NCBI GenBank assembly: GCA_964500695.1
Contig: CAZCNT010000001.1
Span: 1-59,515 of the forward strand
DNA from: an uncultured Gammaproteobacteria bacterium
GTDB lineage: Bacteria; Patescibacteriota; Microgenomatia; UBA8517
Reading direction: 5' to 3'
Length of the DNA stretch: 59,515 bases
In this document: positions 1 to 59,515 of the stretch, one piece after another
Layout: every line of letters begins with the position of its first letter
Numbering within the stretch: position 1 is the first letter of the stretch
Position numbers and translations under genes: made by a program
Notes under the pieces: generated by a model
What the model was told of the DNA's origin: nothing
The model's input: the letters and a program-made list of their open reading frames with translations, nothing else
The model's database searches: none

Positions 1-134
1 AGGTTCTTCCTGCCTTTGGTATCAAAAACCAAAACTGGGCAACTTTCAATAATTTTACCGGCCTCAAAATTTTTCAATGCAAAGACACCCCTGCCTTTTT
101 TACCTGTTCTTTTGATCTCAACATGGTATTGCAT
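1..134 (-). CDS. SET-domain protein, N-terminal part (CDS runs off the window start)
   Basis: Reverse-strand ATG at 134..132. Hand translation MQYHVEIKRTGKKGRGVFALKNFEAGKIIESCPVLVFD resembles the GRGVFA N-terminal region of bacterial SET-domain proteins. Absent from the ORF track because it is truncated. Confidence 0.5.
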   Translation of the reverse strand, partial: MQYHVEIKRTGKKGRGVFALKNFEAGKIIESCPVLVFDTKGRKN

Positions 135-207
135 AATGGGATTATATCAGGAAGAGGTGTTGCCGGGGAGTCTTGTTCAATTTCTTGAATTTTGACTCCC
201 CGTCAGT

Positions 208-651
208 TCAATCCCAATCAATATAGAATCTATTCTTGCCCCATTCTTTCAGACGATGTGGCCAGTTTGGAATGTAATCTTCGATTCCAAGAAATATAGT
301 TCCCAAGCCAATTATCCTTGTTATCCACCAGGCAGGGTCAATTGCCAGGAAGATCATTAACATCGCCCAGATCAGGAATACGCTGTAAAAGATTGAAAAA
401 TCGTGGAAATCCGCTTGATTTGTAAATACCAAATAGTGGAGCACACCAAACATTACTAAAATTACCAGGGTGTTTATGACCGTATAGTAACTCACATAAA
501 GTGGCAACCCATCTATCATTTGGTACATTTCTCTTTTTTGAAAGAGGATTCCAAAAAGCGACGTTCCCAGGAAAACGAAAAACCAAACTTTTAGCAATAT
601 ATTCCCTAACAGATATTTTGCACTCATGTCACTCTCCTTTTTAATGAACAC
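208..651 (-). CDS. hypothetical multi-pass membrane protein
   Basis: 147-aa ORF with four to five hydrophobic segments. The overlapping 338..586 ORF looks spurious. Confidence 0.6.
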   Translation of the reverse strand: MFIKKESDMSAKYLLGNILLKVWFFVFLGTSLFGILFQKREMYQMIDGLPLYVSYYTVINTLVILVMFGVLHYLVFTNQADFHDFSIFYSVFLIWAMLMIFLAIDPAWWITRIIGLGTIFLGIEDYIPNWPHRLKEWGKNRFYIDWD

Positions 652-749
652 TAATTTGGATTTGAACTTTGTGGGGATTATAACACACCGCTAGCAGCTT
701 TCATAAACTCCACCACAATTACATTGATAGCCTTTGAAGATAACTTTAT

Positions 750-960
750 TTATCGCTTTTCCGCATTTTCTGCAATTTCGTTAGCGATTTTAAGTGAGTA
801 GTCGTAGTCAATATCAAACAAAAGGGTGCCGTTAAGAAGTGCTTTTTGTCCATCAAGGCTACTCGATTCATAGATAACAACCTTGGTTTGAAGTTTTTTT
901 GGCGGGAGTTTTTACGGTTACGAAACTTTCCATAATGACTATATAACATTCTCCCGCCTA
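750..960 (-). pseudogene. degenerate partial paralog of the 2533..3309 gene
   Basis: Hand translation of the reverse strand gives PPKKLQTKVVIYESSSLDGQKALLNGTLLFDIDYDYSLKIANEIAENAEKR*. This aligns with PPHELRTGQTKLVVYEISELDGQKSLLNRTLLFDINYSDSLRIANEITRAFG of the 258-aa protein. The frame is broken by stops just upstream and there is no start codon. The track ORF 746..1021 is in another frame. Confidence 0.65.
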
Positions 961-989
961 AACGGCGAGCCACAGTTCCTAAAGAATAC

Positions 990-998
990 TGATATAAT
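990..998 (+). promoter_or_regulatory. extended -10 (TGaTATAAT) 8 nt upstream of the epmA ATG, with no SD; possible leaderless mRNA
   Basis: TGATATAAT at 990..998, ATG at 1007, and no purine-rich SD between them. Confidence 0.4.
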
Positions 999-1006
999 AG
1001 CCCCAA

Positions 1007-1957
1007 ATGAACATCTCGCAAAGTATTGAAATTCGGGAAAAAGTGATTGATGTAATCCGGTCTTTTTTCAAAAATAAGGGGTTTCGAGAAGTTTTTACTC
1101 CAATTTTGGTTCCGGTTCCTTCAATTGAACCCAATTTAGAGGTATTTGAAACCCTCCTTCGCTCTCCGAGCTACGGAAGGGCAAGCCCAGGAAAAAAGAG
1201 GAGAGCCTTTTTAATAATGAGCCCGGAGTTTTCTATAAAGAAACTTCTTGCTGTGGGAGTCGGGAACTGTTTTGAAATAACCAAATGTTTCAGGAACGAA
1301 GAGGAAGTTTCAAGGCTTCATTCTCCGGAATTTACAATGCTTGAGTGGTACAGGGTGGGGGCCAATTATTTAGACGTAATGAAAGACTTTGAGAATTTAT
1401 TTCTTAAAATAGTCGGTAGAAACAAAATGACGTATCAGGGCAAGGCTTATGACTTGAGTTTGCCATGGCCCAGAATAAGCGTGGCCGAGGCTTTTCAAAA
1501 GTTTGCACACAAAGATGTTCTAAAAGTGAAAGACGAAGATTTTTACAAGATATTTTTTAATGAAATCGAGCCCAAGTTGACAAGAAGCAATAAGCCCTTT
1601 TTTATTTATGATTATCCGGTTTCCCAGGCGTCTCTATCACGGCCCAAAAAGGAAGATCCGCGTTTTGCTGAAAGATTTGAAGTTTTTTTGGCGGGAATTG
1701 AGCTTGGGAATTGCTTTTCGGAGTTAATTGATTGGCGGGAACAAAAAAGAAGATTCGAAGCAGAAAGAGCAGAGCGTAAAAGATTCGGAAGGACAGTATA
1801 TTCAATTGACGAGGATTTAATTAAGGCTTTAAAATTCGGATTACCGGAGGTGTCGGGGATTGCTGTTGGGGTGGATAGATTGATAATGCTGGCCACCAAC
1901 GCCCCTGAGATTTCTGATACAATAGTCCTCCCGGCTCAAGAAATTTTTAAGATATGA
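1007..1957 (+). CDS. epmA: EF-P lysine beta-lysyltransferase (LysRS-paralog, class II aaRS core without anticodon domain)
   Basis: 316 aa containing FRNEE...SPEFTMLEWY and a class II core. Overlaps efp by 4 nt (ATGA). Confidence 0.85.
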   Translation: MNISQSIEIREKVIDVIRSFFKNKGFREVFTPILVPVPSIEPNLEVFETLLRSPSYGRASPGKKRRAFLIMSPEFSIKKLLAVGVGNCFEITKCFRNEEEVSRLHSPEFTMLEWYRVGANYLDVMKDFENLFLKIVGRNKMTYQGKAYDLSLPWPRISVAEAFQKFAHKDVLKVKDEDFYKIFFNEIEPKLTRSNKPFFIYDYPVSQASLSRPKKEDPRFAERFEVFLAGIELGNCFSELIDWREQKRRFEAERAERKRFGRTVYSIDEDLIKALKFGLPEVSGIAVGVDRLIMLATNAPEISDTIVLPAQEIFKI

Positions 1958-2520
1958 TTTCGGTTAACGCAGGCAATATTACAAAAGGAATGTACCTTAT
2001 TTTTAAGGGCAAGCCTCATTTTGTAACAAAGGCTGACTTCATGTCTCCGGGTAAGGGCGCAGCCGTAATGAGAGTTAAATATAAAAGTGTTGACACCGGC
2101 GCGGCAATTGAGTTTACCTATAAAACCAACGAACAGGTGGAAGTCGCCGATATTGAAAAGCGCGAAATGGAGTTTTCGTATCGGGACGGGGCTGAGATGG
2201 TTTTTATGAACCCCAAGAATTACGACCAAGTAAGCGTTCCGTTTACTTTGGTAGAGGACAAAATTGGATTTTTTTTGGGGAATATAAAGTGCTGGGTGAT
2301 GTTTTTCGATGGCCTGGCCATCGGGGTGGCTCTGCCATCAAGCGTAATTCTTAAAGTTGTTGAATCTCCAAACGAAGTTGCGGGCAATAGGATTAATGCT
2401 CCGAAAAAGACAGTAAAACTTGAGACCGGAATGGAAGTTCAGGTCCCGATTTTTATAAAAAAGGGAGAAAAAGTAATGATTGATACAGAAACCAAAGAAT
2501 ACTTAGGAAGAGTAAAGTAA
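1954..2520 (+). CDS. efp: elongation factor P
   Basis: 188 aa with GMYLIFKGKPHFV...SPGKGAAVMRVKYK, including the conserved KPGKG-type loop. Confidence 0.93.
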   Translation: MISVNAGNITKGMYLIFKGKPHFVTKADFMSPGKGAAVMRVKYKSVDTGAAIEFTYKTNEQVEVADIEKREMEFSYRDGAEMVFMNPKNYDQVSVPFTLVEDKIGFFLGNIKCWVMFFDGLAIGVALPSSVILKVVESPNEVAGNRINAPKKTVKLETGMEVQVPIFIKKGEKVMIDTETKEYLGRVK

Positions 2521-2532
2521 ACGGATGATGAT

Positions 2533-3309
2533 TTAGCAGCCTTCGTAAACTCCTCCGCATCCACACCGATAACCTTTAAAAATGGTTTTGTTTATTTCCT
2601 TTCCACATCTACCGCAGTTTTTGACAAACTTCCCCTCAAGTATTTGGGAATGGAGGCTCAAAACATCCGAAGCGAGCCCCGGAGGGCAACTGCCCGGATT
2701 ATTACCCATGTTCTGTTCGGATTTTCCCGCTAAAACCCACTCGATGGCTCTTTGGGTAATGGCAATATCTTCTCCGTTTTCTAATATTGACCATTGCCGC
2801 GGGTCATTAATAATATTGGTAATAATTCCTAGCCAAACATCTTGATTCATATTAAATGCGGCAAATATTGTATTTGATCTGACTTCCTCAGGATCGGTAA
2901 AACGTGACATGTTTCCGAAAGCCCTCGTAATTTCGTTGGCGATTCTAAGTGAATCGGAATAATTAATATCAAAAAGGAGCGTGCGATTAAGTAGTGACTT
3001 TTGTCCATCAAGTTCACTTATTTCATAAACGACAAGTTTAGTTTGTCCGGTCCGAAGCTCGTGGGGCGGACTTAGCCAGAAGGCTAAACCTTCAGGACTG
3101 TCCACTGCCCAGTTTTGTGCCTGGTCAAAAGCGGCAAACTCCCTTTGGCCAATTAAGGATACCTTTTCCATGGAGTTTTCTACTGGTTTTCCCGTAAAGG
3201 GTGAAACTAGTTTTCGGCCATAGAGAAGAAAAGAGTATCGGTCCGGTTCCTGACGGCTTTCAATGACCTCTGAAGCTCTCTCTGCAATTATTTGTTCTGC
3301 GTATGACAT
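2533..3309 (-). CDS. hypothetical protein with C-terminal Cys-rich zinc-ribbon-like tail
   Basis: 258-aa ORF with C-terminal CGRCGKEINKTIFKGYRCGCGGVYEGC. A decayed paralog lies at 750..960. Confidence 0.65.
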   Translation of the reverse strand: MSYAEQIIAERASEVIESRQEPDRYSFLLYGRKLVSPFTGKPVENSMEKVSLIGQREFAAFDQAQNWAVDSPEGLAFWLSPPHELRTGQTKLVVYEISELDGQKSLLNRTLLFDINYSDSLRIANEITRAFGNMSRFTDPEEVRSNTIFAAFNMNQDVWLGIITNIINDPRQWSILENGEDIAITQRAIEWVLAGKSEQNMGNNPGSCPPGLASDVLSLHSQILEGKFVKNCGRCGKEINKTIFKGYRCGCGGVYEGC

Positions 3310-3714
3310 ATTCCTGCTCGGGTTTCTTAGGCTCTGGATATAACAGTAGCGGCACTTCTACGGAATTCCACCGTATTTCACCAACGGATTAATTTACTTT
3401 GCGTCAAGGTTCCCGTCAAGTGGTAAAAGGGAAATTGGTTTGGTTGGCTTCTACCCAGTGGTTACTGGTCGCCTTAGTTTTAGCAGGTTTTGGGGTTTAT
3501 TTGAAAGTTGATTAAGACTGGTCCCAGTTAGATAATGCTGCGGCATATCTAACGGGAAGCCGTTGGATGCTATGCTATCCAAACGGTTCGGGAAAAGAGC
3601 GGTAAATATGCGGAAATTTACTCACACCAAATTTGACAAACAAAACCCAAAGTGGTATCTTACGCCCTAGATAAGCAGAGCTTGAAATATCTGTTTATAT
3701 TTTAAAGGTATATT

Positions 3715-4206
3715 ATGAAAACAAGAGACGTCGTAACCGGTTTTATTGTCCTTACGGTTCTTATCGCTGGGGTTTTGTGGTTTAGAAACTTGAAAAACAG
3801 AAAGACGGTATCCATTCCCACTCCTACCCCCATTTCTATAATTGAAAAGAAAGTTACCCAGAAATTCGGGGGTTTAAAAATTCCCGCCAATGCAGATAAG
3901 GCGGACTTGAAGGATGTTTCCGGAGGTGTTGGCCTTGGAGAGGCGGTCAGAACCTATCAAAACGGTAAATTTAGTTTGACCATCCTCGCCGGTCTTCCGG
4001 ATCCAAAGACGGGTTATTTTTATCAGGGCTGGATAGTCAATGGGACAACTTATCTTTCGCTTGGAAAATTAAGAGTTGCAAAGGGCGGATATTTGGTTGA
4101 TTTTAGATCTACCACGAATTACTCGAACATTAAAAACGTAGTTGTCACCTTGGAGAAAGTTTTTAACAACACTCCCGAAACCCGCATTCTTGAAGGGTCC
4201 TTCTAA
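3715..4206 (+). CDS. hypothetical membrane-anchored protein
   Basis: 163 aa with one N-terminal TM segment followed by a soluble beta-rich-looking domain. Confidence 0.6.
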   Translation: MKTRDVVTGFIVLTVLIAGVLWFRNLKNRKTVSIPTPTPISIIEKKVTQKFGGLKIPANADKADLKDVSGGVGLGEAVRTYQNGKFSLTILAGLPDPKTGYFYQGWIVNGTTYLSLGKLRVAKGGYLVDFRSTTNYSNIKNVVVTLEKVFNNTPETRILEGSF

Positions 4207-4321
4207 TTCTTCTCTAATCATCGTTGCGATGGTTATACAAGCTCGCAAAGCGCCCAAAAACGAACAGTTTGTGAGATTTTGGAATAGCTTCTATAATAGT
4301 CTTAGTGCAAAGTGTTCACGT

Positions 4322-4573
4322 ATGACGATTGTTATTTATTCCACAACGACCTGTCCTTATTGCAAGATGCTTAAGGATTATCTAAAGGAGAAGAATCTTA
4401 CCTATACGGAGAAATTGGTCGATACTGATGAGACTGCTAAGAACGAGATGGTGGCATCTTCCGGCGGTTTTTTGGGCGTTCCTTTTGTTGTAATTACCAA
4501 AGACGACGGTAATAAAGAAACGGTAATTGGGTTTGATAAGGGCAAAATTAATTTTGTTTTGGGAATTCAATAA
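4322..4573 (+). CDS. glutaredoxin/NrdH-like small redoxin
   Basis: Internal ATG of track ORF 4142..4573. MTIVIYSTTTCPYCKMLKDYL carries a CPYC active site. 83 aa. Confidence 0.8.
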   Translation: MTIVIYSTTTCPYCKMLKDYLKEKNLTYTEKLVDTDETAKNEMVASSGGFLGVPFVVITKDDGNKETVIGFDKGKINFVLGIQ

Positions 4574-5232
4574 TGATTTTCGTCAATTATAAGACATATG
4601 AAGAAGGGACCGGGCAAAAAGCGGTTGTTCTAACAAAAATTTTGGAAGAAGTTGCTCACGAGACTCAGGTTAAAATCATCCCCGTTGTTCAAATAATAGA
4701 TGCCGAAAGTATTTTGGCCGCAACTACTTTGGAGGTTTGGATTCAACATGTGGACCCGGTGAGTTATGGAGCGCACACCGGCTGGACGCTGCCTGAAGAG
4801 GCCGCAAGGGTCGGAATTTCCGGAGTATTTTTGAATCACTCGGAGCATAAGTTTGACAATTTTGAAAACCTTAGCGTCGCTAACGAAAAAGCGAAGTCTG
4901 CAAATCTAAAAACTTTGATTTTTGCCGGTGACCTGGAAGAACTTAAAAAGGTTTGTGACTTGAATCCAACTTATGTCTCATACGAACCACCTGAATTTAT
5001 CGGTTCGGTAACAACCTCGGTTGCGGAAGCCAAACCAGAAATTGTTTCCCAGGCTGCCGGAATCGCTAGGAGTTTTGGATTGCCTCTTATAGTTGGGGCC
5101 GGAATACATTCGATGGATGATGTCAGAAAAAGTCTGGAGCTCGGAGCGGTTGGAGTTGCCGTGGCAACCGATATCGTCAAGGCGGAAGATCCCAAAAAAG
5201 AACTCTTAGACTTAACGGAGGGGTTCAAATGA
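4573..5232 (+). CDS. tpiA: triosephosphate isomerase, short archaeal-type
   Basis: 219 aa with VNYKTY, NHSEHK, YEPPEFIG and VGAGI motifs. The start overlaps the previous stop (TAATG). Confidence 0.85.
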   Translation: MIFVNYKTYEEGTGQKAVVLTKILEEVAHETQVKIIPVVQIIDAESILAATTLEVWIQHVDPVSYGAHTGWTLPEEAARVGISGVFLNHSEHKFDNFENLSVANEKAKSANLKTLIFAGDLEELKKVCDLNPTYVSYEPPEFIGSVTTSVAEAKPEIVSQAAGIARSFGLPLIVGAGIHSMDDVRKSLELGAVGVAVATDIVKAEDPKKELLDLTEGFK

Positions 5233-5252
5233 TATTTATCGGAGCAGACCAT

Positions 5253-5276
5253 CCCACTTCGCCAAGGCTTCGCGGG
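5253..5276. repeat. intergenic copy of the 26-nt G+C-rich element (core CCCACTTCGCCAAGGCTTCGCGGG)
   Basis: Near-identical to 12331..12356 and 54213..54238. Confidence 0.85.
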
Positions 5277-5299
5277 ACAAGTCGTGGTAATATTGTTTT

Positions 5300-5749
5300 A
5301 TGAAGATCTTTTTGGGTTCGGATCATCGTGGATTTTTGCTTAAGGAAAAAATTGCCAAATGGCTTTATGAGATGAAGCGTGAGTTTCAGGATCTTGGAGC
5401 AGACAGTCTTAATTCTCATGATGATTATACAAAGTACGCCGAAGAGGTGGCCTCACTTGTTGCCAAAACCGAAGGATCCCGTGGGGTGCTTCTTTGCGGG
5501 AGCGGGGTAGGAGTGGAAGTTTTGGCCAACAAATATGATGGAATACGGGCTTCGATAGGGAAGAGTGTTTTGCAGGTTAAAGCGGGAAGGAATGATGACA
5601 ACATAAATATTTTGGTGATCGCCGCCGATTTTACGAGTGAAAAAGAAGCAAAAGCGATGTTGATAGCATTTTTGGAAACTAAATTTTCCGGCAAAGCCAG
5701 ATACGAAAAAAGATTGGAAGAAATAGAGAGAATAGAAGCAAATAATTAG
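5300..5749 (+). CDS. rpiB: ribose-5-phosphate isomerase B
   Basis: 149 aa with GSDHRGF and LLCGSGVGVEVLANK. Confidence 0.9.
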   Translation: MKIFLGSDHRGFLLKEKIAKWLYEMKREFQDLGADSLNSHDDYTKYAEEVASLVAKTEGSRGVLLCGSGVGVEVLANKYDGIRASIGKSVLQVKAGRNDDNINILVIAADFTSEKEAKAMLIAFLETKFSGKARYEKRLEEIERIEANN

Positions 5750-6013
5750 CTACTTAATTACAGGTACTTCAGGTTTGGCCTCGAATTCTCCAGTTACACA
5801 AGGAGAATCTGCCCAAGCTATATTGCGCGCAGAGCAAGTTCTTCTAACTGGTAACACTTCTTCACCCGTGGCAACATCTGTAGCCATTGGAATTGGAGCA
5901 TCAACTTCTTCAGTGAGCAGACAGTTTCCACAAACCCGAATAGCTTCTAACATGGGGCGAGTATAGCCAGTGTGTGTGGAAGTCAATACTGGGCTTGACA
6001 AAATACTTATCAT
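5750..6013 (-). CDS. hypothetical small Cys-containing protein (uncertain)
   Basis: 87-aa ORF that looks more G+C-rich than its surroundings by eye. No recognisable family. A competing + strand ORF lies at 5775..5966. Confidence 0.3.
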   Translation of the reverse strand: MISILSSPVLTSTHTGYTRPMLEAIRVCGNCLLTEEVDAPIPMATDVATGEEVLPVRRTCSARNIAWADSPCVTGEFEAKPEVPVIK

Positions 6014-6032
6014 ATAGTAATATGCTTGTTAT

Positions 6033-6317
6033 ATGATAACAATTCCCAATATGGTTAAGGTGGCCGATATTCAGAGGAGATATAGGTATCTTGTTGAAGA
6101 AATGAAAAAAGCCAAAAAACCTGTGGTTATTTTGAATAACGGCACTCCCGATGCGGTGGTGATGGATGTTGCGACATATAATACTTTTGTAGAAAGGCTG
6201 AATGAATTTGAGGAAAATTATCTTTTGGCAGTTGCCGATGAGGGTATAAAAGAGTTCGAAAAAGGAAAAACCATCCCACTTAAGAAGAATCAAAAGCTTC
6301 TGGATTTGATACAATAG
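6033..6317 (+). CDS. Phd/YefM-family antitoxin
   Basis: 94 aa with the typical N-terminus (...KKPVVILNNGTPDAVVMD). Directly followed by a RelE-like gene. Confidence 0.8.
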   Translation: MITIPNMVKVADIQRRYRYLVEEMKKAKKPVVILNNGTPDAVVMDVATYNTFVERLNEFEENYLLAVADEGIKEFEKGKTIPLKKNQKLLDLIQ

Positions 6318-6322
6318 TTTAA

Positions 6323-6583
6323 ATGGACATTGAGTTGTCTTCTAATTTTTTGAAAAAGGCGAAGAGACTTTCAAAAGAAGAAAAGGTTTTATTGTCTGAT
6401 AGAATTGAGATTTTCCGAGACAATGTAAACGATTCTAGGTTGAAAATACACCCTTTGACGGGAAAATTAAAAGGTCTTTTGTCTTTTTCTTTAAATTATT
6501 CAAAAAGAGTTACCTTTGTATACTTGGAAAAAGAAAAAGTTTTGTTTATTGACGTTGGGAGTCATGATCAAGTTTATAAGTAA
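6323..6583 (+). CDS. RelE/YafQ-family mRNA interferase toxin
   Basis: 86 aa with HPLTGKLKGLLSFSLNYSKRVTF...VGSHDQVY. Confidence 0.75.
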   Translation: MDIELSSNFLKKAKRLSKEEKVLLSDRIEIFRDNVNDSRLKIHPLTGKLKGLLSFSLNYSKRVTFVYLEKEKVLFIDVGSHDQVYK

Positions 6584-6585
6584 AT

Positions 6586-7554
6586 ATGATTCTGCCCAAA
6601 ATAACGGATTTAGACGTAATCGGTAAAAGGGTTTTGCTTCGACTTGACCTTGATTGCAATCCCGACCCAAACGATTTAAGAATTAAGGCTTCCGAGGAAA
6701 CTCTCAATTATTTAAAAGAAAGAGGTGCAAGAATAATAATTTTGGCGCATAGAGGCCGTCCCGCCTCCGCAGATGCTTCGGCGAGACAAGCCCTGAGTTT
6801 ACTTCCATTTCAACCAATTTTTGACAAATGGGGAGCAAAAGTAGAAGAAAACTTGAGATTTGACCAGGGTGAAGAATCTAACGATCCTGAATTTGCAAAA
6901 AAACTGGCATCAATGGGCGATTGCTACGTAAACGAAACCTTTGGTTCAAGCCATCGTGAACACGCTTCAATAGTAGGGTTACCAAAATTACTTCCACACG
7001 CAGCCGGCCTTCATTTTGTCAAAGAAATAGAAAATTTAAGCAAGGTGATCGAGAGCCCGGAACACCCCGTACTAATAATCATTAGTGGAATTAAAAAAGA
7101 TAAATTGGAAATGATTGAACCTCTGAGTAATGTTTTTGACAAGGTTCTGGTTGGAGGCCGTTTACCTGAATTTTTGGGGGATGCTTCTTTGGAAAGCGTT
7201 AGGCTTCAAGGGGAAAATAAGAAAGTAATTGTGGGGAATCTTAATATGGATAAAGAAGACATAACCCTGAACACCATCGAGAGATTTGAGAAAGAGATAG
7301 AGAAGGCAAGAACAATCGTCCTAGCAGGTGTTTTAGGAAAATATGAGGATAGTGGCCATAGGCAGGGGACTGAGAGAATATTCAAAGCTGTGGCAGAATC
7401 GCCCGCTTTTAAAATAGTTGGTGGTGGAGATAGTTTGCAAGTAGTAAGCAGTTTAAATCTAAGCCAAAGTTTTGATTGGATTAGCGTTGGTGGCGGTGCA
7501 ATGCTGGAGTTTTTAACAAAAAAAACTTTACCGGGGATCGAAGCCTTGTTGTAA
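6586..7554 (+). CDS. pgk: phosphoglycerate kinase (compact, 322 aa)
   Basis: Contains RLDLD, AHRGRP, NETFGSSHREHAS, VGGGDS and GGGAMLEFL. Shorter than the roughly 390-aa bacterial norm. Confidence 0.88.
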   Translation: MILPKITDLDVIGKRVLLRLDLDCNPDPNDLRIKASEETLNYLKERGARIIILAHRGRPASADASARQALSLLPFQPIFDKWGAKVEENLRFDQGEESNDPEFAKKLASMGDCYVNETFGSSHREHASIVGLPKLLPHAAGLHFVKEIENLSKVIESPEHPVLIIISGIKKDKLEMIEPLSNVFDKVLVGGRLPEFLGDASLESVRLQGENKKVIVGNLNMDKEDITLNTIERFEKEIEKARTIVLAGVLGKYEDSGHRQGTERIFKAVAESPAFKIVGGGDSLQVVSSLNLSQSFDWISVGGGAMLEFLTKKTLPGIEALL

Positions 7555-7675
7555 TGAAATAAAAAGTGGTAATGTTAAATATAGGGCCCGCCTGATTTTC
7601 GCATTTGGCTTTTTGGAACTATTCGTTCACGCCTCATGCCAAAATTTGTCGGCGGGTAAAGAGGAGGTGAGAAAG

Positions 7676-7870
7676 ATGAAGTTAAAGACAATTTCAAAAT
7701 GGTTAGTGATAATTGGAGCTTTGGAAGTGGGTTTCATGAGCGTTTTTAGTTTTGATTTGGTGGGGGCTCTGTTTGGCAGTTGGCCAATGCTTGTTGCCAT
7801 TATTTATGCATTGGTTGGTTTTGCCGGCCTTTGGGGAGCCTACGCCATGCTAATGAATAAGAAGAAGTAA
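7676..7870 (+). CDS. DUF378-like small membrane protein
   Basis: Internal ATG preceded by GAGGAGGTGA. 64 aa with two TM segments. Confidence 0.7.
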   Translation: MKLKTISKWLVIIGALEVGFMSVFSFDLVGALFGSWPMLVAIIYALVGFAGLWGAYAMLMNKKK

Positions 7871-7874
7871 TGGT

Positions 7875-9050
7875 TTAACCCCAGTGGGTTCTGGTTGTTT
7901 GTTTGTACAAATTTTCCAGCTTTTGTATTGACGAAAGCAGACTGTTTTCTTTTGCAGTTTTGCGGCTATTTTTACCCAACTTAAGTCTTAATTTGTTATC
8001 CGAAAGAATTTTAACTATTTTTGTGCTCATGGCGTTAGAATTTGATGGTGAAACAAGGTAGCCGTTAACATCATTAATAACCATTTCGGCAACTCCGGCT
8101 CTTTTTACACCGACGACAGGGAGGCCGCAAGACATCGCTTCTAAAAGTGTTAAGGGTTGGACCTCCATCGCCGATCCTGTAGCAAAAACATCACACCCTT
8201 TGTAATAATTAACAAGTTTCTCTCTGTCTATCGAGCCGTGGAATACAATTTGATTCGATAGCTTGAGTTTGTCCACTAAATTTTTTAGAGATTTTAGTAC
8301 TGGGCCGTCGCCGACAATCTCCATTTTGGCGTCTGAGATTCTTCTCACCACTTTAGCGAATGCCTTTATTACCATATCAACATTTTTTTCGTGGCTCAGT
8401 CTGCCCACATACAATATCTTGAGGTTCGTTTTGGCTCTGACTTTGGCCTTAAATTTATTTGTGTCAATTCCGTTGGACACGACAACAATCTTACCTTTGT
8501 GATTATGAATAAGTAACTGACGCATGATTGTCTTTGCTGGCGAGATAATCACGTCGCAGTCATCAAAAAATTCACCACTTATTTTCCAGATCGCATTTTT
8601 AAATAAATCTTTTTCGGTTTCATCTGTCTTAAAAAATTTATAGATAATATTAAAAGGAGGGAGCGGGGGGAGTACTTCGGACCATAATGTGTGATAAGTG
8701 GTAACAAGCGGCTTCTTTAAAAACCTTGCAAGGAGAATAGCCGAGATGCCAATTGGTCCGGGTGTATGAAAATGAATTATATCGGGATTAAATTTTTTAA
8801 TGGATTTATATATTGTATAAATATTAGGGAAAGAAATACGGGTACCTTTGTAAGTGGGAAGAGGAATAGAAGGATATCGTTCAATCATTACCCCATTTAG
8901 TTTTTCATTTTTATTTCTTTCGGGATAGGATGGGGCATAAATTCTAATTTTGTTACCGCGCGCCGAAAGAAGTTTGGAGTGTTCAGAGACTGTGTAGGTG
9001 ATTCCATCAATTCTGGGTAGAAATGTGTCCGTAAAATAAGCGATTCTCAT
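7875..9050 (-). CDS. GT4-family glycosyltransferase
   Basis: MRIAYFTDTFLPRIDG start at 9050 (the track ORF extends to 9137). C-terminal GT-B motifs (EVQPLTLLEAMSCGLPVV). Confidence 0.8.
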   Translation of the reverse strand: MRIAYFTDTFLPRIDGITYTVSEHSKLLSARGNKIRIYAPSYPERNKNEKLNGVMIERYPSIPLPTYKGTRISFPNIYTIYKSIKKFNPDIIHFHTPGPIGISAILLARFLKKPLVTTYHTLWSEVLPPLPPFNIIYKFFKTDETEKDLFKNAIWKISGEFFDDCDVIISPAKTIMRQLLIHNHKGKIVVVSNGIDTNKFKAKVRAKTNLKILYVGRLSHEKNVDMVIKAFAKVVRRISDAKMEIVGDGPVLKSLKNLVDKLKLSNQIVFHGSIDREKLVNYYKGCDVFATGSAMEVQPLTLLEAMSCGLPVVGVKRAGVAEMVINDVNGYLVSPSNSNAMSTKIVKILSDNKLRLKLGKNSRKTAKENSLLSSIQKLENLYKQTTRTHWG

Positions 9051-9137
9051 AGATATTAGTCGCATTGTAACATCCATCATGCACAAAATAAGCTTTACCT
9101 GATTGGCAAGCGCTGATAGAATAATATTAATGCTCAC

Positions 9138-10244
9138 ATGGTTAAAGTAGGAATTAATGGGTTTGGACGAATCGGCCGGATTGCTTTTAGAATAGGACTT
9201 CTAAAACATTCCGACGAACTTCAATTTGGCGCCATAAACACCTCCGGGAGCATGAATACAGCTGGTTGGGCACATCTGACGAATTATGACACGATGTATA
9301 GAAGATTTGAGTATCAAGTGATGAGTGATGAGTCAAAAAAACCGGAGGAAGCGACAGATGAGGATCCGCAGATAGGAAACTTGATGGTTCCAGAGAGAAA
9401 TATTAAAGTTCCGATTTTGGCACAAAGAGATCCGGCAAAGATCCCTTGGGGAAAATACGGAGTTGATGTGGTAATCGAATCGACAGGTGTTTTTACAGAT
9501 GAAGAAGGAGCCAAGAAACATGCAGTTGGGGGAGCGAAGCGCGTTGTAATTTCGGCACCTGCCAAGGGGGGCAATGTAGAAACGCATATTATTGGAGTAA
9601 ATGAGATTAAAGGAAGTCCTGAGGTGATTTCAAATTCCTCCTGTACGACAAATTCAGTTGCTCCGGTTGCCGCGATAATGTTGGCAAAATTTGGCATTGA
9701 AAAAGCCATGATGACAACTATTCATGGTTATACAGATGACCAAAATTTACAGGATGGAAGCCATAAAGATTTGCGACGTGCAAGAGCAGCCGCTATGAAT
9801 ATTGTTCCAACTTCAACAGGCGCCGCAATTTCGACAACGGAAACAATACCTGAACTTAAAGGAATCTTTGACGGCACGGCTTTAAGGGTTCCTGTTGCCA
9901 CAGGTTCTATAACTGATTTTACTTTTATTGTAAAGAAAGAAGTAACAAAAGAAGACGTAAATAACACCTTTAAAGAAGCAGTAAAAAACCCCATATACAA
10001 GGGAGTACTCGCTATTAATGAGCAAGATATTGTATCTAGTGATATCATAGGAAGAAGTGAGTCTGCAATTGTTGATCTACCTTTAACGCAAGTTGTTGCG
10101 GGAAATATGGTTAAAGTTTTTGCTTGGTATGATAACGAATGGGGGTATGCTAATCGTTTGGTCGAGCAAGTTATCCGAGTGGGCAGGACGTTGGAAAACA
10201 ATAGTGCACCTACTGATCCAATATCATTGTCATTCAAATCCTAA
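9138..10244 (+). CDS. gap: glyceraldehyde-3-phosphate dehydrogenase
   Basis: Contains INGFGRIGR, SCTTNS and WYDNEWGY. Carries an acidic insert near residues 58-80. Confidence 0.92.
   Translation: MVKVGINGFGRIGRIAFRIGLLKHSDELQFGAINTSGSMNTAGWAHLTNYDTMYRRFEYQVMSDESKKPEEATDEDPQIGNLMVPERNIKVPILAQRDPAKIPWGKYGVDVVIESTGVFTDEEGAKKHAVGGAKRVVISAPAKGGNVETHIIGVNEIKGSPEVISNSSCTTNSVAPVAAIMLAKFGIEKAMMTTIHGYTDDQNLQDGSHKDLRRARAAAMNIVPTSTGAAISTTETIPELKGIFDGTALRVPVATGSITDFTFIVKKEVTKEDVNNTFKEAVKNPIYKGVLAINEQDIVSSDIIGRSESAIVDLPLTQVVAGNMVKVFAWYDNEWGYANRLVEQVIRVGRTLENNSAPTDPISLSFKS
9311..9334. repeat. heptamer array GTATCAA GTGATGA GTGATGA GTC translated inside gap
   Basis: Tandem 7-nt period seen directly. It is the reverse complement of the TCAC word family. 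Followed by an A7 run. Confidence 0.6.
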
Positions 10245-10250
10245 ATTCAA

Positions 10251-10331
10251 AACACTAAATTCTAATTAAATTCGAATTTCAAAATTACAATTATAAATTT
10301 TTTTAGAGTTTAGAAATTAGAGTTTAGAGTT
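10251..10331. repeat. cargo-less inverted heptamer arrays (AACACTA AATTCTA ATTAAAT ... TAGAGTT TAGAAAT TAGAGTT TAGAGTT)
   Basis: Lies directly after the gap stop. Homologous in layout and words to 43993..44080. Confidence 0.75.
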
Positions 10332-10340
10332 TTAAATAAT

Positions 10341-10985
10341 ATGGACGAAAAAACAAAATACGCAGGGAAACATATTATAAAAAATATAGCTTTTTTTGGA
10401 GATGCTGATATTTCGGAAACAGATGAGACTTATAAAGCGGCATTTGATGTTGCTGAGGTGTTGGCGTTAGAAGGTTACGTAGTAGTTGACGGCGGGGGAC
10501 CGGGAGTAATGGAAGCAGCTACAAGCGGTGCTGAAAAAGGCGGAGGAAAAACAATAAGTGTGACTTTTGATCCGGTGAATGCTCCCGGATTTGAGGGGAA
10601 ATATGTAGGAAACGTAACAGATGAGGAAATAGTGACTACTAATTATCTCGAGCGAATGTTTAAGCTGATGGAGCATGGCGACATGTTTATTATTTTTAAA
10701 GGCGGAAGCGGCACGATTTCCGAATTTGGCGCAGCCTGGGTACTGGCCAAACTTTATTACGGACACCATAAGCCATTTATTTTATTTGGGGATTTTTGGG
10801 TGGAGATAATTGACGCATTCAGGAAAAATATGAATATAGATTCTAATGAATACAGTGTTTTTGAGATATGCAGAAGTAAAAATGACGTTTTGGCAACCAT
10901 TCATAAATTCGAGGGCAGAATAAATGCCCGAAATCACGAAGATGATAGTAAAAACGATGAGTATGACAAAGCATTTACTAAATAA
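10341..10985 (+). CDS. LOG/TIGR00730-family Rossmann-fold protein
   Basis: Contains GGGPGVMEA and KGGSGTISEF. Confidence 0.8.
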   Translation: MDEKTKYAGKHIIKNIAFFGDADISETDETYKAAFDVAEVLALEGYVVVDGGGPGVMEAATSGAEKGGGKTISVTFDPVNAPGFEGKYVGNVTDEEIVTTNYLERMFKLMEHGDMFIIFKGGSGTISEFGAAWVLAKLYYGHHKPFILFGDFWVEIIDAFRKNMNIDSNEYSVFEICRSKNDVLATIHKFEGRINARNHEDDSKNDEYDKAFTK

Positions 10986-11010
10986 GCAAATCTGCAAATA
11001 ATCAAATGGG
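10984..11010. repeat. octamer word array (AAGCAAAT CTGCAAAT AATCAAAT)
   Basis: 8-nt period seen directly. Same words as at 11788..11818 and 18999..19035. Confidence 0.6.
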
Positions 11011-11790
11011 ATGAAGAGAACAACAGAAGAACTAAAAAAAATTGCGCTTCAGGTTAGAAAAGATATTATTGAAATGATTTATAAGGCCGGAAGCGGGCAT
11101 CCCGGAGGTTCTCTTTCGTCGGTAGAGATTTTGGTTTCTTTCTACTTTGGAGCAGTGGAGACCGGGGATCACTTTTTTCTTTCCAACGGACATGTTTGTC
11201 CTGCGCTTTATGCAGTTATGGCTGAAAAAGGGATGATTTCCAAAGATTCTCTTGCCTCTTATGCAAGTCTTGGTTCTCCTTTACAGGGACATCCGGAACG
11301 TACAAAATTAAAAGGAATTGAGAACACTTCCGGGCCTTTGGGCTTAGGACTGGCGCAGGCTGCGGGATATGCAGCTATAGTAAAAGATTCATACGTTTAT
11401 TGCATGACGAGCGATGGAGAACATGATGAAGGCAATCATTGGGAAGCGGTTAACTTTGCAGCCAAGTATAAACTAAGCAATTTAATTCAGATTATCGACC
11501 GCAACAGAATCCAGATAGAAGGAACAACGGATGAAATTATGCCTTTAGGGAATTTGAAAGAAAAATACGAAGCCAGCGATTGGAACGTGTTGGAAATTGA
11601 CGGACACGATTTTGGTGAAATTGAAGCCGCAGTCGAAGAAGCAAGGGCAAATAAAGAAACTCCAACCGTGATTATTGCCAATACAACTTTTGGAAAAGGA
11701 GTAAGTTTCATGGAGAGTAATCCCGATTGGCACGCCCGGGCACCCAATTCTCAAGAATTTGATCAAGCCATGAAAGAATTGGTTGAATAA
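11011..11790 (+). CDS. tkt: transketolase, N-terminal subunit
   Basis: 259 aa with SGHPGGSLS and the TPP-binding region. Confidence 0.9.
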   Translation: MKRTTEELKKIALQVRKDIIEMIYKAGSGHPGGSLSSVEILVSFYFGAVETGDHFFLSNGHVCPALYAVMAEKGMISKDSLASYASLGSPLQGHPERTKLKGIENTSGPLGLGLAQAAGYAAIVKDSYVYCMTSDGEHDEGNHWEAVNFAAKYKLSNLIQIIDRNRIQIEGTTDEIMPLGNLKEKYEASDWNVLEIDGHDFGEIEAAVEEARANKETPTVIIANTTFGKGVSFMESNPDWHARAPNSQEFDQAMKELVE

Positions 11791-11818
11791 GCAAATAAGC
11801 AAATATGCAAATAAATAC
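11788..11818. repeat. octamer word array (AGCAAATA AGCAAATA TGCAAATA) spanning the tktN stop and the tktC start
   Basis: 8-nt period. The ATG of the next CDS lies inside the third word. Confidence 0.6.
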
Positions 11819-12788
11819 AAAATTAAAATCGATTAGAGATGGATTTGGTGAGGCACTAGTTGAATTGGGAAATAAAAATAAAAACATAGTTGTTTTAACA
11901 GCGGATTTGGCGGAATCAACTCGCGTTAAGGCATTTGCCGATAAATTTCCTGACAGATTTTTCCAGGTTGGAGTGGCCGAGCAAGGTTTGGTAACTATTG
12001 CAGCAGGAATGGCGGAAGCCGGGAAAATTCCTTTTACAACTTCATATGCGGTTTTTTCGCCGGGGCGAACCTGGGAACAGATAAAAGTTACTGCGGCGCT
12101 AAATAACGTTCCTGTGAAGATTGTAGGAGCCCACGCCGGGTTTGGCGCTTCTATGTACGGCGCAACTCATGAATCTTTGGAGGACATTGCACTCATGCGT
12201 GTAATTCCAAATATGATTGTAGTCTCACCATGTGATTATGAAGAGGCCAAAAAAGCCACTCTTGCCGTCGCAAACAATGGAAAACCAACTTATCTCAGAC
12301 TTGCAAGACAAGAGTCACCTGCAATTTCCACCCCACTTCGCCAAGGCTTCGCGGGGCAAGAATTTGAGATAGGAAAGGCAAATGTATTAATCGAAAATAA
12401 AAACCCGCGGGTACTAATTGTAGGATGTGGGTCGATTCTTTCTGAGGCAATTAACGCTTCCGGAGAACTTGAAAAAAGCGGCATCGGGTCGGTTGTTCTA
12501 AATCTACACACAGTCAAACCGATTGACGAGCAGGCTTTGACTCGTTTTGCAAAAATAACTGGTGCGGTTGTAACGGTTGAGGAACACCAGGTCATTGGGG
12601 GATTGGGCGGTGCCGTTGCTGAAGTTCTGGCTAAAAACTTTCCCGTTCCGATGGAGTTTGTAGGAGTTAAAGATTTGTTTGGTGAATCGGCAAGAGACCC
12701 CGATGAGCTTTGGAAGAAATTTGGATTAAAAAAAGAAAATATTATTGAAGCAGTTAAAAAAGTAATTGCCAGAAAAAACGACGTCTAG
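11805..12788 (+). CDS. tkt: transketolase, C-terminal subunit
   Basis: 327 aa with GVAEQ and pyrimidine-binding plus C-terminal domains. Confidence 0.9.
   Translation: MQINTKLKSIRDGFGEALVELGNKNKNIVVLTADLAESTRVKAFADKFPDRFFQVGVAEQGLVTIAAGMAEAGKIPFTTSYAVFSPGRTWEQIKVTAALNNVPVKIVGAHAGFGASMYGATHESLEDIALMRVIPNMIVVSPCDYEEAKKATLAVANNGKPTYLRLARQESPAISTPLRQGFAGQEFEIGKANVLIENKNPRVLIVGCGSILSEAINASGELEKSGIGSVVLNLHTVKPIDEQALTRFAKITGAVVTVEEHQVIGGLGGAVAEVLAKNFPVPMEFVGVKDLFGESARDPDELWKKFGLKKENIIEAVKKVIARKNDV
12331..12356. repeat. 26-nt element CCCCACTTCGCCAAGGCTTCGCGGGG inside tktC (read as PLRQGFAG)
   Basis: Identical to 54213..54238 except for one base. The core is also at 5253..5276. Confidence 0.9.
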
Positions 12789-12795
12789 TTTAGAT

Positions 12796-13386
12796 TTACT
12801 TTTCTTCACAGGGTGAGGCTTTCATCTCATACCACGCAACAGCTCGGTTTGAGCAGGCCTGGCAGGTAGAACAGTAACTTTTGCCGTCCGAGCCGCAGAG
12901 ATAAGGAGGGGGTTCGGCACATTCCATGGTACAGACTTCCGGTCTGGGATTTGTGCAATTAATTTTACCCAAATTTTCTTCTTCGAGAGGAGGGCAAGGT
13001 GCACAAACGCCAATGTTGGGCGCCTTACACATAGCCGGTAAAAGATCAGAATAATCTTTGCCTTTTTCATAGATTGTCCAACCGTCTGTGCCGATCAAAG
13101 AGCGTGAAATTTTGGCAGGACAGGAACAACAGGCAGTAATTTGAAGCGCCAAAATTTCATCTTCGGTTGTGGGGTTTTGAACGGGGATGGGCGAAGTTTG
13201 AGCTAAATATATAGAAAGTTCTTTAGAAAGTTTTTGGGTTTGGAGAAAGAGAAAGCCGGTAATAATTACGGTAATTACCAAAAGAACCGAAAGAATTATG
13301 ATTAAAATCTTATTTGATTTAACCGGTGTTTGGTTCACCGGCTGTACAGATTCGGGGATTAGGTTTGGAGTTATTTGATTTACCAT
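12796..13386 (-). CDS. membrane-anchored Cys-rich protein with Kazal-like domain
   Basis: N-terminal TM segment then QKLSKEL. C-terminal CGSDGKSYCSTCQAC is Kazal-type. Confidence 0.7.
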   Translation of the reverse strand: MVNQITPNLIPESVQPVNQTPVKSNKILIIILSVLLVITVIITGFLFLQTQKLSKELSIYLAQTSPIPVQNPTTEDEILALQITACCSCPAKISRSLIGTDGWTIYEKGKDYSDLLPAMCKAPNIGVCAPCPPLEEENLGKINCTNPRPEVCTMECAEPPPYLCGSDGKSYCSTCQACSNRAVAWYEMKASPCEEK

Positions 13387-13398
13387 AAACTAAAGTTA

Positions 13399-13986
13399 TT
13401 AATCAGGTAAAAATCTGCATTGAGTATTAATTTTGTGCCAGCAGGAACTTTTGCCGGCTTCTGTATAAACCCAAGTTGTTGGAGTGTTTTTTTTCTTCTG
13501 GTCTTTTGTGCCGTAATACCAACCCATTAAAAGCTCTGATTTAGAAATGGGGGGGATCTGTTCGATTAGTTTTGTGCATACGCCGCCTGCGTCAGGATAA
13601 TTCCCATCAAGTTTACATGAATATCCTTCAGGACAAACTCTTCCGGTAATTCCGCCACAAAACTGCTCTTCTTCCCAGCCGGGACAGTTTGTCACGGCCC
13701 AATCTTGATATTCGGTGGTGCATTCGTAAGACAGTTCGGGTTCATTGGCGCAATTTAACGATTCTTTTTCAACACATTCCAGTTCTGTGGCGGGTGTGGC
13801 CGATGGCATGACGGTGGGTTGGATTTGGTACTTAGCTAATTCTTTGGAAAGTTTTTGGACTTGAAAATAGAAGAAAGTTGCGATCATTCCGGCAATAATT
13901 AAAAGAGTTGAAAGAATTGTGACCAGATGATTATTCGGAAGAGGGGTAACGGTGGGTGAATTTTCTGTTGGTACTTGAGGATCCAT
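13399..13986 (-). CDS. membrane-anchored Cys-rich protein (paralogous N-terminus)
   Basis: Same MDPQ...TM...QKLSKEL leader. Contains CGGITGRVCPEGYSCKLDGNYPDAGGVC. Confidence 0.65.
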   Translation of the reverse strand: MDPQVPTENSPTVTPLPNNHLVTILSTLLIIAGMIATFFYFQVQKLSKELAKYQIQPTVMPSATPATELECVEKESLNCANEPELSYECTTEYQDWAVTNCPGWEEEQFCGGITGRVCPEGYSCKLDGNYPDAGGVCTKLIEQIPPISKSELLMGWYYGTKDQKKKNTPTTWVYTEAGKSSCWHKINTQCRFLPD

Positions 13987-14008
13987 GATTAAGGTCGTAA
14001 TTTTTGAT

Positions 14009-14821
14009 CTACGGGCAAGCCATAAATGTACAGGCTATTTGACCGTTGTCGCAAGAACAAGTGTTACATTTATCCCCGGAAGGAACGCTTTCTCCATTTT
14101 TATATATTCTCCCGTTGTATTGGCAACTTATACCGCTTTCCACCGGTTTTTCATTACCAATAAATTGGAAAGTGGAGAGAATTTGATCAACAATAGTTCC
14201 TTCAGAAACGGGGTAAATAATTGAATATAAAATAGAATTTTCTTCTAACTGCATTCCCAAACTACCGTTCGGCAACTCAAACACAGACCACAACTTACCA
14301 TTTATATTTTTTGTTCCTGTAGACTCCGTATCTAGTAAGAACTTCGGTTGATTGATTGGATATTTTGTAGACGCCTTTATTGTAAAAGAGTTGCTTAAAG
14401 ATTTATCAAAAATCACTTGGACATAATTTGCAGTATCAACTTGATTAGTTTCAATATTAAGTTCATTTGGGTATCTAAAAGAAAGTTTATAGGCACTATT
14501 TACATATGTTTTCCAATTTGCTGTCGGATCGGGAGTTACTTCTGAGGTTGGAGTAGGCAAACCCTCCTCCGCTAGAGGCTTCGGACGGGCAAGGTAATTT
14601 TTGTATGCCCAGAAGCCGAGGGAACCAAGGCTTACGACGACAAGGAGAACAGCCAGAGGTACAAGGAAATTATTTTTTGGTTTGGGGGTTTGATCCATCG
14701 AGGTAATAGGTTGCTGCTCAGTTGCAGCGGCTGTTGGTAGTATTTCAGGTGCCGGTTCAGGGGTCGGAAGTTGAACCGGTTGTGGTGTATTTGAAATCGA
14801 GCCTTGGTTTTCGGGATCCAT
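14009..14821 (-). CDS. membrane-anchored protein with C-terminal VWC-like Cys knot
   Basis: Contains PTANWKTY and C-terminal CQYNGRIYKNGESVPSGDKCNTCSCDNGQIACTFMAC. Confidence 0.65.
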   Translation of the reverse strand: MDPENQGSISNTPQPVQLPTPEPAPEILPTAAATEQQPITSMDQTPKPKNNFLVPLAVLLVVVSLGSLGFWAYKNYLARPKPLAEEGLPTPTSEVTPDPTANWKTYVNSAYKLSFRYPNELNIETNQVDTANYVQVIFDKSLSNSFTIKASTKYPINQPKFLLDTESTGTKNINGKLWSVFELPNGSLGMQLEENSILYSIIYPVSEGTIVDQILSTFQFIGNEKPVESGISCQYNGRIYKNGESVPSGDKCNTCSCDNGQIACTFMACP

Positions 14822-14822
14822 T

Positions 14823-15533
14823 TTAATAAAGCACCTTTGGCATAGCTGATGGTGAACTTATGGGAGTTTTTGATGGGGCCGGAGAGGGGGAAATAAATTT
14901 GAAAGTGGAGAGAATTTGATTGTAGACACTTTTGATTTCTTCAAAATTTGGATTTGGCTCTCTTGCGGTTAAAGAAACATCAAAAATAGTGTCTTCGTAT
15001 TTAAATATCGTGTGCATTCCGCCATAGTGGGCAAGAAAGGTGGTTTGGATAGAATTTTCAATCGGACCATCGGTATAGGTAGTACAACCATTCTGATCCT
15101 TAATGGTAGCAAATTTCGTGCAAATATTAACCTTTGCCCAATCTTGAACGTTTAAAGTTGTATTTTTGGCCTGCACGCCAAGTATAAATTTCATCGCGGG
15201 GTCGTTGAGAAATCCAATATCTTTTGAAGTGGTCCAGTTTGAAGGATGTTTAAAAGAATATCGACTTTTTGTATCGGTATAGACTTTCCAGTCTGCAGTT
15301 GGATCGGCAGTTGCTGTCGGAGTAGGAGCCGGAGTGTTTTGAACTTGCTGGTAACCTGCCAGTAAACTTTTAAGTTTTTGGTTTTGGTAATACAAAAAAA
15401 CAACCGTGGTGAGAGAAAGAAGAACAAAAATAGCCATACTGGCGACCGTTATTCCGTTATAACCTTTTGGTGGCCGGGAAGTTTCGGGATTTTGAGCTTT
15501 TGCAATCGGGACATTTGATGTTTGGGGATCCAT
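14823..15533 (-). CDS. membrane-anchored protein (paralog of 14009..14821 N-terminal half)
   Basis: Start taken at MDPQT (15533), as in its neighbours. Contains PTADWKVYT. Confidence 0.6.
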   Translation of the reverse strand: MDPQTSNVPIAKAQNPETSRPPKGYNGITVASMAIFVLLSLTTVVFLYYQNQKLKSLLAGYQQVQNTPAPTPTATADPTADWKVYTDTKSRYSFKHPSNWTTSKDIGFLNDPAMKFILGVQAKNTTLNVQDWAKVNICTKFATIKDQNGCTTYTDGPIENSIQTTFLAHYGGMHTIFKYEDTIFDVSLTAREPNPNFEEIKSVYNQILSTFKFISPSPAPSKTPISSPSAMPKVLY

Positions 15534-15555
15534 ATAAGAAAATTGTAACACAATT

Positions 15556-16006
15556 TTAGATAACTAGATGATTGGAGATTAGTTAATTGGGGTAAAATAA
15601 ATAAATGAAAGACTTTAGGGAATTAGAAGTATGGAAAACAGGATTATCTCTCCTAATTGAAATATATAAAATTACGGCGAAATTTCCAAGATCAGAAATT
15701 TACGGATTGGTTAATCAGATTAGAAGATCCGCGAATTCTATTATAGCTAATATTGCCGAAAGTCAGGGAAGATTTAGTTTTGCTGATCGTGTTAGAGTTT
15801 TATATCTAGCCAGGGGTGAAATATTCGAAGTTCGTTCCCACTTGAGCGTAGCACATGAATTAAAGTATATTGATAAGGTAACTTTTGAAAAACTTGATAG
15901 CAGTTATGAGGTATTGGCGAAGCAAACGAGCTCTCTTATTAATTATTTAGAGAAAAGAAAACATGTCTGATCCAATTTCTAATCAACCAGTAATCCAGTT
16001 ATCTAA
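15556..16006. mobile_element. putative IR-bounded cassette 1 carrying a four-helix-bundle gene
   Basis: The arms 15556..15590 and 15972..16006 are reverse complements. The outer 10 nt are perfect and 24/35 match ungapped by hand. Confidence 0.6.
15605..15970 (+). CDS. four-helix-bundle protein (23S rRNA intervening-sequence protein family)
   Basis: Contains LEVWK...FPRSEIYGLVNQIRRSANSIIANIAES, the family signature. Confidence 0.85.
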   Translation: MKDFRELEVWKTGLSLLIEIYKITAKFPRSEIYGLVNQIRRSANSIIANIAESQGRFSFADRVRVLYLARGEIFEVRSHLSVAHELKYIDKVTFEKLDSSYEVLAKQTSSLINYLEKRKHV

Positions 16007-16991
16007 TATTGCCATGCAAGAAACCATACAAAAACTTTTAGCTTCCGGAAAGGGAATTTTGGCTGCCGACGCAAGGATAAAAAGCATGGGTAAGCGTTTG
16101 GAGGCAATTGGGGTAGAACCCACACCAGAAAATGCCTTGAAATTCCGAGGAATTTTATTTGCCACTCCCGGTATTGGTGAGTTCATAAGCGGAGTAATAC
16201 TTAATGACGACACGGTTCGTAATTCATTGGAAAATAAGCCTGTACCTAAATTTCTTGAAGAAAAAGGAATCACTCCAATTATCAAAGTTGACGAAGGAAT
16301 AGAACCGTTTGGAGAAGGAGAGGAGGAGATAACAAAAGGTTTGGAAACCCTCCCCCAAAAGTTAAAAGAGTACTCAGGAATGGGGTTAAAAGCTACAAAA
16401 TGGAGAGGAGTGATTAAAATCTCCGATATTTACCCGACTGAACCTTTCTTGGAGGAAAATTTCGGCAGGATGATTAAATATGCCAAATTGTGCCAGGATA
16501 ACGCTTTTGTTCCGATTGTAGAGCCTGAAATATTACTTGACGGGAATCATACCACCACTCGTTGTGAAGAAGTTGAAACAAAAGTGCTTAAAATTTTGTT
16601 TGAGAAATTAAAGTCGGGAGGAGTGGATCTAACAAAGCTTATTCTTAAAACAAGCATGGTTCTGCCCGGAAAAGATAGCGGGGTTAAAGCTGCGCCATTG
16701 GAGGTAGCCAACGTTACACTTAGGACACTGAAAGCGGCTGTTCCCTCGGAAGTTCCCGGAATAATATTTCTTTCCGGAGGTCAGACCCCCGATCAGGCGA
16801 CAGACAATCTTAACGAAATAAGTAAACTCAAAGGAGATGTTCCGTGGCAAATATCCTTTTCTTATGAAAGGGCGCTGCAGGAGGAGGCAATGACGGAGTG
16901 GGCGGGAAAGGACGAAAATATTGTAAAGGCCCAAGAAGCATTTTACGAAAGAGTCAGGAATGTTTCGGCTGCAAGGGAGGGAAGGCTCTAG
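15963..16991 (+). CDS. fba: fructose-bisphosphate aldolase, class I
   Basis: Contains GKGILAADARIKSMGKR and is 342 aa. The N-terminal roughly 15 codons are the right arm of cassette 1. Confidence 0.85.
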   Translation: MSDPISNQPVIQLSNIAMQETIQKLLASGKGILAADARIKSMGKRLEAIGVEPTPENALKFRGILFATPGIGEFISGVILNDDTVRNSLENKPVPKFLEEKGITPIIKVDEGIEPFGEGEEEITKGLETLPQKLKEYSGMGLKATKWRGVIKISDIYPTEPFLEENFGRMIKYAKLCQDNAFVPIVEPEILLDGNHTTTRCEEVETKVLKILFEKLKSGGVDLTKLILKTSMVLPGKDSGVKAAPLEVANVTLRTLKAAVPSEVPGIIFLSGGQTPDQATDNLNEISKLKGDVPWQISFSYERALQEEAMTEWAGKDENIVKAQEAFYERVRNVSAAREGRL

Positions 16992-17990
16992 ATGAAAAAC
17001 TTTGATTTGTTAAGCATCGGCGACGCATCGATTGATACTTTTTTTACTCCACTTGAAAGTGAGACCCTTTGCACCATTGATAAAAAGGAGTGCCTTATCG
17101 CTTTTAAGTACGGAGATAAAATTCCTGTGAAAAATTTGGAGTTTTCAATTGGCGGAAACGCGGCCAACAATTCCGTGGGGACCAGGAGGTTAGGAATAAA
17201 TACTGCCATAGTTTTAACTCTAGGGCAGGATAGTGTCGGGGAAATGATTGTCTCACGATTTAAAGAAGAAGGAGTGGACCTGACTTATATTATTCAACAG
17301 CCGGGAACGACTTCTAACTACTCTACAATTATAAATTATTCCGGCGAACGGACGATTTTTGTTTATCACGCCCCCAGAAGCTATGAATTTCCAGTCCAGC
17401 TGCCTGTTGTTCCGTGGATCTATTTAACCAGCATGGGAGAAAGCTTTAGACCTTTTTACAATCACATGTCCGAGTGGCTCAAAAAAAATCCGGGGGTAAA
17501 GCTTGCATTTAATCCGGGAAGCTGGCAACTTAGGGCCGACTATAAAGATATTCAAGAAATAATGTCTACCTCTTATTTGGTTTCCGTTAATCGTGAAGAA
17601 ACTGAGAAATTAACAAATTTTGGTAAGTCGACAGGACGCGAGCGGGATTTACTTATTGCTCTTAATAAACTGGGGCCGAAAGTTTGTATTGTAACGGACG
17701 GCAATGCCGGGGCCTTTGCTTACGATTCAATCAACGGCAAGTTTTTTAAAGTCGGGGTTCTGCCGATTGATGCATACGAAAGAACAGGGGCGGGAGACGC
17801 ATTCGGATCGGGGTGCTTATCCGCTTTAATTCACGGAAAGCCGTTGGACGAAGCGCTTGTCTGGGGAACTTGTAATTCTGCTTCGGTGATAGGTTATACC
17901 GGTTCTCAGAAGGGGCTTTTGAAAGACTCCGAAATGCCGGTTTGGCTTGAGCGGGTAAAAAGCAGCGGGGTTAAAGTGGAAGCAATATAA
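16992..17990 (+). CDS. PfkB-family carbohydrate kinase
   Basis: Contains the GAGDAFGSG motif and a ribokinase-like fold pattern. Confidence 0.8.
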   Translation: MKNFDLLSIGDASIDTFFTPLESETLCTIDKKECLIAFKYGDKIPVKNLEFSIGGNAANNSVGTRRLGINTAIVLTLGQDSVGEMIVSRFKEEGVDLTYIIQQPGTTSNYSTIINYSGERTIFVYHAPRSYEFPVQLPVVPWIYLTSMGESFRPFYNHMSEWLKKNPGVKLAFNPGSWQLRADYKDIQEIMSTSYLVSVNREETEKLTNFGKSTGRERDLLIALNKLGPKVCIVTDGNAGAFAYDSINGKFFKVGVLPIDAYERTGAGDAFGSGCLSALIHGKPLDEALVWGTCNSASVIGYTGSQKGLLKDSEMPVWLERVKSSGVKVEAI

Positions 17991-17992
17991 CT

Positions 17993-19000
17993 ATGCGTAT
18001 TTTTGTAACCAGAAAAATTCCGGGGGACCATCTCGAAAAACTTAAAGTAGATGGCAATGAGGTTGCAATTTCTGAATTTGATCGGCCGTTAACTCAAGAA
18101 GAACTTTTGGATCGGGGCAAAGGAGCCGATATTCTTTTAACACTTCTTACGGATCGAATTGACGGGGATCTGATGGATGCTATCGGTCCTCAATTGAAGA
18201 TGATCAGTAATTATGCCGTGGGATTTGACAATGTTGATATTAAGGCAGCCACAGATAGGCAGATAGTTGTAACAAATACTCCAAGTACGGAGGTTAATGA
18301 GGCGGTTGCGGAACATACGTGGGTATTTATTATGGCTTTGGCGAGGCGTGTGGTTGAAGCAGACGAGTTTGTTAGACAAGAAGGGTACTTTACAGAAAAA
18401 GGTGGCTATAAAGGCTGGGAGCCGAATTTATTTTTAGGACAGTCGATATTGGGAAAGACGTTGGGAATAATCGGACTTGGACGGATTGGTTCAATGGTTG
18501 CAAAACGTGCTAAAGGCTACAACATGACGGTTCTTTACAATAAATCCAAACCGGATTCGGAGGCGGAAGCCGAACTTGGGGTAAAATTTGTAACATTGGA
18601 TGAACTATATAAACAGAGTGATTTTTTAACCTTGCATGTGCCCCTGACAGATCAAACACGCCATATGATTAATGAGAATGTTTTTAACAAAATGAAGAAA
18701 GGCGCGTTTTTGATTAATACTGCCAGAGGGGCGGTAGTTGACGAGAAAGACCTGATAGACTCATTGAAATCAGGCAAGCTAGGAGGAGTAGCGCTTGATG
18801 TGTTTGATAACGAACCCAACATTTCCGCGGAACTTATTGCCGCACCAAACGTGATATTAACTCCCCACATTGCCAGTGCCACTTGGGAGGCCCGAAATAA
18901 GATGGGAGAGCAGGCTGTAAAGGCGATTCTCGATGTAATTTCTGATAAAAAACCGGAGAATTTAGTTGATGAAGCTGTCTGGAATAAACGAAGGAAATAA
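17993..19000 (+). CDS. D-2-hydroxyacid dehydrogenase (glyoxylate/hydroxypyruvate reductase-like)
   Basis: Contains GIIGLGRIGS (NAD site) and TPHIAS. Confidence 0.85.
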   Translation: MRIFVTRKIPGDHLEKLKVDGNEVAISEFDRPLTQEELLDRGKGADILLTLLTDRIDGDLMDAIGPQLKMISNYAVGFDNVDIKAATDRQIVVTNTPSTEVNEAVAEHTWVFIMALARRVVEADEFVRQEGYFTEKGGYKGWEPNLFLGQSILGKTLGIIGLGRIGSMVAKRAKGYNMTVLYNKSKPDSEAEAELGVKFVTLDELYKQSDFLTLHVPLTDQTRHMINENVFNKMKKGAFLINTARGAVVDEKDLIDSLKSGKLGGVALDVFDNEPNISAELIAAPNVILTPHIASATWEARNKMGEQAVKAILDVISDKKPENLVDEAVWNKRRK

Positions 19001-19152
19001 GCAAATCTGCAAATCTACCAATTTGCAAATAAGCATAGCTTGGCCAAATTATGAATCTGGTAAATATTTGAATGATTCAATAATTAAATAATTTGAAATT
19101 TATTTGCTTTAGACGAAGTCTCCTAATTTTCCATTTGCTTATTTGTTTATTG
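18999..19152. repeat. octamer word arrays in inverted arrangement (GCAAAT words ... ATTTGC words)
   Basis: Left arm AAGCAAAT CTGCAAAT CTACCAAT TTGCAAAT AAGCA. The right side contains TATTTGCTT and CCATTTGCTTATTTG. CAAATAAGCA / TGCTTATTTG are an exact complement. Confidence 0.6.
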
Positions 19153-19163
19153 TAGAATAACGT

Positions 19164-19520
19164 ATGGCATTTTTTGGACGGAAAAAAGATAAAGATGATG
19201 AAGAGTACGACGATGAAGACCCATCCTTCGCTGAAGTTTCGGAGGGCGAAGTGAGTTTAGAAGAACGTCGTCTCACACGAAAACTTAAGGATCTTCATAA
19301 AGAGAATCGAAAAAAGAGGAAAGAGCCTCCCAAGCCCTGGGGAAAAAAGGAACGTCTGATTATCTTGGTTATTATTATTTCTACTATTTTGATTGCCGGA
19401 ATCCTGGCTGTTTCTAACCAGGCCCATATAACTTTCAATTTCAGTAGGCCCTCTTTCAGCTTTGATTTTTCAAAATTAAATCCTCTTAAGGAAGAAACTA
19501 TTACAATCCAAAAAAAGTAG
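19164..19520 (+). CDS. hypothetical Lys/Glu-rich membrane-anchored protein
   Basis: 118 aa with a charged N-terminus and one TM segment. Confidence 0.55.
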   Translation: MAFFGRKKDKDDEEYDDEDPSFAEVSEGEVSLEERRLTRKLKDLHKENRKKRKEPPKPWGKKERLIILVIIISTILIAGILAVSNQAHITFNFSRPSFSFDFSKLNPLKEETITIQKK

Positions 19521-19639
19521 TACTATGAATTTGATAACATCCTCCGCAAACTCGAATCTGCGGTTTCCTCTGAGGGAGGATGATATATCAGGTTCAATTC
19601 CTCCACGAATTAAAAATTCGTGGTATTCTTGAAACTGTT

Positions 19640-20347
19640 ATGAAATTATCCGGTCCGATCGAACTAATTAAAAAATCTTTTAAAATCTTTTTCAAAAAAG
19701 AGAATCTGACATATTTTTTGAAAATTTATGCACCATTACTTCCCTTTGCAATTATTGGCTTGCTTCAGGAAAACTATATTAATTTTGATAGTCAAAGTTT
19801 GCCTGGCCAGTTTCAGTTTATTGATAAATATACGTGGCTCGCCTTACTCATGTTGATTGTCGGGCTTCTCGGAATTGTCCTTTCTTTCTGGGTAAATGCG
19901 TCCGGAATTCTGGCGGCAGATGGCGTGCTACGGGGAAAGCGTTTGTCGGTAAAAGAAATATTTAGGATCACCTGGAAGATGCTTTTTAGATTCTCTGTTC
20001 TTAATATTGCCATTGGTCTAATTGTTGGAGTTGGATTAATTTTTCTGATTGTTCCAGGAGTCATATTTTTGGTTTTGTTTTATTTTGCAATGTTTGAGTT
20101 GGTTACTAAAGGTATCGGCATTAGAGAAGCGATGAATAACAGTAAGGTGCTCGTAAAGGGAAAATTTTGGAAAGTTTTTGGAAGAGTGCTTATCTTCGGA
20201 GGTTTCTCGATCCTTACTTCAATTATTTTTGATTTGACTCCGTTTGGTTTAGGATCAATTCTAACTACACTTTTAGGCGCACTGTTTATCATTCCCGCCC
20301 TTCTTCTTTACGAGGAACTCGACGGCAGTACAAGGAACTTGAGGTAA
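19640..20347 (+). CDS. hypothetical multi-pass membrane protein
   Basis: Start uncertain. The ATG at 19580 abuts GGAGG with no spacer and lies in a hairpin, so 19640 (MKLSGPIEL) is preferred. Confidence 0.6.
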   Translation: MKLSGPIELIKKSFKIFFKKENLTYFLKIYAPLLPFAIIGLLQENYINFDSQSLPGQFQFIDKYTWLALLMLIVGLLGIVLSFWVNASGILAADGVLRGKRLSVKEIFRITWKMLFRFSVLNIAIGLIVGVGLIFLIVPGVIFLVLFYFAMFELVTKGIGIREAMNNSKVLVKGKFWKVFGRVLIFGGFSILTSIIFDLTPFGLGSILTTLLGALFIIPALLLYEELDGSTRNLR

Positions 20348-20357
20348 CACAGCAAGT

Positions 20358-22775
20358 CTAGTTACTTGTCGAAGCCCCGTTATTAAGTATGTTGCCGGCC
20401 GGAATCGGGCTAGGATTAACTAATTTTTGTATCTGTTCGGGAGAACATGCTCTACCCGGCTTATATTCGTCCAAAAACCACTCTTGGCGTGTCGGGCAGC
20501 CGTTGCAGGGGAGTGTTCCTGTGATTGTGCAGATATTAACTTTGCTTATTCCGTCGGGGGCTTTCCAGTCGATTGAAGGAGAGTCGGCGAGGATTATCAA
20601 CATTATTTTATTCCAGATTGGTGCAGCGCCTGTAATTCCCGAAACAATACGGCTCATGGACGAGTTGTCGTTATTTCCCACCCATGTAAGAACCAAAAAG
20701 TTTTGGTTAAAACCTACCGTCCAGTTGTCTCTAAGGTCATTACTGGTTCCGGTTTTAACGGCGATTTCCGGGTGGTTTTTGACCACCAGACTTGAATTAA
20801 AGCCGAATTCCGGCGCGCGGGCGGCGTTGTCTTTCAGGATGTCAATAAGTGAATAGGCGACTCTGGGATCAAGAACACCGGTACTTTGGGGTGAATTTTG
20901 TTCCAGGACCTTGCTTTTATAGTTTTTGACCTGCAGTATTGGGATTAATTCCGGCCGGTTTCCGGAGTTGGCTACTACTGCGTAGACTTTGGCAAGATCG
21001 ATGCCTTTGACTGCCCCACCTCCAAGGGTTAAAGATAGGCCGTATAAAGACGGATCATTCCAGGTAGTAATGCCAAGGTTTTTACCTTCTTTAATCATTT
21101 TATCTACTCCGTAACTGGCCAAAACCCGAACTGCCGGAACGTTTCGGCTCTGGGCGAGTGCATTCCTTAAAGAAATATGTCCTCTAAATTGACCGTCATA
21201 ATTTACTGGGGAGTAAGGTGTGGTCCCGGGTGTATTGTAAGTAATCGGGGAGTCATTAAGGATTGTTGCGGGAGTGTATACTCCGCTCGCGAGAGCGAAA
21301 GCGTAATTTATTACTTTTATTGAACTTCCTGGTTGACGAAGCCTAGTCAGAACATTTACGTTTCCATCCGCTTTAGTGTCAAAATAATCTTTAGACCCAA
21401 CCATGGCGAGTATCTCTCCTGTTTTTGGATTAAGTACAAGTGCGGCCCCGTTTCCAACATGTAAGCCTTTAAGTTTTTCCACCTCTTCTTGAACTATTTT
21501 CTCGGCAGCCATCTGCGTTGAAAGGTCCAGGCTGGTAGTAACCTCAAGACCGCCCTTTTCAACCATATCTTCACCGTATTTATCTACCAGTAGCTGTCTA
21601 ACATACATTACAAAGTGAGGTGCTTTTATTTCTGTTTTATTGGTAACCAGTTTGAGGACCTCGGCTCCGGCATCTTCCTCTTGTTTGACTGTTATATATT
21701 TATTAATTGTCATTAAACGAAGAACTTCTTTTTGTCTTTGTAAGGCTAAATCCGAATTTTGGCCGAATGGAGAATAAAATGTTGGGCTTCTGGGAAGCCC
21801 TGCCAGGAAGGCGGCTTCGGCAAGATCAAGATCACGCGCAGATTTTCCGAAATACAACCTGCCGGCTTCCTCGATGCCGTAGGCAGTGCCACCGTAGCTT
21901 ACTTCATTTAAATACATCTCAAGTATCTGATCTTTTGTATAAGAGGCCTCGACTTGAATTGATAAAATTAGTTCCCTAATCTTACGGGTTAGAGTTTTTT
22001 CCGGTGTTAGAAGGGCATTTTTGACCAACTGCTGAGTTATGGTGGAACCCCCCTGAAGGGATCCTGTTTGGGCATCGGTAACGATGGCCCTTATGATTCC
22101 TCTGATCGAAAAACCGGGATGATTATAAAATTCTGCATCTTCGGCAGCCAGAGTAGACAACCGGACATGGGGAGGAATGTCGGACAAGGGGATGATGGTT
22201 CTGTTTTCATTTTTATATATTTTATAAAGCAAGTTTCCCTGTCTATCATAAATTTTGGTTGAAACTTCAGGCTCTCTTTGGGATAGTTGCCTTGGAGACG
22301 GCAGAGACCGAAATATTACAAAATAGATGTAAAAAGTTAAGAAAAAAACTGTCAATATCAAAGAGATTAGACCAACCCTTTTTTTCAGTTGAAGTTTTTG
22401 AAAGCGTGTAATTTTTTTAGCAAACAGTTTCCTGACTGACGACGCTATTTTTTGTTCCATGAGAGAAATTCTTAAGGTTTCAAGCCGGAAAAATACTCTA
22501 ATCTTGGGGACACGGGTCTTGGGAGTTTTGACGCGAAGAGTGAGTAAACTCTTCAGGTTTTTAATGATAAAAGTAAAGATTGTCTTTTCAATCCTTCCCA
22601 CTAAAAACAGAAGAAAAATTAAGCCGAGGATGGCATTTGAGATAATAAAATAAAAAGGCCTACCGATAAGGGATAACCCTTCGGCAATAATCTTTAGAGG
22701 ATTAATCGTCAGTTTTTTGGATGTGGGAATCAATTTCTCGTCCGACAATAACCTTATTTTTATTTTTCTTGACAC
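20358..22775 (-). CDS. class A penicillin-binding protein (transglycosylase/transpeptidase)
   Basis: Contains EDAEFYNHPG, GGSTITQQL, SSIK, SRN and KTGT. The start is uncertain because several in-frame Met residues are present. Confidence 0.9.
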   Translation of the reverse strand: MSRKIKIRLLSDEKLIPTSKKLTINPLKIIAEGLSLIGRPFYFIISNAILGLIFLLFLVGRIEKTIFTFIIKNLKSLLTLRVKTPKTRVPKIRVFFRLETLRISLMEQKIASSVRKLFAKKITRFQKLQLKKRVGLISLILTVFFLTFYIYFVIFRSLPSPRQLSQREPEVSTKIYDRQGNLLYKIYKNENRTIIPLSDIPPHVRLSTLAAEDAEFYNHPGFSIRGIIRAIVTDAQTGSLQGGSTITQQLVKNALLTPEKTLTRKIRELILSIQVEASYTKDQILEMYLNEVSYGGTAYGIEEAGRLYFGKSARDLDLAEAAFLAGLPRSPTFYSPFGQNSDLALQRQKEVLRLMTINKYITVKQEEDAGAEVLKLVTNKTEIKAPHFVMYVRQLLVDKYGEDMVEKGGLEVTTSLDLSTQMAAEKIVQEEVEKLKGLHVGNGAALVLNPKTGEILAMVGSKDYFDTKADGNVNVLTRLRQPGSSIKVINYAFALASGVYTPATILNDSPITYNTPGTTPYSPVNYDGQFRGHISLRNALAQSRNVPAVRVLASYGVDKMIKEGKNLGITTWNDPSLYGLSLTLGGGAVKGIDLAKVYAVVANSGNRPELIPILQVKNYKSKVLEQNSPQSTGVLDPRVAYSLIDILKDNAARAPEFGFNSSLVVKNHPEIAVKTGTSNDLRDNWTVGFNQNFLVLTWVGNNDNSSMSRIVSGITGAAPIWNKIMLIILADSPSIDWKAPDGISKVNICTITGTLPCNGCPTRQEWFLDEYKPGRACSPEQIQKLVNPSPIPAGNILNNGASTSN

Positions 22776-22831
22776 AGGCTGACAGGATACTACACTATGG
22801 GATTTGAGTCAAGATTTATTCCTCTTTGGCT

Positions 22832-25048
22832 TTATCGTTTTGACTGCAGAGGATATCTAATTATGGCTGAGGCGCTGGCAACGGGGCAGTCGAGACAGTA
22901 GAGAGTTCCGTCGGGATCTGTATAGGTTGGGTGATTTTCGGTGTTAACCAGGTCGGGGGGAGCATCTGAAGGAGCTTGCTGACGGGTATCTTTGAAAACT
23001 TGAATGTCCTGGTTTGTAATGAGAGAAGTTTTGGGCAAAGTTCCTGTAAGGAAATATTCAAACCTAGTGGGGCAGCTCGGATTACCCACATCACCTCCCG
23101 AAAGTCCTCCCGTGTTTGCACAAATCGAGGCTCCAATTACCCCCTCCGGCTGTTTTGGCCAGGAATGACCTTTCTCATTTGAGTCATATACTCCGGCCTC
23201 CGCCTTATCTAAAACCGCCTTCATTATTTTATTCCAAATAGGAGAAGCACCGGATACTCCTGAAACCGCCCCGCTCATGGGAGTATTGTTGTTATTTCCG
23301 ACCCAGGTCACAACAACGGTATTAGCAGTGTAGCCGATGGTCCAATTGTCGCGCCTATCGTTCGTTGTTCCTGTTTTAACGGAAACTTCAGGATGCCCGG
23401 AAACATTAAGGAAAGAACTGGTACCGAAAGCGTTAGTACGGGCATTGTTGTCATAAAGAATGTGGGAAATAAGAAATGTCACCGGGGGGTCTAAAACCCT
23501 GTTGCCCGTTAACTTGAGCTTTTTGGTGTCTATTTCCTGCAAGACCTGACCTTTCCAGTTGGTTACTTTGGTAATTGCCATAAGTGGTTGTTTTATTCCC
23601 TGGTTTGCAAAAACTCCAAATGCTACAGCCATATCATAAGGACGGACTTCTCCTCCTCCCAGGGTTAGCGAAAGACCATAATTACTGGGATCTGTTAGGG
23701 TTGTAATTCCCATTTCGCTCGCAAAGTTTGTAAAATTTTCGACTCCGTTTAGTGCCAAAACCCGCACGGCGGGGATGTTGTACGAATTTCCTAAAGCAAA
23801 GCGCGCTTGTACCAATCCATGAAAAGTTCCGTCATAATTGACCGGGCAGTAGTCCTGTTGCCCGACAACTTTAAAGCAAGTCGGAACGTCGGTAAATGCG
23901 GTTGCCGGGGTAATCTTTTGATCTTTTAGGGCCAGAGCATAGTTAAGAGGTTTGATTGAACTTCCGGGCTGACGCTGGGAGAGGATAACATTTACTTTAC
24001 CATCCTCGTCTTTTGCAAAGTAGTCCTTGGAGCCAATCATGGCCAAAATTTCTCCGGTTCCCGGGCGCGTAACAATAACTGCGCCGTTACCGACTTTTTG
24101 TTTTTCAAGTTTGGCAACCTCTGTGGCTACAGCTTGTTGGGCAAAGTCTTGGATATCAAGGTCCAAGGTTGTGTAAACTCGGAGCCCTCCTCTCTCAACC
24201 ATCCTGTCACCATATTTGTCTGCCATTTGCTCTTTTATCCAAAGGGCAAAATGGGGCGCCTGCGGAGGACTAACACTTGTATATTTAAGCTCTTCTTTGG
24301 CTGTAGCATTTGCTTGATCTTGAGTAATATATTTATTTGCGACCATTTGTTTTAAGACTTCTTTTTGTCTACTTTTAGCAAGTTCCGGGTGGGCTCCGAA
24401 AGGGGAGTAGGTGGAAGGTCTTTGCGGTAAGCCCGCAATCAGGGCCGCCTCTGCCAGATTAAGATCGTGTGCCTGTTTGTCAAAATAGGTTTCGCTGGCA
24501 GCTTCAATTCCGTAGGCTGTCCCTCCGTAGGGAATCTGATTTAGATACATTTCTAAAATTTGATCCTTTGTGTAAACTCCTTCAACAATGACTGTTAAAA
24601 CAATTTCTTGAGCTTTGCGCCTTAGTGTTCTTTCCGGAGAAAGAAGAGCATTTTTAACAAACTGTTGAGTTATTGTAGAACCGCCTTGCAGCTCATGTTT
24701 GAAAATTGAGTTAAATACAGCTCTGGTAATTCCGGTTAAAGAAAAACCCTGATGTCTATAAAAATCTTTGTCCTCAATCGATATTGTTGCGTTTTTAACG
24801 TTGTCGGGAATATCAGACAGCCTGACGGGAGTTCTTTTTCTATCGGTGTAGATTTCGTAAATGAGCTTGCCGTTTCTGTCAAATATTTTAGTTGAAACCT
24901 GTTGGTTTGATTCCGAGAGTCGGGTTAGGAGTGGAATCCCCCAAAATAGATATAAATTTATTCCAATGAGGAGGCCAAAAAAAACTATTTTTTTCCTGCC
25001 CCGCGTTGTAGAAAAAAGAGATTTAAGATTTGCAAAAATACTTCTCAC
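22832..25048 (-). CDS. class A penicillin-binding protein, second paralog
   Basis: Contains EDKDFYRHQG, GGSTITQQF, SSIK, SYN and KTGT. Confidence 0.9.
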   Translation of the reverse strand: MRSIFANLKSLFSTTRGRKKIVFFGLLIGINLYLFWGIPLLTRLSESNQQVSTKIFDRNGKLIYEIYTDRKRTPVRLSDIPDNVKNATISIEDKDFYRHQGFSLTGITRAVFNSIFKHELQGGSTITQQFVKNALLSPERTLRRKAQEIVLTVIVEGVYTKDQILEMYLNQIPYGGTAYGIEAASETYFDKQAHDLNLAEAALIAGLPQRPSTYSPFGAHPELAKSRQKEVLKQMVANKYITQDQANATAKEELKYTSVSPPQAPHFALWIKEQMADKYGDRMVERGGLRVYTTLDLDIQDFAQQAVATEVAKLEKQKVGNGAVIVTRPGTGEILAMIGSKDYFAKDEDGKVNVILSQRQPGSSIKPLNYALALKDQKITPATAFTDVPTCFKVVGQQDYCPVNYDGTFHGLVQARFALGNSYNIPAVRVLALNGVENFTNFASEMGITTLTDPSNYGLSLTLGGGEVRPYDMAVAFGVFANQGIKQPLMAITKVTNWKGQVLQEIDTKKLKLTGNRVLDPPVTFLISHILYDNNARTNAFGTSSFLNVSGHPEVSVKTGTTNDRRDNWTIGYTANTVVVTWVGNNNNTPMSGAVSGVSGASPIWNKIMKAVLDKAEAGVYDSNEKGHSWPKQPEGVIGASICANTGGLSGGDVGNPSCPTRFEYFLTGTLPKTSLITNQDIQVFKDTRQQAPSDAPPDLVNTENHPTYTDPDGTLYCLDCPVASASAIIRYPLQSKR

Positions 25049-25065
25049 ATATTAAATTATACTGT

Positions 25066-25584
25066 ATGCACTCTTTAGATCAACTCGAGGGAAAAATTTG
25101 GTGGTCGTATGTCGGGGAAGATCTTCAGAAACTTCTGAAGTCGTCAATATTTATACATACGACAGTAAAAGGTTTGGGGGTAGATCTCCCAGGCGGGAGG
25201 CGTGAGTTTGACGATTATTCATTTGTAGTCTTTCCGGCCGCAAAAGCCTATGAAGGCTTTTTGAAGAAACTTTTTCTTGATCTTAAGTTCATCACAGAGG
25301 AAGATTACTACGGTAAACATTTTAGGATAGGTAAGGCTCTTAATCCGTCACTGCCAAAAGAGTTAATGAAGGAGGGAATTTATAACAAAATAGTTAAATA
25401 TTGTCAGGGAAAGGACTTGGCCGAAAAACTTTGGGAGACCTGGAAACTTAGTCGAAACTTGATATTCCACTGGTTTCCAAATGAGAGAAACGCAATCACG
25501 CTTAATGAGGCAGGAGAGAGGGTAGAAATGATAATTTCTGTGATTGATCAGTCATTTCAGGAATGCAGAATTGACACTAAGTGA
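25066..25584 (+). CDS. putative HEPN-domain protein (RnlA/LsoA DBD-like?)
   Basis: SRNLIFH fits the HEPN Rx4H motif. FPAAKAYEGFLKKL is reminiscent of the RnlA-type domain (from memory). Start taken at the ATG at 25066. Confidence 0.45.
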   Translation: MHSLDQLEGKIWWSYVGEDLQKLLKSSIFIHTTVKGLGVDLPGGRREFDDYSFVVFPAAKAYEGFLKKLFLDLKFITEEDYYGKHFRIGKALNPSLPKELMKEGIYNKIVKYCQGKDLAEKLWETWKLSRNLIFHWFPNERNAITLNEAGERVEMIISVIDQSFQECRIDTK

Positions 25585-25645
25585 CCCGATACTGAGATAT
25601 TGGTTTGACAAATTTTATGTTCGGATATAGTATTACAATTACCCG

Positions 25646-26275
25646 ATGTTACGGAAATACTTGTACGGAGTTGCCGCTTTTGCCCTTGCTGTCGGCATTC
25701 TTTCGGTTTCTATTTTGAGATCTTCTTTGGTTAATTATGCCTTTGCTGCATCAAAATCCACCCCGACACCTAAACCTCAGCAAATGCCTGAAGTTGACTA
25801 TGTAATGACCCTTCCGGGAAAGGTTCTGCCGGGCAACCTTCTCTGGCCGGTAAAGGCAACACGTGACAGAATTTGGTATCTATTTACTTTTAACCATCTT
25901 AAAAAGGCAGAACTGGCACTTTTCTTTGCGGATAAGAGGCTTACTTCCGGACAATCTCTGTTTAAGGCAAACGATTCCAATTTAGGATTATCGACAATCA
26001 CAAAAGGTGAAAAATATTTAGAGATGGCGGCACGGGAGGAAGAGCTTTCCAGAGGTGGGGGGCAGGATACGTCCGTCTTTCTGGCAAAACTGGCTGCCGC
26101 TTCTCTAAAACATTGGGAAATAATCGAAAAAGATATCATTCCCGGAGCTCCCGAAGAAGTAAGACCCCATTTGACACAGCTTCTGGTTTATTCTAAAACT
26201 GCTTTTACAAAAGCAAGCGAGACGCTAATATCTAACGGAAAAGAATCTCCAAAAAACCCGTTTCAAGGGCAATAA
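25646..26275 (+). CDS. hypothetical signal-anchored protein
   Basis: 209 aa with an N-terminal TM/signal segment and a helical remainder. Confidence 0.55.
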   Translation: MLRKYLYGVAAFALAVGILSVSILRSSLVNYAFAASKSTPTPKPQQMPEVDYVMTLPGKVLPGNLLWPVKATRDRIWYLFTFNHLKKAELALFFADKRLTSGQSLFKANDSNLGLSTITKGEKYLEMAAREEELSRGGGQDTSVFLAKLAAASLKHWEIIEKDIIPGAPEEVRPHLTQLLVYSKTAFTKASETLISNGKESPKNPFQGQ

Positions 26276-26420
26276 ACGTTTTTATCGTTTCACTTTTTAA
26301 CTCTTCTAAATACCATATTTAAATGGCTCCAAATATTTACCGCAAAAAACTTCAGGAATTGCTAGAAAATCAGGCAAGTCTCACGCCCAAACTGATATGT
26401 TTTGACATAAATCTTGATAG

Positions 26421-26473
26421 TTGACAGTACACTGGTAGTGTTTAACAATCGTCATCATCACTAGTTATAGTGT
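26421..26473 (+). promoter_or_regulatory. candidate promoter (TTGACA 26421..26426) overlapped by two NrdR-box-like palindromes
   Basis: ACACTGGTAGTGT (26429..26441) and TCACTAGTTATAGTGT (26458..26473), with centres about 30 nt apart, compared with the NrdR-box consensus acaCwAtATaTwGtgt. Confidence 0.6.
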
Positions 26474-26499
26474 CTTTAGTTTTCATTTGTGAAATAAAT

Positions 26500-26934
26500 A
26501 TGCGGTGTCCATTTTGCGGAAAGATTGATTCACAGGTACTTGAGAGTAGAACCATTGCGGACGGCGAGGCAATAAGAAGAAGAAGAGAATGTACCAAGTG
26601 CGGGAAAAGATTTACTACGAATGAAAAGGTAAAGGACAGCGTTCTTTGGGTAATTAAGAAAGACGGAAGAAGGGAACCTTGGGACCGCGAAAAGATAAAA
26701 AGAGGAATACTACGGGCGGTTCAAAAAAGGCCGGTTTCAATGGATATGGTGGAAGATGTGGTAGAAGACGTTGAAAGAGAAATGCTTAGGCGTGAGGAAC
26801 AAGAAATAACAAGCAGGTCTGTAGGGAGTGCGGTATTAAAAAAATTGAAGAAAATAGACAAAGTAGCCTGGCTCAGATTTGCCAGTGTTTACCTTGAATT
26901 TGAGGATTTAAGTGATTTTGAAAAATTAATTTAA
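26500..26934 (+). CDS. nrdR: transcriptional repressor NrdR
   Basis: MRCPFCG...CTKCGKRFTT zinc ribbon plus ATP-cone. Uses the internal ATG of the track ORF. Confidence 0.92.
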   Translation: MRCPFCGKIDSQVLESRTIADGEAIRRRRECTKCGKRFTTNEKVKDSVLWVIKKDGRREPWDREKIKRGILRAVQKRPVSMDMVEDVVEDVEREMLRREEQEITSRSVGSAVLKKLKKIDKVAWLRFASVYLEFEDLSDFEKLI

Positions 26935-26944
26935 TTTAAAACAT

Positions 26945-29443
26945 ATGCAAGTTCAAACGGGAAAATCAAAAAACTCGTACGCTAAAAGCGGTAAGAGGAA
27001 AATATTTTATAAAAACGGCGAGACCAAAATTTCTGTCGACGAACTTTTTGCACCCAGCTACGAGGAGGTCATGGTTCAGATAAAGAAGAAGGTGGGAGAA
27101 AGGCCGGAATTGCCGCGAGATCTTCCCAGGGGTGAGTGGACAGAACAATCAATCAGAGTTTTAAAAGAAAGGTATTTAGTTAAAGATGAGAATTTGGAAC
27201 TCATTGAGAATCCTGAAGAGATGGTTTGGAGGGTAGCATGGGAGGCTGCTTCGGCTGAAAGTAGGTGGGGTAAAAACAAAAAAGAAGTGTTAAGCGAAGC
27301 CAGAAATTTTTACGAACTAATGGTTTCAAGGAAATTTTTACCGAATTCTCCAACGTTAATGAATGCGGGAACAGGTAACGGTCTTCAATATTCTGCCTGT
27401 TTTGTTTTGCCGGTAGAGGACTCCTTGATTGGAATCTTTGATGCCGTGAAGTACCAAGCATTAATTCACCAAACGGGAGGCGGTACAGGATTCTCTTTTT
27501 CAAGGCTTAGGCCCAGCGGATCCGTAGTAAAGTCTAGCCATGGAACCGCGTCCGGTCCTGTATCGTTTATGCGAATTTTTGACGCCGCCACAAACGAAAT
27601 AAAGCAGGGTGGAAAAAGGCGGGGTGCCAATATGGGAATTTTGCGGGTGGACCACCCCGATATTTTAGAATTTATTCATTGCAAAGAGACTGGCGGAATA
27701 ACCAATTTCAACATATCGGTTGCCATAACGGATGCTTTTATGGACGCTTATAAAAAAGATCAGGATTATAAACTGATTGATCCTAAAACAAAAAAAATTG
27801 CAGGGAAATTGTCTGCCAGACGCGTTTTTGACGAAATTAGTCTGGGGGCTTGGAAAACCGGTGACCCGGGCCTCATTTTTATAGATAGGAGAAATAGGGG
27901 TGCTTCTAACCCCGTCCCGTCTCTTGGCCCGATTGAGGCGACAAACCCCTGTGGTGAACAGGAACTTTATCCCTATGATGCTTGTAATTTGGGAAGCATT
28001 TTCCTGGGCTATTTTGTTAAAGATAATGAAATTATGTGGGAAGCGCTTGGCGATGCCGCCAAAACAGCAACGCGCTTTCTGGACAATATAATTGAGGTTA
28101 ACCCCTTTCCTTTGGACCAAATCAGAAAGACGGTATTCAATATTAGAAGAATCGGGTTAGGTGTCGGAGGTTGGGCGGATCTTCTAATCGAACTTGGAAT
28201 TCCTTATGACTCAGATGAAGCAATGGCGCTTGGAGCAAAAGTTATGAAGTTTATTTATGAAGAAGCGGTTAAAGAAGACAAAAAATTAGCAAGAGAGCGC
28301 GGAGCCTTTCCGCTCTGGCCCGTGAGTATTTATAGGGATCAGGACATGAGGAGAAATTCGACGATTACTACAATCGCTCCAACCGGGACAATTTCAATTA
28401 TCGCAGGAGCAAGTAGCGGAATAGAACCGCTCTTTGCAATTGCTTTCCAACATATCGTAAAAGATAAACATCTGGATAGAAAACTAACATTTATTGAACC
28501 AAAATTTGAAAGAGTGGCAAAGGCACGGGGTTTCTGGAGCGAAGAACTTATGGAGAAAGTGGCAGTAAAGGGAGTCGTGCGGGATATTGAGGAAATTCCG
28601 GAAGACGTCCGCGCCACTTTTGGTACGGCTCACGAGATTGATATTGATTGGCATATAAAAACACAGGCGGTATTTCAGAAATATACAGAGAATGCAGTAA
28701 GTAAGACTATCAATTTGAGACACGATGCAACCGTCGAGGATGTTAAAAAAGCTTATTTAATGGCTTGGCAAACAAACTGTAAAGGAATAACAATATTCAG
28801 AGACGGAAGTAAAAGTGCGCAGGTTTTAAATTTGGGGGTAAACAACAGTGAAGAGAGCGTGGAAGAAGCTGTTTTTCAAAAGCAGTTAGTTCTTGAACGT
28901 CCGGTTAAAGTTGAGGGGGCGACATATAAAATCGCCACTCCGTTCGGAAATGCTTTTATTACAATAAATCAGGATTCCGCAGGAAATCCGTTTGAAATTT
29001 TCATAATGATCGGTAAAGCCGGAAGCGAAATTTCGGCAATGGCAGAAGCGCTTGGGAGGGTTATTTCTACAACGTTTCGTTTTGGCAATCACTTGCCGGC
29101 ACGGGAGCGGGCGCGCGAGATAATGGAGCAGCTTAAAGGTATCGGGGGAGGCAGATCGGTTGGTTTCGGACCAAACAAAATTAAATCTCTTCCGGACGCT
29201 GTAGCACGGGTACTTTCGATGCATTTTGGTTTTTCTACGAGTCACATTAATGAACAAACCCCCACTGACATGGCAGCGCATAACGTTACAACGCAAAGTG
29301 AGACATTTCTGTCTAACCCCACACCTGCAGTGGTTGAATTTGAAGCCAAGCGTGCCGACATTTGCCCTTCATGCGGAGCCAATGCTCTGGTTTATGAAGA
29401 AGGCTGTGCCAAGTGCCATGCGTGCGGTCACTCCGAGTGTTAA
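26945..29443 (+). CDS. nrdJ: class II (adenosylcobalamin-dependent) ribonucleotide reductase
   Basis: 832 aa with TNPCGEQELYPYDACNLGS and a C-terminal CPSCG...CAKCHACG zinc ribbon. Confidence 0.9.
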   Translation: MQVQTGKSKNSYAKSGKRKIFYKNGETKISVDELFAPSYEEVMVQIKKKVGERPELPRDLPRGEWTEQSIRVLKERYLVKDENLELIENPEEMVWRVAWEAASAESRWGKNKKEVLSEARNFYELMVSRKFLPNSPTLMNAGTGNGLQYSACFVLPVEDSLIGIFDAVKYQALIHQTGGGTGFSFSRLRPSGSVVKSSHGTASGPVSFMRIFDAATNEIKQGGKRRGANMGILRVDHPDILEFIHCKETGGITNFNISVAITDAFMDAYKKDQDYKLIDPKTKKIAGKLSARRVFDEISLGAWKTGDPGLIFIDRRNRGASNPVPSLGPIEATNPCGEQELYPYDACNLGSIFLGYFVKDNEIMWEALGDAAKTATRFLDNIIEVNPFPLDQIRKTVFNIRRIGLGVGGWADLLIELGIPYDSDEAMALGAKVMKFIYEEAVKEDKKLARERGAFPLWPVSIYRDQDMRRNSTITTIAPTGTISIIAGASSGIEPLFAIAFQHIVKDKHLDRKLTFIEPKFERVAKARGFWSEELMEKVAVKGVVRDIEEIPEDVRATFGTAHEIDIDWHIKTQAVFQKYTENAVSKTINLRHDATVEDVKKAYLMAWQTNCKGITIFRDGSKSAQVLNLGVNNSEESVEEAVFQKQLVLERPVKVEGATYKIATPFGNAFITINQDSAGNPFEIFIMIGKAGSEISAMAEALGRVISTTFRFGNHLPARERAREIMEQLKGIGGGRSVGFGPNKIKSLPDAVARVLSMHFGFSTSHINEQTPTDMAAHNVTTQSETFLSNPTPAVVEFEAKRADICPSCGANALVYEEGCAKCHACGHSEC

Positions 29444-29455
29444 CCTCAAAATATT

Positions 29456-31618
29456 ATGAATGACATATCCCTTTTGGATAAAAAGATAATTAAAGCGGAT
29501 GGAAGTGAAGAGATATTCAATAGTGAAAAAATTTTCAGGGGAATTTTTAAAGCAGCAGAAAATGTCGGCGGAACCAATGAAAGTTTGGCGAAAGATTTAT
29601 CCCTGGAAGTTATCAGTTTTCTTAAAAGCAAACTTAATGGAGAGTTGACAATTCCCAGTATGTTGGTTGGGGAAGCGGTCGAGAAAATATTAATTGAAAA
29701 AGGTCACGCAAAAACCGCCAAGGCCTTTATAATTTACAGGGAAAACAAGAAGCATTTGCGGCAGGACAAGTCCTCACTCGGGGTGGTTGATGATATTGGG
29801 TTTTCTTATAACACTCTTTATATTCTTAAACAGCGTTATTTAAAAAGAAATGAAAAAGGAGAAATTATAGAAACACCAAAAGGTATGATAGAAAGGATTG
29901 CTAGGGCGTTAAGTAAGGTAGAAAAGACTTCGATTAAAAGAAAAAGATATTTCAAGGAATTTTTTGATTTGATGGTTAATTTTGAATTCTTACCCGGTTC
30001 AAGAACCATGGCCAATGCCGGAAAAGCTTCACCGCAGCTTGCAAATTGTTTTGTTTGGCCAATTGCCGATGACATCAATAACGTTTTTGATATTTTATAT
30101 AAATCTACGTTGATCAAAAAACACGGCGGGGGGTGTGGTTATAACTTTTCAAGTATCCGTCCGGAGGGTGACTCTGTTGCCGGAATTCCTGAAATTGCTG
30201 CGGGGCCGGTAAAGATGATTGAAATGTTTAACTTGATGACGTCGCTTTTTCGCCAGGAGGGAAAATATGAAAGCGGGAATATGGCAATACTCAACGTTGA
30301 CCATCCTGATATTTTTAATTTTATCTCCGCCAAACAAAACGACGGATATTTAAGTAAAACCAATATTTCGATTGGAATTACAGATAAGTTTATGGAGGCT
30401 GCGATCCACAATAAAGATTGGAAGCTTATTAATCCGAGGACTAAAAAGGTGGTTAATATCGTCTCGGCACGGTCAATTTTGGATCTAATGGCTACAATAG
30501 CCTGGCAGACGGGCGACCCGGGAATTGTCAATCTTTCGGCCATGAATAAAGGTACGGCTCGCTCAAACCCGCTTTTGAAGAAAAAAGGAATGATTATGGC
30601 CACAAACCCCTGCGGGGAAGTACCCCTTTATCCTTTTGAATCCTGCAACTTGGGGTATGTTAATTTTGTGAAATTTGTCAAAAACGGGAAGTTCAATTAC
30701 AAAAGATTGGCAGAGGTTATGAAGGTTGCGGTGCGCCTGATGGATAACGTAATCGAAGCCTCCTGGTTTCCGGTTCCCGAAGTTACCAAATCGGTTAAAG
30801 ATCATAGAAGAATCGGTATTGGGGCAGTTGGCTGGGCGGAAGTTTTGGCCGTTCTCGGAATATCTTATGATAGTAATGAAGCTTTCAAAATGGCTGAAAA
30901 AGTTACCAGGGTAATGTATGAAAATGCTTTTTCCTCCTCGATCGAAATCGCCAAGGAAAAAGGCCCCTTCCCTTTGGTAAAAGACTCAATTTGGGCAGAC
31001 AAAAAAGAAAAACCCAGAAATGTTGCCCTTCTGACGTTTCCTCCGAGTTCAAGTAATGCCGTAATATGCGAAACTACTTTTGGGGTAGAGCCATATTTTG
31101 CCTTAGCTTATGAGCAAAATGTGATGGAAGGAATGAGGCTAAAAACTGTAGTACCTCTTTTAGTCGAAAAGCTAAAAGAAAGAGGTATCTATTCGGAAGA
31201 TCTTATATCAAAAATAATTGCGAACCACGGCAGTATTCAGGGGATTTCCGAAGTTCCTGAGGATCTTAAAAAAGTTTTTAAAGTGGCCCACGACTTAAAT
31301 TGGCGCGACCACATTAAAATGCAAGCTGCTTTTCAAAAGTGGACGGATAACGCTATTACGAAGACAATTAACATGCCGATGGATACCACTCCCAATGACA
31401 TTAAAGAAGCTTACATTATGGCCTGGAAATTAGGATGCAAGGGCTTAACGGTTTACAGAGATCACACAAAAAAGGATCAGGTTTTTGAGTTTGGAAACGG
31501 AAGCGTTGCCAAAAGTGGAATTGCTGCAAAAATGTGTCCCAACTGTGACATCCCCCTTAAGCGCGATAAAAAATGTCTTAAGTGCGAACGCTGTGGTTTT
31601 TCGACCTGTGAACTATAA
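29456..31618 (+). CDS. nrdJ: class II ribonucleotide reductase paralog with N-terminal ATP-cone
   Basis: 720 aa with TNPCGEVPLYPFESCNLGY, an N-terminal ATP-cone-like segment and a C-terminal CPNC...CLKCERCG. Confidence 0.88.
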   Translation: MNDISLLDKKIIKADGSEEIFNSEKIFRGIFKAAENVGGTNESLAKDLSLEVISFLKSKLNGELTIPSMLVGEAVEKILIEKGHAKTAKAFIIYRENKKHLRQDKSSLGVVDDIGFSYNTLYILKQRYLKRNEKGEIIETPKGMIERIARALSKVEKTSIKRKRYFKEFFDLMVNFEFLPGSRTMANAGKASPQLANCFVWPIADDINNVFDILYKSTLIKKHGGGCGYNFSSIRPEGDSVAGIPEIAAGPVKMIEMFNLMTSLFRQEGKYESGNMAILNVDHPDIFNFISAKQNDGYLSKTNISIGITDKFMEAAIHNKDWKLINPRTKKVVNIVSARSILDLMATIAWQTGDPGIVNLSAMNKGTARSNPLLKKKGMIMATNPCGEVPLYPFESCNLGYVNFVKFVKNGKFNYKRLAEVMKVAVRLMDNVIEASWFPVPEVTKSVKDHRRIGIGAVGWAEVLAVLGISYDSNEAFKMAEKVTRVMYENAFSSSIEIAKEKGPFPLVKDSIWADKKEKPRNVALLTFPPSSSNAVICETTFGVEPYFALAYEQNVMEGMRLKTVVPLLVEKLKERGIYSEDLISKIIANHGSIQGISEVPEDLKKVFKVAHDLNWRDHIKMQAAFQKWTDNAITKTINMPMDTTPNDIKEAYIMAWKLGCKGLTVYRDHTKKDQVFEFGNGSVAKSGIAAKMCPNCDIPLKRDKKCLKCERCGFSTCEL

Positions 31619-31624
31619 TTAGAC

Positions 31625-31858
31625 ATGATTTATGAAATTATCGGTTGGTTAGGGGCAGTTTTAATACTTCTTGCATATCTACTTCTTACGTTAAAGAAAA
31701 TTCGTTCTAATTCGAGGTGTTTTCAAATTTTAAATCTTCTTGGGGCGATTTTCGTAATTATTAATTCGCTTGTGCACCACGCGTTGCCCTCGGTCGGCTT
31801 AAATATTATTTGGGTTTTAATTGCAATTGTCGGTCTGGCAAGGATTGATTCTAGATAA
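31625..31858 (+). CDS. small 3-TM membrane protein
   Basis: 77 aa with three hydrophobic helices. Wedged between nrdJ and pduO. Confidence 0.6.
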   Translation: MIYEIIGWLGAVLILLAYLLLTLKKIRSNSRCFQILNLLGAIFVIINSLVHHALPSVGLNIIWVLIAIVGLARIDSR

Positions 31859-31871
31859 TGTATAATGCCTC

Positions 31872-32372
31872 ATGGCTGTTTATACGAAGACAGGCGACAA
31901 AGGAAAAACGGGAACTTTTGGTGGGAAAAGGGTTTCAAAATCCTCAAAATTAATTAATACAATCGGATCGATCGACGAACTTAATTCGTTTTTAGGAATT
32001 ATCAGGGGACTTACCGAAATTCAACGAAACCTATTTGCCATAAATGCAATTTTGACGGGGGCTAAATTGAAACTTCCTTTAGATGCCACAAAAAAGTTAG
32101 AAATGGAAATCGATAAAATTGAGGGGAGTATTCCAACGCAGAAAAATTTTCTGATTTATGGCGGTACCAAAAAAGCGACCCAACTTTACTATGCCCGGGC
32201 CCTCTGCCGTCGTGCGGAACGCTCGCTTGTAGCTTTTTATCACCAATCACCAATCACTAACCACGAACCACTTGTCTATATAAATCGTCTATCCGATTAT
32301 CTTTTTATGCTGGCAAGAGCGGAAAATCACAAGGAAGGTTATAAGGAGAATTTCTGGAAAACCTCTAAATAA
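31872..32372 (+). CDS. pduO: PduO-type ATP:cob(I)alamin adenosyltransferase
   Basis: Contains YTKTGDKGKT and CRRAER...NRLSDYLF. Confidence 0.88.
   Translation: MAVYTKTGDKGKTGTFGGKRVSKSSKLINTIGSIDELNSFLGIIRGLTEIQRNLFAINAILTGAKLKLPLDATKKLEMEIDKIEGSIPTQKNFLIYGGTKKATQLYYARALCRRAERSLVAFYHQSPITNHEPLVYINRLSDYLFMLARAENHKEGYKENFWKTSK
32241..32271. repeat. heptamer array CACCAAT CACCAAT CACTAAC CACGAAC CAC translated inside pduO (HQSPITNHEPL)
   Basis: 7-nt period seen directly. Confidence 0.7.
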
Positions 32373-32388
32373 CAAAAGCACCCCAGGC

Positions 32389-32416
32389 TTGACTTTTATC
32401 TATCCCATAGTAGAAT
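32389..32416 (+). promoter_or_regulatory. near-consensus sigma70-type promoter TTGACT-16-TAGAAT
   Basis: TTGACT at 32389..32394 and TAGAAT at 32411..32416. The next annotated ATG is about 140 nt downstream. Confidence 0.45.
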
Positions 32417-32560
32417 ATTCAAATTTAAGTTCGATGCACATTTAAACAAAAACTGAGGCTGGTTATCCTCTTTGTGGTTTGGGGACAAAATGATTGAAAG
32501 CTCAATTTTTGCAGGAACTTTCTCTCAATTGTTTCCAAATCTATTTAATCGGAGGATAAA

Positions 32561-32812
32561 ATGTTCACGTCAAGAAGATTGATTTTTGAAAAAGGACAAT
32601 TTGGTAAGTTTGTCTTTTTGTTTCTGGTTGGGTCAATAGCAGGATATCGTGCATTTGGTAAGACGCATGGTACCATGTCAGATCAAACTAATTTGATCTA
32701 TTTACTTTTTTTGTTCATAGTTATGTCTATCTGTGTTGTCTGGTGCTGGGACATAATTAAGATGGCTGCAAAAACAGGTAATGAAGAATCAGAAGAACCA
32801 AAAGTGGAATAA
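32561..32812 (+). CDS. hypothetical small membrane protein
   Basis: 83 aa with two TM segments and GGAGGATAAAATG upstream. Confidence 0.6.
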   Translation: MFTSRRLIFEKGQFGKFVFLFLVGSIAGYRAFGKTHGTMSDQTNLIYLLFLFIVMSICVVWCWDIIKMAAKTGNEESEEPKVE

Positions 32813-32929
32813 ACCAAATAGTCTCGCCAGGACACCGATTAAAAATTAAAAAATAAAATCGGTGTTCTGAGAAAGTTTTATTTCAAATATTGACTTACAA
32901 AACTCTATAAACGATAATTAATTCATTAT

Positions 32930-33670
32930 ATGGCAGAATCTTCATCGGAAGTTGACAATAAGCCCGGATTTTTTAAATCAGCATTGTCACGGTTTAGTCT
33001 TAAAGGGGGAGAACGTGTGATTAAGAAAACCGAAAGAGAACTCCAATTAGAAGCTTTTGAGTCTTATCAAGAGAGTTTGTCAAAATCACAAGACAGTGGT
33101 GTAAAATCTATTGCAAGAGGATTGGAAGATAAAATTAATCGATTGGCAGGTAAATTTTCAGAGGCTAAAAAGGAAAATTCAGGTTTGTCTTCTGAACAGT
33201 TTCTAAATGAGGAGAACAAAGGACGTTCACATGTAACGATAGAAGGGGCCGGCTGGAATCCAAATGATTCTTTAATGAATAATTGGGCAAAAAAACCACA
33301 AAGTGAAGGGTGGGGTGTTCTCAGTGCTCGGGGAATTTCTGATCTTTTGGGTGAGAGAGATTACGTTGATGTTGATAAACGATTTAAAAGGAGCGATGCA
33401 AGCTCGACTCTTCCGGAAAGCGTAGTTCACACCGTTAGGAGCAGTTTTGGCGGAATTGTAAATGAAAATAGTCATTTTAGTCAATGCTGGACTCCAGTGA
33501 CCAATTCTGATTTTAGCAAAACAAACATCTTTGTTGGTTTGAAACGGGAAGATAGACAACCCAGTGCTTCATATTTTACCGCCAACGAGGGCGGTATAAG
33601 AGGATTGGCAATTCAAGTTAGCGTGCCCACTTTAGCTACTGCGGTTGAAAAACAGGCATCTTCACTTTAA
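32930..33670 (+). CDS. hypothetical protein
   Basis: 246-aa ORF with no recognisable motif. Confidence 0.55.
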   Translation: MAESSSEVDNKPGFFKSALSRFSLKGGERVIKKTERELQLEAFESYQESLSKSQDSGVKSIARGLEDKINRLAGKFSEAKKENSGLSSEQFLNEENKGRSHVTIEGAGWNPNDSLMNNWAKKPQSEGWGVLSARGISDLLGERDYVDVDKRFKRSDASSTLPESVVHTVRSSFGGIVNENSHFSQCWTPVTNSDFSKTNIFVGLKREDRQPSASYFTANEGGIRGLAIQVSVPTLATAVEKQASSL

Positions 33671-33795
33671 TTTATATTAAATTTGTTTAGAATCTTGGCA
33701 CCTGTAATGCTACAATGATTCCGTATAGTTGCCACTCCCGAAACTTTAAAACCTGAGGCTTCGGTGTATCGGTGTGACAGAAAGAGCTATAACCC

Positions 33796-33824
33796 TTGAC
33801 AAACATCAAGTAACATGTTACTTT
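33796..33824 (+). promoter_or_regulatory. TTGACA-17-TACTTT promoter 6 nt upstream of the vapB-like ATG (leaderless), with TAACATGTTA palindrome in the spacer
   Basis: TTGACA at 33796..33801, TACTTT at 33819..33824, ATG at 33831, and palindrome at 33811..33820. Confidence 0.5.
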
Positions 33825-33830
33825 ATATGC

Positions 33831-34091
33831 ATGTTAACCAAGCGTACAAACGTGCTACTCTCCGAAGAAGATCACTTAATGCTTACCAATTTAGCCAAGG
33901 AGTCTAATAAGACGATTGGAGAGCTTGTCCGTCATGCTGTTAAAAAGACGTACAAGATCAATAAAAGAAAGACTAAGTCTAAAATAAACAAAGAGCTTGA
34001 AGCGGCTATTAAAAGCGGTTGGAAATATTTAAAACATCCCGAAATTCCTTTGGATTATAAAGCATTAATAGAGTATGGACGCAAATATTAA
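33831..34091 (+). CDS. ribbon-helix-helix antitoxin (VapB/CopG-like)
   Basis: MLTKRTNVLLSEEDHLMLTNLAKE has the RHH pattern. Overlaps the PIN gene. Confidence 0.75.
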   Translation: MLTKRTNVLLSEEDHLMLTNLAKESNKTIGELVRHAVKKTYKINKRKTKSKINKELEAAIKSGWKYLKHPEIPLDYKALIEYGRKY

Positions 34092-34467
34092 AAACTTTAT
34101 TGTTGACGCTTCGTATTTACTTTCGGTTTTATTACCCGATGAGGCATCGAGTGAAGAGTCTAAAAAACATCTTACCATGATAATAAACAGGACTTATAAG
34201 TTTTTTGCCCCTAAAATTTTGGAATTCGAAGTTTGTAACAGCATAAAAACGACAGTAATACGTAATAGAATCGGAAAGACTTCGGCAGAAAAGATACTCA
34301 CAAGATTTAACAAAATACCAATAAATTATTTAGATATAAATAGAGAAAGAGTTTTAGATCTTTCAATAAATAAAAACTTAACATTTTATGATGCTTCATA
34401 TTTGTATTTAGCTAGGATTAATAAATATAAACTTTTAACTTTGGATAAAAAGTTAGAGAAGCTTTAA
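34075..34467 (+). CDS. vapC: PIN-domain toxin (VapC-like)
   Basis: 130 aa with FIVDASYLL at the N-terminus and D...YDASYL...LTLD acidic residues. Confidence 0.8.
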   Translation: MDANIKNFIVDASYLLSVLLPDEASSEESKKHLTMIINRTYKFFAPKILEFEVCNSIKTTVIRNRIGKTSAEKILTRFNKIPINYLDINRERVLDLSINKNLTFYDASYLYLARINKYKLLTLDKKLEKL

Positions 34468-34472
34468 AATAA

Positions 34473-34628
34473 ATGATCAACAATATTAAAATTATTAAAC
34501 TACTTGCGACAGAGGTTCAAAAACATTTTTTTGAGTTATTAGATAAACTTGTTTCCGGTGAATTGTTAAGGATAGAAATTAAGTTGGGGGGCAAAGTTAT
34601 AGCTATAATGACGCCGATTACTAAATGA
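34473..34628 (+). CDS. small Phd/YefM-like ORF (51 aa, solo)
   Basis: Hand translation MINNIKIIKLLATEVQKHFFELLDKLVSGELLRIEIKLGGKVIAIMTPITK. Below the ORF-track length cutoff. Confidence 0.45.
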   Translation: MINNIKIIKLLATEVQKHFFELLDKLVSGELLRIEIKLGGKVIAIMTPITK

Positions 34629-34691
34629 GAATCACTTTCAAATAATCTCAGGTCTTTCAATTTACTCCCTCTAGTCTTAAAATGATTTTAT

Positions 34692-35033
34692 ATGGCTGCC
34701 ACCCCTGAAACACTAAGACCGGAGGCTTTGGAAATTACTGAACATCAAGAAGAGTTTATCGTACCTGAAACTCTTCAACAAAGCGGGATGAAGGTGGTTC
34801 AAAAAAACTTTAAAGCCCAGATTAACGACGATAAGGGGGCACCCTTAATACAAACACCCCCAACGCAGGTTATTACAGTCAGCACACCTTCCGATCAGGC
34901 GACTCTCACTAAACAGGCCGGCGGGTCGGTAGCTTCATCTCTCACTTGGCTGGCTGCTTTTTGGCTCAGGGTTATTAAAAAAGCATTGCATTTTGGTTGG
35001 AAAATAGTCGGAAAGGAGCAAAATGTATCTTGA
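34692..35033 (+). CDS. hypothetical protein with C-terminal TM, partner of the T4CP-like ATPase
   Basis: 113 aa. Overlaps the next CDS by 11 nt. Confidence 0.6.
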   Translation: MAATPETLRPEALEITEHQEEFIVPETLQQSGMKVVQKNFKAQINDDKGAPLIQTPPTQVITVSTPSDQATLTKQAGGSVASSLTWLAAFWLRVIKKALHFGWKIVGKEQNVS

Positions 35034-37356
35034 TGGTGTAAATTTTGGTGTGATAATTTTTTCTGCGGTAGGAATTGCCTTATTTATATTTCTGATGGTG
35101 GCCATGGGCTATCTAATTTTTGCGATGTTTAGACACAGAAAACGGGAAGAAACTTCAATCGATTCGGTTCTTCTTTCCGTGGCACTTCCCCGGAATAACG
35201 AGATAAAAATTGATGCCATGGAGCAGCTTTTCTCTTCTCTCTATTCGATTAAAAAGGGTGGTTATTGGCAAAAATTTGATATTCAACCGGCAATTTCCTT
35301 CGAAATTGTGGCGAAGCAAGAAGATATTAGGTTTTATGTCTGGGCGCCGAAGAAGCTTAAGGATTTAGTCGAAAAGCAAATTAATGGGAGTTACCCGGAT
35401 GCAGAGATTCTTGAAACAGATGAATACAACATTTTTACGAGTGACGGTAAAGTTGCTTATAAGTCTTTTCAACTGTCAAAAAGTTCCTTTTTTCCAGTAA
35501 AAACATTTAAAGATTTGGCAACCGATCCGATGGGGGGAATTACCTCGGCTTTAGCTAAAATGGGACCCGGTGAGGCTGCTGCAATTCAGGTTATAATTTC
35601 TCCCGCAGAGAACGATTGGCAAAAAGAGGGGAGCCATTTTATAAGTGATACCAAAAAACAGGAAAGCGACCCGGAAAAAGCCAAGTTTTCCACCTCTGCA
35701 AAAACTCTTGAGGCAGTAGAAAATAAAGTGGGGAAACCGGGTTTTGAAACTTCTATAAGAATTATTGCAATTTCCGACGACGAAGCCTCTGCAAAAAGCC
35801 ATGTAGCAAACATTTCAAGCGCTTTTGCTCAGTTTAACGGGGATCTAAATAATCTAAAGAGTAGGAAAATCCGTCGGAAGGGCGCTTTTATGGAAGATTT
35901 TCTTTACCGATACCTACCCATGTTTAATGTTTTTGGCAATCATCCTTCGATTCTAAATTCCGAAGAGTTGGCTACAATATTTCACTTTCCCAACAGACAG
36001 ATTACTACCCCGCATGTTTTTTGGCTTAATGCAAAAACAGCGCCTGCCCCGGCCCAAATTCCCAACGAGGGGCTTCATTTGGGGGTAAGCAGCTATCGTG
36101 GTATTAAGCGGGAGGTTTATATAGGGAATGAAGACAGAATGCGCCATATTTACATTATTGGAAAAACCGGAACCGGAAAATCGGAAATTCTTAAAGACAT
36201 GATTTTACAGGATATAAAGGACGGAAAAGGACTTTGTTTTATGGATCCGCACGGAGATGCAATTGAAGATATTCTGAAGCTAATTCCACCCGAAAGAGTA
36301 GAAGATGTAATTTATTTTAACCCCAATGATACCCAGCGCCCTATTGGAATGAACTTACTTGAAGCCAGAACCGAAGACGAGAAACATTTTGCGGCAACTA
36401 GCATTATTAATCTTATGTACAAGCTTTTTGATCCTTACAAAACCGGGATTGTAGGACCAAGATTTGAACATGGAGTTAGAAATGCCATGCTTACCGTAAT
36501 GGCAGAACCGGGAAATACGTTTGTCGAACTGATGCGCGCCATGACGGACTCCAGATATGTTCAGGAACTTCTGCCCAAGGTTACCGACCCGATTATTCGG
36601 AGATATTGGACAGATCAGATTGCGCAAACTAGCGACTTTCACAAGTCGGAGGTGTTGGATTATACGGTTTCAAAGTTTGGCCGTTTTGTTACAAATAAAT
36701 TAATCAGAAATATCATAGGGCAGCCTCAAAGCTCGTTTGATTTCAGAAAAATTATGGATGAAGGAAAAATTCTTCTTGTTAACCTGGCAAAAGGAGAATT
36801 GGGGGAGGAGAACAGTAATTTTTTGGGACTTCTTTTAGTTCCCAGGATTCTTATGGCTGCAATGAGCCGCGCAGATGTTCCGATGGAGCAGCGCCGCGAT
36901 TTTTACTTTTATGTTGATGAGTTTCAAAATTTTGCTACCCCGGATTTTGCCGTGATTCTTTCCGAAGCCAGAAAATACCGTCTTGGTCTTTGCGTTGCCA
37001 ATCAGTTTATCGGTCAGGTGGAAGATGAGGTCAAAAACGCCGTATTTGGAAATGTGGGTACAAAAATAAGTTTTAGGGTGGGTGTATCAGACGCCAATTT
37101 TTTGGCGCATGAATATGCCCCGGTTTTTGGAGAGGACGATTTACTTAATGTTGAACGTTTTCATGCTTATGTAACCACCATCGTTGACAACGAGCCGGTT
37201 CCTCCATTTTCTATGGATACGACGAAAGATATAAGTAAGATTAAAGCTATGGAAAGCCCGAGAATTGCTGAAATAATTAAGGAGATGAGCAGACTCAAGT
37301 ATGGCAGGGACGAGAGACTGGTGGAAGCTGAAATGAACCGAAGGTCTAAACTGTAA
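35023..37356 (+). CDS. VirD4/TraD-like (type IV coupling protein-like) membrane ATPase
   Basis: N-terminal TM pair, Walker A GKTGTGKSE and Walker B-like FYFYVDEFQNF. 777 aa. Confidence 0.75.
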   Translation: MYLDGVNFGVIIFSAVGIALFIFLMVAMGYLIFAMFRHRKREETSIDSVLLSVALPRNNEIKIDAMEQLFSSLYSIKKGGYWQKFDIQPAISFEIVAKQEDIRFYVWAPKKLKDLVEKQINGSYPDAEILETDEYNIFTSDGKVAYKSFQLSKSSFFPVKTFKDLATDPMGGITSALAKMGPGEAAAIQVIISPAENDWQKEGSHFISDTKKQESDPEKAKFSTSAKTLEAVENKVGKPGFETSIRIIAISDDEASAKSHVANISSAFAQFNGDLNNLKSRKIRRKGAFMEDFLYRYLPMFNVFGNHPSILNSEELATIFHFPNRQITTPHVFWLNAKTAPAPAQIPNEGLHLGVSSYRGIKREVYIGNEDRMRHIYIIGKTGTGKSEILKDMILQDIKDGKGLCFMDPHGDAIEDILKLIPPERVEDVIYFNPNDTQRPIGMNLLEARTEDEKHFAATSIINLMYKLFDPYKTGIVGPRFEHGVRNAMLTVMAEPGNTFVELMRAMTDSRYVQELLPKVTDPIIRRYWTDQIAQTSDFHKSEVLDYTVSKFGRFVTNKLIRNIIGQPQSSFDFRKIMDEGKILLVNLAKGELGEENSNFLGLLLVPRILMAAMSRADVPMEQRRDFYFYVDEFQNFATPDFAVILSEARKYRLGLCVANQFIGQVEDEVKNAVFGNVGTKISFRVGVSDANFLAHEYAPVFGEDDLLNVERFHAYVTTIVDNEPVPPFSMDTTKDISKIKAMESPRIAEIIKEMSRLKYGRDERLVEAEMNRRSKL

Positions 37357-37805
37357 GGCAAGTAATAAAAGTAAATAAAGTAATGAAGGTAATACAAGTA
37401 TGGAAAGTGGATACAAGAAGCTGATAGTTTGGCAGGAAGCTTTAAAGTTGATAGTTTTGGTTTATAGGTTAACGAAGACCTTCCCAAAATCTGAAGACTA
37501 TGCGCTAAGAGACCAAATAAGGAGAGCGGTGGTCTCGGTGTTAAGCCAGATTGCTGAAGGGTGGCTGCGTAGCTCCAAAAAAGATAAACTTCACTATCTT
37601 GAAATTTCATTAGGTTCTTTAATGGAGGTTGAGTCTCAGGCCGAAGTAGCATTAGCAGTTGGGTACTGGAATTTTAACAATCTGCAAGATTTTGAGGCTC
37701 AACGGGCCAAAGTTTGCTATCTTCTGGTAAGGTATGTTTCTAAGATTAAGTCCGGTTAGCCTTCTTATTACCTGTATTACTTCTATTACGTTTATTACTT
37801 TTTCG
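37356..37805. mobile_element. putative IR-bounded cassette 2 carrying a four-helix-bundle gene
   Basis: The arms 37360..37399 and 37760..37800 are reverse complements (30/40 by hand). They are built of 9-nt GTAAT words. Confidence 0.65.
37400..37759 (+). CDS. four-helix-bundle protein (23S rRNA IVS protein family)
   Basis: Contains LIVWQEALKL...FPKSEDYALRDQIRRAVVSVLSQIAEG. Confidence 0.85.
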   Translation: MESGYKKLIVWQEALKLIVLVYRLTKTFPKSEDYALRDQIRRAVVSVLSQIAEGWLRSSKKDKLHYLEISLGSLMEVESQAEVALAVGYWNFNNLQDFEAQRAKVCYLLVRYVSKIKSG

Positions 37806-37878
37806 TAAGTTTGGTATAATTGCCTCAGTTGGGGACCCTTATAAGCGAAGCTTGAAGCTGGCGCTATAGCAAAATTTT

Positions 37879-37953
37879 GGGCCATTCGTTCATCGGCTAG
37901 GACGGGACTCTTATAAAGTCCAAAGGATAGTTCGACTCTATCATGGCCCACCA
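37879..37953 (+). tRNA. tRNA-Ile, anticodon UAU, CCA encoded
   Basis: Hand fold: GGGCCAT-TC-GTTC-ATCGGCTA-GGAC-G-GGACT-CTTATAA-AGTCC-AAAG-GATAG-TTCGACT-CTATC-ATGGCCC-A-CCA. U8, A14, GG, U33 and the TTCGA T-loop are all present. Confidence 0.85.
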
Positions 37954-37975
37954 AAATTTTGGTATAGCGGAGCGC

Positions 37976-38017
37976 CATAAAGTATCAAGGATGGTTCGAC
38001 TCCATCGTGATCCACCA
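37976..38017 (+). pseudogene. tRNA 3'-half relic (anticodon-loop remnant, T-arm, acceptor 3' strand, CCA)
   Basis: CATAAAGTATCAAG-GATGG-TTCGACT-CCATC-GTGATCC-A-CCA. No complementary 5' acceptor strand (GGATCAC) lies upstream. Confidence 0.6.
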
Positions 38018-38076
38018 AATTTTGACACACGTTCTAAAGAATGTGATAAACAGAGCTTGCTTCTCGAAGACTCGAA

Positions 38077-38143
38077 GTAAAGCCCAAAGGATGGCTATAG
38101 TCCTGAGCGGAGTCGAAGGATTCGACTCCATCCAGACCCACCA
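38077..38143 (+). pseudogene. tRNA 3'-half relic with a 26-nt insertion in the T-loop, CCA encoded
   Basis: GTAAAGCCCAAA-GGATGG-[CTATAGTCCTGAGCGGAGTCGAAGGA]-TTCGACT-CCATCC-AGACCC-A-CCA. The alternative 9-bp hairpin GGAGTCGAA/TTCGACTCC is possible. No 5' partner is present. Confidence 0.55.
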
Positions 38144-38147
38144 AGAG

Positions 38148-39017
38148 TTATATATTCTCCCCACAAATTACCGATAAAGAGGCTCTTAATTTTTGGAAGT
38201 TTTCGTTAATATCACTTGACGTATCAATTACGGCCAGGTTTGGTTGTTTTTTCCTTCTTAAATCTAAAATAGCCTTTAGATACTGTTCATATAATAATGT
38301 TAAAAATTCTTGATTCATATGGTTCCCTTGTCTGTTTTCCAGAGTAGTTCTTTTCATGGAGGTTTCAGGTGTTTGCATAAAAATAACTACAGCATCCATG
38401 TTTATACTGGCCCTAAATATCCACCCCTGTTCTGTATCAAAATAATCCTGAAGTGGAATTTCTCCATACATAAGCCGGGCTGCAGTAAAAATTGCATGAT
38501 CCACAAGACCTCTATTGTGGACGGTAATAGCAGTATCTTCTATACCCCTTTTCCTCTTTTCCATCTCGGACACTATAAATTCCCCAAAAGCCCCTGCAAG
38601 CCTCAGGTGTTGTTGTGTCATGGCATCTTGGGGCATGATTTTCTTCCAGTTTTTTATATGTGCGTAGGGTTCTGATGTCATTAATATATTTTTATGGCCC
38701 AGTGAAATTAGCTTCTCTATAAGAGTATCCTTGCCGGTTCTAGGCATACCGATTATGGCAATATTTCTGGAAGTTTGATTTAGTTTACGGCCTTTAAACG
38801 GTAGTAGATTGAACACGGAATCGACATTTGGTATTTCTTGAGGAGTCGAATCTCGGCTTAGCTCGTTTTTAAAAAGTAATCCCTCGATGGTGTATTTTTC
38901 GGCCAAAAGAACATCGCGCTCAATGCCAATTCTGGGTTCAATTTTGGCAACAGCTTTAATCACAGAGTTGTAACCTTCTGAGGACAGCCAAGGATGACCA
39001 CTTTCCACTTTCATCAA
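38148..39017 (-). CDS. P-loop NTPase, nucleoside/nucleotide-kinase-like
   Basis: 289 aa with Walker A GMPRTGKDT. No closer assignment is possible by eye. Confidence 0.6.
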   Translation of the reverse strand: MMKVESGHPWLSSEGYNSVIKAVAKIEPRIGIERDVLLAEKYTIEGLLFKNELSRDSTPQEIPNVDSVFNLLPFKGRKLNQTSRNIAIIGMPRTGKDTLIEKLISLGHKNILMTSEPYAHIKNWKKIMPQDAMTQQHLRLAGAFGEFIVSEMEKRKRGIEDTAITVHNRGLVDHAIFTAARLMYGEIPLQDYFDTEQGWIFRASINMDAVVIFMQTPETSMKRTTLENRQGNHMNQEFLTLLYEQYLKAILDLRRKKQPNLAVIDTSSDINENFQKLRASLSVICGENI

Positions 39018-39041
39018 AGGGATTTTAACAGATAAGACAAT

Positions 39042-39923
39042 TTATAGCTCAATGAGGGTTTGTTTCTTGCCTGTCTCTGTTATTTGAGCCAGCTCCAAGT
39101 AGCGCTCGGTTGTGGAAAGACGCTTGTGACCGGAGACCTGAGAAAGAAGTACCAAGTCAACTTCATTTTTGAGATTCTCAACAATAAAAGTAGTTCTTAA
39201 GTCATTAACCGAGTAGCTGGGAAGCTCTGCCCGCTGCATATACCTGGAGATTGAAGCCCTGATGTTTCTGACCGCCAAAGGCTTACCGTTTTTGCTGATA
39301 AAAACATAGGGAGAGTCAGACTTGGGTCTGATATTCATATAAGAAACAAGGGTTTCTTGGGATGGATTGTTCAATGGAATGTTTCTTTCCGGTTGGGTGG
39401 CATAGGACTCAACTTTGAGAGAACCGTCCTTGACACCCACAGTTTTAAGATTGGCCACCTCCGAAATTCGAAGCCCCGTTTGTAGTATCAATTCAATGAT
39501 CGCCGCGATCCGAATGTCGCTTCTGACAACGTCCCTCAGTGCCCTATATTCGAGCTGAGAGAGAAACCTGGGAAGTGAGTTTTCGATTTTGGGATGGGCA
39601 ACGGATGCTGACACATCCCCGGTTATGATATTTTCGGAAATCATCCATCTGAAGAAAGTTTTAACGGCATTAAGTTTTCTACTTACCGACTTGGCTGTGT
39701 ATTTATCGGCCAAAAGAGTGTCGCGGAAGGAATCAAGATCGTCGGGTCTAACCTGTGTGGGTGTAACCTTACTCTTTTTGATCAAAAATTCCACTAACTG
39801 TTCAAGATCGCTTTTGTAGGCCAAAATAGTCGCCGGAGAGCGACTTTTAGCTTTCAACGATTCGATAAACTTAGGAAGCAGGTTTTTTATCGTAAATACG
39901 TCTTTCATTGTATCTTCTGTCAT
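39042..39923 (-). CDS. tyrosine site-specific recombinase, XerC/XerD-like
   Basis: SAM-like N-domain (TILAYKSDLEQLVEFL), then GLRISEV ... GHKRLSTTERY. Confidence 0.85.
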   Translation of the reverse strand: MTEDTMKDVFTIKNLLPKFIESLKAKSRSPATILAYKSDLEQLVEFLIKKSKVTPTQVRPDDLDSFRDTLLADKYTAKSVSRKLNAVKTFFRWMISENIITGDVSASVAHPKIENSLPRFLSQLEYRALRDVVRSDIRIAAIIELILQTGLRISEVANLKTVGVKDGSLKVESYATQPERNIPLNNPSQETLVSYMNIRPKSDSPYVFISKNGKPLAVRNIRASISRYMQRAELPSYSVNDLRTTFIVENLKNEVDLVLLSQVSGHKRLSTTERYLELAQITETGKKQTLIEL

Positions 39924-39989
39924 AGCTGTATAATTGAATTATCGAGACACAATTATAGCCTATTTTTTGGAATAGTCAATTATTACAGG

Positions 39990-40397
39990 ATGAAAATCAA
40001 AACGAGAGGAAAAGTTGGTAAAGATATTAAGGAGTTTTTTGGGCGTGTCTGGGGATATGCGGTTTGGGTTTTGATCTTGATTTTAACAATTTCGGTAATA
40101 CGTAACGTTAGAAAGGCAATTTCGATTAGAAGTGAGATTGCGCGTGAGCAGACAAAAGTGGACAAAATTAAAGAGGAAAATGCCAGATTGGAGAGGGAGA
40201 TTCTCCAAACCCAAAGCGGGGCTTTTATCGAAAAGCAAGTTCGCGACAGACTGGGACTGGTTAAAGAAGGGGAGGCCACCGTGGTTTTGCCGGATGAAGA
40301 AACATTAAGAAAGTTAGCGCCTCAGATTCTGCAGGATTCAGATACCCTTCCTGACCCAAACTGGAAGAAATGGATACAATTATTTATTTCCAAATAA
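39990..40397 (+). CDS. FtsB/DivIC-family septum formation initiator-like protein
   Basis: TM segment plus coiled coil, KIKEENARLEREI...IEKQVRDRLGLVKEGE. Confidence 0.7.
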   Translation: MKIKTRGKVGKDIKEFFGRVWGYAVWVLILILTISVIRNVRKAISIRSEIAREQTKVDKIKEENARLEREILQTQSGAFIEKQVRDRLGLVKEGEATVVLPDEETLRKLAPQILQDSDTLPDPNWKKWIQLFISK

Positions 40398-40580
40398 TAT
40401 CCAACCCCGCAAGTTTGCAGCACGAACCGTATGTGAATAATATTGAAAAGGTGAGTGCTAAAAACCGTTTAGGGTGGTTGAAACTATTCCTTTAGTTTTT
40501 TTCCAAGAAAAACACCCCTCTTTAATAATCCTTGCGGATAACCTTGTTACAGGTTGGGGGTGTTGTTTTGCACTTTGCGG

Positions 40581-40600
40581 ATTTATTACTTGTATTACTT
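40581..40600. repeat. solo GTAAT-word patch (reverse complement AAGTAATACAAGTAATAAAT) abutting and covering the stop of the Nfu_N-like gene
   Basis: Exact 19-mer AAGTAATACAAGTAATAAA is shared with recF at 51277..51295. Confidence 0.7.
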
Positions 40601-41266
40601 GGTGACGAACGTGATGTTGCCGAATACGTTCTCGAAGGCGAGTTTTATCTTGTCTTCAAGTGTCTTTCCGTTATCGTCACGTTCCGTCCAGCTGAATGCT
40701 TGTCCGATCGAGACTGAAACCTCATAGGGATGCATCCAGATCTCGGTGGTGCCTGGTAAAGCCATGAGCTTTCGAACCAAGGACGCACCTTCGGAACCAA
40801 TCTTGGTAAGGTAGCTTCCGCTTGAATCACGCAGAGGACGTTTAAAGTCCTCGATAACTGAGCGTGAAACCTCAAAGTTGGTGTGATACTCCAGCCTACC
40901 ACTTTGGGACTTTCCGATAACCACTTTCTTACCAGATGGAATTCCCTGTATCCTGCCCAGTTCTTTGAATGTGTTCTCGACAATTTCGTCGATTCTTTCA
41001 TCCCATCGCCGCCAGGGTCGTTTTGAGTCATCAATGTATACACTGACTTCGTATGGCTTTACGAAGATATCGTGGACGCCGAGGCGGAACAGATCACGGA
41101 CCATGTTGGCAACAATTTGCCCTTGATCGTGAAGAGCGTTCTCGTACGAACCCGACAACCAGAATGCGTAGTGATCGATCGATGACTTTCCGACCACCAC
41201 ATTGGTGTGAAAAGCACGACTTTTATCACTGTGTATCTCGACTTGAAATTTAAGTTCCATGACCAA
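40595..41266 (-). CDS. tandem Nfu_N-like (scaffold N-terminal) domain protein
   Basis: Two internal repeats, each ending ...LGVHDIFVKPYEVSVYI...W / ...TTEIWMHPYEVSVSI...W. Looks more G+C-rich than its neighbours by eye. Confidence 0.6.
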   Translation of the reverse strand: MVMELKFQVEIHSDKSRAFHTNVVVGKSSIDHYAFWLSGSYENALHDQGQIVANMVRDLFRLGVHDIFVKPYEVSVYIDDSKRPWRRWDERIDEIVENTFKELGRIQGIPSGKKVVIGKSQSGRLEYHTNFEVSRSVIEDFKRPLRDSSGSYLTKIGSEGASLVRKLMALPGTTEIWMHPYEVSVSIGQAFSWTERDDNGKTLEDKIKLAFENVFGNITFVTK

Positions 41267-41450
41267 TCTCCTTTTTCATCATCATCTTCATTTGGATACG
41301 ATTTTTCGAAAAGCAACTTCTTTTCCAATCCGCAAATTTAAGGTGCAAAACTGAAGCAGAATGGTACCACCACCACACATAAAAGTCAAGCTTATAGGAT
41401 GAACCCGCAAAATTTTGGGGCCAAAAATTGGGGTTTTGAGAGTGATAAAT

Positions 41451-41711
41451 CTACGGTAGTGTTTCTAAATAATTTTTCAATTGCTTTCGAATTACTCTTC
41501 TGCCCATACTCGTTTTGAGATATCTCTCTCGAGCTTCAGCGTCTGTTTTTAGTAGATAGGCTTCGTAGTAAATTAGATCAAAAGGTTTGCGGGGAGCAGT
41601 TGAAAAATTCTTACCTGAGTTATGTTCTTTAAATCTTCGTCTAAGATTAGAAGTCGTACCCGTGTAGAAATCGTTATCTTTTGCAGAACGGAGAATGTAT
41701 AGGTAGTGCAT
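41451..41711 (-). CDS. GIY-YIG nuclease-family small protein
   Basis: Contains YLYILRS...FYTGTTSNLRRRFKEHN. Confidence 0.85.
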   Translation of the reverse strand: MHYLYILRSAKDNDFYTGTTSNLRRRFKEHNSGKNFSTAPRKPFDLIYYEAYLLKTDAEARERYLKTSMGRRVIRKQLKNYLETLP

Positions 41712-41787
41712 GAAATTATTATATTACGTTGGGGTCATCAAACTCGCTTTGCTCGTTCCGACCCCACGAGGTTGGAAGAAAAAGAGC

Positions 41788-41825
41788 AAAAAAAAGGCTC
41801 CCTTTCGGGAGCTCTCTTTTTCTTT
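41788..41825. terminator. bidirectional intrinsic terminator
   Basis: A8, then GCTCCC-TTTC-GGGAGC, then a T-rich run. Nested inside the larger IR 41731..41742 / 41823..41834. Confidence 0.6.
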
Positions 41826-41836
41826 GATGACCTCGG

Positions 41837-41905
41837 TTGCGGGGCCAGAGGTCGCATCTGGCCTGAAAGATTATGAGCCTTTCGTGCACTGTACACTACC
41901 CCGCA
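41837..41905 (-). tRNA. atypical tRNA, anticodon CAU (short D-loop without GG, T-loop UGCGACC)
   Basis: Hand fold: TGCGGGG-TA-GTGT-ACAGT-GCAC-G-AAAGG-CTCATAA-TCTTT-CAGG-CCAGA-TGCGACC-TCTGG-CCCCGCA-A. Total 69 nt. Confidence 0.5.
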
Positions 41906-41964
41906 TGTAGCTAACTTTGGTATTATAACATAGGTGTGGATAAATCTGGTAAAATATGCGTTAA

Positions 41965-42036
41965 GCCAATGTAGCTCAGCGGTAGAGCGTTCGTTTCATA
42001 AGCGAAAAGTCGAAGGTCCGACTCCTTCCATTGGCA
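41965..42036 (+). tRNA. tRNA with anticodon CAU (elongator Met, or Ile2 if lysidinylated)
   Basis: Hand fold: GCCAATG-TA-GCTC-AGCGGTA-GAGC-G-TTCGT-TTCATAA-GCGAA-AAGTC-GAAGG-TCCGACT-CCTTC-CATTGGC-A. No CCA is encoded. Confidence 0.8.
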
Positions 42037-42049
42037 CAAGTAAACTCTC

Positions 42050-42078
42050 TTGACAAGTTGTACATACTCTTGTACACT
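42050..42078 (+). promoter_or_regulatory. TTGACA-17-TACACT promoter 6 nt upstream of the antitoxin ATG (leaderless), with two TGTACA palindromes
   Basis: TTGACA at 42050..42055, TGTACA at 42059..42064 and 42071..42076, TACACT at 42073..42078, and ATG at 42085. Confidence 0.5.
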
Positions 42079-42084
42079 TTTACC

Positions 42085-42357
42085 ATGACTGGAATAATTA
42101 ACATATCCGATGCGAGATCAAAGCTTCCTGCGTTGGTGGACGAAGTTGGTGAGGGTCTGTCCCGTTTTTTGATTACAGTAAACAGCAAACCGAAGGCGGT
42201 CCTTATTGGTGTTGAAGAATTGGAATCCCTGGAAGAAACTGCTGAAATTATGGCTATTCCTGGAGCTTATAAGGCTATCAAAAAAGGTTACAAACAAGCT
42301 AAAATTGGCGATGGCGTCGCCTGGTCTGAATTTAAGAAAAAGTATAATATTGAGTGA
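42085..42357 (+). CDS. Phd/YefM-family antitoxin
   Basis: Contains MTGIINISDARSKLPALVDEV...ITVNSKPKAVLIG. Uses the internal ATG of the track ORF. Confidence 0.8.
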   Translation: MTGIINISDARSKLPALVDEVGEGLSRFLITVNSKPKAVLIGVEELESLEETAEIMAIPGAYKAIKKGYKQAKIGDGVAWSEFKKKYNIE

Positions 42358-42605
42358 TGAGGCTTTTTCTTACCAAGCAGGCAAAAAGAGAATTCTTCAA
42401 GCTTCCCGCTCCAGAACAAAAAAAAGCGGCTAGAAAAATAAACCTATTAGAGGAAAGACCACTTATCGGTAAAAAACTTGGTGGGGAATTAGGCAATTTA
42501 CGTTGCCTCCGTTTCTGGCCTTACAGAATTATCTATCACGTCGAGCAGAAAAAGAAGGAAATTTGGGTTGATCATATAATTCACAGGCAGGGAGCGTATA
42601 AATGA
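42354..42605 (+). CDS. RelE/ParE-family toxin
   Basis: 83 aa with a 4-nt overlap with the antitoxin. Contains RCLRFWPYRIIYHV...IHRQGAY. Confidence 0.78.
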   Translation: MMRLFLTKQAKREFFKLPAPEQKKAARKINLLEERPLIGKKLGGELGNLRCLRFWPYRIIYHVEQKKKEIWVDHIIHRQGAYK

Positions 42606-42625
42606 GTTTTGGGTTATAATTGTGA

Positions 42626-43627
42626 TTGAATATGGACAAGAAACGAATTTTAACCGGCGATCGGCCCACAGGCAAAATGCACCTGGGGCACTTTGTAGGG
42701 AGCTTGAAAAATAGAGTAAAGCTTCAGGATTCCTATGACCAATTTGTAATGATTGCCGATGTGCAGGCGTTGACCGATAATTTTGAGAATCCTGGAAAAG
42801 TCAGAGCCAGTATAAAAGAGGTACTTTTGGATTACCTTGCAGTCGGAATTGATCCTAAAAAGACCACGATTTTGATCCAATCCATGATTCCCGAAATTGC
42901 CGAATTAACTGTGTTTTACTTGAATTTAGTCACTCTTGAGAGGGTTCTTCGAAATCCGACAGTAAAAGACGAAATTAAACAAAAAGGATTTGGGCAAAAT
43001 ATTCCTTCAGGGTTTGCAATGTATCCGGTCTCACAAGCTGCCGATATAACTGTTTTTAACGCTGACTTGGTTCCTGTCGGTGAAGATCAGCTTCCCATGA
43101 TTGAGCAAACCCGCGAGATCGTCAGAAAGTTTAACTCTTTGTACAGTAAGGTTTTTGTCGAACCTGAAGCTTTGGTAGGGGAAGTTAAAAGACTTCCAGG
43201 AACGGATGGGACTAAGATGGGCAAAAGTGTGAATAATGCGATATATTTGTCAGATGGCGAAGAGGAGCTTAAAAAGAAAGTGATGAACATGTACACCGAT
43301 CCAGATCGGATTCATTCCACGGATCCTGGGAAGGTTGAGGGAAATCCTGTTTTTATCTATCATGACGTTTTTAACCCGAATAAATCCGAGGTTGAAGAGC
43401 TAAAAAAGATGTATAAAGAGGGAAAGGTTGGAGACGTTGAAGTTAAAGAGAAACTTTTTGTTGCCCTAAACACTTTTCTGAAACCAATTAGAGAGAGAAG
43501 ATCTGAGTTTGAAGGAAAAGATGCTGAGTTGGAGAAGATTCTGAAAGAAGGAACAGAAAAAGCCCGTGAAGTGGCTAAAGAGACAATGCAAAAAGTTAGA
43601 CACGCGATGAAGATTGATTACTTCTGA
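42626..43627 (+). CDS. trpS: tryptophan--tRNA ligase
   Basis: Contains [10 protein letters not shown] (HIGH) and GTKMGKS (KMSKS). 333 aa. Confidence 0.9.
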
Positions 43628-43628
43628 A

Positions 43629-43979
43629 ATGGATCCAATAAATTTTGAACAATTCGAAGCTGTTGATATTCGTATCGGCACGGTTAAGAAAGCCGACGTG
43701 CCGGAGTGGAGCCATTGGGTTATCCGAATGGAGGTTGATTTTGGACCGGAAATCGGAACTAAAAAAGCATTTTCCGGAATAATGAAGTTTTTTACTCCCG
43801 AGGATCTTATCGGAAAACAATTTCCATTTGTTGTTAATCTTGAACCCAAGAAAATTGGGCCGGACAAGGAGATGAGCGAGGCAATGATGATTATGTGTGT
43901 GCCAAAAGAAGATGAAGAAACTCCAACCGTTCTTTTCAAGCTCCAAAAGAAAGTTCCAGATGGAACTAAGGTGCGCTAA
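43629..43979 (+). CDS. tRNA-binding OB-fold protein (CsaA/Trbp111-like)
   Basis: Contains FEAVDIRIGTVKKA...FPFVVNLEPKKI. Confidence 0.75.
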   Translation: MDPINFEQFEAVDIRIGTVKKADVPEWSHWVIRMEVDFGPEIGTKKAFSGIMKFFTPEDLIGKQFPFVVNLEPKKIGPDKEMSEAMMIMCVPKEDEETPTVLFKLQKKVPDGTKVR

Positions 43980-43992
43980 CGCACAAATACAA

Positions 43993-44080
43993 AACTCTAA
44001 TTTCTAAATCCTAATTAAATCCAAAATTGGAATTTGTAAATTAAAATTTATTTAGAGTTTAGAATTTAGGATTTAGGGTT
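43993..44080. repeat. cargo-less inverted heptamer arrays (AACTCTA ATTTCTA AATCCTA ATTAAAT ... TAGAGTT TAGAATT TAGGATT TAGGGTT)
   Basis: 7-nt period on both arms. The arms are roughly complementary when G-U pairs are allowed. Same layout as 10251..10331. Confidence 0.75.
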
Positions 44081-44115
44081 TCAGCTTTAACAAAGCTGAT
44101 GTATAATCCCTCTGT

Positions 44116-45996
44116 ATGGACCCAACCAAATTAATTCAAAAAAAACGCCCTCAGGGTAAAAAACAGGTTCAGTTCAAACTAAAAATCAATCTTTGGACTA
44201 TTGCTTTGGGGCTTCTGGTGGTTTTCTTCGTTGTTCCTCTTATCATTACCGGAGTACAGATGGCGGGGAGTAGTAATAATGTTGAAATTTCCCAGCTACT
44301 GAGTGATGTTAAAACCGGCAAGACTGACAAAATATTAATCGAGAGCAATAAATTGATTGTTACGTATAAGGATGGAACAGTTAAGCTTTCCACCAAAGAG
44401 GATGTTGAAGGTTTTAGCCAGCTTTTAAAAGATTCCGGAATAGACCCCTCAACTGTTAAGTTTTCGGTTGTTGACCAATCTTTGACAAAAACTCTGGGGG
44501 AAGTTGCAGGGATTGTCTTACCACTTCTTCTAATGGCAGGATTTTTTTACTATATTTTGCGCGCTCAAACTAAAGGGGCACAGGACATTTTTTCTTTCGG
44601 AAGAAGTAAGGCCAGGCTATTTGCTAAGGGAAAACAGGATACGACTTTTAAAGACGTAGCCGGAGTTGACGAGGCTAAAAAAGAACTTGAAGAACTGGTA
44701 GATTTTCTTAAATACCCCGCAAAATACAGAAAAATGGGAGCACGTACCCCGAAAGGCGCCCTTTTGGTCGGCCCAGCAGGAGTAGGAAAAACTTTATTGG
44801 CGAAAGCGGTAGCAGGGGAAGCCGGAGTTCCGTTTTTTTCAATGGCAGGGAGCGAATTTATGGAAATGCTTGTTGGAGTTGGTGCAAGTAGAGTTCGGGA
44901 TCTTTTTGGCCAGGCAAAAACAGCTGCCCCCTCAATAATTTTTATTGACGAAATTGACGCTATCGGGCGCCAAAGAGGACGCGGAATGATGGGCGGGCAT
45001 GATGAGAGAGAGCAAACCTTGAACCAGATCTTAGTAGAAATGGACGGTTTTACTCCGAATGATAACGTCGTAGTCCTTGCTGCAACAAATAGAGGAGATT
45101 TGCTTGATCCCGCACTTCTCAGACCGGGACGTTTTGACAGACGTGTAATGCTTGATATGCCGGACAAAGAGGGAAGACTTGCGATTCTTCTAATCCATGC
45201 TCGTGGTAAAAGTTTTGGCAAAAAGATCGATTGGGGCAGGGTAGCAGACCGCACAGTTGGATTTTCGGGAGCAGATCTTGAGAATATGCTTAATGAAGCT
45301 GCAATAGGGGCAGCCAGAAATGGTAAAAATGAGATTGGGATGGTTGATATTGAAGAATCAGCCACAAAAGTTAAACTTGGACCGGCAAAAAAGAGACTTC
45401 AAAGCGAGGAAGATAAAAAGATCACAGCCTACCACGAGGCCGGGCATGGAATTGTTACCCATTTTTTAACAAAAACCGATCCGGTTCACCGAATCTCGAT
45501 TGTGGCCCGCGGAATGAGCCTGGGACACACATTGATTCCTCCTGCGGCTGACAGGACCCATGAGACCAAGTCCAGGCTCTTGGAACAGATCACAGCGATG
45601 CTGGGAGGCCGTGCCGCGGAGGAGGTTGTATTTAACGAAATGACGAGTGGAGCCAGTAACGATATTGCTCAGGCGACAAAAATTGCCCGCGCGATGGTAA
45701 TTGAATTTGGAATGAGTGACTTGGGGCCAATTAATCTGGGGGATGATATGGGAATGGGAGACTTTGGGCAGATGGAATGGTTTGAGGGAGCCAAGAATTC
45801 CCCGGCATTTTTGGAAAAAATTGATATTGAAGTCAAAAAGATTTTGGATTCCTGCTACAAGGTAGCTGTTAAACTGGTTAAAGAAAAGAGAAAGCTTTTG
45901 GACAAAGTAAGCGATGCTTTAATAAAAAAAGAAACCTTGGACAGGGACGACTTCGAGGGAATTGTTGGCCACAAGTCGGGCGACGGGAAACTGTAG
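44116..45996 (+). CDS. ftsH: ATP-dependent zinc metalloprotease FtsH
   Basis: Contains GPAGVGKT, the AAA SRH region and HEAGH. Confidence 0.95.
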
Positions 45997-46034
45997 ATTT
46001 GTTTATTTTTGATTGACTTCAACGAAAGTTTCAG

Positions 46035-47000
46035 ATGGGATACAATACACTCATGTCTAAGCTGGTTATTATAGATGGTAATGCAATTCTGCACCGGGCG
46101 TTTCATGCGCTGCCTCCATTAACCACAAAGCGCGGGGAGCCGATAAATGCTGTCTATGGGCTCGTTAGTATGATCCTAAGGGTTATCACGGACCTAAAAC
46201 CAACTCATATAGCCGTAACTTTCGATGAAAGGGCTCCGACTTTTCGTCAAAAAGAACTTCCAACCTATCAAGCCCAACGTCCGCCGATGGCGGAAGATTT
46301 AGGATCGCAGTTTTCAAAAGCCCGTGAATTTTTAGCTGCGGCAAACATTTCCGTTTATTCAAAACCGGGATTTGAGGCGGATGATGTAATTGGCACCATA
46401 GCAACTAGAGCTCAGAGCCTAGAGCCTAGTAAAAAAACTAAGCTCCAAGCTCTAACCCCTAATCTCTCCGAGGTAATTATCGTCACAGGGGACAGGGATC
46501 AGCTTCAACTGGTTGATGATAAAAAGAGAATCAAACTTTACATGCCTGTTGCGGGACTAATCAATGCCAAGCTCTATGATGAAGCGGAAACGATCGAGCG
46601 AATGGGAGTTCCTCCGGTACAGATTACAGATCTGAAGGCTCTAACGGGGGATGCTTCCGATAACTACTTTGGAGTTCCCGGGATTGGGCCAAAAACGGCG
46701 ATAATCCTGCTTTCTAAATATAAATCAGTAAAAGAAATTTATGAACATCTAAACGAGATTCCGAGTAATGTTCGCGAAAAGCTTGGAAAAGGAAAAAAAT
46801 CAGCCGACCAATCATATTTTCTGGCAACAATTGTGCGTGATGTTCCGCTCGATTTAGACTTTGGGGCTATGGGAAAGTGGAATATATCAGGGCCAGAAGT
46901 GATAAAGTTGTTTGAGGAGTTTGGATTTAAGACTTTAACAAAAAGGATTCAGGAGGTAAGTAAAAAAATTGAAGAAGATAAACAAGTCAAAATGTTCTGA
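46035..47000 (+). CDS. 5'-3' exonuclease (Pol I N-terminal/FEN-like)
   Basis: Contains IIDGNAILHRAF, FEADDVIGT, TGDRDQLQL and GVPGIGPKTA. The start is either 46035 or 46053. Confidence 0.88.
   Translation: MGYNTLMSKLVIIDGNAILHRAFHALPPLTTKRGEPINAVYGLVSMILRVITDLKPTHIAVTFDERAPTFRQKELPTYQAQRPPMAEDLGSQFSKAREFLAAANISVYSKPGFEADDVIGTIATRAQSLEPSKKTKLQALTPNLSEVIIVTGDRDQLQLVDDKKRIKLYMPVAGLINAKLYDEAETIERMGVPPVQITDLKALTGDASDNYFGVPGIGPKTAIILLSKYKSVKEIYEHLNEIPSNVREKLGKGKKSADQSYFLATIVRDVPLDLDFGAMGKWNISGPEVIKLFEEFGFKTLTKRIQEVSKKIEEDKQVKMF
46405..46466. repeat. cargo-less inverted heptamer arms with A7 loop, translated in frame inside the exonuclease gene
   Basis: CTAGAGCTCAGAGCCTAGAGCCTAGT-AAAAAAA-CTAAGCTCCAAGCTCTAACCCCTAATCTC. 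Encodes RAQSLEPSKKTKLQALTPNL. Confidence 0.7.
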
Positions 47001-47017
47001 CTTATATAATATATATT

Positions 47018-48133
47018 ATGAAAGTAGCGATAGTACACGATTATTTACTAGATTATGGCGGTGCTGAAGAAGTTTTAGCCGTGTTGCACGAAACCTTTCC
47101 CGAAGCGCCGATCTACTTATCTTTATTAGATAAAAAGGGCTTAGGGAAGTTTGGACAGAAATTTGAAGGTGCAAAAATTATAACTTCATGGTTTAACAGA
47201 CTGCCATTTGCCTCAAAATTAATTTCTCCCCTAAGGTTTCTGATTCCATTGATATGGTCGAGCTTTGATTTTTCTGAATATGATGTTGTTATAACTTCCG
47301 CCAGTTGGGCAGTAACTAAAGGAATTAAAAAGGGGGAAGGAATGATTGAGATCTGTTATCTTCACACACCGCCGAGATATTTGTATGGTTACGAGACTTC
47401 GCGGAAATGGAAAGGGAAGTGGTATGGACTTTTGATTGATATTTACGCAAAAGTTGTTAATAAATTTATGCGGGCATATGATTTTCGTCAGGCGCAAAAA
47501 GTTGATTATTTTATAGCCAATTCCAAAAACGTAGGTAGGCGAATTGAAAAGTTTTATAAGCGAACCGATTATAAAGTTATCTATCCGCCGATAAACATTC
47601 CGCGTATTAAGCCAACTAATGATAAAGATAACTATTTTATAACCGGGGGAAGAATGACTGCTGCCAAAAATTTTGACTTAATTATCAAAACTTGCCAGAA
47701 GGCAAATGTTAAATTAAAGGTGTTTGGAGGAGGAGTAAGCAAGGAGTATTTAAAATCGATTGCACGGGGCGAAACGATATTTATGGGTAAAATAAATGAC
47801 CAGGAAAAAACCAGGTTAATGTTAAAAGCAAAGGCATTTATTTTAGCTCAAATTGATGAAGATTTTGGTATGACGGCACTTGAAGCGGCGGCTTGTGGTT
47901 GTCCGGCAATTGCATTTCGCGGTGGTGGGTATATTGAGTCGGTGGTAGAGGGAAAAACAGGGCTGTTTTTCGACGAACCAACAGTTGAAAGCCTGTCAGA
48001 AGCAGTTAGGAAATTCGAAAGGATGAAATTTGATCCAAAAGATTGCATTGCTCAGGCCAAAAAGTTTTCAAAGGAAAGATTCCAAACAGAAATACGCAGA
48101 TTTGTTGAGGAACGGATTCACACGGATAAATGA
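47018..48133 (+). CDS. GT4-family glycosyltransferase
   Basis: 371 aa with EDFGMTALEAAACGCPAIA. Confidence 0.8.
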   Translation: MKVAIVHDYLLDYGGAEEVLAVLHETFPEAPIYLSLLDKKGLGKFGQKFEGAKIITSWFNRLPFASKLISPLRFLIPLIWSSFDFSEYDVVITSASWAVTKGIKKGEGMIEICYLHTPPRYLYGYETSRKWKGKWYGLLIDIYAKVVNKFMRAYDFRQAQKVDYFIANSKNVGRRIEKFYKRTDYKVIYPPINIPRIKPTNDKDNYFITGGRMTAAKNFDLIIKTCQKANVKLKVFGGGVSKEYLKSIARGETIFMGKINDQEKTRLMLKAKAFILAQIDEDFGMTALEAAACGCPAIAFRGGGYIESVVEGKTGLFFDEPTVESLSEAVRKFERMKFDPKDCIAQAKKFSKERFQTEIRRFVEERIHTDK

Positions 48134-48544
48134 CGGATAAACTTCTCTATGCAGACCTGACTTATAAGGTTCGCGGAGCATTTTTTACAATTTACAACAT
48201 TCTTGGGTTTGGTCATAAAGAGATTATCTATCAAAAAGCGCTGGCTAAGGAATTAGACAAGATTGGAATAAAATATAAACGTGAACCAAGATTGAAAATT
48301 ATTTATGATGGCGATGTACTAGGAACGTACGTGCCCGACTTTTTGATTGAGGATAAAATTATTGTTGAGTTGAAATCGACCCAGTATTTCCCTCCCGACT
48401 TAGGTAAACAAATATTAAATTATCTCAAAGTAACTGGCTATAAACTTGCCTTGGCTGTGAATTTTGGACAATCCAAATTAGATATTAGACGGAGAATTCT
48501 GACCTAATAATCTGTGTGATCTGTTTTACAATCTGTGTTAATCT
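48111..48544. mobile_element. putative IR-bounded cassette carrying a GxxExxY gene
   Basis: Left arm AACGGATTCACACGGATAAATGACGGATAAAC. Right arm TAATAATCTGTGTGATCTGTTTTACAATCTGTGTTAATC. CACGGAT and ATCTGTG words are roughly complementary, about 17/25 by hand. Confidence 0.4.
48130..48507 (+). CDS. GxxExxY protein (PD-(D/E)xK nuclease-fold family)
   Basis: Contains GHKEIIY (GxxExxY) and ...PDFLIEDKIIVELK (D...E.K). 125 aa. Confidence 0.8.
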   Translation: MTDKLLYADLTYKVRGAFFTIYNILGFGHKEIIYQKALAKELDKIGIKYKREPRLKIIYDGDVLGTYVPDFLIEDKIIVELKSTQYFPPDLGKQILNYLKVTGYKLALAVNFGQSKLDIRRRILT

Positions 48545-48550
48545 TTAGTA

Positions 48551-49363
48551 ATGCCTGAATTACCGGAAGTTGAAACGATTAAACTTCAGTTAGAAAAGCT
48601 GATTGTCGGTAAAGAAATCTTGGCGATTGAAACCGATACTCCCAAAATGGTCCAGCCCTCAGTCTCAATTGTTCAAAAGGTTATCGTGGGGGCCAAAATT
48701 GTCAAGATTGAAAGAAGGGCAAAGTTGATTCAGTTTTATTTTGATAACGGCCGGGTTTTAATTAGTCATCTAAAATTAACGGGGAGGTTATTGGTTCGGA
48801 GAAAGTCGGATCCCAAAGATGATTGGCAGAGAATTATCGTCTCTTTGTCCGGTGGTTTGGAATTAAGATTTGCAGACCTTCGGAAATTCGGCTGGCTGAA
48901 ATTGATCACGGATAACACCGAGCTTAAGAAAATATTGGGTGGGTACGGACCGGAAGCAGACAAAGTTACTTTAAAAGAATTTGGGGAGATTCTGGCAAAA
49001 ACTTCCCGACCCATTAAAGTGGTTCTTATGGATCAGGCCACAATTTCCGGAATCGGCAATATCTACGCGGCCGACGCCCTTAACTTGGCCAAAATTGATC
49101 CACGGCGTCCCGCTAAGAGTTTAAATTCCGGTGAAGAAAAAGCGCTTCAGGAAGCCATCCTGAAGGTTTTAAAGTTGGGGATTAAGTTCGGTGGCGCCTC
49201 TGATCAATTTTATTTGGATGCATTGGGCGCAAAAGGTCATTATCAGGATCACTTTTTGGTTTATAATCGTCAGGGTGAAAAGTGCTTCAATTGTGGCAGC
49301 CCGATTAAAAAAATCCGTCTGGCCGGCCGTGGTACCTACTTTTGCCCGGAATGCCAAAAATAA
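48551..49363 (+). CDS. mutM: formamidopyrimidine-DNA glycosylase
   Basis: MPELPEVE N-terminus and a C-terminal CFNCG...FCPECQ zinc finger. Confidence 0.92.
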   Translation: MPELPEVETIKLQLEKLIVGKEILAIETDTPKMVQPSVSIVQKVIVGAKIVKIERRAKLIQFYFDNGRVLISHLKLTGRLLVRRKSDPKDDWQRIIVSLSGGLELRFADLRKFGWLKLITDNTELKKILGGYGPEADKVTLKEFGEILAKTSRPIKVVLMDQATISGIGNIYAADALNLAKIDPRRPAKSLNSGEEKALQEAILKVLKLGIKFGGASDQFYLDALGAKGHYQDHFLVYNRQGEKCFNCGSPIKKIRLAGRGTYFCPECQK

Positions 49364-49364
49364 C

Positions 49365-50471
49365 CTACTTTTTAAATGTTGTATACAAATCGAAAAGTTT
49401 TTGAGCGGTATTTTTTGCTGAAAAACTCAAAGCGTATTCGTAGGTTTTTTGCGAAAGACTATAATAGTTTTCTTTGTTTTTTGCGATTTCACTTATCTTT
49501 TCTGCGATTTTTTTAGGATTTCTTTCGCAAATATATCCGGATTGGTTGTCAATTATCAGTTCTTCAAGACCAGAACCTTTTAAAGATATGGTAGGAATTC
49601 CTGAAGCCATAGCTTCAAGGATTGAAATCGGCATAACCTCGCTTAATGATGGTGTAATAAAAAGATGAACAGACTTGTATATTTCCGGAATAAGTTTTCT
49701 GTCAACCACTCCCGTAAAGGTTATATTATTTTCAAGTCCCAATTTAAATGTTTGATCCTGCATTTTTTGAAAAAGAAGACCCGAACCTAAAATCCAAAAT
49801 TTAAAATTGGGGATTAACTTTTTGAGCTCTCTGGCTATCTTAATCAATTCCAGAGGGTTTTTTTCTCTATCCAACCTGCCGGTATAAGCCAGTGTCAGGG
49901 GATGAAAGGGTTTTTCTTGAGGTTTATTAAAAAAGAAATCCTCGACGCCATTATTGACAATAATGGTGTTTTTAATGCCGTGTTTAATCAGTCTTTTTTC
50001 AGTGTTTGACGATGGACAAATAACCTTCTTTGATTTTTTGGAAATTTTGACTAAGTCTCTAATCAATATTTTTGAGGTCGCGTCATAACCTTTGGGAAAG
50101 TAATAATTTAAATACTGCTCATATTGTGTATGGGCAGTAAAGAAAAGAGGTTTGCCCAGCCTATCCGCTATTTGCGAAGCCGCCTGCCCGATTATTAAGG
50201 GATGGTGTGTATGGACAATATCTATTTTTAATTTTTTGATTTTTTTTGTGGGTAAGAAGGGAATTCCCATAGGATAATTTTTAATAAACGGGTTAGGCAG
50301 AGACGGATATCGGATAACATCTTTATATTGGTCTTTATATCCCGGGAACGATGGGGCAAGAATATATACTTTATGGCCAAGTTTCCTCAGAGCATCGGCT
50401 GTTGAGCTAATGTGATAAGTGACCCCGTTTGCTGTGGGAAGATAACTGGCTGTTGTGAATAGGATGTGCAT
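49365..50471 (-). CDS. GT4-family glycosyltransferase
   Basis: 368 aa with SEVMPISILEAMASGIPTI. Confidence 0.8.
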   Translation of the reverse strand: MHILFTTASYLPTANGVTYHISSTADALRKLGHKVYILAPSFPGYKDQYKDVIRYPSLPNPFIKNYPMGIPFLPTKKIKKLKIDIVHTHHPLIIGQAASQIADRLGKPLFFTAHTQYEQYLNYYFPKGYDATSKILIRDLVKISKKSKKVICPSSNTEKRLIKHGIKNTIIVNNGVEDFFFNKPQEKPFHPLTLAYTGRLDREKNPLELIKIARELKKLIPNFKFWILGSGLLFQKMQDQTFKLGLENNITFTGVVDRKLIPEIYKSVHLFITPSLSEVMPISILEAMASGIPTISLKGSGLEELIIDNQSGYICERNPKKIAEKISEIAKNKENYYSLSQKTYEYALSFSAKNTAQKLFDLYTTFKK

Positions 50472-50494
50472 TGGGGTGTATTATACTTCATGAG

Positions 50495-51634
50495 ATGATA
50501 AAAAAACTGAAACTTGTCAATTTTAGAAATTTCAAGGCCAAAACGTTGGATTTTTCCGACAAAGTTACGGTGATTGTCGGACCGAATGCCAGCGGGAAAA
50601 CTAATATTCTCGAATCTCTTTTTTTACTTTCTACCGGGAAAAGTTTTAAGGCCAGGATTGAATCGGAAACGATTCAATATTCGAGCGATATCGCTCGAAT
50701 AATAGGTAATACAAGTAATGAAAGTAGTATAAGTAATACACAATTAGAGGTGGTGCAGACGCGCGGGGAGAATGGTTGGCCGAGAAAAAAGCTTCTGGTT
50801 AACGGAGTTCCAAAGCGCTTAATTGATTTTGCAGGAAACTTTAGAACAGTTCTTTTTGGCCCTTGGGATATGGATATTGTTACAGAGAGCCCGAGCCTAA
50901 GAAGAAGGTTTTTGGATACAGTGCTATCCCAAGTTGATAGGGAATACCGACGTTCCATCCTTTCCTATGAAAAAGGATTAAGGCAAAGAAATCGGGTGCT
51001 TTGGACAATGCGGGAGTATCCGACAGGCTCTTCGGGACGCGACAAACTCCTTTTTTGGAACCAACTTCTCATTAAAAATGGGAATTATATTACAGAAGCC
51101 AGGGAAAATTTTATCGATTTTTGTAATTCTCACCAGTCACAAGTCACTAGTCACTATTCACTGGAGTACGACAGGTCCCTAATATCTGAGGGAAGACTTG
51201 AACAGTACAAAGAAGAGGAAATTGCGGCGGCCACAACACTTGTCGGTCCTCATCGTGATGATTTCATTTTTCTGAAAAGTAATACAAGTAATAAAAGTAA
51301 CACAGGTAATATAGGTAGGGAACTGGCCTCATTCGGCTCACGGGGTGAACAGAGGATGGGGATTTTGTGGCTAAAAATGGCGGAATTGGATTATATTGAG
51401 AAATGCTCTACTCTGGATTCGACTCCCTCGGCAGACCTCAGTTCGCTCACCATTCGTCGGAGCGCGGACTCACGTCCGACGCTTCTTCTCGACGATATAT
51501 TTTCGGAACTGGATCATGAACACAGGGAAGTGGTTATGCAAATCTCAAAAAAACAACAGACGATAATTACCACGGCAGACCCGCATTTTGTCAGCAATTT
51601 GAAAAAAGTGGAGAGAATTGAACTGTTGAGATAG
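50495..51634 (+). CDS. recF: DNA replication and repair protein RecF
   Basis: Contains LKLVNFRNF, GPNASGKTN and LLLDDIFSELD. Start taken at MIKKL. Confidence 0.9.
   Translation: MIKKLKLVNFRNFKAKTLDFSDKVTVIVGPNASGKTNILESLFLLSTGKSFKARIESETIQYSSDIARIIGNTSNESSISNTQLEVVQTRGENGWPRKKLLVNGVPKRLIDFAGNFRTVLFGPWDMDIVTESPSLRRRFLDTVLSQVDREYRRSILSYEKGLRQRNRVLWTMREYPTGSSGRDKLLFWNQLLIKNGNYITEARENFIDFCNSHQSQVTSHYSLEYDRSLISEGRLEQYKEEEIAAATTLVGPHRDDFIFLKSNTSNKSNTGNIGRELASFGSRGEQRMGILWLKMAELDYIEKCSTLDSTPSADLSSLTIRRSADSRPTLLLDDIFSELDHEHREVVMQISKKQQTIITTADPHFVSNLKKVERIELLR
50705..50740. repeat. 9-nt GTAAT word array in recF (GNTSNESSISNT)
   Basis: GTAATACAA GTAATGAAA GTAGTATAA GTAATACAC. Confidence 0.7.
51131..51164. 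repeat. heptamer array CACCAGT CACAAGT CACTAGT CACTATT CACTGG in recF (HQSQVTSHYSL)
   Basis: 7-nt period seen directly. Confidence 0.7.
51277..51316. repeat. 9-nt GTAAT word array in recF (SNTSNKSNTGNIG)
   Basis: Shares the exact 16-mer CAAGTAATAAAAGTAA with the cassette-2 arm (37359..37374). Shares a 19-mer with 40581..40600. Confidence 0.75.
51404..51480. repeat. G+C-rich in-frame insert in recF containing a T-arm-like GGATTCGACTCC and hairpin CGTCGGA...TCCGACG
   Basis: Encodes CSTLDSTPSADLSSLTIRRSADSRP immediately before the conserved LLLDD. GGATTCGACTCC also occurs at 38118..38129. Confidence 0.55.
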
Positions 51635-51637
51635 AAT

Positions 51638-51958
51638 ATGGATATGGTGGCGACGGAACATGATATAACTCTGACGGAAGCAGAGAAAAGTTTTGAAATG
51701 GATTTAAGGGAATTGTCGCCTGACGTGCGTAGTAGGTATGATTGCCTTTATCTGGATGTAAGATTGAAACAGGCCAAAAAGAATTATGGAAAACCGGCAG
51801 GACATATGTCTCTTGAAAAAAGACAGGAGCTTATACTGATAGCAAAGACTACCGAGAGTGACGAAGAGGCAAAGAGAGCTCTTGATATGCAAGAATCTTG
51901 GGACAGAGCAACTTCGAGGGAGGGGCGACCACCCATAGCCGGAGCACGAGAAGATTAA
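51638..51958 (+). CDS. hypothetical protein
   Basis: 106-aa charged helical ORF between recF and fic. Confidence 0.5.
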   Translation: MDMVATEHDITLTEAEKSFEMDLRELSPDVRSRYDCLYLDVRLKQAKKNYGKPAGHMSLEKRQELILIAKTTESDEEAKRALDMQESWDRATSREGRPPIAGARED

Positions 51959-52001
51959 TCTACTACTTCATTCTCCGCAAATAGTGCGTTAAAATAGAAG
52001 C

Positions 52002-53066
52002 ATGTTTGTTCCAAAATATGTTATTTCCAATAAGGTCCTCAAAAATATCGGTTCTATTGAAGCTTCTAAAGAAGTAATTGAGAATGCCCCTCTCGTCCCT
52101 TCTTTTGAAAAACAGTTCCAATCTGATGCCATGGTACGCACTATCCATCACGGTACCCACATTGAGGGGAACGACTTGACTCTTTATCAAACTAAAAAAA
52201 TTCTTGAGGGGGCGGAAGTCTATGCCCGGGCGCGGGATATTCAGGAGGTTATAAACTACCGAAATGTCGCCGGACTTCTGGATGAACTTGCAGTTAAAAG
52301 AGGAGTGTATGAGGCGGACATGATGCGCGATATTCATAAAGCGACGGTTAATAGAATCGTGGCACCGGAGAGAGCCGGAGTTTTTAGAACTACGGAAGTT
52401 GTTATAAAAGAGGAGGAAACCGGAAAAATCATTTTCTCTCCTCCTGCCCATGTAGAGGTACCTTTTCTGGTTGAAGATTTTTTTGCATGGCTGAATGATC
52501 CTGAAGCGCTCGAGACTCACCCAATACTCCGGGCGGGAATTGCTCACTACATTTTGGTTGCGATACACCCTTTTGTGGAAGGCAACGGCAGAACCGTAAG
52601 AGCGTTTTCAACGCTAATTCTTATGAGGGAGAATTACAATGTCAAGAAGTTTTTCTCCTTGGAAGAACATTTTGATACCGAGCCTGCAGACTATTATGAG
52701 GCAATCGCTTCGGTTGACAGGCAATCGCCTAACCTTGCCAGCCGCGAAATTACTCCTTGGCTTGAGTATTTTACGGGGGTGGTTGCAATAGAGCTTACAA
52801 AAGTAAAAGACAAAGTCAGGAAGCTTTCGGTTGACTCGAGACTCAAGGTTAAGTTTGGCGAGCAGGTGGCACTCTCCGAGCGTCAGATGAGACTGATAGA
52901 ATACATTTCCGATCAAGGGAGTGGCGGAATGAATGAGCTTAAACGCGTATTACCCATGGTTTCGGAAGATACGGTGCTTAGAGAAATCAGGGATTTGATG
53001 GAAAAAGGAATAATAAAAAAGTCGGGAAGCACTAAGGCGAGTAAATATATATTAGCCGGCAAGTGA
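52002..53066 (+). CDS. fic: Fic-family protein with C-terminal winged-helix-like domain
   Basis: HPFVEGNGRTVRA (HxFx[DE]GNGRxxR). N-terminal THIEGN is inhibitory-helix-like. Confidence 0.88.
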   Translation: MFVPKYVISNKVLKNIGSIEASKEVIENAPLVPSFEKQFQSDAMVRTIHHGTHIEGNDLTLYQTKKILEGAEVYARARDIQEVINYRNVAGLLDELAVKRGVYEADMMRDIHKATVNRIVAPERAGVFRTTEVVIKEEETGKIIFSPPAHVEVPFLVEDFFAWLNDPEALETHPILRAGIAHYILVAIHPFVEGNGRTVRAFSTLILMRENYNVKKFFSLEEHFDTEPADYYEAIASVDRQSPNLASREITPWLEYFTGVVAIELTKVKDKVRKLSVDSRLKVKFGEQVALSERQMRLIEYISDQGSGGMNELKRVLPMVSEDTVLREIRDLMEKGIIKKSGSTKASKYILAGK

Positions 53067-53200
53067 GTACGGCTTAACTTTACTTTCTTGCTTTTCCCCA
53101 AACTCTCTTTCCATTCTTTGCTCACCCAAAGAATGGAGATGAAAGGGTGCCCATGATACTTTTTAGGCAGTCGTTCGACTCGTTCATACAGTACAAAAGA

Positions 53201-53224
53201 ACTTCTTCGCCGTGAAGGCTCGTC
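53201..53224. repeat. diverged copy of the 26-nt element (ACTTCTTCGCCGTGAAGGCTCGTC)
   Basis: Similar by eye to CACTTCGCCAAGGCTTCG. Intergenic. Confidence 0.35.
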
Positions 53225-53332
53225 AAACAGCTTTTGTTTCTTAAATGAATTCTCTCGTTTCTCTCGGATCTAAAAAGTAAATGGGTCTTGTTGAAACAAG
53301 GTTAAAAAATAGAGTGGGTCATCTTCGTGAGG

Positions 53333-53338
53333 TATAAT
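53333..53338 (+). promoter_or_regulatory. TATAAT box 5 nt upstream of the ligase ATG (possible leaderless mRNA)
   Basis: TATAAT at 53333..53338, ATG at 53344, and no SD. Confidence 0.35.
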
Positions 53339-53343
53339 AGGGT

Positions 53344-55032
53344 ATGCAATTTAGCGAGCTCGCTTTATATCTTGAAAAGCTTGAAAAAACCTCCTCCAGG
53401 CTTGAAATTACAAGGATTTTATCGGAACTTTTTGAGGCGACAACTTCTGCTGAAGTTGATAAGATAGTTTATTTATCTCTTGGTATTTTGGCGCCGAATT
53501 ATGAGGGGGTTTTATTAAATTTGGCCGAGAAAATGATGATCAGAACTCTCGCTCTGGCGTTTAATAAAAGCGCAGACGAGGTAAAAAGCCTTTACAAAAA
53601 ATCAGGTGACTTGGGAGATACCGCAGAGGAGCTTTCACAATCCACAGTTCACCCTTCACAGTTCACAGTTACTGATGTCTATGAAAAACTTTTGGATATT
53701 GCCAAGGACAACGGAGAGGGATCGCAGGAGCGGAAAATTGAAATGACGAGTAGTCTTCTTAAAAATCTGGATTCTCTCTCAGTGCGGTTCGTTGCCAGAA
53801 TTCCGGTTGGGAAACTTAGGTTAGGTTTCTCAGAAAAAACAATAATAGAAGCACTAGGAATTTCTGATACGGAATATAATATTTATCCTGATATTGGTCA
53901 TATTGCATATCTTACAAAAACTAATAATTTAAAAAATATAAAACCAAAAATTGGTGTACCTGTTGTCCCAATGCTTGCAGCCAGACTTAATTCAACGACT
54001 GAGATGGTTGCCAAAATGGGACAAGTATCAGTAGAACCTAAATTTGATGGATTAAGAATCTTTATACATTTTAAACGCAAAGATAATATCGTAAAAATCT
54101 TTACGAGAAACATGAACTCAATTCCTCTGGAAACTTTTCCGGAACTTCTCGGTGTCGGTAAATTTATAAAAGCAGAGGAGGTTATTCTTGATAGTGAAGC
54201 AATAGGGATTGACCCCACTTCGCCAAGGCTTCGTGGGGCTGGTGTGTTTTTGGATTTCCAAAAAACAATTCAAAGAAGAAGAAAGCACAATATAAAAAAA
54301 ACCGCCGGCGAAATTCCGCTGCAATTTCAGATTTTTGACGTACTTCTTCTCAACGGCAAAAGTTTGATTAACGAACCGTATATTAATAGGCGCATGGAGC
54401 TTGAAAAGATTATTATTGGTGGAAGTTTACTTCGGGTTGATGAGAACACCGTTACAAAAGACCCTGAAATTATTAAGGAAATGCACAAAAAATACTTAAA
54501 GATGGGACTTGAGGGGGTTGTTGTTAAAAAAGCTAATGGAAAATATGTATCAGGCAGAACCGGCTGGAATTGGGTCAAGATGAAAGAGGAGGAAGGTCAG
54601 AGCGGTAGACTCTCTGACACTCTAGATTGCATTGTAATGGGCTATTTTACAGGGAAGGGTAAAAGGGCACAGTTTGGACTGGGTAAAATTTTAGTAGGCA
54701 TCAAAGATGGAGATGTTATACGCACATTAACCAAAGTGGGCACTGGTTTAACAGAGGCTATGCTTGTTGAGATTAAAAACAGACTTAATAAATTACAATC
54801 AAAGGAAAAACCAAAAGAATATGAAGCCCAAAAAGACTTAATTCCTGATGTTTGGGCAATACCTAGCTTAGTGATTGAAGTAACGGCTGACAGTATATCA
54901 AAAAGTACAAAACATTCACTAGGGCTTTCCCTTCGTTTTCCAAGGTTTTTAAAAATAAGGGAAGATAAAGGAGTAAACGAAGCAACAACACTAAAGGAGT
55001 TAAAAGCGATAGCTAAGACGCAAAAAAAATGA
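53344..55032 (+). CDS. lig: ATP-dependent DNA ligase
   Basis: EPKFDGLR (KxDG adenylation motif). 562 aa with DNA-binding, adenylation and OB-domain layout. Confidence 0.88.
   Translation: MQFSELALYLEKLEKTSSRLEITRILSELFEATTSAEVDKIVYLSLGILAPNYEGVLLNLAEKMMIRTLALAFNKSADEVKSLYKKSGDLGDTAEELSQSTVHPSQFTVTDVYEKLLDIAKDNGEGSQERKIEMTSSLLKNLDSLSVRFVARIPVGKLRLGFSEKTIIEALGISDTEYNIYPDIGHIAYLTKTNNLKNIKPKIGVPVVPMLAARLNSTTEMVAKMGQVSVEPKFDGLRIFIHFKRKDNIVKIFTRNMNSIPLETFPELLGVGKFIKAEEVILDSEAIGIDPTSPRLRGAGVFLDFQKTIQRRRKHNIKKTAGEIPLQFQIFDVLLLNGKSLINEPYINRRMELEKIIIGGSLLRVDENTVTKDPEIIKEMHKKYLKMGLEGVVVKKANGKYVSGRTGWNWVKMKEEEGQSGRLSDTLDCIVMGYFTGKGKRAQFGLGKILVGIKDGDVIRTLTKVGTGLTEAMLVEIKNRLNKLQSKEKPKEYEAQKDLIPDVWAIPSLVIEVTADSISKSTKHSLGLSLRFPRFLKIREDKGVNEATTLKELKAIAKTQKK
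53636..53672. repeat. heptamer array CACAATC CACAGTT CACCCTT CACAGTT CACAGTT AC in the ligase gene (QSTVHPSQFTVT)
   Basis: 7-nt period seen directly. Confidence 0.7.
54213..54238. repeat. 26-nt element CCCCACTTCGCCAAGGCTTCGTGGGG inside the ligase gene (read as PTSPRLRG)
   Basis: One mismatch relative to 12331..12356. Read in a different frame. Confidence 0.9.
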
Positions 55033-56423
55033 TAAAGAAGTTACCGAAAATGCCCGGACTTTGGATGATGCTTGGACCTGCTTTTGTTTGGGCAGCAATT
55101 GCACAGGGATCAGGGGAACTCATTTGGTGGCCATATTTTTCTGCTAAATACGGACTAGCTTTTGTTGGACTACTTCTTCCTGCGTCATTAATTCAATTCT
55201 TTGTCAATCGTGAAGTTAGCCGTTATACAGCAATTACAGGAAAGGGAATTTGGAGCGGTTTTTTATCTCTCGGAAAATATTTTACATATCCATTATTTTT
55301 GTTATGTTTTGTTAATTTTCTTTGGCTTGGTGGTTATGCTTCTGCTGGGGGAACAGCGCTATTTGAATTAACACGTTTTCCATTAAGTTTTTCAGACAGA
55401 GGAGGAACATTATTTTGGTCATATATTTTAATAATTGGTTTTTCCGGTATTTTTTTATTTTCAAAAATAATCTACAAATCCTTAGAAAATTTCATGAAAG
55501 TCGTTTCTGCAATTACCGTTCTTGGTCTAATCTTTTCTGCGTTTCAGCCTGAAGTACGTGTGTTTGCAGGAGAATTTTTTAAATATTTCTTTAATCCTTT
55601 GTCAATTAGATGGCCAACAACTTGGGAGGCATCTGATTCCTCACACTTGGTAACTGCCATCGCCTTTGCCGGAATGGGAGGTTTTTTGAATTTACTTTAT
55701 TCATATTGGATGAAAGATAAAGGTGTCGGAATGGCAAAATATACGTCAAAAGTTAAAGGACTCTTGATAAAAGAAGAAGAAGAAGTGGAAGAAGAAAAAG
55801 ATTTGGTTTTTGCAGATACGGAGGAAAATAAAATTATGTGGAAAGGTTGGATAAAATTTTTAAATTTTGATTCACTTTTAGCCGTAACAATTAACGCTAT
55901 AACTGCAGGATTAACTACACTTCTAGCTTTTGCGATCCTTTTCCCTAAAGGAATTTTTCCTACAGGTTGGAAAATAACAGTTGTTCAGGCTCAGTTTTTT
56001 GAGAGTAGTTTAGGTTATTGGGGAAGAATTTTATTTTTACTTGTTGCCTCTGCCTTTATGATTGATACTTGGGTGGGGCTTACCGATGGGGTAGCCAGAC
56101 AGTTTGCGGATTTTACCTATAAGGTCAGGAAATTGGGTAAAAGTTTTAGATTTTGGTATTATTTCTGGCTTGGGTTTTTAATATTAACCTCTCTAATCAC
56201 GATCACTCTTGCTCAGCCCGGAGTTCTGATTACAATTATTGGGGTTATTTCTATTTTTGCTTTCGTTCTTTATATTCCGGCTCTTTGGTACTTAAATTAC
56301 ATAAAACTTCCTCAAGAATACCCCGTTTTTATTAAACCGAAGAAATGGGAGAGCGTGACTTTGCTATTGACTTGGATTTTTTATCTGGCGATTGCTGCAG
56401 GCTATCTTTGGACCGTTTTTTAA
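55029..56423 (+). CDS. NRAMP-like multi-pass membrane transporter
   Basis: 464 aa with about 11 TM segments. The N-terminal region resembles the NRAMP family. 4-nt overlap with lig. Confidence 0.55.
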   Translation: MIKKLPKMPGLWMMLGPAFVWAAIAQGSGELIWWPYFSAKYGLAFVGLLLPASLIQFFVNREVSRYTAITGKGIWSGFLSLGKYFTYPLFLLCFVNFLWLGGYASAGGTALFELTRFPLSFSDRGGTLFWSYILIIGFSGIFLFSKIIYKSLENFMKVVSAITVLGLIFSAFQPEVRVFAGEFFKYFFNPLSIRWPTTWEASDSSHLVTAIAFAGMGGFLNLLYSYWMKDKGVGMAKYTSKVKGLLIKEEEEVEEEKDLVFADTEENKIMWKGWIKFLNFDSLLAVTINAITAGLTTLLAFAILFPKGIFPTGWKITVVQAQFFESSLGYWGRILFLLVASAFMIDTWVGLTDGVARQFADFTYKVRKLGKSFRFWYYFWLGFLILTSLITITLAQPGVLITIIGVISIFAFVLYIPALWYLNYIKLPQEYPVFIKPKKWESVTLLLTWIFYLAIAAGYLWTVF

Positions 56424-56509
56424 AAGCGGTTCCGTGTTTATCATAATTGTGTATTGACCTTATGTAAGCTTTTGTGAAAAGATAAGAGTGTGAAAGAAGG
56501 TGATAAACA

Positions 56510-56836
56510 ATGGCAGGAACAGGACTTAAAAAAGAAACAGCAGCAGCTTTAGCTACGCTTTTGGGACCCACTTTGGTAGTACCGGTACTCTTCATCCTTC
56601 TTGAAAAGGATGAGTTCGTGCGTTTTTGGGCTTTCCAATCGATAGTAGTTTACTTGGTACTTTTTGCTTTGAACTGGGTTTTGATATTTACCATCTTTTT
56701 AGCGATACTCACTCCTTTGGTTTTTGTGTTCGGAGTGGTTCTTTGGTTGGTAATGACATACAAAGCATGGCAGGGAGACAAATGGGTGGTACCGGTACTG
56801 GGGAAGTTGGCAGTTAAGTTAATGAATAAAGCCTAA
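56510..56836 (+). CDS. DUF4870-like small membrane protein
   Basis: 108 aa with three TM segments and ...YKAWQGDKWVVPVLG. Confidence 0.6.
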   Translation: MAGTGLKKETAAALATLLGPTLVVPVLFILLEKDEFVRFWAFQSIVVYLVLFALNWVLIFTIFLAILTPLVFVFGVVLWLVMTYKAWQGDKWVVPVLGKLAVKLMNKA

Positions 56837-57286
56837 GTTAGCTATTAGCTACTAGCTACTAGAGCTTAGAGCCTAGTTATATTAGAATTTGTTTGTGGCG
56901 ACGATTAAGTGCTTTGAGGATCTTTTGGTTTGGCAAAAAGCTAGAGTGCTAGTTAAGAGAATTTACAGCATAACTTCTTCTTTTCCTTGTGAGGAAAAAT
57001 TTGGCCTAATTGATCAGATTCGTCGTGCAGTCGTATCTATTATGGCAAATGTTGCCGAGGGATTTTCGCGCTATCGGATAGCTGAGACGGTTATGTTTTA
57101 TCGAACAGCAAGAGGGTCCCTATCTGAGGTTAAAAATCATTTGTATATTGCATTAGATTTAGGCTATATTAATAGCACTGAATTTAAAAAACTTGTGGAA
57201 ACAATAGATGAAATTGGGAAAATGCTAAATGGTTTGATAAATTCAACTGAGAATTATAGAAAAACTAAGCTCTAGGCTCTAATGAC
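56837..57286. mobile_element. putative IR-bounded cassette 3 carrying a four-helix-bundle gene
   Basis: Left arm heptamers GTTAGCT ATTAGCT ACTAGCT ACTAGAG CTTAGAG CCTAGTT. Right arm AACTAAGCTCTAGGCTCTAATGAC. The core is 18/21 complementary by hand. Confidence 0.6.
56889..57275 (+). CDS. four-helix-bundle protein (23S rRNA IVS protein family)
   Basis: Contains LLVWQKARVL...FPCEEKFGLIDQIRRAVVSIMANVAEG. The start is non-ATG (TTG 56889 or GTG 56895). Confidence 0.8.
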   Translation: MFVATIKCFEDLLVWQKARVLVKRIYSITSSFPCEEKFGLIDQIRRAVVSIMANVAEGFSRYRIAETVMFYRTARGSLSEVKNHLYIALDLGYINSTEFKKLVETIDEIGKMLNGLINSTENYRKTKL

Positions 57287-57758
57287 TATGAAACTTATAA
57301 TTGGGTTGGGAAATCCCGGAAAGGATTACGAGAACACCCGTCACAATGTCGGTTATATGATAGTGGACAGATTTAGGAAGATTGGTCTTTCGAAAGGTGT
57401 AATGGTGAAAAAATCGGATGTTTTTATGAACAGCTCGGGAGAATTTGTTAAGAAAATTACTGAGCTCTATCCTCTAAGCTCTAATAGCTTATATATTGTT
57501 CACGATGATCTTGATATCCCTCTTGGATCATACAAAATCCAGTTTGGGCGGGGGCCGAAAGACCATAACGGTTTAAAATCGGTTGATGAAGCCTTGGGAA
57601 CGGATCAATATTGGCATGTGAGGGTGGGGATAGAGAATAGAGCTCAGAGCTCAGAGGTTAGTGGATACGACTATGTTCTCCAAAATTTTAGCGATGAAGA
57701 AAGAATAATTTTGAAAATGGTTGTACAAGAGGTATGCCACAAACTTGACAACATATAA
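57282..57758 (+). CDS. pth: peptidyl-tRNA hydrolase
   Basis: Contains GLGNPGKDYENTRHNVG and VHDDLD...HNGLKS. Confidence 0.9.
   Translation: MTMKLIIGLGNPGKDYENTRHNVGYMIVDRFRKIGLSKGVMVKKSDVFMNSSGEFVKKITELYPLSSNSLYIVHDDLDIPLGSYKIQFGRGPKDHNGLKSVDEALGTDQYWHVRVGIENRAQSSEVSGYDYVLQNFSDEERIILKMVVQEVCHKLDNI
57461..57490. repeat. AGCTC-word patch inside pth (TELYPLSSNS)
   Basis: TGAGCTCTATCCTCTAAGCTCTAATAGCTT. Same word family as the cassette-3 arms. Confidence 0.45.
57636..57664. repeat. heptamer patch TAGAGCT CAGAGCT CAGAGGT TAGTGG inside pth (RAQSSEVS)
   Basis: Shares TAGAGCTCAGAGC with 46406..46418. Confidence 0.5.
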
Positions 57759-57779
57759 CATACAACATATACTCTAAGC

Positions 57780-58031
57780 ATGGTACGAACACAAGTATAT
57801 CTAAGCGAAGATCAAGATAGGGAATTAAGGTTAAGAGTTGCCCTTGGAGAGGGTACTTTTTCTGGGTTGATTAGAAAAAGCATAGATGAGTTAATCAAGA
57901 AAAATACTAAATCTAAAAAAAATAATGATTGGAATAAATGGAAAAGTTTTATTGGAGCTTGCAAAACTGATTTTGGGGGCAAAAGTGGTCAGGAATTAAT
58001 AGATGATTATTATCAAAACGACGTCGTATGA
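57780..58031 (+). CDS. ribbon-helix-helix antitoxin (VapB-like)
   Basis: MVRTQVYLSEDQDRELRLRV has the RHH pattern. 4-nt overlap with the PIN gene. Confidence 0.75.
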   Translation: MVRTQVYLSEDQDRELRLRVALGEGTFSGLIRKSIDELIKKNTKSKKNNDWNKWKSFIGACKTDFGGKSGQELIDDYYQNDVV

Positions 58032-58420
58032 AATATATACTCGACTCCGATTTCCTTTTTGGTTTATATGTCATTCATGATCCACACCATAAAGAAACGA
58101 CTTCTTCACTTAGAAAAATCCAAAAAAATAAAGATAAACTCATTATTCTCAATTTGGTAATTCAAGAAACAGCTACAGTATTAAGTAGAAAAGATAGCCA
58201 AAAGACAGGCTTAATCTTTCTAGAAGAAATACTGAAAATGCCAGTAGAAATTATGAGCTTGGATGAAGAGGATAAAAAACTAGCTTGGGAGATATTTAAG
58301 AAACAGACCAAAAAAGGAACTTCATTTATTGATTGTGCGAATCTGGCAATTGCAAAGAAGTATAAATTTGACGGAATTTTATCCTTTGATGAGTTTTATG
58401 CTGGGATCAAAGTTAAATGA
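58028..58420 (+). CDS. vapC: PIN-domain toxin (VapC-like)
   Basis: Contains YILDSDFLF...QETATVL...FIDCANLA...SFD acidic residues. Confidence 0.8.
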   Translation: MKYILDSDFLFGLYVIHDPHHKETTSSLRKIQKNKDKLIILNLVIQETATVLSRKDSQKTGLIFLEEILKMPVEIMSLDEEDKKLAWEIFKKQTKKGTSFIDCANLAIAKKYKFDGILSFDEFYAGIKVK

Positions 58421-58663
58421 TTCGCCAGCAACCAGTCTACTAATTAATTCTTGTGGTTTTAATGAATTTTGTTCTGCTGCTTGTCTCACTGTTGTATTAA
58501 AACGAACCTCATAAATATTAGCATCTTCAGGCCAAATAAATCCGCGTGAGCCTTTTGGCTCATCGTCCCGCTTAATTATTATGTGAGGTTTAGGCTCGGG
58601 ATAGTATTTTAATTCTGGTGTCATGGCTGTGAGTGTACTACTACTACTACTGTTTATAATCAA
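58379..58663 (-). CDS. hypothetical protein (uncertain)
   Basis: 94-aa ORF whose 3' end overlaps vapC by 42 nt. The likely start is the internal MTPELKYY. Confidence 0.35.
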   Translation of the reverse strand: MIINSSSSSTLTAMTPELKYYPEPKPHIIIKRDDEPKGSRGFIWPEDANIYEVRFNTTVRQAAEQNSLKPQELISRLVAGESFNFDPSIKLIKG

Positions 58664-58685
58664 ATTAGAATAAAATCTGGCTGAC

Positions 58686-58985
58686 GTGGTTATGCAAAAA
58701 GTTGGTGATATTATTCAAAAGTACAAATTAGACGATACTGACAAATATGTCTCCCGTGAATTTCAAAAATATGCCTATGACCTCTCGGTTGAACTAAATG
58801 ATTTGAAGCACAAATCTTTATACATGAAGCTTGCCAAAGAGACTCCGAGAATTTTACTTGAGAAAGCGAGGAGCTTTGTTAAAGACGCCCAAAATGCCAG
58901 AAGCAAGGGGAGGCTGTTCATGTGGAAGTTGAAGCAGTTGAAAACTGCTGCAACTGACACACAAGAGGAGCGCAAGCGAAGCTGA
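58686..58985 (+). CDS. hypothetical basic helical protein
   Basis: 99-aa ORF. Likely ATG at 58692. Confidence 0.5.
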   Translation: MVMQKVGDIIQKYKLDDTDKYVSREFQKYAYDLSVELNDLKHKSLYMKLAKETPRILLEKARSFVKDAQNARSKGRLFMWKLKQLKTAATDTQEERKRS

Positions 58986-59059
58986 GAACTCTTATGTGGA
59001 AGCTTTTCGAGCTTAAGAAGTCGAAAAATGAATCTTGACAGCAGGTATATAATGGCGTC

Positions 59060-59278
59060 ATGGCAATAACGGATATACCACTTTGGGTAAAAAAAGTTGA
59101 GAAAGTGGCAGAAATAAGAAGGCAGGAAAAAGAACTTAGCCATCATGATTTTGGGTGGTTACACATAGAAGGAACCTGTGAAACGGGTAAGACCGATACA
59201 ACCGATGACGGCAAATTCAGACTGATATGCTACACACACAAAGTTACTAGCTCTCTCGAGAAGATTCCTTCACGGTAA
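59060..59278 (+). CDS. hypothetical protein
   Basis: 72-aa ORF with no recognisable family. Confidence 0.4.
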   Translation: MAITDIPLWVKKVEKVAEIRRQEKELSHHDFGWLHIEGTCETGKTDTTDDGKFRLICYTHKVTSSLEKIPSR

Positions 59279-59298
59279 TATATAATAAGTTACTGCTT

Positions 59299-59515
59299 AT
59301 GAAACGCGAGATATTCTTACATTTTTCTTTCTGGTTTTCCTTCTTTGTCTTTGTCGCCTTCGCCAAACATTATTTAAGTTTGCCATATTGGGGGTTTTGG
59401 CTTGGAGGGATTGTCGGCACCCTTTTACCTGATCTTGACCATATAATTTATTTCTATCTGGTAAAGCCGGCAGAACTGACTTCTCAAAGATTTAACTTTC
59501 TTCTTGAGAAGCGAC
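59299..59515 (+). CDS. hypothetical membrane protein, N-terminal part (runs off the window end)
   Basis: ATG at 59299. Hand translation MKREIFLHFSFWFSFFVFVAFAKHYLSLPYWGFWLGGIVGTLLPDLDH... Confidence 0.5.
   Translation, partial: MKREIFLHFSFWFSFFVFVAFAKHYLSLPYWGFWLGGIVGTLLPDLDHIIYFYLVKPAELTSQRFNFLLEKR

Follow-up and report, generated by a model that had tools for sequence, protein, structure and literature searches.

A stand-alone 5'-3' exonuclease gene in the window (the whole stretch of DNA analysed here, 59,515 nucleotides) carries a patch of tandem heptamers that is a true insertion, and its two arms are shown by ordered sequence matches to be homologous to the arms bracketing a PF05635 gene on the same DNA (cassette 3, spanning 56839-57282). 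We favour, with a probability of roughly 0.55, the reading that the patch is a fixed, in-frame, cargo-free passenger copy of a heptamer-array stem of the 23S rRNA intervening-sequence (IVS) type, kept open by selection. The features are collected in Table 1.

Table 1. Features of the exonuclease patch, of cassette 3 and of the related words in pth.
Feature	Coordinates	Strand	Basis
Host gene, stand-alone 5'-3' exonuclease (flap-endonuclease type, 321 aa)	46035..47000	+	ORF list; PF02739 + PF01367
Left arm, CTAGAGC TCAGAGC CTAGAGC CTAGT, peptide (T)RAQSLEPS	46405..46430	+	by-eye parse, tandem repeats, cassette-3 match
A7 loop, lysine codons KK	46431..46437	+	sequence
Right arm, CTAAGCT CCAAGCT CTAACCC CTAATCT C, peptide TKLQALTPNL	46438..46466	+	sequence, folding, cassette-3 match
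Net insertion of 17 codons (51 nt) when compared with insert-free orthologs	46416..46466	+	pairwise alignment with syntenic L163; empty-site DNA
Cassette 3 left arm, (TAGCTAY)x3 then TAGAGCT TAGAGCC TAG; word family of the exonuclease left arm	56839..56876	+	
Cassette 3 cargo, PF05635 '23S rRNA intervening sequence protein' (four-helix bundle, bAvd-like)	56889..57275	+	Pfam E = 2.4e-39
Cassette 3 right arm, preceded by an A5 run: AAAAACTAAGCTCTAGGCTCTAA	57260..57282	+	sequence, arm matching
GCTCTA-type words in pth, peptide ELYPLSSNS	57460..57489	+	variable segment, length unchanged
AGAGCTC-type words in pth, peptide NRAQSSEVSG	57631..57660	+	length unchanged vs L163

Among PDB structures, the host protein matches the 5'-nuclease domains of Pol I, its orthologs carry the same two Pfam domains, and it is present on 14 contigs from several sources; relatives of the window are labelled Patescibacteria, Woesebacteria or Microgenomates. 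Translation probably begins at 46053 (MSKLV...), in agreement with the orthologs. The sequence at 46405-46466 is exactly as quoted in the original prediction, and the peptide of the patch within this reading frame is RAQSLEPSKKTKLQALTPNL, with FEADDVIGT upstream and TGDRDQLQL downstream. By eye, the patch parses as CTAGAGC TCAGAGC CTAGAGC CTAGTAA / AAAAA / CTAAGCT CCAAGCT CTAACCC CTAATCT, and Tandem Repeats Finder reports 3.6 copies of the unit CTAGAGC (period 7) at 46405-46429. The proposed architecture of two inverted heptamer arms around an A7 loop is thus what the DNA holds: about 3.6 CTAGAGC-type units, the A7 and four inverted CTAAGCT-type heptamers. The inverted segments 46406-46422 and 46438-46454 (17 nt) are 82% complementary; units 1 and 2 of the right arm pair with the left arm, while units 3 and 4 are degenerate. 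The insert lies in the coding region with the frame kept and is presumably translated. No internal terminator or promoter was found at 45900-47100, and a tRNA was the sole Rfam match across the window, which yielded no rRNA and no known RNA family at the patch.

That the patch is an insertion follows from the orthologs. The spacing from EADDVI to TGD, put by the original prediction at about 13-15 aa longer than in E. coli Pol I, is indeed long: it amounts to 31 aa here, whereas among the 94 fetched loci in which it was measurable, 54 have 17 aa, and alignment with the Pol I of M. smegmatis (6vde) and with Taq polymerase (1taq) leaves a 14-residue gap at exactly the insert position. The insert measures +14 aa relative to solved Pol I structures and +17 aa relative to the closest insert-free orthologs. 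Its bounds, 46416-46466, were placed by protein alignment and are uncertain to within a few bases. In L163 and L164, both syntenic relatives, the site is empty and reads GCA ACT AAA GCA AAA GAA GAT GTC, and a short 14-aa spacer is found in 62 of the 120 closest orthologs. The remaining 58 have inserts at the same site, which fall into at least 8 unrelated peptide groups of 1-43 aa, whereas elsewhere in the protein an insertion of at least 2 aa occurs in just 1 of the 120, which marks this position as a hot spot.

Short tandem arrays, predominantly of heptamers, make up most of the inserts for which DNA could be obtained, and many have one arm only; examples are CCAAAAT x5, CCGAAAT x4, CTCGTAA x3 and (ACTACAG)n-AAGAAAAAA-(CCGTAGN)n, among others. 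In the two-armed inserts L161, L162, L165, L166 and L167, an A6-A8 or AAGAAAAAA run lies directly 5' of the right arm, and in L001 a shorter, interrupted AAGAAAAGT takes this place. Insert families are scattered across a weakly resolved neighbour-joining tree, and one family is common to the window, P0002, P0013 and P0109, which are distant on the tree. Closer to the window, four other full-length members of the 90% cluster (90-92% identical overall) have an identical insert peptide; the insert is stable rather than phase-variable. Phase variation was rejected because of this identity and since a change by a single unit would frameshift an essential gene. We also rejected chance or artefact, which is ruled out by the 14 contigs, by the insert family in relatives and by the zero arm matches expected. 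Programmed translational bypass, known from T4 gene 60 and the mitochondrial 'byps', is not needed, as the 51-nt insert is open and in frame in all relatives.

The patch had been described as a miniature of cassette 3 with arms and no cargo, and both arms bear this out: 46399-46422 differs from the left end of the cassette (56853-56876) at 2 of 24 positions, and 46433-46455, A-run included, differs from its right end (57260-57282) at 2 of 23. The matches lie on the same strand and in the same order, which was reproduced in 0 of 100 shuffles, and on this basis the arms are homologous. The right arm is closer still to the right end of the L168 cassette (1 mismatch in 23). In the 18-nt left core (17/18 identical), the sole difference is TAG to CAG, at a would-be stop in the exonuclease frame, and the right arm departs from that of L168 (22/23 identical) solely by TAA to CAA, again at a would-be stop. 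Overall, the arm-core mismatches coincide with the positions at which the cassette sequence would put a stop into the exonuclease frame (TAG to CAG, TAA/TAG to CAA), and they are stop-codon repairs. The cargo stop codon of cassette 3 itself falls within its right arm (AAG CTC TAG).

We propose that the patch arose at the DNA level and not as protein sequence, because every frame of a perfect (CTAGAGC)n array translates as LEPRA*S, and the insert peptide, RAQSLEPS, is what CTAGAGC encodes cyclically once the stop codon has been repaired; in unit 2 of the left arm, the TAG of the perfect array is replaced by CAG. Tandem units of about 7 nt and an inverted copy would have been written into the one exonuclease loop able to accept extra residues, most likely by slippage during replication, template switching, or ectopic copying or conversion with the cassette arms as source, and with no transposase. 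Selection would then have been needed just to hold the frame open, and the product would be a disordered surface loop of 17 residues that the enzyme tolerates. The AlphaFold2 model of the exonuclease (mean pLDDT 90.3) is consistent with this last step: the insert forms the loop between helix 109-122 and strand 140-144, and residues 121-140, at pLDDT 59-67, make up the least confidently modelled loop, so the insert most likely adds only a tolerated, floppy surface segment. We infer the copying mechanism, the neutrality for the exonuclease and the absence of a required function for the mRNA hairpin.

Some observations count against the passenger reading. A simple copy of the cassette arms would have introduced two stops into the frame of an essential gene; unless the copy lacked them from the outset, the resemblance would stem from conversion at a later time, screened by selection. 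The use of a single site suggests a target specificity that goes beyond tolerance. Finally, the arms of L001 and L161 have drifted, and this drift is partly complementary (AGAGG with CCTCT in L001), which could reflect selection on structure.

This last point bears on an unlikely alternative, in which the patch is a functional mRNA hairpin that is maintained because of its structure and serves as an entry site for RNase III or another double-strand RNase, or as a translation brake, and so tunes the flap nuclease, like the stems from which IVSs are excised. The RNA does fold better than shuffled controls (-19.4 kcal/mol for 81 nt, z -2.3, 4 of 200 shuffles equally good; -16.7 kcal/mol for the 69-nt core, z -2.9, 2 of 300 shuffles), two-armed inserts with differing, self-complementary arms recur at the site (z -1.3 to -5.5), and the heptamer stem of the Coxiella IVS is cut by RNase III (PMC4990558). 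Moreover, conservation of the cassette 3 arm cores extends to relatives with 64% identity in the PF05635 protein, and therefore the cassette stems may be functional, which makes an RNA role conceivable for the exonuclease hairpin as well. However, the stem is interrupted (7 + 4 + 3 bp) and does not rank among the 40 most stable 70-nt windows; the mean over all 70-nt windows is -11.3 +/- 4.3 kcal/mol. Folded as DNA, the patch gives a z of just -1.3. Arm pairing, which the original prediction staked on shuffled controls, is therefore above chance but modest, and the repeat architecture is the stronger signal. In L001 and L161 the right arm has decayed, roughly half of the orthologs have no insert, several inserts are one-armed arrays with z of at least 0, and cleavage within an essential ORF would only destroy the message. 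The window has no RNase III signature motif, which says little as it is only part of the genome.

The original prediction went on to call the patch a MITE-like derivative of the stem-bounded cassettes. The insertion and the cargo-free copy of cassette 3 stood; transposition did not fare as well, and we consider it doubtful that a true non-autonomous element, moved in trans by an element-encoded or host protein, was inserted here. Inverted arms, small size, homology to both ends of a cargo cassette in the same genome and the sharing of one insert family by tree-distant orthologs would all fit. The terminal inverted repeats of a MITE are present in form, but the arms are arrays of tandem heptamers and not a conserved terminal sequence, and they differ from cassette to cassette, each with its own arm sequence. 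No target-site duplication was found at the insert, the sole flanking direct repeat being GATGTAATT / GAGGTAATT; this 9-mer was rejected as a duplication, as it codes for native residues, DVI and EVI, and L163 has an equivalent repeat at its empty site. No transposase-encoding relative with the same ends was found in the 59.5 kb, and the cassette cargo is PF05635. Inverted arrays with units of 7-9 nt flank each of the 5 PF05635 genes examined, which links the patch to IVS-type stems. Cassette 3 keeps its position in relatives, between a MamF-like gene and pth, and the PF05635 proteins of the syntenic relatives are 98%, 75% and 64% identical; the cassette is thus inherited vertically and is not hopping.

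Within the DNA covered, few dispersed copies were seen. Apart from the exonuclease, the 59.5 kb hold one homologous arm pair (cassette 3) and two word patches in the adjacent pth segments, plus a weak match with 2 mismatches at 5134, and the 21-kb P0002 locus, which ends short of pth, has no AGAGC words beyond its own exonuclease insert. In pth, the words replace sequence with no change in length, which also argues against transposition. Those at 57460..57489 can pair with two segments, 56854-56876 (87% over 23 nt) and 57631-57654 (79% over 24 nt), and those at 57631..57660 use the same words and the same reading frame as RAQSLEPS in the exonuclease.

More broadly, the window has an excess of 7-nt periodicity. 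For self-matches of 5-mers, offset 7 gives 172 where shuffles give 63 +/- 10 and has the strongest signal among offsets 2-21, and 14 of 42 tandem-repeat rows have period 7. Tandem arrays also occur in recF, the ligase gene, pth and gap, in the first three of which heptamer words take up variable segments, and the unit families include TAGAG-, TCAC- and GTAATA-type words. Where the exonuclease insert region is at least 20 aa, the flanks have a median period-7 ratio of 1.40 against 0.90 (Mann-Whitney p = 0.003, a comparison that phylogeny confounds). As for other arm-loop-arm units with A-rich loops, whose existence had been suggested, hairpins on A6+ runs are not enriched in the window (30% against a background of 25%), and the A7 pointed out in gap (9335-9341) does follow an (AGTGATG)x2.4 array, but no inverted array was seen after it.

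One could instead imagine a local microsatellite that slippage expanded out of a native A-rich quasi-repeat, GCAACTAAA/GCAAAAGAA, and that was then folded back, with the likeness to cassette 3 due to convergence on a common stock of heptamer words. CTAGAGC differs by a single base from the native CTAAAGC, many different arrays have arisen at this hot spot, and loops at the site are A-rich like the native lysine codons; nevertheless, convergence is not expected to yield ordered matches to the two cassette ends over 24 and 23 nt, and we find this origin improbable. An adaptive protein loop, with 17 residues selected for contact with a partner or DNA and an incidental palindromy, is the least credible account, since the hydrophilic, lysine-bearing peptide, for all its identity among strains, is a frame-cycled heptamer translation in a loop of low model confidence that unrelated peptides fill in relatives or that is missing in half of them.

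Several known systems resemble the passenger stem that we favour. Rickettsia palindromic elements (RPEs) are hosted by Rickettsia, and the patch by a Patescibacteria lineage; RPEs are not known to have a tandem-heptamer substructure. They (Ogata et al. 2000) form families of about 105-146 bp with consensus sequences (PMC3184786), and they are in-frame palindromic repeats within protein genes, housekeeping ones included, which add surface segments and behave as selfish or neutral DNA. The patch is alike in being a 51-nt open-frame insertion that forms a low-pLDDT loop. It is set apart by the size range given there, and by its length of 51-62 nt, its 7-nt units and a sequence that varies across sites and genomes.

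The stems of IVSs are the other close parallel, and IVS stem-loops that lack an ORF also exist. Here too, an inverted-repeat stem brackets a PF05635 ORF, and the exonuclease arms are homologous to such a stem, that around the ORF at 56889-57275. By contrast, IVSs sit in 23S rRNA helices and are excised by RNase III, whereas the patch lies in the coding region of an mRNA and the PF05635 cassettes of the window are intergenic and not in rRNA. In Coxiella burnetii, the 23S IVS has variable tandem heptamers beside an S23p ORF at an RNase III site (PMC4990558).

The window, with its dispersed tandem 7-nt arrays of several unit families, also recalls the short tandemly repeated repetitive (STRR) sequences of cyanobacteria. 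STRRs are dispersed tandem heptanucleotides, with several unit families per genome, and together with small dispersed repeats they are tolerated in variable parts of functional genes, such as that of RNase P RNA; they were reportedly described by Mazel (1990), Vioque (1997) and Elhai (2008). The host here is not a cyanobacterium, and the units differ from the canonical CCCCAGT, TTGGTCA and CAACAGT. Moreover, the arrays in the window and its relatives often form inverted pairs, are linked to PF05635 and are common in ORFs. MITEs and REP/REPIN elements are likewise short, dispersed and hairpin-forming, but they are non-coding, whereas the patch lies in a gene, is presumably translated, and shows neither a target-site duplication nor terminal inverted repeats conserved across copies; no partner transposase or REP-associated tyrosine transposase (RAYT) was seen in the window. 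Phase-variable heptanucleotide tracts of Haemophilus influenzae also lie in or beside genes, but they are perfect and vary in copy number, switching genes on and off (PMC8262952), whereas the exonuclease array is degenerate and invariant in its cluster. Our literature searches returned nothing on heptamer repeats in Patescibacteria.

It is tempting to speculate further, as a long shot, that in this Patescibacteria clade a dedicated process without a transposase, maybe linked to the PF05635/bAvd-like proteins with their array-bracketed genes, writes arrays of units of about 7 nt and their inverted copies, that conversion keeps the dispersed copies alike, and that IVS-type stems thereby colonise permissive loops of essential genes (the flap nuclease, RecF, Pth) and are translated there.

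If our reading holds, tandem-heptamer hairpins of the kind that form IVS stems around PF05635 genes would shape proteins in this Woesebacteria-like group of Patescibacteria. They would offer a comparative handle on the origin and spread of IVS elements and of STRR-type heptanucleotide repeats, and they call for caution in annotation, structure and phylogeny, as length variation and low-complexity loops in core proteins can be passengers from the DNA level. The match between the exonuclease and cassette arms, broken just at the would-be stops, would be a natural experiment on how selection acts on a selfish repeat in an essential gene. IVS-type stems have so far been known from 23S rRNA, and their colonisation of essential genes would, if true, be new.

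The patch is a heptamer-built palindrome inserted in frame in a gene that encodes a flap-endonuclease-type 5'-3' exonuclease as a stand-alone protein. We consider it, with a probability of about 0.55, to be a passenger of the IVS-stem type that is kept open and translated as a disordered loop. The sequence quoted in the original prediction is exactly that of the window, and it parses completely into CTAGAGC TCAGAGC CTAGAGC CTAGTAA, then AAAAA, then CTAAGCT CCAAGCT CTAACCC CTAATCT, so that both arms are period-7 arrays in inverted orientation about the A7 run. The EADDVI and [ST]GD.D motifs are spaced 31 residues apart in the window protein. Among the 120 closest orthologs (labelled at source as Patescibacteria, Woesebacteria or Microgenomates), 62 have a spacing of 14, and of the 94 fetched loci with a measurable spacing, 54 have 17. 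When the window protein is aligned with M. smegmatis Pol I (6vde) and with Taq polymerase (1taq), a gap of 14 residues appears precisely where the patch lies, which confirms the 13-15 extra residues estimated in the original prediction. The syntenic relatives L163 and L164, which share the gene order FtsH, exonuclease, GT4, Fpg and onwards, have an empty site here; in L163 it reads GCA ACT AAA GCA AAA GAA GAT GTC (TKAKEDV), and the window carries 17 additional codons. In the AlphaFold2 model (mean pLDDT 90.3), residues 121-140 form the loop from helix 109-122 to strand 140-144, with 10-residue block means of 59 and 67 and values below 50 at residues 126-128. The patch is inserted into a permissive loop of the nuclease. 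Nearby, a small gene of the PDDEXK_3 nuclease family separates the GT4 gene from fpg. The PDDEXK_3 start and the GT4 stop overlap, and ATCTGTG-type short repeats come after the small gene. In the relatives L163, L165 and L167, fpg comes next, with no PDDEXK_3 gene annotated in between.

Coordinates of the patch, its host gene and related features of the window
Feature	Position	Strand	Description
5'-3' exonuclease ORF	46035..47000	+	PF02739 + PF01367; start probably at 46053
Patch	46405-46466		inverted heptamer arrays in the exonuclease gene
Tandem Repeats Finder array	46405-46429		CTAGAGC, 3.6 copies
Paired arms	46406-46422, 46438-46454		17 nt, 82% complementary
Left-arm match	46399-46422		TAGCAACTAGAGCTCAGAGCCTAG; matches 56853-56876
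Right-arm match	46433-46455		AAAAACTAAGCTCCAAGCTCTAA; matches 57260-57282
PDDEXK_3 gene	48130-48507
PF05635 cassette	15551-16011		TAGATAA-type units; gene 15605-15970
PF05635 cassette	37360-37800		AAGTAATAA units; gene 37400-37759
PF05635 cassette 3	56839-57282		TAGCTAC/TAGAGCY units; gene 56889-57275
gap array	9317-9341		(AGTGATG)x2.4, then A7; peptide QVMSDESKK
recF	50471-51634
recF arrays	50708-50737, 51284-51316		(AAGTAATA)n, in frame
recF stretch	51130-51162		(TCACNAG)x5, in frame
recF 19-aa patch	51401-57
pth	57282-57758
pth segments	57460-57489, 57631-57660		AGAGC/GCTCT words
Intergenic hairpin	10232-10332		between gap and the next gene
Intergenic hairpin	43976-44076		upstream of ftsH
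tRNA-Ile (anticodon TAT)	37879-37953		ARAGORN prediction
tRNA-Ile stem	37862-37880, 37951-37969		19 nt, 95% complementary
tRNA-Ile region	37855-37975		-48.9 kcal/mol
Most stable local hairpin	41766-41835		-34.5 kcal/mol
tRNA-Met	41835-41905	-
tRNA-Met	41965-42037	+	reported by Rfam

Folded as RNA, the patch reaches -19.4 kcal/mol over 81 nt (z -2.3; 4 of 200 shuffles equally good) and its 69-nt core -16.7 kcal/mol (z -2.9; 2 of 300 shuffles); as DNA, its z is only -1.3. Ranked against every 70-nt window (mean -11.3, sd 4.3), the hairpin falls outside the 40 most stable. The predicted arm pairing is genuine and exceeds shuffled controls as RNA, yet it is modest, and the patch is marked more strongly by its repeat architecture. 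This pairing could be read as a functional hairpin, acting through RNase III or on translation, a role that we consider unlikely. Neither terminator nor promoter patterns were found on the hairpin, and no Rfam match was reported there.

The arms are homologous to those of cassette 3, whose cargo is a '23S rRNA intervening sequence protein' gene (PF05635, E = 2.4e-39). The left arm matches the left cassette end with 2 mismatches in 24 positions and the right arm the right end with 2 in 23, with strand and order preserved, which bears out the description of the patch as cassette 3 with arms and without cargo. The reading of it as MITE-like, drawn from that same resemblance, fails: a MITE has a target-site duplication, a transposase partner and conserved ends, none of which was found for the patch in the 59.5 kb available, and we doubt that it is a true MITE. 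Were it a purely local microsatellite, the words shared with the cassette would be convergent; 100 shuffles gave an expectation of 0 such arm-to-cassette matches, and this explanation seems improbable. A perfect (CTAGAGC)n array would be translated as LEPRA*S in all three frames; the patch is translated as RAQSLEPS. A single mismatch, GCT CAG in place of GCT TAG, separates the 18-nt core of the left arm from cassette 3, while the sole mismatch of the right arm to the cassette of L168, a 98%-identical strain, is CTC CAA GCT here for CTC TAA GCT there. In the window's own cassette 3, the corresponding right-arm codon is TAG, the stop of the PF05635 ORF. In their cores, then, the patch arms depart from the cassette arms only at positions where the cassette would halt translation; these repairs of stop codons are direct evidence for an origin at the DNA level, with selection only keeping the frame open. 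The exonuclease arms of the window are closer to their own cassette than to the orthologous arms in the relatives L001 and L161, which fits the idea of conversion.

The patch site is a hot spot among orthologs. Extra residues (1-43) are present there in 58 of the 120, in at least 8 unrelated peptide families, while only 1 of the 120 has an insertion of at least 2 residues elsewhere in the exonuclease. Most inserts with available DNA are short tandem arrays, mostly of heptamers, such as CCAAAAT x5 (L085), CCGAAAT x4 (L081) and CTCGTAA x3 (L083), with further heptamer arrays in L007, L093, L117 and L152. Some are one-armed; others are two-armed palindromes (z -1.3 to -5.5) with an A-rich run directly before the right arm. 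L162 and L165 carry (ACTACAG)n, then AAGAAAAAA or AATAAAAAA, then (CCGTAGN)n; L166 has GATAC-type arms with A8, L167 AGAGT/CTCT-type arms with A7, and L001 and L161 the AGAGC family of the window. Insert families are interspersed with insert-free sisters in a single-gene neighbour-joining tree; since this tree is weakly resolved, the scatter is no more than a hint of recurrent gain, loss or replacement. All four other full-length members of the window protein's 90% cluster (90-92% identical) share its insert peptide unchanged, so the array is fixed, and a phase-variable repeat was rejected because these members show no polymorphism. Such constancy might also suit an adaptive protein loop, which, beside the unrelated peptides at the same site, is highly improbable. 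In members of the P0001 cluster, the N-terminal half, insert included, is nearly identical to the window protein and the C-terminal half has many differences, a contrast that suggests recombination mosaics inside the gene.

Inverted arrays of 7-9-nt units flank all five PF05635 genes examined, three in the window (23S rRNA IVS protein or bAvd-like) and one each in L092 and L017, and the unit differs per cassette; those of L092, directly after its exonuclease gene, are CATGTAG and those of L017 ACGTGAT. Several relatives have a PF05635 gene flanked by a MamF-like gene and pth: L168 and L169, whose protein is 98% identical, the P0130 contig (75%) and L170-L172 (64%). It is absent from L163. L170 retains both arm cores, TTAGAGCTTAGAG and CTAAGCTCTAG, unaltered; its arms are 81% and 70% identical to those of the window, and its ORF DNA 73%. 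Cassette 3 itself is not hopping. In Coxiella burnetii, the IVS has 2-3 tandem GACAGAT heptamers beside the S23p ORF, their number differs among strains, and RNase III has its site at the first repeat (PMC4990558). This provides an independent link from the literature between IVS stems and heptamers.

Heptamer arrays are a genome-wide habit. Counting 5-mer self-matches at an offset of 7 gives 172 in the window and 63 +/- 10 in shuffled sequence, the greatest excess of offsets 2-21 and above the codon-driven offsets 3, 6 and 9. Across loci, the median flank period-7 ratio is 1.40 for exonuclease insert regions of at least 20 aa (n = 22) and 0.90 for those of at most 17 aa (n = 66), a difference (Mann-Whitney p = 0.003) confounded by phylogeny. 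RecF has 387 aa, compared with 336 in L163, and three lineage-specific insertions, namely the two (AAGTAATA)n arrays and the 19-aa patch; L162 has a different insert, of 27 aa, at the first site, so this is another hot spot. In-frame arrays also occur in gap (glyceraldehyde-3-phosphate dehydrogenase) and in the genes for ATP-dependent ligase, (TTCACAG)x5, and cobalamin adenosyltransferase. In gap, the A7 noted in the original prediction is present after the array, but no inverted partner arm was seen there. Heptamer words also fill variable segments with little or no length change in pth and recF (SHQSQVTSHYS), and with nearly unchanged length in the ligase gene; the pth peptide NRAQSSEVSG has words and frame identical to the patch. 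The two segments of pth (peptidyl-tRNA hydrolase), unchanged in length relative to L163, are mutually complementary over 24 nt (79%). The first is also complementary to the upstream cassette 3 arm (87% over 23 nt), so that long-range stems could form, nested and reaching across the PF05635 gene and the 5' portion of pth. Two intergenic hairpins have arms of CTCTAAA/TTTAGAG-type heptamers, and akin YTCNAAA units in the L093 and L152 exonuclease inserts suggest that the clade has a common heptamer vocabulary. As for tRNA genes, a tRNA-Ile enclosed in a stem was not reported by the Rfam tRNA model at the gathering threshold, and the most stable local hairpin adjoins two divergent tRNA-Met genes, only one of which Rfam reports.

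Rickettsia palindromic elements are described as in-frame, translated and tolerated selfish palindromes (PMC3184786). The patch resembles them in this, but it is far shorter, built of heptamers and outside their consensus families. Its arms belong with PF05635/IVS stems, although it lies within an ORF rather than 23S rRNA. The STRRs of cyanobacteria are heptanucleotide arrays, and the substructure of the patch resembles them, in another phylum and with other units. A literature search found no description of heptamer arrays or in-frame palindromes in Patescibacteria, which is weak evidence.

We infer that the passenger palindrome would have been written into the sole nuclease loop that accepts an insert, by slippage, by template switching, or by ectopic copying of the cassette arms or conversion from them. 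Copied unchanged, the arms would have introduced two stop codons in an essential gene; either the copied variant was already open, or the high similarity within this genome stems from later conversion, with selection filtering at the stop positions. Purifying selection would keep the frame open, and the insert, translated as a disordered loop, would presumably have no function of its own. It is also conceivable, albeit doubtful, that a dedicated process writes and homogenises heptamers, perhaps tied to PF05635/bAvd-like proteins, and that it would also seed IVS-type stems in essential protein genes.

Follow-up and report, generated by a model that had tools for sequence, protein, structure and literature searches.

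In-frame repeat patches in the loops of a Patescibacteria RecF resemble known in-frame repeat insertion in variant form

Introduction

The recF gene studied here carries four short patches that look out of place in a core repair gene: three are arrays of short repeated words, one is a G+C-rich segment, and all of them are translated. The question raised by this locus is how such DNA came to lie in frame at four sites of one housekeeping gene, and whether it belongs to RecF or to a wider kind of repeat DNA. A first-pass annotation, made from the letters alone, had attributed the patches to repeated invasion or slippage-driven remodelling of loop regions. The sequence analysed, referred to below as the window, is a single stretch of DNA of 59,515 nucleotides; all coordinates are those of the window, and features with coordinates written as start..end lie on its forward (+) strand.

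Results

The recF coding sequence (50495..51634) specifies a protein of 379 aa from an ATG at 50495, the corresponding entry in the list of open reading frames starting at a TTG at 50471. The product scored 246.2 bits against TIGR00611, above the cutoff of 172, which places it in this curated equivalog family, and it matched the PDB entry 5z67 with E=1e-32. The Walker A motif (GPNASGKT), the signature motif (SRGEQR) and the Walker B motif (LLLDD) were intact and were invariant across the 46 orthologues aligned. An AF2 model of the protein gave a TM score of 0.75 to 5Z67, with values of 0.72-0.77 across 5z67, 5z69 and 2o5v. As judged from its sequence and predicted fold, recF is an intact, functional-looking RecF orthologue of a Patescibacteria (Microgenomates-like) genome.

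All four patches claimed in the first-pass annotation were found where they had been placed, each of them in frame, and when they were mapped onto the AF2 model, as had been proposed, every site fell in a loop, with low model confidence there. The peptides encoded are rich in S, N, T and G. Patch 1 (50705..50740), in a beta-hairpin loop, is a GTAAT(AC)-N2 array of period 9 with about four units (GNTSNESSISNT), delimited by TRF at 50706-50738 with 3.7 copies of period 9 and 75% matches. Patch 2 (51130..51164), in the loop after helix 180-212, is a (G)TCAC heptamer array of about five units (SHQSQVTSHYSL; TRF 51130-51162, period 7, 4.7 copies, 88% matches) and is quasi-palindromic only (79%). 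Patch 3 (51278..51313), in the coil that immediately precedes the signature motif, consists of four 9-nt GTAAT units inserted cleanly before the native GGT-AGG-GAA (TRF 51277-51311, period 9, 3.9 copies, 80% matches). Patches 1 and 3 are purely direct arrays without flanking terminal inverted repeats or target-site duplications; a duplication of this kind was looked for at the patch 3 junction and none was visible. Patch 4 (51404..51480), lying after the signature helix and before the Walker B strand, is a GC-rich insertion of 19 codons (57 nt; CSTLDSTPSADLSSLTIRRSADS), with a GC content of 0.57-0.62 in 60-nt windows compared to about 0.40 for the whole window.

When the protein was aligned to the RecF of T. 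tengcongensis (5Z67), patch 3 stood opposite a gap of 11 residues and patch 4 opposite a gap of 19. Relative to the closest insert-free orthologues (336-340 aa), patches 1 to 4 account for +6, 0, +11 and +19 aa, respectively. These sizes match the net insertions of roughly 11 and 19 aa that had been proposed for patches 3 and 4. The length-neutrality proposed for the other two holds for patch 2; patch 1 adds 6 aa and is therefore not strictly length-neutral.

Two further structures, absent from the earlier annotation, were seen on the 5' side of patch 1. A stem-loop at 50657..50678 has a perfect 9-bp stem and a GAAA loop (ATTGAATCG gaaa CGATTCAAT) and encodes IESETIQ, and a perfect palindrome of 24 nt lies directly upstream of the patch at 50678..50701 (TATTCGAGCGAT followed by ATCGCTCGAATA) and encodes YSSDIARI. 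The stem is present in P0008 as a 7-bp version with a double change from T-A to G-C. The 20-nt core of the palindrome, TTCGAGCGATATCGCTCGAA, is exact in P0001-3 and in P0008, the backbone of which is only 67% identical, and among 209 loci this core was found in recF only.

The words of patches 1-3 recur elsewhere in the window. The pattern GTAAT-N4-GTAAT-N4-GTAAT (up to two mismatches) had 11 matches in the window compared to 0.17 expected and, bar one stray match with two mismatches, GTAAT-N4 arrays were confined to recF and to the inverted arms of an IVP cassette. In this IVS-like cassette (37353..37800), arrays at 37353-37403 and, inverted, at 37761-37800 enclose an S23p/IVP gene (37400-37759; PF05635, E=2e-32). 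Four-fold TCAC-N3 had six window matches compared to 0.02 expected, in three genes; besides patch 2, heptamer arrays of this family lie inside the genes for cobalamin adenosyltransferase (32240..32271) and ATP-dependent DNA ligase (53635..53666, SQSTVHPSQFTV), the latter array adding 2 aa with respect to orthologues. A second IVS-like cassette (56838..57282), in which inverted TAGAGCT heptamer arrays surround an S23p/IVP gene (56889-57275), is missing at the syntenic site in L086, and a further S23p ORF between terminal inverted repeats is found at 15575-16005. The arms of the window cassettes are arrays of period 7-9 nt.

In-frame arrays were present in the unrelated genes recF, ligase, cobalamin adenosyltransferase, pth and exonuclease, and whole in-frame array hairpins were seen at 46398-46455 in the exonuclease gene and in the recF of L086. 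Other genomes have families of their own, such as AATAGGACA in L013, at five loci, recF site 1 included. Within the genome of the window, word arrays also form hairpins without an ORF and arms around S23p/IVP or GxxExxY genes and occupy loops of further housekeeping genes, and the words consist of a conserved core plus a variable spacer alike in coding and non-coding copies. The arrays first noted in recF are thus members of dispersed families, one of which, GTAAT, additionally makes up both inverted arms of the S23p/IVP cassette at 37353..37800.

Inverted word-array flanks scoring at least 30 were found at 8 of 13 IVP genes compared to 1 of 641 control ORFs, and non-adjacent arrays were more frequent at IVP loci (3.75 per 10 kb versus 1.59, p=0.013), a modest association measured in 20-kb samples. 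IVP proteins with GTAAT-type arms were no closer to one another than to other IVPs. Of 20 ORFs of the window that were scanned, none was found to encode a transposase or a reverse transcriptase; in the comparison with DGRs, only the bAvd-like IVP genes were present in the window.

In a total of 975 kb, 189 arrays were detected, with period 7 the commonest (96 arrays), also inside ORFs (58 of 116). The coding sequences of the window contained 10 arrays compared to 1.4 +/- 1.1 after synonymous-codon shuffling, an enrichment of about 7-fold. The number of hairpins in the same coding sequences (16 versus 10.6 +/- 3.5) was not in significant excess; therefore, a genome-wide process that makes palindromes is not demonstrated. 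A direct partner at 120-700 nt was found for 14% of the arrays and for 2% of the controls. About 90% of the arrays had no detectable inverted partner, and therefore what connects them with IVS arms is common word families and not common structure. An origin of the arrays as collapsed hairpin elements was ruled out for most of them, inverted partners being found in 4-5% only.

Where two loops of one recF carried arrays, these shared words to a greater extent (mean score 24.2) than arrays compared between genomes (11.8, p=0.04). Conserved codons were also overwritten at constant length, LEY being changed to LLY in L087 and the ELARVTG strand being replaced in L086. Unit-by-unit slippage alone cannot account for the in-frame 7- and 8-nt periods. 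Footprints of the kind expected from template switching were found in the arm of patch 4, which mirrors the RPTLL codons of each lineage, in the 24-nt palindrome and in the overwriting of codons; template switching may have acted on the recF patches.

The arm of patch 4 is part of an interrupted 16-bp hairpin (51454..51495), in which TCGTCG-GAGCG-CGGAC of the 3' half of the patch pairs with GTCCG-CGCTT-CGACGA of the native RPTLLLDD codons; the shorter CGTCGGA/TCCGACG hairpin reported earlier is contained in it. Over five variants, 91% of the cells were paired, with two compensatory pairs, and a different 9-bp version in P0003 and P0060 matched the P-T-L codons of these sequences. Each of the three versions of the arm is complementary to the synonymous codons of its own lineage. 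The covariation of this hairpin was not significant (66 of 500 shuffles equalled it), the RNA fold of patch 4 was no more stable than its shuffles (z=-1.15), and an Rfam search of 50400-51700 gave no match; in the Rfam scan of the whole window only tRNA reached the gathering score, and no rRNA gene was found.

Patch 4 is common to P0001-5 and P0007, with a short form in P0040, P0060 and P0096. No further copy was found in the window or in the 209 loci, and because of this its membership of a family is unproven. The description of patch 4 as foreign needs correction for its 3' half, which is an inverted copy of the adjoining native codons. The patch appears to be an event separate from patches 1-3, its 3' half presumably having arisen as a fold-back copy of the RPTLLLDD codons. 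The complementarity of this hairpin may be kept by quasi-palindrome correction or by selection.

As reported earlier, a tRNA-like 12-mer of patch 4 (GGATTCGACTCC, 51415-51426) recurs identically at 38118-38129. The best local match of the patch to the window is this segment (38118-38138, score 30), with 2% of the shuffles scoring as well, and the matching part is not kept in P0004/P0005. On these grounds an origin of patch 4 from a tRNA relic was rejected, and the shared 12-mer is probably a coincidence. A metagenome scan with the patch 4 core, TTCGCTCACCATYCGYSG, gave at least 119 matches; those inspected showed no similarity past the 18-mer, all but one of the matches listed were in contigs with a GC content of about 0.5 or higher, and the scan was uninformative. 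A protein search with the four open patch 4 frames concatenated gave eight candidates with a RecF fragment as the sole match, which is a weak negative. A likeness to the GC-rich D7 repeat, based on a common TTCGC...TTCG pattern (~62% over 26 nt by eye), was too weak to be retained.

Patch 1 was identical in the window and in three other assemblies. The recF of L003 carried patch 4 with one substitution and patches 2 and 3 with 1-2 substitutions, and patch 4 was shortened or altered in L002 and L001. As independent assemblies from different samples share the patches, an assembly chimera is very unlikely as their source. The copy numbers of all three arrays were identical in a 96%-identical relative, and that of patch 1 was also identical in relatives of 82-84% identity; therefore, the process that makes the arrays is not fast. 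The reading frame was always open in the relatives sharing recF arrays, a behaviour that does not correspond to phase-variable contingency repeats.

Alignment of 120 RecF orthologues, the check proposed with the first-pass annotation, revealed the patch sites as hot spots of indels and rewriting. Unrelated arrays or hairpins fill the four sites in different orthologues, insert-free forms of 336-340 aa exist, and many orthologues lack any patch. In 79 recF genes, the arrays detected by TRF formed clusters, restricted to Patescibacteria, at reference residues 64-90, 208-224 and 254-276. As both clean insertions and length-neutral overwriting were seen, the proposal of repeated, slippage-like or invasive remodelling of loops, in part at constant length, is borne out. 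Conservation of the protein without that of the DNA, as for ordinary low-complexity loops, was contradicted by the shared patches, the DNA of which is better conserved than the RecF backbone: 84-89% identity versus 66-69% for patch 4, and 87-93% versus 67% for the palindrome plus patch 1. Among the assemblies compared, blocks of 100% identity and divergent blocks form a mosaic in recF, and the insert types were spread nearly at random over the NJ tree of the backbone, although this tree has poor resolution and recombination confounds it.

Discussion

Given what was observed of the anatomy of the patches, their word families and the architecture of the cassettes, the position of the patches in loops that are hot spots of change, their excess conservation as DNA and the recombination mosaic of recF, we lean towards reading them as repeat DNA that RecF tolerates, that is related to the terminal repeats of IVS elements and that has spread through templated copying and recombination. 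Patches 1-3 belong to genome-wide families of imperfect word arrays typical of this Microgenomates lineage, each word combining a near-palindromic core with 2-4 variable bases and being repeated with a period of 7-9 nt in about 4-5 units. Such arrays would arise and spread via templated copying, either by template switching or by gene conversion of short tracts, chiefly within a short range and on the same strand, and this copying would add blocks of units or overwrite the neighbouring sequence at constant length. Homologous recombination between strains would then shift patch-bearing segments among recF alleles. The survivors would be in-frame, stop-free copies within loops that tolerate extra residues, and the same four loops would therefore be hit repeatedly across lineages. 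On this account the patches are probably neutral and would not represent adaptations of RecF. Alternatively, the excess DNA conservation and the hairpin with its compensatory changes could reflect selection on RNA or DNA structure.

Transposition, in which the patches would be copies or solo arms of non-autonomous elements (RPE-like, MITE-like or IVS-derived) mobilized by an enzyme encoded elsewhere, with only the in-frame copies in loops surviving, has several observations in its favour. The word families are those of the IVP cassette arms, cassettes occupy syntenic sites in some genomes and not in others, insert types are scattered over the RecF tree, the patch DNA appears younger than the backbone, patch 3 was inserted cleanly as four units, the exonuclease gene and L086 recF contain complete array hairpins in frame, and in-frame insertion has a precedent in the RPEs (PMC10969869). 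We nevertheless consider it unlikely, since neither terminal inverted repeats nor target-site duplications flank the direct arrays of patches 1 and 3, overwriting of conserved codons at constant length does not suit insertion, the window ORFs tested include no transposase or reverse transcriptase, the units differ at their variable positions and are not copies of one master, and the similarity among IVP proteins does not follow the arm word. It is quite improbable that elements of the IVS/S23p type have the word arrays as their active module, with a single system building cassette stems and writing arrays into coding loops; such a system might pair a pentameric Avd-like S23p, recognising 4-5 tandem words, with a polymerase or recombinase. 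If this were true, IVS elements would be a general agent of in-frame gene remodelling in Patescibacteria, beyond an rRNA curiosity.

That the hairpins and arrays are RNA or DNA signals (RNase III sites, attenuators or platforms for pentameric S23p) regulating recF or its mRNA is decidedly improbable, given the non-significant covariation (66/500 shuffles), a patch 4 fold no better than shuffles (z=-1.15), the lack of Rfam matches in 50400-51700, the many orthologues without patches or with unrelated sequence at the same sites, and an IVP sequence that does not co-vary with the word. To be set against this are the 51454-51495 hairpin, kept in five variants with two compensatory pairs and a second sequence version, the compensatory change in the 9-bp stem at 50657 in P0008, a palindrome perfectly kept over a 67% backbone, the likeness of core and spacer in coding and non-coding copies, and the size of the arrays, ~4-5 units, S23p being a homopentamer (PMC4990558). 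Ordinary low-complexity loops, that is, Ser/Asn/Thr-rich linkers produced by codon-level slippage and kept or tolerated as protein, would fit the low-confidence loops, the S/N/T/G-rich peptides and the in-frame 9-nt periods. However, patch 2 has period 7, which is also dominant in the ORF arrays of the 975 kb, identical words occur in non-coding cassette arms, the DNA is more conserved than expected at the protein level, and the ~7-fold enrichment remains after synonymous shuffling, so this explanation is largely refuted and highly improbable. The probability of an assembly chimera or sequencing artefact is close to negligible: beyond the capacity of repeats to mislead assemblers nothing speaks for it, whereas independent assemblies from different samples carry the same patches, more distant relatives carry related versions, and neither the reading frame nor any RecF motif is broken.

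In Patescibacteria, even core genes of repair, glycolysis and translation have been repeatedly remodelled by one specific kind of repeat DNA, and the four loops of recF have been hit independently across many lineages. For proteins of the candidate phyla radiation, such patches compromise alignments and trees as well as quality filters based on length and predicted structures, and they can mimic foreign insertions or misassemblies. They are tied to the poorly understood selfish IVS/S23p cassettes, the heptamer repeats of Coxiella included, and in uncultivated bacteria they provide a sequence-level handle on mutational processes such as template switching and the conversion of short tracts. The dominance of a 7-nt period within ORFs is unusual and constrains any mechanism proposed.

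Among known systems, quasi-palindrome or template-switch mutagenesis would yield the 24-nt palindrome, the codon-mirroring arm of patch 4 and clustered length-neutral changes, but it is known from E. coli and yeast reporters and not as a phylum-wide shaper of loops in housekeeping proteins. The heptamers (STRR) and small dispersed repeats of cyanobacteria, reportedly described by Mazel et al. in 1990 and Elhai et al. in 2008, are said to be associated with hairpins. They share with the present arrays the tandem heptamers and the very small dispersed repeats with hairpins, but they are described mainly outside genes and in another phylum, and we know of no link between STRR and IVP cassettes or in-frame copies in housekeeping genes. 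Literature searches on in-frame repeats in candidate phyla radiation genomes returned nothing specific. The Borg aaTRs are likewise genome-specific tandem repeats, both intergenic and in frame, that make disordered segments in ORFs (PMC9879509). However, Borg repeats are essentially perfect and locus-unique, with a unit length in ORFs always divisible by three, whereas here the copies match at 75-88%, the words are common to several loci and period 7 is the commonest in ORFs.

The IVS of Coxiella contains an S23p ORF, terminal inverted repeats of 28 bp and tandem heptamers that vary in number between strains (PMC4990558), and IVP ORFs are present in rRNA insertions of the CPR (PMC11270868). 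As in the 23S rRNA IVS, the window cassettes consist of an ORF for a four-helix bundle between terminal inverted repeats; like the termini of the Coxiella IVS, which contain tandem short repeats, their arms have repeats of period 7-9 nt, and patches 1 and 3 share the GTAAT word family with one of them. The window cassettes differ in lying between protein-coding genes and not in rRNA, and the recF patches differ from S23p cassettes in being translated, without an ORF and without an inverted partner.

The RPEs of Rickettsia and intragenic MITEs are likewise short multi-copy DNA, found in frame in unrelated housekeeping genes at sites compatible with the fold (PMC10969869). Presence in frame at such sites of unrelated genes was also found here, and patches 1-3, taken as word arrays, are dispersed in multiple copies, but patch 4 is not. 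RPEs are palindromic, of ~150 bp, and form families with a consensus encoding a conserved peptide, whereas the recF patches, of 33-75 nt, consist for the most part of 7-9 nt words in direct repetition, with spacers that vary, lack the palindromes, terminal inverted repeats and defined ends of RPEs and MITEs, and have sometimes overwritten native codons at constant length. The recF patches are thus similar to a known phenomenon, the in-frame insertion of repeats as in the Rickettsia RPEs, in a variant form.

Position and structure of the patches in recF

The ORF at 50495-51634 (plus strand) was identified as recF (TIGR00611, 246 bits against a cutoff of 172). The best solved relatives of its product were the RecF proteins 5z67, 5z68 and 5z69 (E=1e-32) together with 2o5v, and an AlphaFold model built from 46 orthologues (mean pLDDT 68) matched RecF structures with TM 0.72-0.77. 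The Walker A, signature and Walker B motifs were invariant in the orthologue alignment. The nearest named relatives were Patescibacteria (Woesebacteria, Gottesmanbacteria and other Microgenomates-like MAGs), the nearest contigs were of groundwater metagenome origin, and the window was made up of ordinary core genes, among them those for glycolysis enzymes, an aminoacyl-tRNA synthetase, FtsH, Fpg, DNA ligase and Pth.

The three AT-rich arrays that the first-pass annotation had placed in recF were recovered at those positions by Tandem Repeats Finder (TRF), with periods of 9, 7 and 9: patch 1 (50705-50740) and patch 3 (51278-51313), made of GTAAT words, and patch 2 (51130-51164), made of TCAC heptamers. 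Patch 4 (51404-51480) was G+C-rich, as described, with 57-62% GC in 60-nt windows compared to 40% for the whole window. Alignment with T. tengcongensis RecF left gaps of 11 residues at patch 3 and 19 at patch 4, in agreement with the net insertions estimated earlier. Compared to the nearest insert-free orthologues (336-340 aa), patches 1-4 changed the length by +6, 0, +11 and +19 aa, so that of the two patches taken as length-neutral only patch 2 is so. Abutting patch 1 are two further features overlooked in the annotation, a perfect stem of 9 bp with GAAA as its loop (50657-50678) and a perfect palindrome of 24 nt (50678-50701).

The proposed location in loop regions agreed with the AlphaFold model, in which all four patches are predicted to lie in connections: patch 1 in a beta-hairpin loop, patch 2 in the loop that follows helix 180-212, patch 3 in the coil just ahead of the signature motif and patch 4 in the coil linking the signature helix to the Walker B strand; pLDDT fell below 50 at residues 265-272 and 308-325. 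Patch 1 was unchanged in three other assemblies with close recF genes (L001-L003), patches 2, 3 and 4 were nearly identical in L003, and L002 and L001 had patch 4 in a shorter or modified form. Therefore, the patches are very unlikely to be assembly chimeras.

The same RecF sites are filled repeatedly

Among 120 RecF orthologues (60-96% identity), length ranged from 331 to 398 aa, and nearly all of this variation fell at the positions corresponding to the four patches (sites 1-4), where the fills were unrelated from lineage to lineage. They included GTAAT-type S/N/T/G/I peptides, AAATTC-type "FKI" peptides, GC-rich P/G/S/R stretches and peptide palindromes mirroring DNA hairpins, and the underlying DNA in the relatives likewise consisted of word arrays or hairpins. 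When 79 recF genes were analysed with TRF, the arrays of Patescibacteria clustered at reference residues 64-90, 208-224 and 254-276, and those of Chloroflexi gave weak, scattered two-copy matches only. In a neighbour-joining tree built from the RecF backbone after masking, a tree weakly resolved and confounded by recombination, the distribution of insert types was close to random; the GTAAT type at site 3 (eight taxa), for example, required 7 steps, compared to an average of 7.8 in permutations.

Word families and IVS-like cassettes

The GTAAT-N4 x3 pattern had 11 matches in the window against 0.17 expected, and TCAC-N3 x4 had 6 against 0.02. Apart from one stray match, GTAAT period-9 arrays were found only in recF (twice) and in the inverted flanks of the ORF at 37400-37759, which encodes a 23S_rRNA_IVP protein (IVP; S23p, four-helix-bundle, bAvd-like). 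Two further IVP genes (56889-57275 and 15605-15970) and a GxxExxY/PDDEXK_3 gene (48130-48507) are each bracketed by arrays of their own word. Across 88 loci, inverted array flanks scoring at least 30 accompanied 8 of 13 IVP genes compared to 1 of 641 control ORFs. Array density differed greatly from genome to genome (0 to about 10 per 10 kb in loci L004-L087) and was greater in loci holding an IVP gene (p=0.013). Other genomes have word families of their own, such as AATAGGACA at five L013 loci, recF site 1 included; AAGGCACA is a dispersed family of L017.

In L086, the syntenic spacer is 14 nt long, has no array and lacks the IVP cassette found at 56838-57282. This cassette, with TAGAGCT-type arms, lies directly upstream of pth, within which the same family occurs twice (57452-57489 and 57630-57662); the corresponding loop of the L085 Pth orthologue holds a (DR)n expansion. 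AGAGCT-type words also make up an entire in-frame hairpin of arrays within the 5'-3' exonuclease gene (46398-46455), and TCAC heptamers like those of patch 2 are also in frame in the ligase and cobalamin adenosyltransferase genes. A literature search found no report of such word arrays inside protein-coding genes.

Further elements were noted. The GxxExxY/PD-(D/E)XK (PDDEXK_3) gene region (48130-48550), which overlaps the upstream glycosyltransferase stop codon and is followed by a AATCTGTG word array, seems to represent a further type of small, array-flanked cassette. Two ORF-less intergenic elements (10235-10332 and 43984-44081), 76% alike and each with an AAATTCT-type heptamer array followed by an inverted array (TTTAGAG), look like empty versions of IVP cassettes. 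A repeat of 33 nt rich in GC (CCACCCCACTTCGCCAAGGCTTCGCGGGGCAAG) occurs three times (5249-5281, 12328-12360 and 54210-54242), twice within genes. In the DNA ligase gene it adds 6 aa (PTSPRLRGAG), as in the L086 orthologue but not in those of L085 and L087, and the peptide LRQGFAGQ at RecF site 1 of orthologue P0023 matches it in another frame. This repeat suggests that in-frame dispersed elements also come in a second, GC-rich kind.

Origin of the arrays

Across loci L004-L087 (975 kb of Patescibacteria DNA), period 7 was the most frequent class both overall (96 of 189 arrays) and within ORFs (58 of 116), where slippage by a single unit would shift the frame. The 54 genes of the window contained 10 cases of an exact 5-mer occurring three times at a period of 7-9 nt, three of them in recF, compared to 1.4 ± 1.1 after synonymous-codon shuffling. 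Low-complexity loops might be conserved in protein and not in DNA; the opposite was found, as patches shared with distant orthologues exceeded the rest of recF in DNA identity (patch 4, 84-89% against 66-69% overall in P0004 and P0005; the palindrome plus patch 1, 87-93% against 67% in P0008). The period, the shuffling excess and this conservation speak strongly against ordinary low-complexity loops. Copy numbers were equal among close relatives, and therefore the recF arrays are not contingency repeats either.

Arrays in two loops of one recF shared words more than arrays between genomes; a direct partner at 120-700 nt was found for 14% of arrays compared to 2% in controls, and an inverted partner for only 4-5%. 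Some arrays also overwrote conserved native residues at unchanged length, turning LEY into LLY at site 2 of L087 and replacing the ELARVTG strand at site 1 of L086, whereas patch 3 is a clean four-unit block beside a native, unit-resembling GGTARRRRA. The recF alleles of close strains (the window, L001, L002 and L003) are recombination mosaics in which long runs of 100% identity are interspersed with blocks of about 70-75%; patches 2 and 3 switch jointly with their flanks, and one block edge each lies immediately 3' of patches 1 and 3. Taken together, the shared words, direct partners, overwriting, clean block and mosaics suggest that arrays would be copied in blocks from a template, by template switching or short-tract conversion, with later recombination between recF alleles. 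Of the slippage or invasion first proposed for these loops, the repeated filling stands, by insertion and by length-neutral overwriting; single-unit slippage is incompatible with period 7 inside ORFs.

Patch 4 and its hairpin

The window and 209 retrieved loci contained no further copy of patch 4. The CGTCGGA/TCCGACG hairpin described in it is present but is part of a larger, interrupted one of 16 bp (51454-51495), in which the 3' half of the patch pairs with the native RPTLLLDD codons. Over five sequence variants, a number too small for significance, 91% of the cells are paired and two pairs show compensatory changes, both between synonymous codons (AGC/ACG against AGT/ACA; CGG/CTC against CGA/CTT). 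P0003 and P0060 have an arm of another sequence (GAGAGTGGG), which complements their own CCC-ACT-CTC codons exactly or nearly so. An arm tracking neighbouring synonymous codons would be the outcome of fold-back copying or quasi-palindrome correction (PMC3820800, PMC6357072), and the arm of patch 4 may be such a product; alternatively, it may have been kept by selection for the hairpin. In L086 recF (about 1240-1275), which lacks patch 4, the native codons CGT CCA ACA CTG CTG TTG GAC form a perfect 9-bp hairpin alone; therefore, the Walker-B region tends to palindromy in several lineages.

The 12-mer reported as common to patch 4 and a tRNA 3'-end relic is present, and the match can be extended, with one gap, to 21 of 23 positions, but 2% of shuffles did equally well and the segment varies among relatives. 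In the region 37879-38144, two additional copies of a tRNA 3' end (37995-38018 and 38121-38144) come after tRNA-Ile, and the ORF at 39042-39923 (minus strand) is tyrosine recombinase-like by eye, an arrangement that looks like successive integrations at the tRNA.

Comparison with known systems

The descriptive conclusions on the recF patches are well supported; the manner of copying, their probable neutrality and a putative causal link to S23p cassettes are inferred. The Coxiella IVS has an S23p ORF, 28-bp terminal inverted repeats and tandem heptamers varying in number by strain, and is excised by RNase III (PMC4990558); the IVP cassettes of the window match this anatomy. CPR rRNA insertions are also known to hold IVP ORFs (PMC11270868). 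The recF patches behave most like Rickettsia palindromic elements, repeats inserted in frame in housekeeping genes (PMC10969869), although they differ from these in size, structure, lack of defined ends and length-neutral overwriting, and they likewise resemble the terminal repeats of IVS elements (PMC4990558). In contrast to Borg tandem repeats (PMC9879509), the recF arrays have imperfect copies and words common to several loci, and period 7 is frequent in ORFs.

Follow-up and report, generated by a model that had tools for sequence, protein, structure and literature searches.

We report that positions 56837-57286 of a 59,515-nucleotide window (the whole stretch of bacterial metagenome DNA that was analysed) hold a gene of the PF05635/TIGR02436 family enclosed between a six-unit ladder of tandem heptamers and an inverted partial copy of that ladder. 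Our preferred reading, which we put at about an even chance, is that the element is a stem-loop cassette of the rRNA IVS type, resident in a protein-coding mRNA operon, with the PF05635 gene in the loop and the 7-nt-repeat ladders as the stem. The architecture extends well beyond this locus: in more than 10 phyla, PF05635 genes in ordinary operons are typically bracketed by inverted heptamer ladders of about 4-5 units.

All features given with coordinates here are on the forward (+) strand. The upstream host gene encodes a membrane protein of the MamF_MmsF family (56510-56836; Pfam annotation of an identical public contig), and the left ladder begins one base past its TAA stop codon. This left arm (56837-56878) comprises the six heptamers GTTAGCT ATTAGCT ACTAGCT ACTAGAG CTTAGAG CCTAGTT; TRF recognizes an array at 56839-56862, and the core predicted to form the stem is at 56860-56878. 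The cargo gene follows (56895-57275), and the right arm, AACTAAG CTCTAGG CTCTAAT GAC (AACTAAGCTCTAGGCTCTAATGAC, 57263-57286), is an inverted copy of the ladder that includes the cargo stop codon TAG (57273-57275) and an ATG (57282) that is the first in the pth open reading frame. The downstream gene pth, for peptidyl-tRNA hydrolase (57288-57758), is identified by its match to Pfam PF01195 (E 8e-43) and by alignment with 22 relatives.

The first-pass annotation had described the left arm as a clean 7-nt ladder, the reverse complement of the right arm as matching ACTAGAGCTTAGAGCCTAGTT at 18 of 21 positions, the right arm as encoding K-T-K-L-stop and holding an ATG of the pth frame, and the cargo as apparently starting with TTG or GTG. 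Each of these descriptions holds: the candidate cargo start codons are TTG at 56889 and GTG at 56895, and the 126-aa GTG form is recorded in public assemblies, whereas an exact-protein look-up of the TTG form returned no match. The proposal that the right arm spans both the cargo stop and the pth start stands for the stop codon and for the first ATG of the frame, but the conserved pth start in the 22 aligned relatives is the second ATG (57288, beginning MKLIIGLGNPG), 6 nt past 57282 and just beyond the arm. Because the orthologues begin at this next ATG, pth probably does not start at the ATG that lies in the arm.

In the interval between the left arm and the cargo start codon, flank comparison revealed a TATATT box (56878-56883), whose counterpart reads TATATT in relative L166 and TATAAT in relative L168. 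Judged from its sequence, this box is possibly an internal -10 element; a promoter scan gave no signal above shuffled sequences, and the box is missing from its list.

The assignment of the cargo to its family is firm. Its product matches the four-helix-bundle models PF05635 (E 2.4e-39, 134.2 bits against a Pfam cut-off of 33.8) and TIGR02436 (E 3e-36, 123.9 bits against an NCBIfam cut-off of 24), and residues 8-118 match PDB entry 2GSC (Xcc0516) with E 2.3e-18, a comparison of sequence from which no oligomeric state is derived. The RRxxxSxxxNxAEG motif is strongly conserved (see also PMC3936711). No nuclease, transposase or recombinase motif is recognized in the 126-aa helical bundle, and PADLOC assigned none of the window's three cargo proteins to a defence system. 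PF05635 is the sole gene inside the cassette, which thus lacks the recognizable transposase of a transposon or MITE, and a helical bundle takes the place of the HUH/Y1 transposase made by a REPIN/RAYT system.

Pairing between the arms exceeds what shuffled sequence provides. In a 476-nt fold the arms form the terminal stem in the MFE and centroid structures alike, with the left arm paired to 57264-57281. The flank-to-flank duplex has a predicted energy of -43.2 kcal/mol (z -2.8) and was equalled by 0 of 60 dinucleotide shuffles; with narrower flanks the z-score is -4.0, and 0 of 200 shuffles are as good. The same window carries two further PF05635 cassettes, one at 15555-16012 (gene 15605-15970) with inverted arms TTAGATAACTAGAT... 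and ...ATCCAGTTATCTAA, and another at 37360-37800 (gene 37400-37759) with inverted AAGTAATAA ladders of period 9, and all three have the terminal stem in both MFE and centroid folds. Each left flank was also matched against 2378 windows of real sequence; the right flank of its own cassette came 1st for the first cassette, 1st and 3rd (two overlapping windows) for the second, and 15th for the present one. The stem examined here is short, about 18 bp including a bulge, and its pairing is modest, the weakest among the three. It also faces competing folds: the left ladder is quasi-palindromic (AGCT/CTAG) and folds on itself in an 876-nt context, and it pairs slightly better with a ladder inside pth (-32.0) than with the right arm (-28.6). 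These competing folds notwithstanding, complementary termini are predicted to enclose the element in a stem, as in rRNA IVSs.

Evidence from relatives points in the same direction. The closest non-identical homologues of the cargo protein (76, 74, 65 and 65% amino acid identity) are all encoded immediately upstream of pth, and the two whose DNA could be read (74% and 65%) have arms of the same word family with differing unit numbers. The arm core TTAGAGCTTAG/CTAAGCTCTAA is kept in the orthologous cassettes, and CTAAGCTCTAA is conserved in differing reading frames relative to the stop codon. Synonymous divergence between orthologues is saturated (pS ~0.7) and dN/dS is ~0.1; therefore, arms and protein are both under constraint, and the substitution pattern shows the protein to be under purifying selection. 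With six orthologues as input, RNAalifold also predicts the terminal stem. In this group the stem shows conservation, not covariation (1 compensatory pair of 19), so its conservation could reflect a DNA or protein-binding role; complementarity with unrelated words appears only between different loci. Shuffled sequences and homologous loci had been proposed at the outset as checks on a four-helix-bundle gene held between paired heptamer arms. Shuffles fall short of the observed pairing, and in relatives the gene is likewise flanked by paired arms from this word family, which together support that description.

The history of the locus does not point to a fresh arrival. The gene order lig-(membrane protein)-mamF-pth is kept in relatives, and the cassette is absent from the nearest ones, L088 and L093, which have ladder-free gaps of 22 and 59 nt; the intergenic DNA of these two has diverged beyond alignment, so that no junction or target-site duplication can be defined. 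A recent insertion was considered and rejected, given orthologous cassettes with 65-76% identity at the same junction; this points to old residence with loss, or to recombinational gain, and the pattern around the cassette is a recombinational mosaic. Both gain and loss of units are observed between strains, including a close strain whose left ladder is shorter by one heptamer. Ladders of this kind also break metagenome assemblies, and two public contigs stop exactly at this one.

Across the family, the bracketing arrangement is typical. A flank duplex with z<-3 is found at 45% of 80 family loci compared to 1.3% of 152 control pseudo-genes placed 750 nt away (Mann-Whitney p 1.6e-16). Of the 137 gene flanks in which TRF finds an array, 94 have a best array of period 7 and 23 one of period 14 (together 117); the median copy number is 4.4 (IQR 3.6-4.7). 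Of 37 loci with strong pairing, 27 form a more stable duplex in the sense than in the antisense strand, and 10 show the opposite (mean -4.5 kcal/mol, Wilcoxon p 0.007). No rRNA or other Rfam family was detected at the 20 best-paired loci. The same architecture, inverted arms of period 7 with ~4-5 units each, is found across many phyla and also on plasmids from cultured cyanobacteria and from Riemerella; isolates with cassettes include Nostoc punctiforme, Calothrix, Riemerella and Picosynechococcus, in the last of which the family gene lies between cmr2 and cmr3. The idea that ladders act as a stop barrier in all frames fits the TAG/TAA words of this cassette and fails for ladders of other phyla, for example GGGGCAA, and was discarded.

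We propose the following course of events for a stem-loop cassette of the rRNA IVS type. Because no terminator-like site was found between mamF, the cargo and pth, a single transcript would be expected to span all three genes. The arms would pair in this sense RNA, and by analogy with rRNA IVSs, where cutting has been demonstrated experimentally, the stem is probably processed by RNase III. Cleavage would free the cargo mRNA and leave pth with its AUG almost at the 5' end, an arrangement resembling the apparent one in cassette-free relatives, which seem to carry a -10-like box about 4-8 bases before the pth ATG. Heptamer periodicity would permit the arms to pair again in shifted registers after units are gained or lost. 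Cleavage without ligation requires the downstream mRNA of an essential gene to remain translatable, which the model assumes. A six-frame translation of the window contains no RNase III signature motif, which is uninformative, since most of the genome lies outside the window. The limit of this model is that it gives the cargo protein no role and leaves the period of 7 without explanation.

Ladder words beyond the arms bear on what else the cassette might be. The first-pass annotation had noticed them within pth and the 5'-3' exonuclease gene, and a count upholds this: the word family YTAGAGCYTAGAGC, with up to 2 mismatches, occurs 10 times in the window compared to 0.8 expected, in both arms, twice in pth and also in the exonuclease gene. 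One pth copy (57460-57489, coding ELYPLSSNSL) has right-arm orientation and is an alternative partner of the left arm; the other (57637-57656) is a ladder of AGAGCTC x2.6 coding RAQSSE. Neither is an insertion, because pth does not differ in length from its 22 orthologues; the words replace orthologous residues. A gene-less hairpin built from this ladder family (46405-46470) lies in frame in the exonuclease gene and adds 14 codons (42 nt = 6 x 7).

Gene-less ladders of the same words, some of them in coding regions, suggest a REPIN/RAYT-like or a ladder-binding relationship, and each can be developed into an alternative to the stem-loop reading. One possibility, which we judge unlikely, is a two-component selfish system in which the arms are cis substrates, the PF05635 protein is a trans factor that spreads or maintains hairpins of its own ladder word, and the gene-less hairpins, including those in frame, are non-autonomous derivatives. 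Each cassette in the window has its own ladder word, and the words are unrelated among the three, so the terminal repeats that transposons or MITEs would share are missing. Two of these word families (A and C) recur without a gene 3-13 kb away (the 10 occurrences given above, and 15 compared to 0.58 expected), as dispersed flanking repeats of a REPIN/RAYT system do, and arrays of period 7-9 are ~50-fold over-represented in the window (18 compared to 0.33). The exonuclease gene has a 42-nt in-frame ladder insertion and recF one of 33 nt; neither the pth words nor two of the three recF words are insertions. The absence of the cassette from L088 and L093 and the mosaic around it would fit mobility, as would family members wedged in cas operons (PMC3936711) and the finding that REPs likewise flank RAYT genes (PMC3116915). 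However, the cargo lacks any recognized nuclease, transposase or recombinase motif, neither a target-site duplication nor a precise junction is definable, and the nearest homologues occupy this very locus, which favours vertical inheritance over recent jumps.

Somewhat more doubtful is the proposal that the ladders are putative protein-binding arrays, in which a pentameric PF05635 ring would bind ~5 heptamers as DNA or RNA, with sites flanking its own gene serving autoregulation or protection and other ladders forming a regulon. It draws on the tight distribution of unit number near 4-5, on the description of the closest structure, Xcc0516, as a four-helix-bundle homopentamer (PMC4990558), on homology of the family to the DGR protein Avd, on the strongly conserved RRxxxSxxxNxAEG motif, on conservation of the ladder core as sequence beyond its pairing, and on an earlier guess that paired heptamer/octamer arrays of Geobacter are binding sites of global regulators (PMC2700814). 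Against this, the words differ completely between loci while the protein motif barely varies, the sense-over-antisense bias favours an RNA helix, and ~30 bp is equally a good length for an RNase III substrate. Chance replication slippage in an AT-rich genome, with the inverted arrangement and position meaningless, would account for strain-variable unit numbers and for the only moderately significant pairing at this locus, given that heptamer repeats are prone to slippage and occur in excess in bacteria (reviewed in PMC4692102 and PMC4679880); yet the family-wide statistics, the arms conserved despite saturated synonymous sites, and the recurrence of one architecture with unrelated words in unrelated phyla make it very improbable. 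We rejected as scarcely credible the idea that the cargo is the accessory (Avd) gene of a diversity-generating retroelement. It matches the bAvd model weakly (43.9 bits, cut-off 40), but its DivGenRetAVD (NF033474) score of 45.1 bits is far under the cut-off of 80, no reverse transcriptase is annotated among the neighbours on the identical contig, and a scan of 56700-57500 for a template/variable repeat pair gave short ladder-type matches only.

The S23p or "four helix bundle protein" family is very common, and discussion of its stem-loop context has been confined to the rare 23S rRNA copies. Among the longer simple repeats of many bacteria, heptanucleotide tandem repeats show the greatest excess, often as convergent pairs. 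This cassette and the 80-plus loci to which it led connect the two, through family-wide bracketing by inverted ladders and through one lineage in which arms and protein are both selected. We found no published precedent for the link outside rRNA, and no paper on ladder arms around non-rRNA PF05635 copies. We tentatively speculate, at odds that remain well against it, that heptamer ladders and PF05635 proteins are the two halves of one widespread system: each paralogue would have its own word, a pentamer would read or act on ~5 units, and gene-less hairpins would be non-autonomous partners or targets. If so, the long-noted heptanucleotide excess (cyanobacterial STRR, Xanthomonas, Geobacter, Beggiatoa) would have a cause, and the enigmatic rRNA-IVS protein family a function. 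The questions raised are testable: whether an RNase III stem lets a selfish gene ride in operons, even before an essential gene; whether the protein recognizes its own ladder; and whether ladder counts track PF05635 genes across genomes.

Among known systems, REPIN/RAYT (PMC3116915) resembles the cassette in having a single gene flanked by inverted short repeats, a repeat that is dispersed as gene-less hairpins, and different repeat families for different paralogues. The differences are that RAYT is an HUH-type transposase with catalytic motifs, which are not recognized in PF05635, and that REPs are imperfect palindromes, whereas the ladders are tandem heptamers whose mobility is hypothetical. 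Rickettsia palindromic elements are in-frame selfish hairpins within coding genes. The exonuclease-gene hairpin, with its 14 added codons and unbroken reading frame, is similar, a likeness limited to the gene-less ladders; these are periodic and short, and several intragenic words replace codons. The Avd protein of diversity-generating retroelements shares a homologous four-helix-bundle fold. Avd is reported to work on a structured template RNA together with the reverse transcriptase of the retroelement; neither a reverse transcriptase nor template/variable repeats were found around the cassette, and its product scores below the Avd equivalog cut-off.

The closest likeness is to 23S rRNA IVSs that carry an open reading frame (Leptospira, Coxiella burnetii; S23p/PF05635), which have the same family in the loop, a long stem of complementary termini, and a size of about 430-450 nt. 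The Coxiella IVS has a 28-bp stem with GACAGAT tandem heptamers of strain-variable number before the PF05635 reading frame, and RNase III cleaves at the first repeat (PMC4990558). Tandem heptamers likewise stand in the 5' arm just before the cargo, six at 56837-78 and five in the close strain. However, rRNA IVSs are inserted in a helix of 23S or 16S rRNA, whereas the cassette separates the protein-coding genes mamF and pth in a conserved operon, in a window with no rRNA and, by Rfam, one tRNA only. Its right arm overlaps the cargo stop codon and abuts the start of the next gene; its protein is under purifying selection, whereas the Coxiella reading frame is decaying; and excision by RNase III, experimental for the rRNA elements, is here predicted from sequence.

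Bacterial heptamer repeats have been described as GGGAATC in Xanthomonas and GGGGAYT in Nostoc (PMC4692102), as TAACTGA in Beggiatoaceae (PMC4679880), and as paired hepta- and octamer arrays in Geobacter (PMC2700814); term searches of these three papers found no link to PF05635. Together with the STRR of heterocystous cyanobacteria, these repeats are, like the ladders, short arrays of 7-nt units that are mostly intergenic and sometimes intragenic, vary in length between strains, and often occur as convergent pairs on opposite strands. What distinguishes the arrays reported here is that they specifically bracket genes of the PF05635 family.

Cassette 3 (56837–57286) occupies the junction between a MamF_MmsF-family gene (56510–56836, forward strand) and pth, the gene for peptidyl-tRNA hydrolase. 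Its left arm, like the cargo and right arm on the forward strand, begins one base past the stop codon of the former gene, and can be read at 56837–56878 as the six tandem heptamers of the first-pass annotation: GTTAGCT ATTAGCT ACTAGCT ACTAGAG CTTAGAG CCTAGTT. The cargo ORF runs from TTG 56889 or GTG 56895, the two starts previously considered, to TAG 57275, and public groundwater assemblies carry the 126-aa GTG form in identical surroundings. Its product clearly belongs to PF05635 (23S rRNA intervening-sequence protein; E 2.4e-39), as well as to TIGR02436 ("four helix bundle protein"), and the closest solved structure is Xcc0516 (2GSC). The right arm, AACTAAGCTCTAGGCTCTAATGAC (57263–57286), does encode the K T K L stop end of the cargo and does contain the first ATG (57282) of the pth ORF, and 18 of 21 positions of its reverse complement are identical to the inner ladder, as had been claimed. 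The first base of the left ladder (GTTAGCT...) is also the first base of two independent public metagenome contigs (L002 and L003), which suggests that ladders break short-read assemblies.

When 476 nt are folded, both the minimum-energy and the centroid structures are closed by a terminal stem of the two arms, which pairs 56860–56878 with 57264–57281 (~18 bp, one bulge). The proposed pairing withstood comparison with shuffled sequence: the flank-to-flank duplex beats 60 of 60 dinucleotide shuffles (z -2.8), and narrower flanks beat 200 of 200 (z -4.0). Among 2378 windows of real sequence, the right flank of cassette 3 itself ranks 15th, compared to 1st for cassette 1 (15555–16012; gene 15605–15970) and 1st and 3rd, as two overlapping windows, for cassette 2 (37360–37800; gene 37400–37759). 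Thus, the pairing of cassette 3 is real, yet the weakest among the three. The AGCT/CTAG ladder of this cassette is quasi-palindromic; in a longer context, the left arm forms a hairpin with itself, and a ladder inside pth is a slightly better partner for that arm than the right arm (-32.0 versus -28.6 kcal/mol). A tRNA-Ile with anticodon TAT (37879–37953), called by ARAGORN but below the Rfam gathering threshold, follows the right arm of cassette 2 at a distance of ~80 nt.

The arrangement extends across the protein family. Using the three PF05635 proteins of the window as queries and one genome per species, we recovered 80 loci from Patescibacteria, Bacteroidota, Acidobacteriota, Planctomycetota, Verrucomicrobiota, Chloroflexota, Proteobacteria, Firmicutes, and others. 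When the 100 nt before each gene were paired with the 100 nt after it, 45% of loci gave a duplex with z<-3, compared to 1.3% of pseudo-genes displaced by 750 nt at the same loci (Mann–Whitney p 1.6e-16). These arms are also ladders, built from unrelated words that include GGGGCAA, GTGACAA, GGTAATC, GAGTCGG, ACTCGGG, GGAAATT, AGATGCC, and AATAAAG. Among the 137 flanks having a tandem array, the best array has a period of 7 in 94 and of 14 in 23, and copy number varies little (median 4.4, interquartile range 3.6–4.7); flank periodicity was also examined by an independent lag test. Arrays occur on both sides in 47 of 83 loci and on at least one side in 70 of 83. rRNA was absent from 20 of the 20 best-paired loci. 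Because the sense RNA duplex is stabler than the antisense in 27 versus 10 of the 37 strongly paired loci (p 0.007), the data point to a duplex that forms in the transcript, which tolerates G-U pairs. Weakly paired loci exhibit no such bias.

The same layout recurs on plasmids of cultured organisms, including Nostoc punctiforme (CAGGAGT ladders, z -5.2), Calothrix brevissima (GGGTGTA, z -6.0), and Riemerella anatipestifer (GGTTCAA, z -4.2). On a plasmid of Picosynechococcus PCC 7003, the PF05635 gene is wedged between cmr2 and cmr3, a placement already noted for the family in Pleurocapsa (PMC3936711). Plasmids gamma (L173) and alpha (L174) of Nostoc PCC 7120 encode an identical PF05635 protein with a CTCTGCC x5 ladder downstream only, and on gamma an ISL3 transposase lies on the upstream side; this copy looks like a cassette that has lost its left arm.

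Loci related through pth conserve the gene order DNA ligase, (membrane protein), mamF, pth, and among them only one near-identical strain (L086) carries the cassette, with five left heptamers versus six in the window and a G-to-A change that converts a G-U pair to A-U. The next relatives (L088 and L093) have gaps of 22 and 59 nt, respectively, without a ladder, and in more distant ones a phosphoribosyltransferase-like gene occupies this position. A protein search located the closest non-identical cargo homologues at 76, 74, 65, and 65% identity, all immediately upstream of pth. Where their DNA is readable (74% and 65%), the arms share a word family with the window (left TTAGAGCTTAG, right CTAAGCTCTAA), as expected from the earlier reading of arms paired around this gene. 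Unit number varies among orthologous cassettes (L171 equals L170 plus two heptamers), and RNAalifold on six orthologues recovers the terminal stem (19 pairs, mostly invariant, one compensatory change). Although its reading frame with respect to the stop codon differs, the right-arm motif is preserved, and therefore the constraint is on nucleotides rather than on peptide. Synonymous sites of the cargo are saturated (pS ~0.7) with dN/dS ~0.1, and therefore protein and arms are both under selection. With homologues of 65–76% identity at the same place, cassette 3 is thus an old resident of the mamF-pth junction in a Woesebacteria-like lineage; some branches have lost it or exchanged it by recombination. 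In the 65%-identical loci (L170–L172), an extra gene-less hairpin of the same word family (TTTTAGCTGTTAGCCGTTAGAGATTAG ... CTAAGCTCTAGTAGCTAATAAC) lies between cargo and pth.

The window and L086 are near-identical across mamF and cassette 3 and for ~70 nt into the pth ORF, diverge strongly for ~200 nt (57352–57550), where L086 has an extra TCAATTT/TCAAATC ladder, and are near-identical again for ~150 nt before diverging. This mosaic indicates that recombination between lineages does occur around the cassette. Directly after pth (57780–58420), an 83-aa ORF and a PIN-domain ORF share 4 nt; they are likely an antitoxin/toxin pair, which also occurs at two other loci (L101 and L133).

Ladders also occur apart from the cassettes. 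The window holds 18 arrays of period 7–9 with at least three copies, compared to 0.33 in shuffles. The word family of cassette 3 occurs 10 times (0.8 expected), and the first-pass annotation correctly placed it in pth and the 5'-3' exonuclease gene: both arms carry it, pth has it twice, and the exonuclease ORF (46035–47000) has an in-frame hairpin at 46405–46470 that brings in 14 extra codons (42 nt = 6 x 7) compared with solved Pol I 5' nucleases. Such in-frame addition of residues resembles Rickettsia palindromic elements. For the nonamer family of cassette 2, the count is 15 (0.58 expected) and includes two of three ladders in recF (ORF 50471–51634; ladders at 50705–50738, 51130–51162, and 51277–51311), where it is in direct orientation. 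The third alone is an insertion, of 11 codons relative to solved RecF; in pth, as at the first two recF ladders, the words take the place of codons and leave the length unchanged, which rules them out as insertions. A separate GC-rich, non-ladder insertion of 19 residues lies at ~51405–51470. The DNA ligase gene (ATP-dependent; ORF 53344–55032) carries a TTCACAG x5.3 ladder (53634–53670) coding for LSQSTVHPSQFTV. Gene-less intergenic hairpins, built from heptamer or octamer ladders in inverted orientation, lie at 10232–10332 (CTAAATT/TTTAGAG), 19001–19151 (AAATAAGC/GCTTATTT), and 44000–44090 (TCTAAAT/ATTTAGA), and direct copies of the octamer AAATAAGC also follow stop codons at 10980 and 11786.

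That gene-less ladders are dispersed and word-matched to cassettes suggests that they might relate to the PF05635 gene as REP repeats do to their transposase (PMC3116915). However, the PF05635 protein is without a known catalytic motif, and the closest cargo homologues all reside at one locus. The narrow array length of 4–5 units and a pentameric relative of the cargo protein suggest that the protein binds its own ladder. Neither proposal is exclusive of an RNA stem. Pure slippage noise is disfavoured by the displaced pseudo-genes (1.3% at z<-3) and by saturated synonymous sites with dN/dS ~0.1, and a DGR role for the cassette is likewise disfavoured.

Of the relatives studied by experiment, the closest is the ORF-containing 23S rRNA IVS. 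The Coxiella example (428 nt) has a 28-bp terminal stem, a PF05635 ORF in the loop, and strain-variable numbers of tandem GACAGAT heptamers just before the ORF, and RNase III cuts it at the first repeat (PMC4990558). Cassette 3 has the same anatomy, but is located in mRNA, and no terminator was found between mamF, cargo, and pth. We therefore propose that the three genes would be co-transcribed, that the arms would pair in the sense RNA, and that RNase III would cleave the stem to free the cargo mRNA, every step being an inference. A cut at the stem base would leave the conserved pth AUG (57288) nearly at the 5' end, which could be why the element is tolerated ahead of an essential gene. Six cassette-free relatives (L088, L096, L098, L117, L120, and L128) have an extended -10-like box (TGnTAnAAT) ~4–8 nt ahead of the pth ATG, a spacing that likewise points to pth mRNAs with little or no leader. 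Together with an 11/12 promoter match at 57745–57773, which ends 6 nt before the ATG of ORF 57780, these boxes suggest that leaderless mRNAs are common in the lineage. Periodic units would let the stem re-pair after gain or loss of a unit, which fits the observed variation, but this model leaves the unit size of 7 unaccounted for.

Heptamer arrays, often as convergent pairs, have been described without explanation in Xanthomonas and Nostoc (PMC4692102), Geobacter (PMC2700814), and Beggiatoaceae (PMC4679880), and the heptamer-repeat papers cite Calothrix STRR in the same vein. Term searches of PMC4679880, PMC4692102, and PMC2700814 returned no link to PF05635. The open-access literature that we searched does not describe ladder arms at PF05635 genes outside rRNA, though an earlier report may exist elsewhere. 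An IVS is defined by its location in rRNA, and a transposon by shared terminal repeats and a transposase; cassette 3 has none of these features. We regard it as a stem-loop cassette of the IVS type set in an operon, bearing a family-wide heptamer-ladder signature that was previously undescribed in the literature searched.
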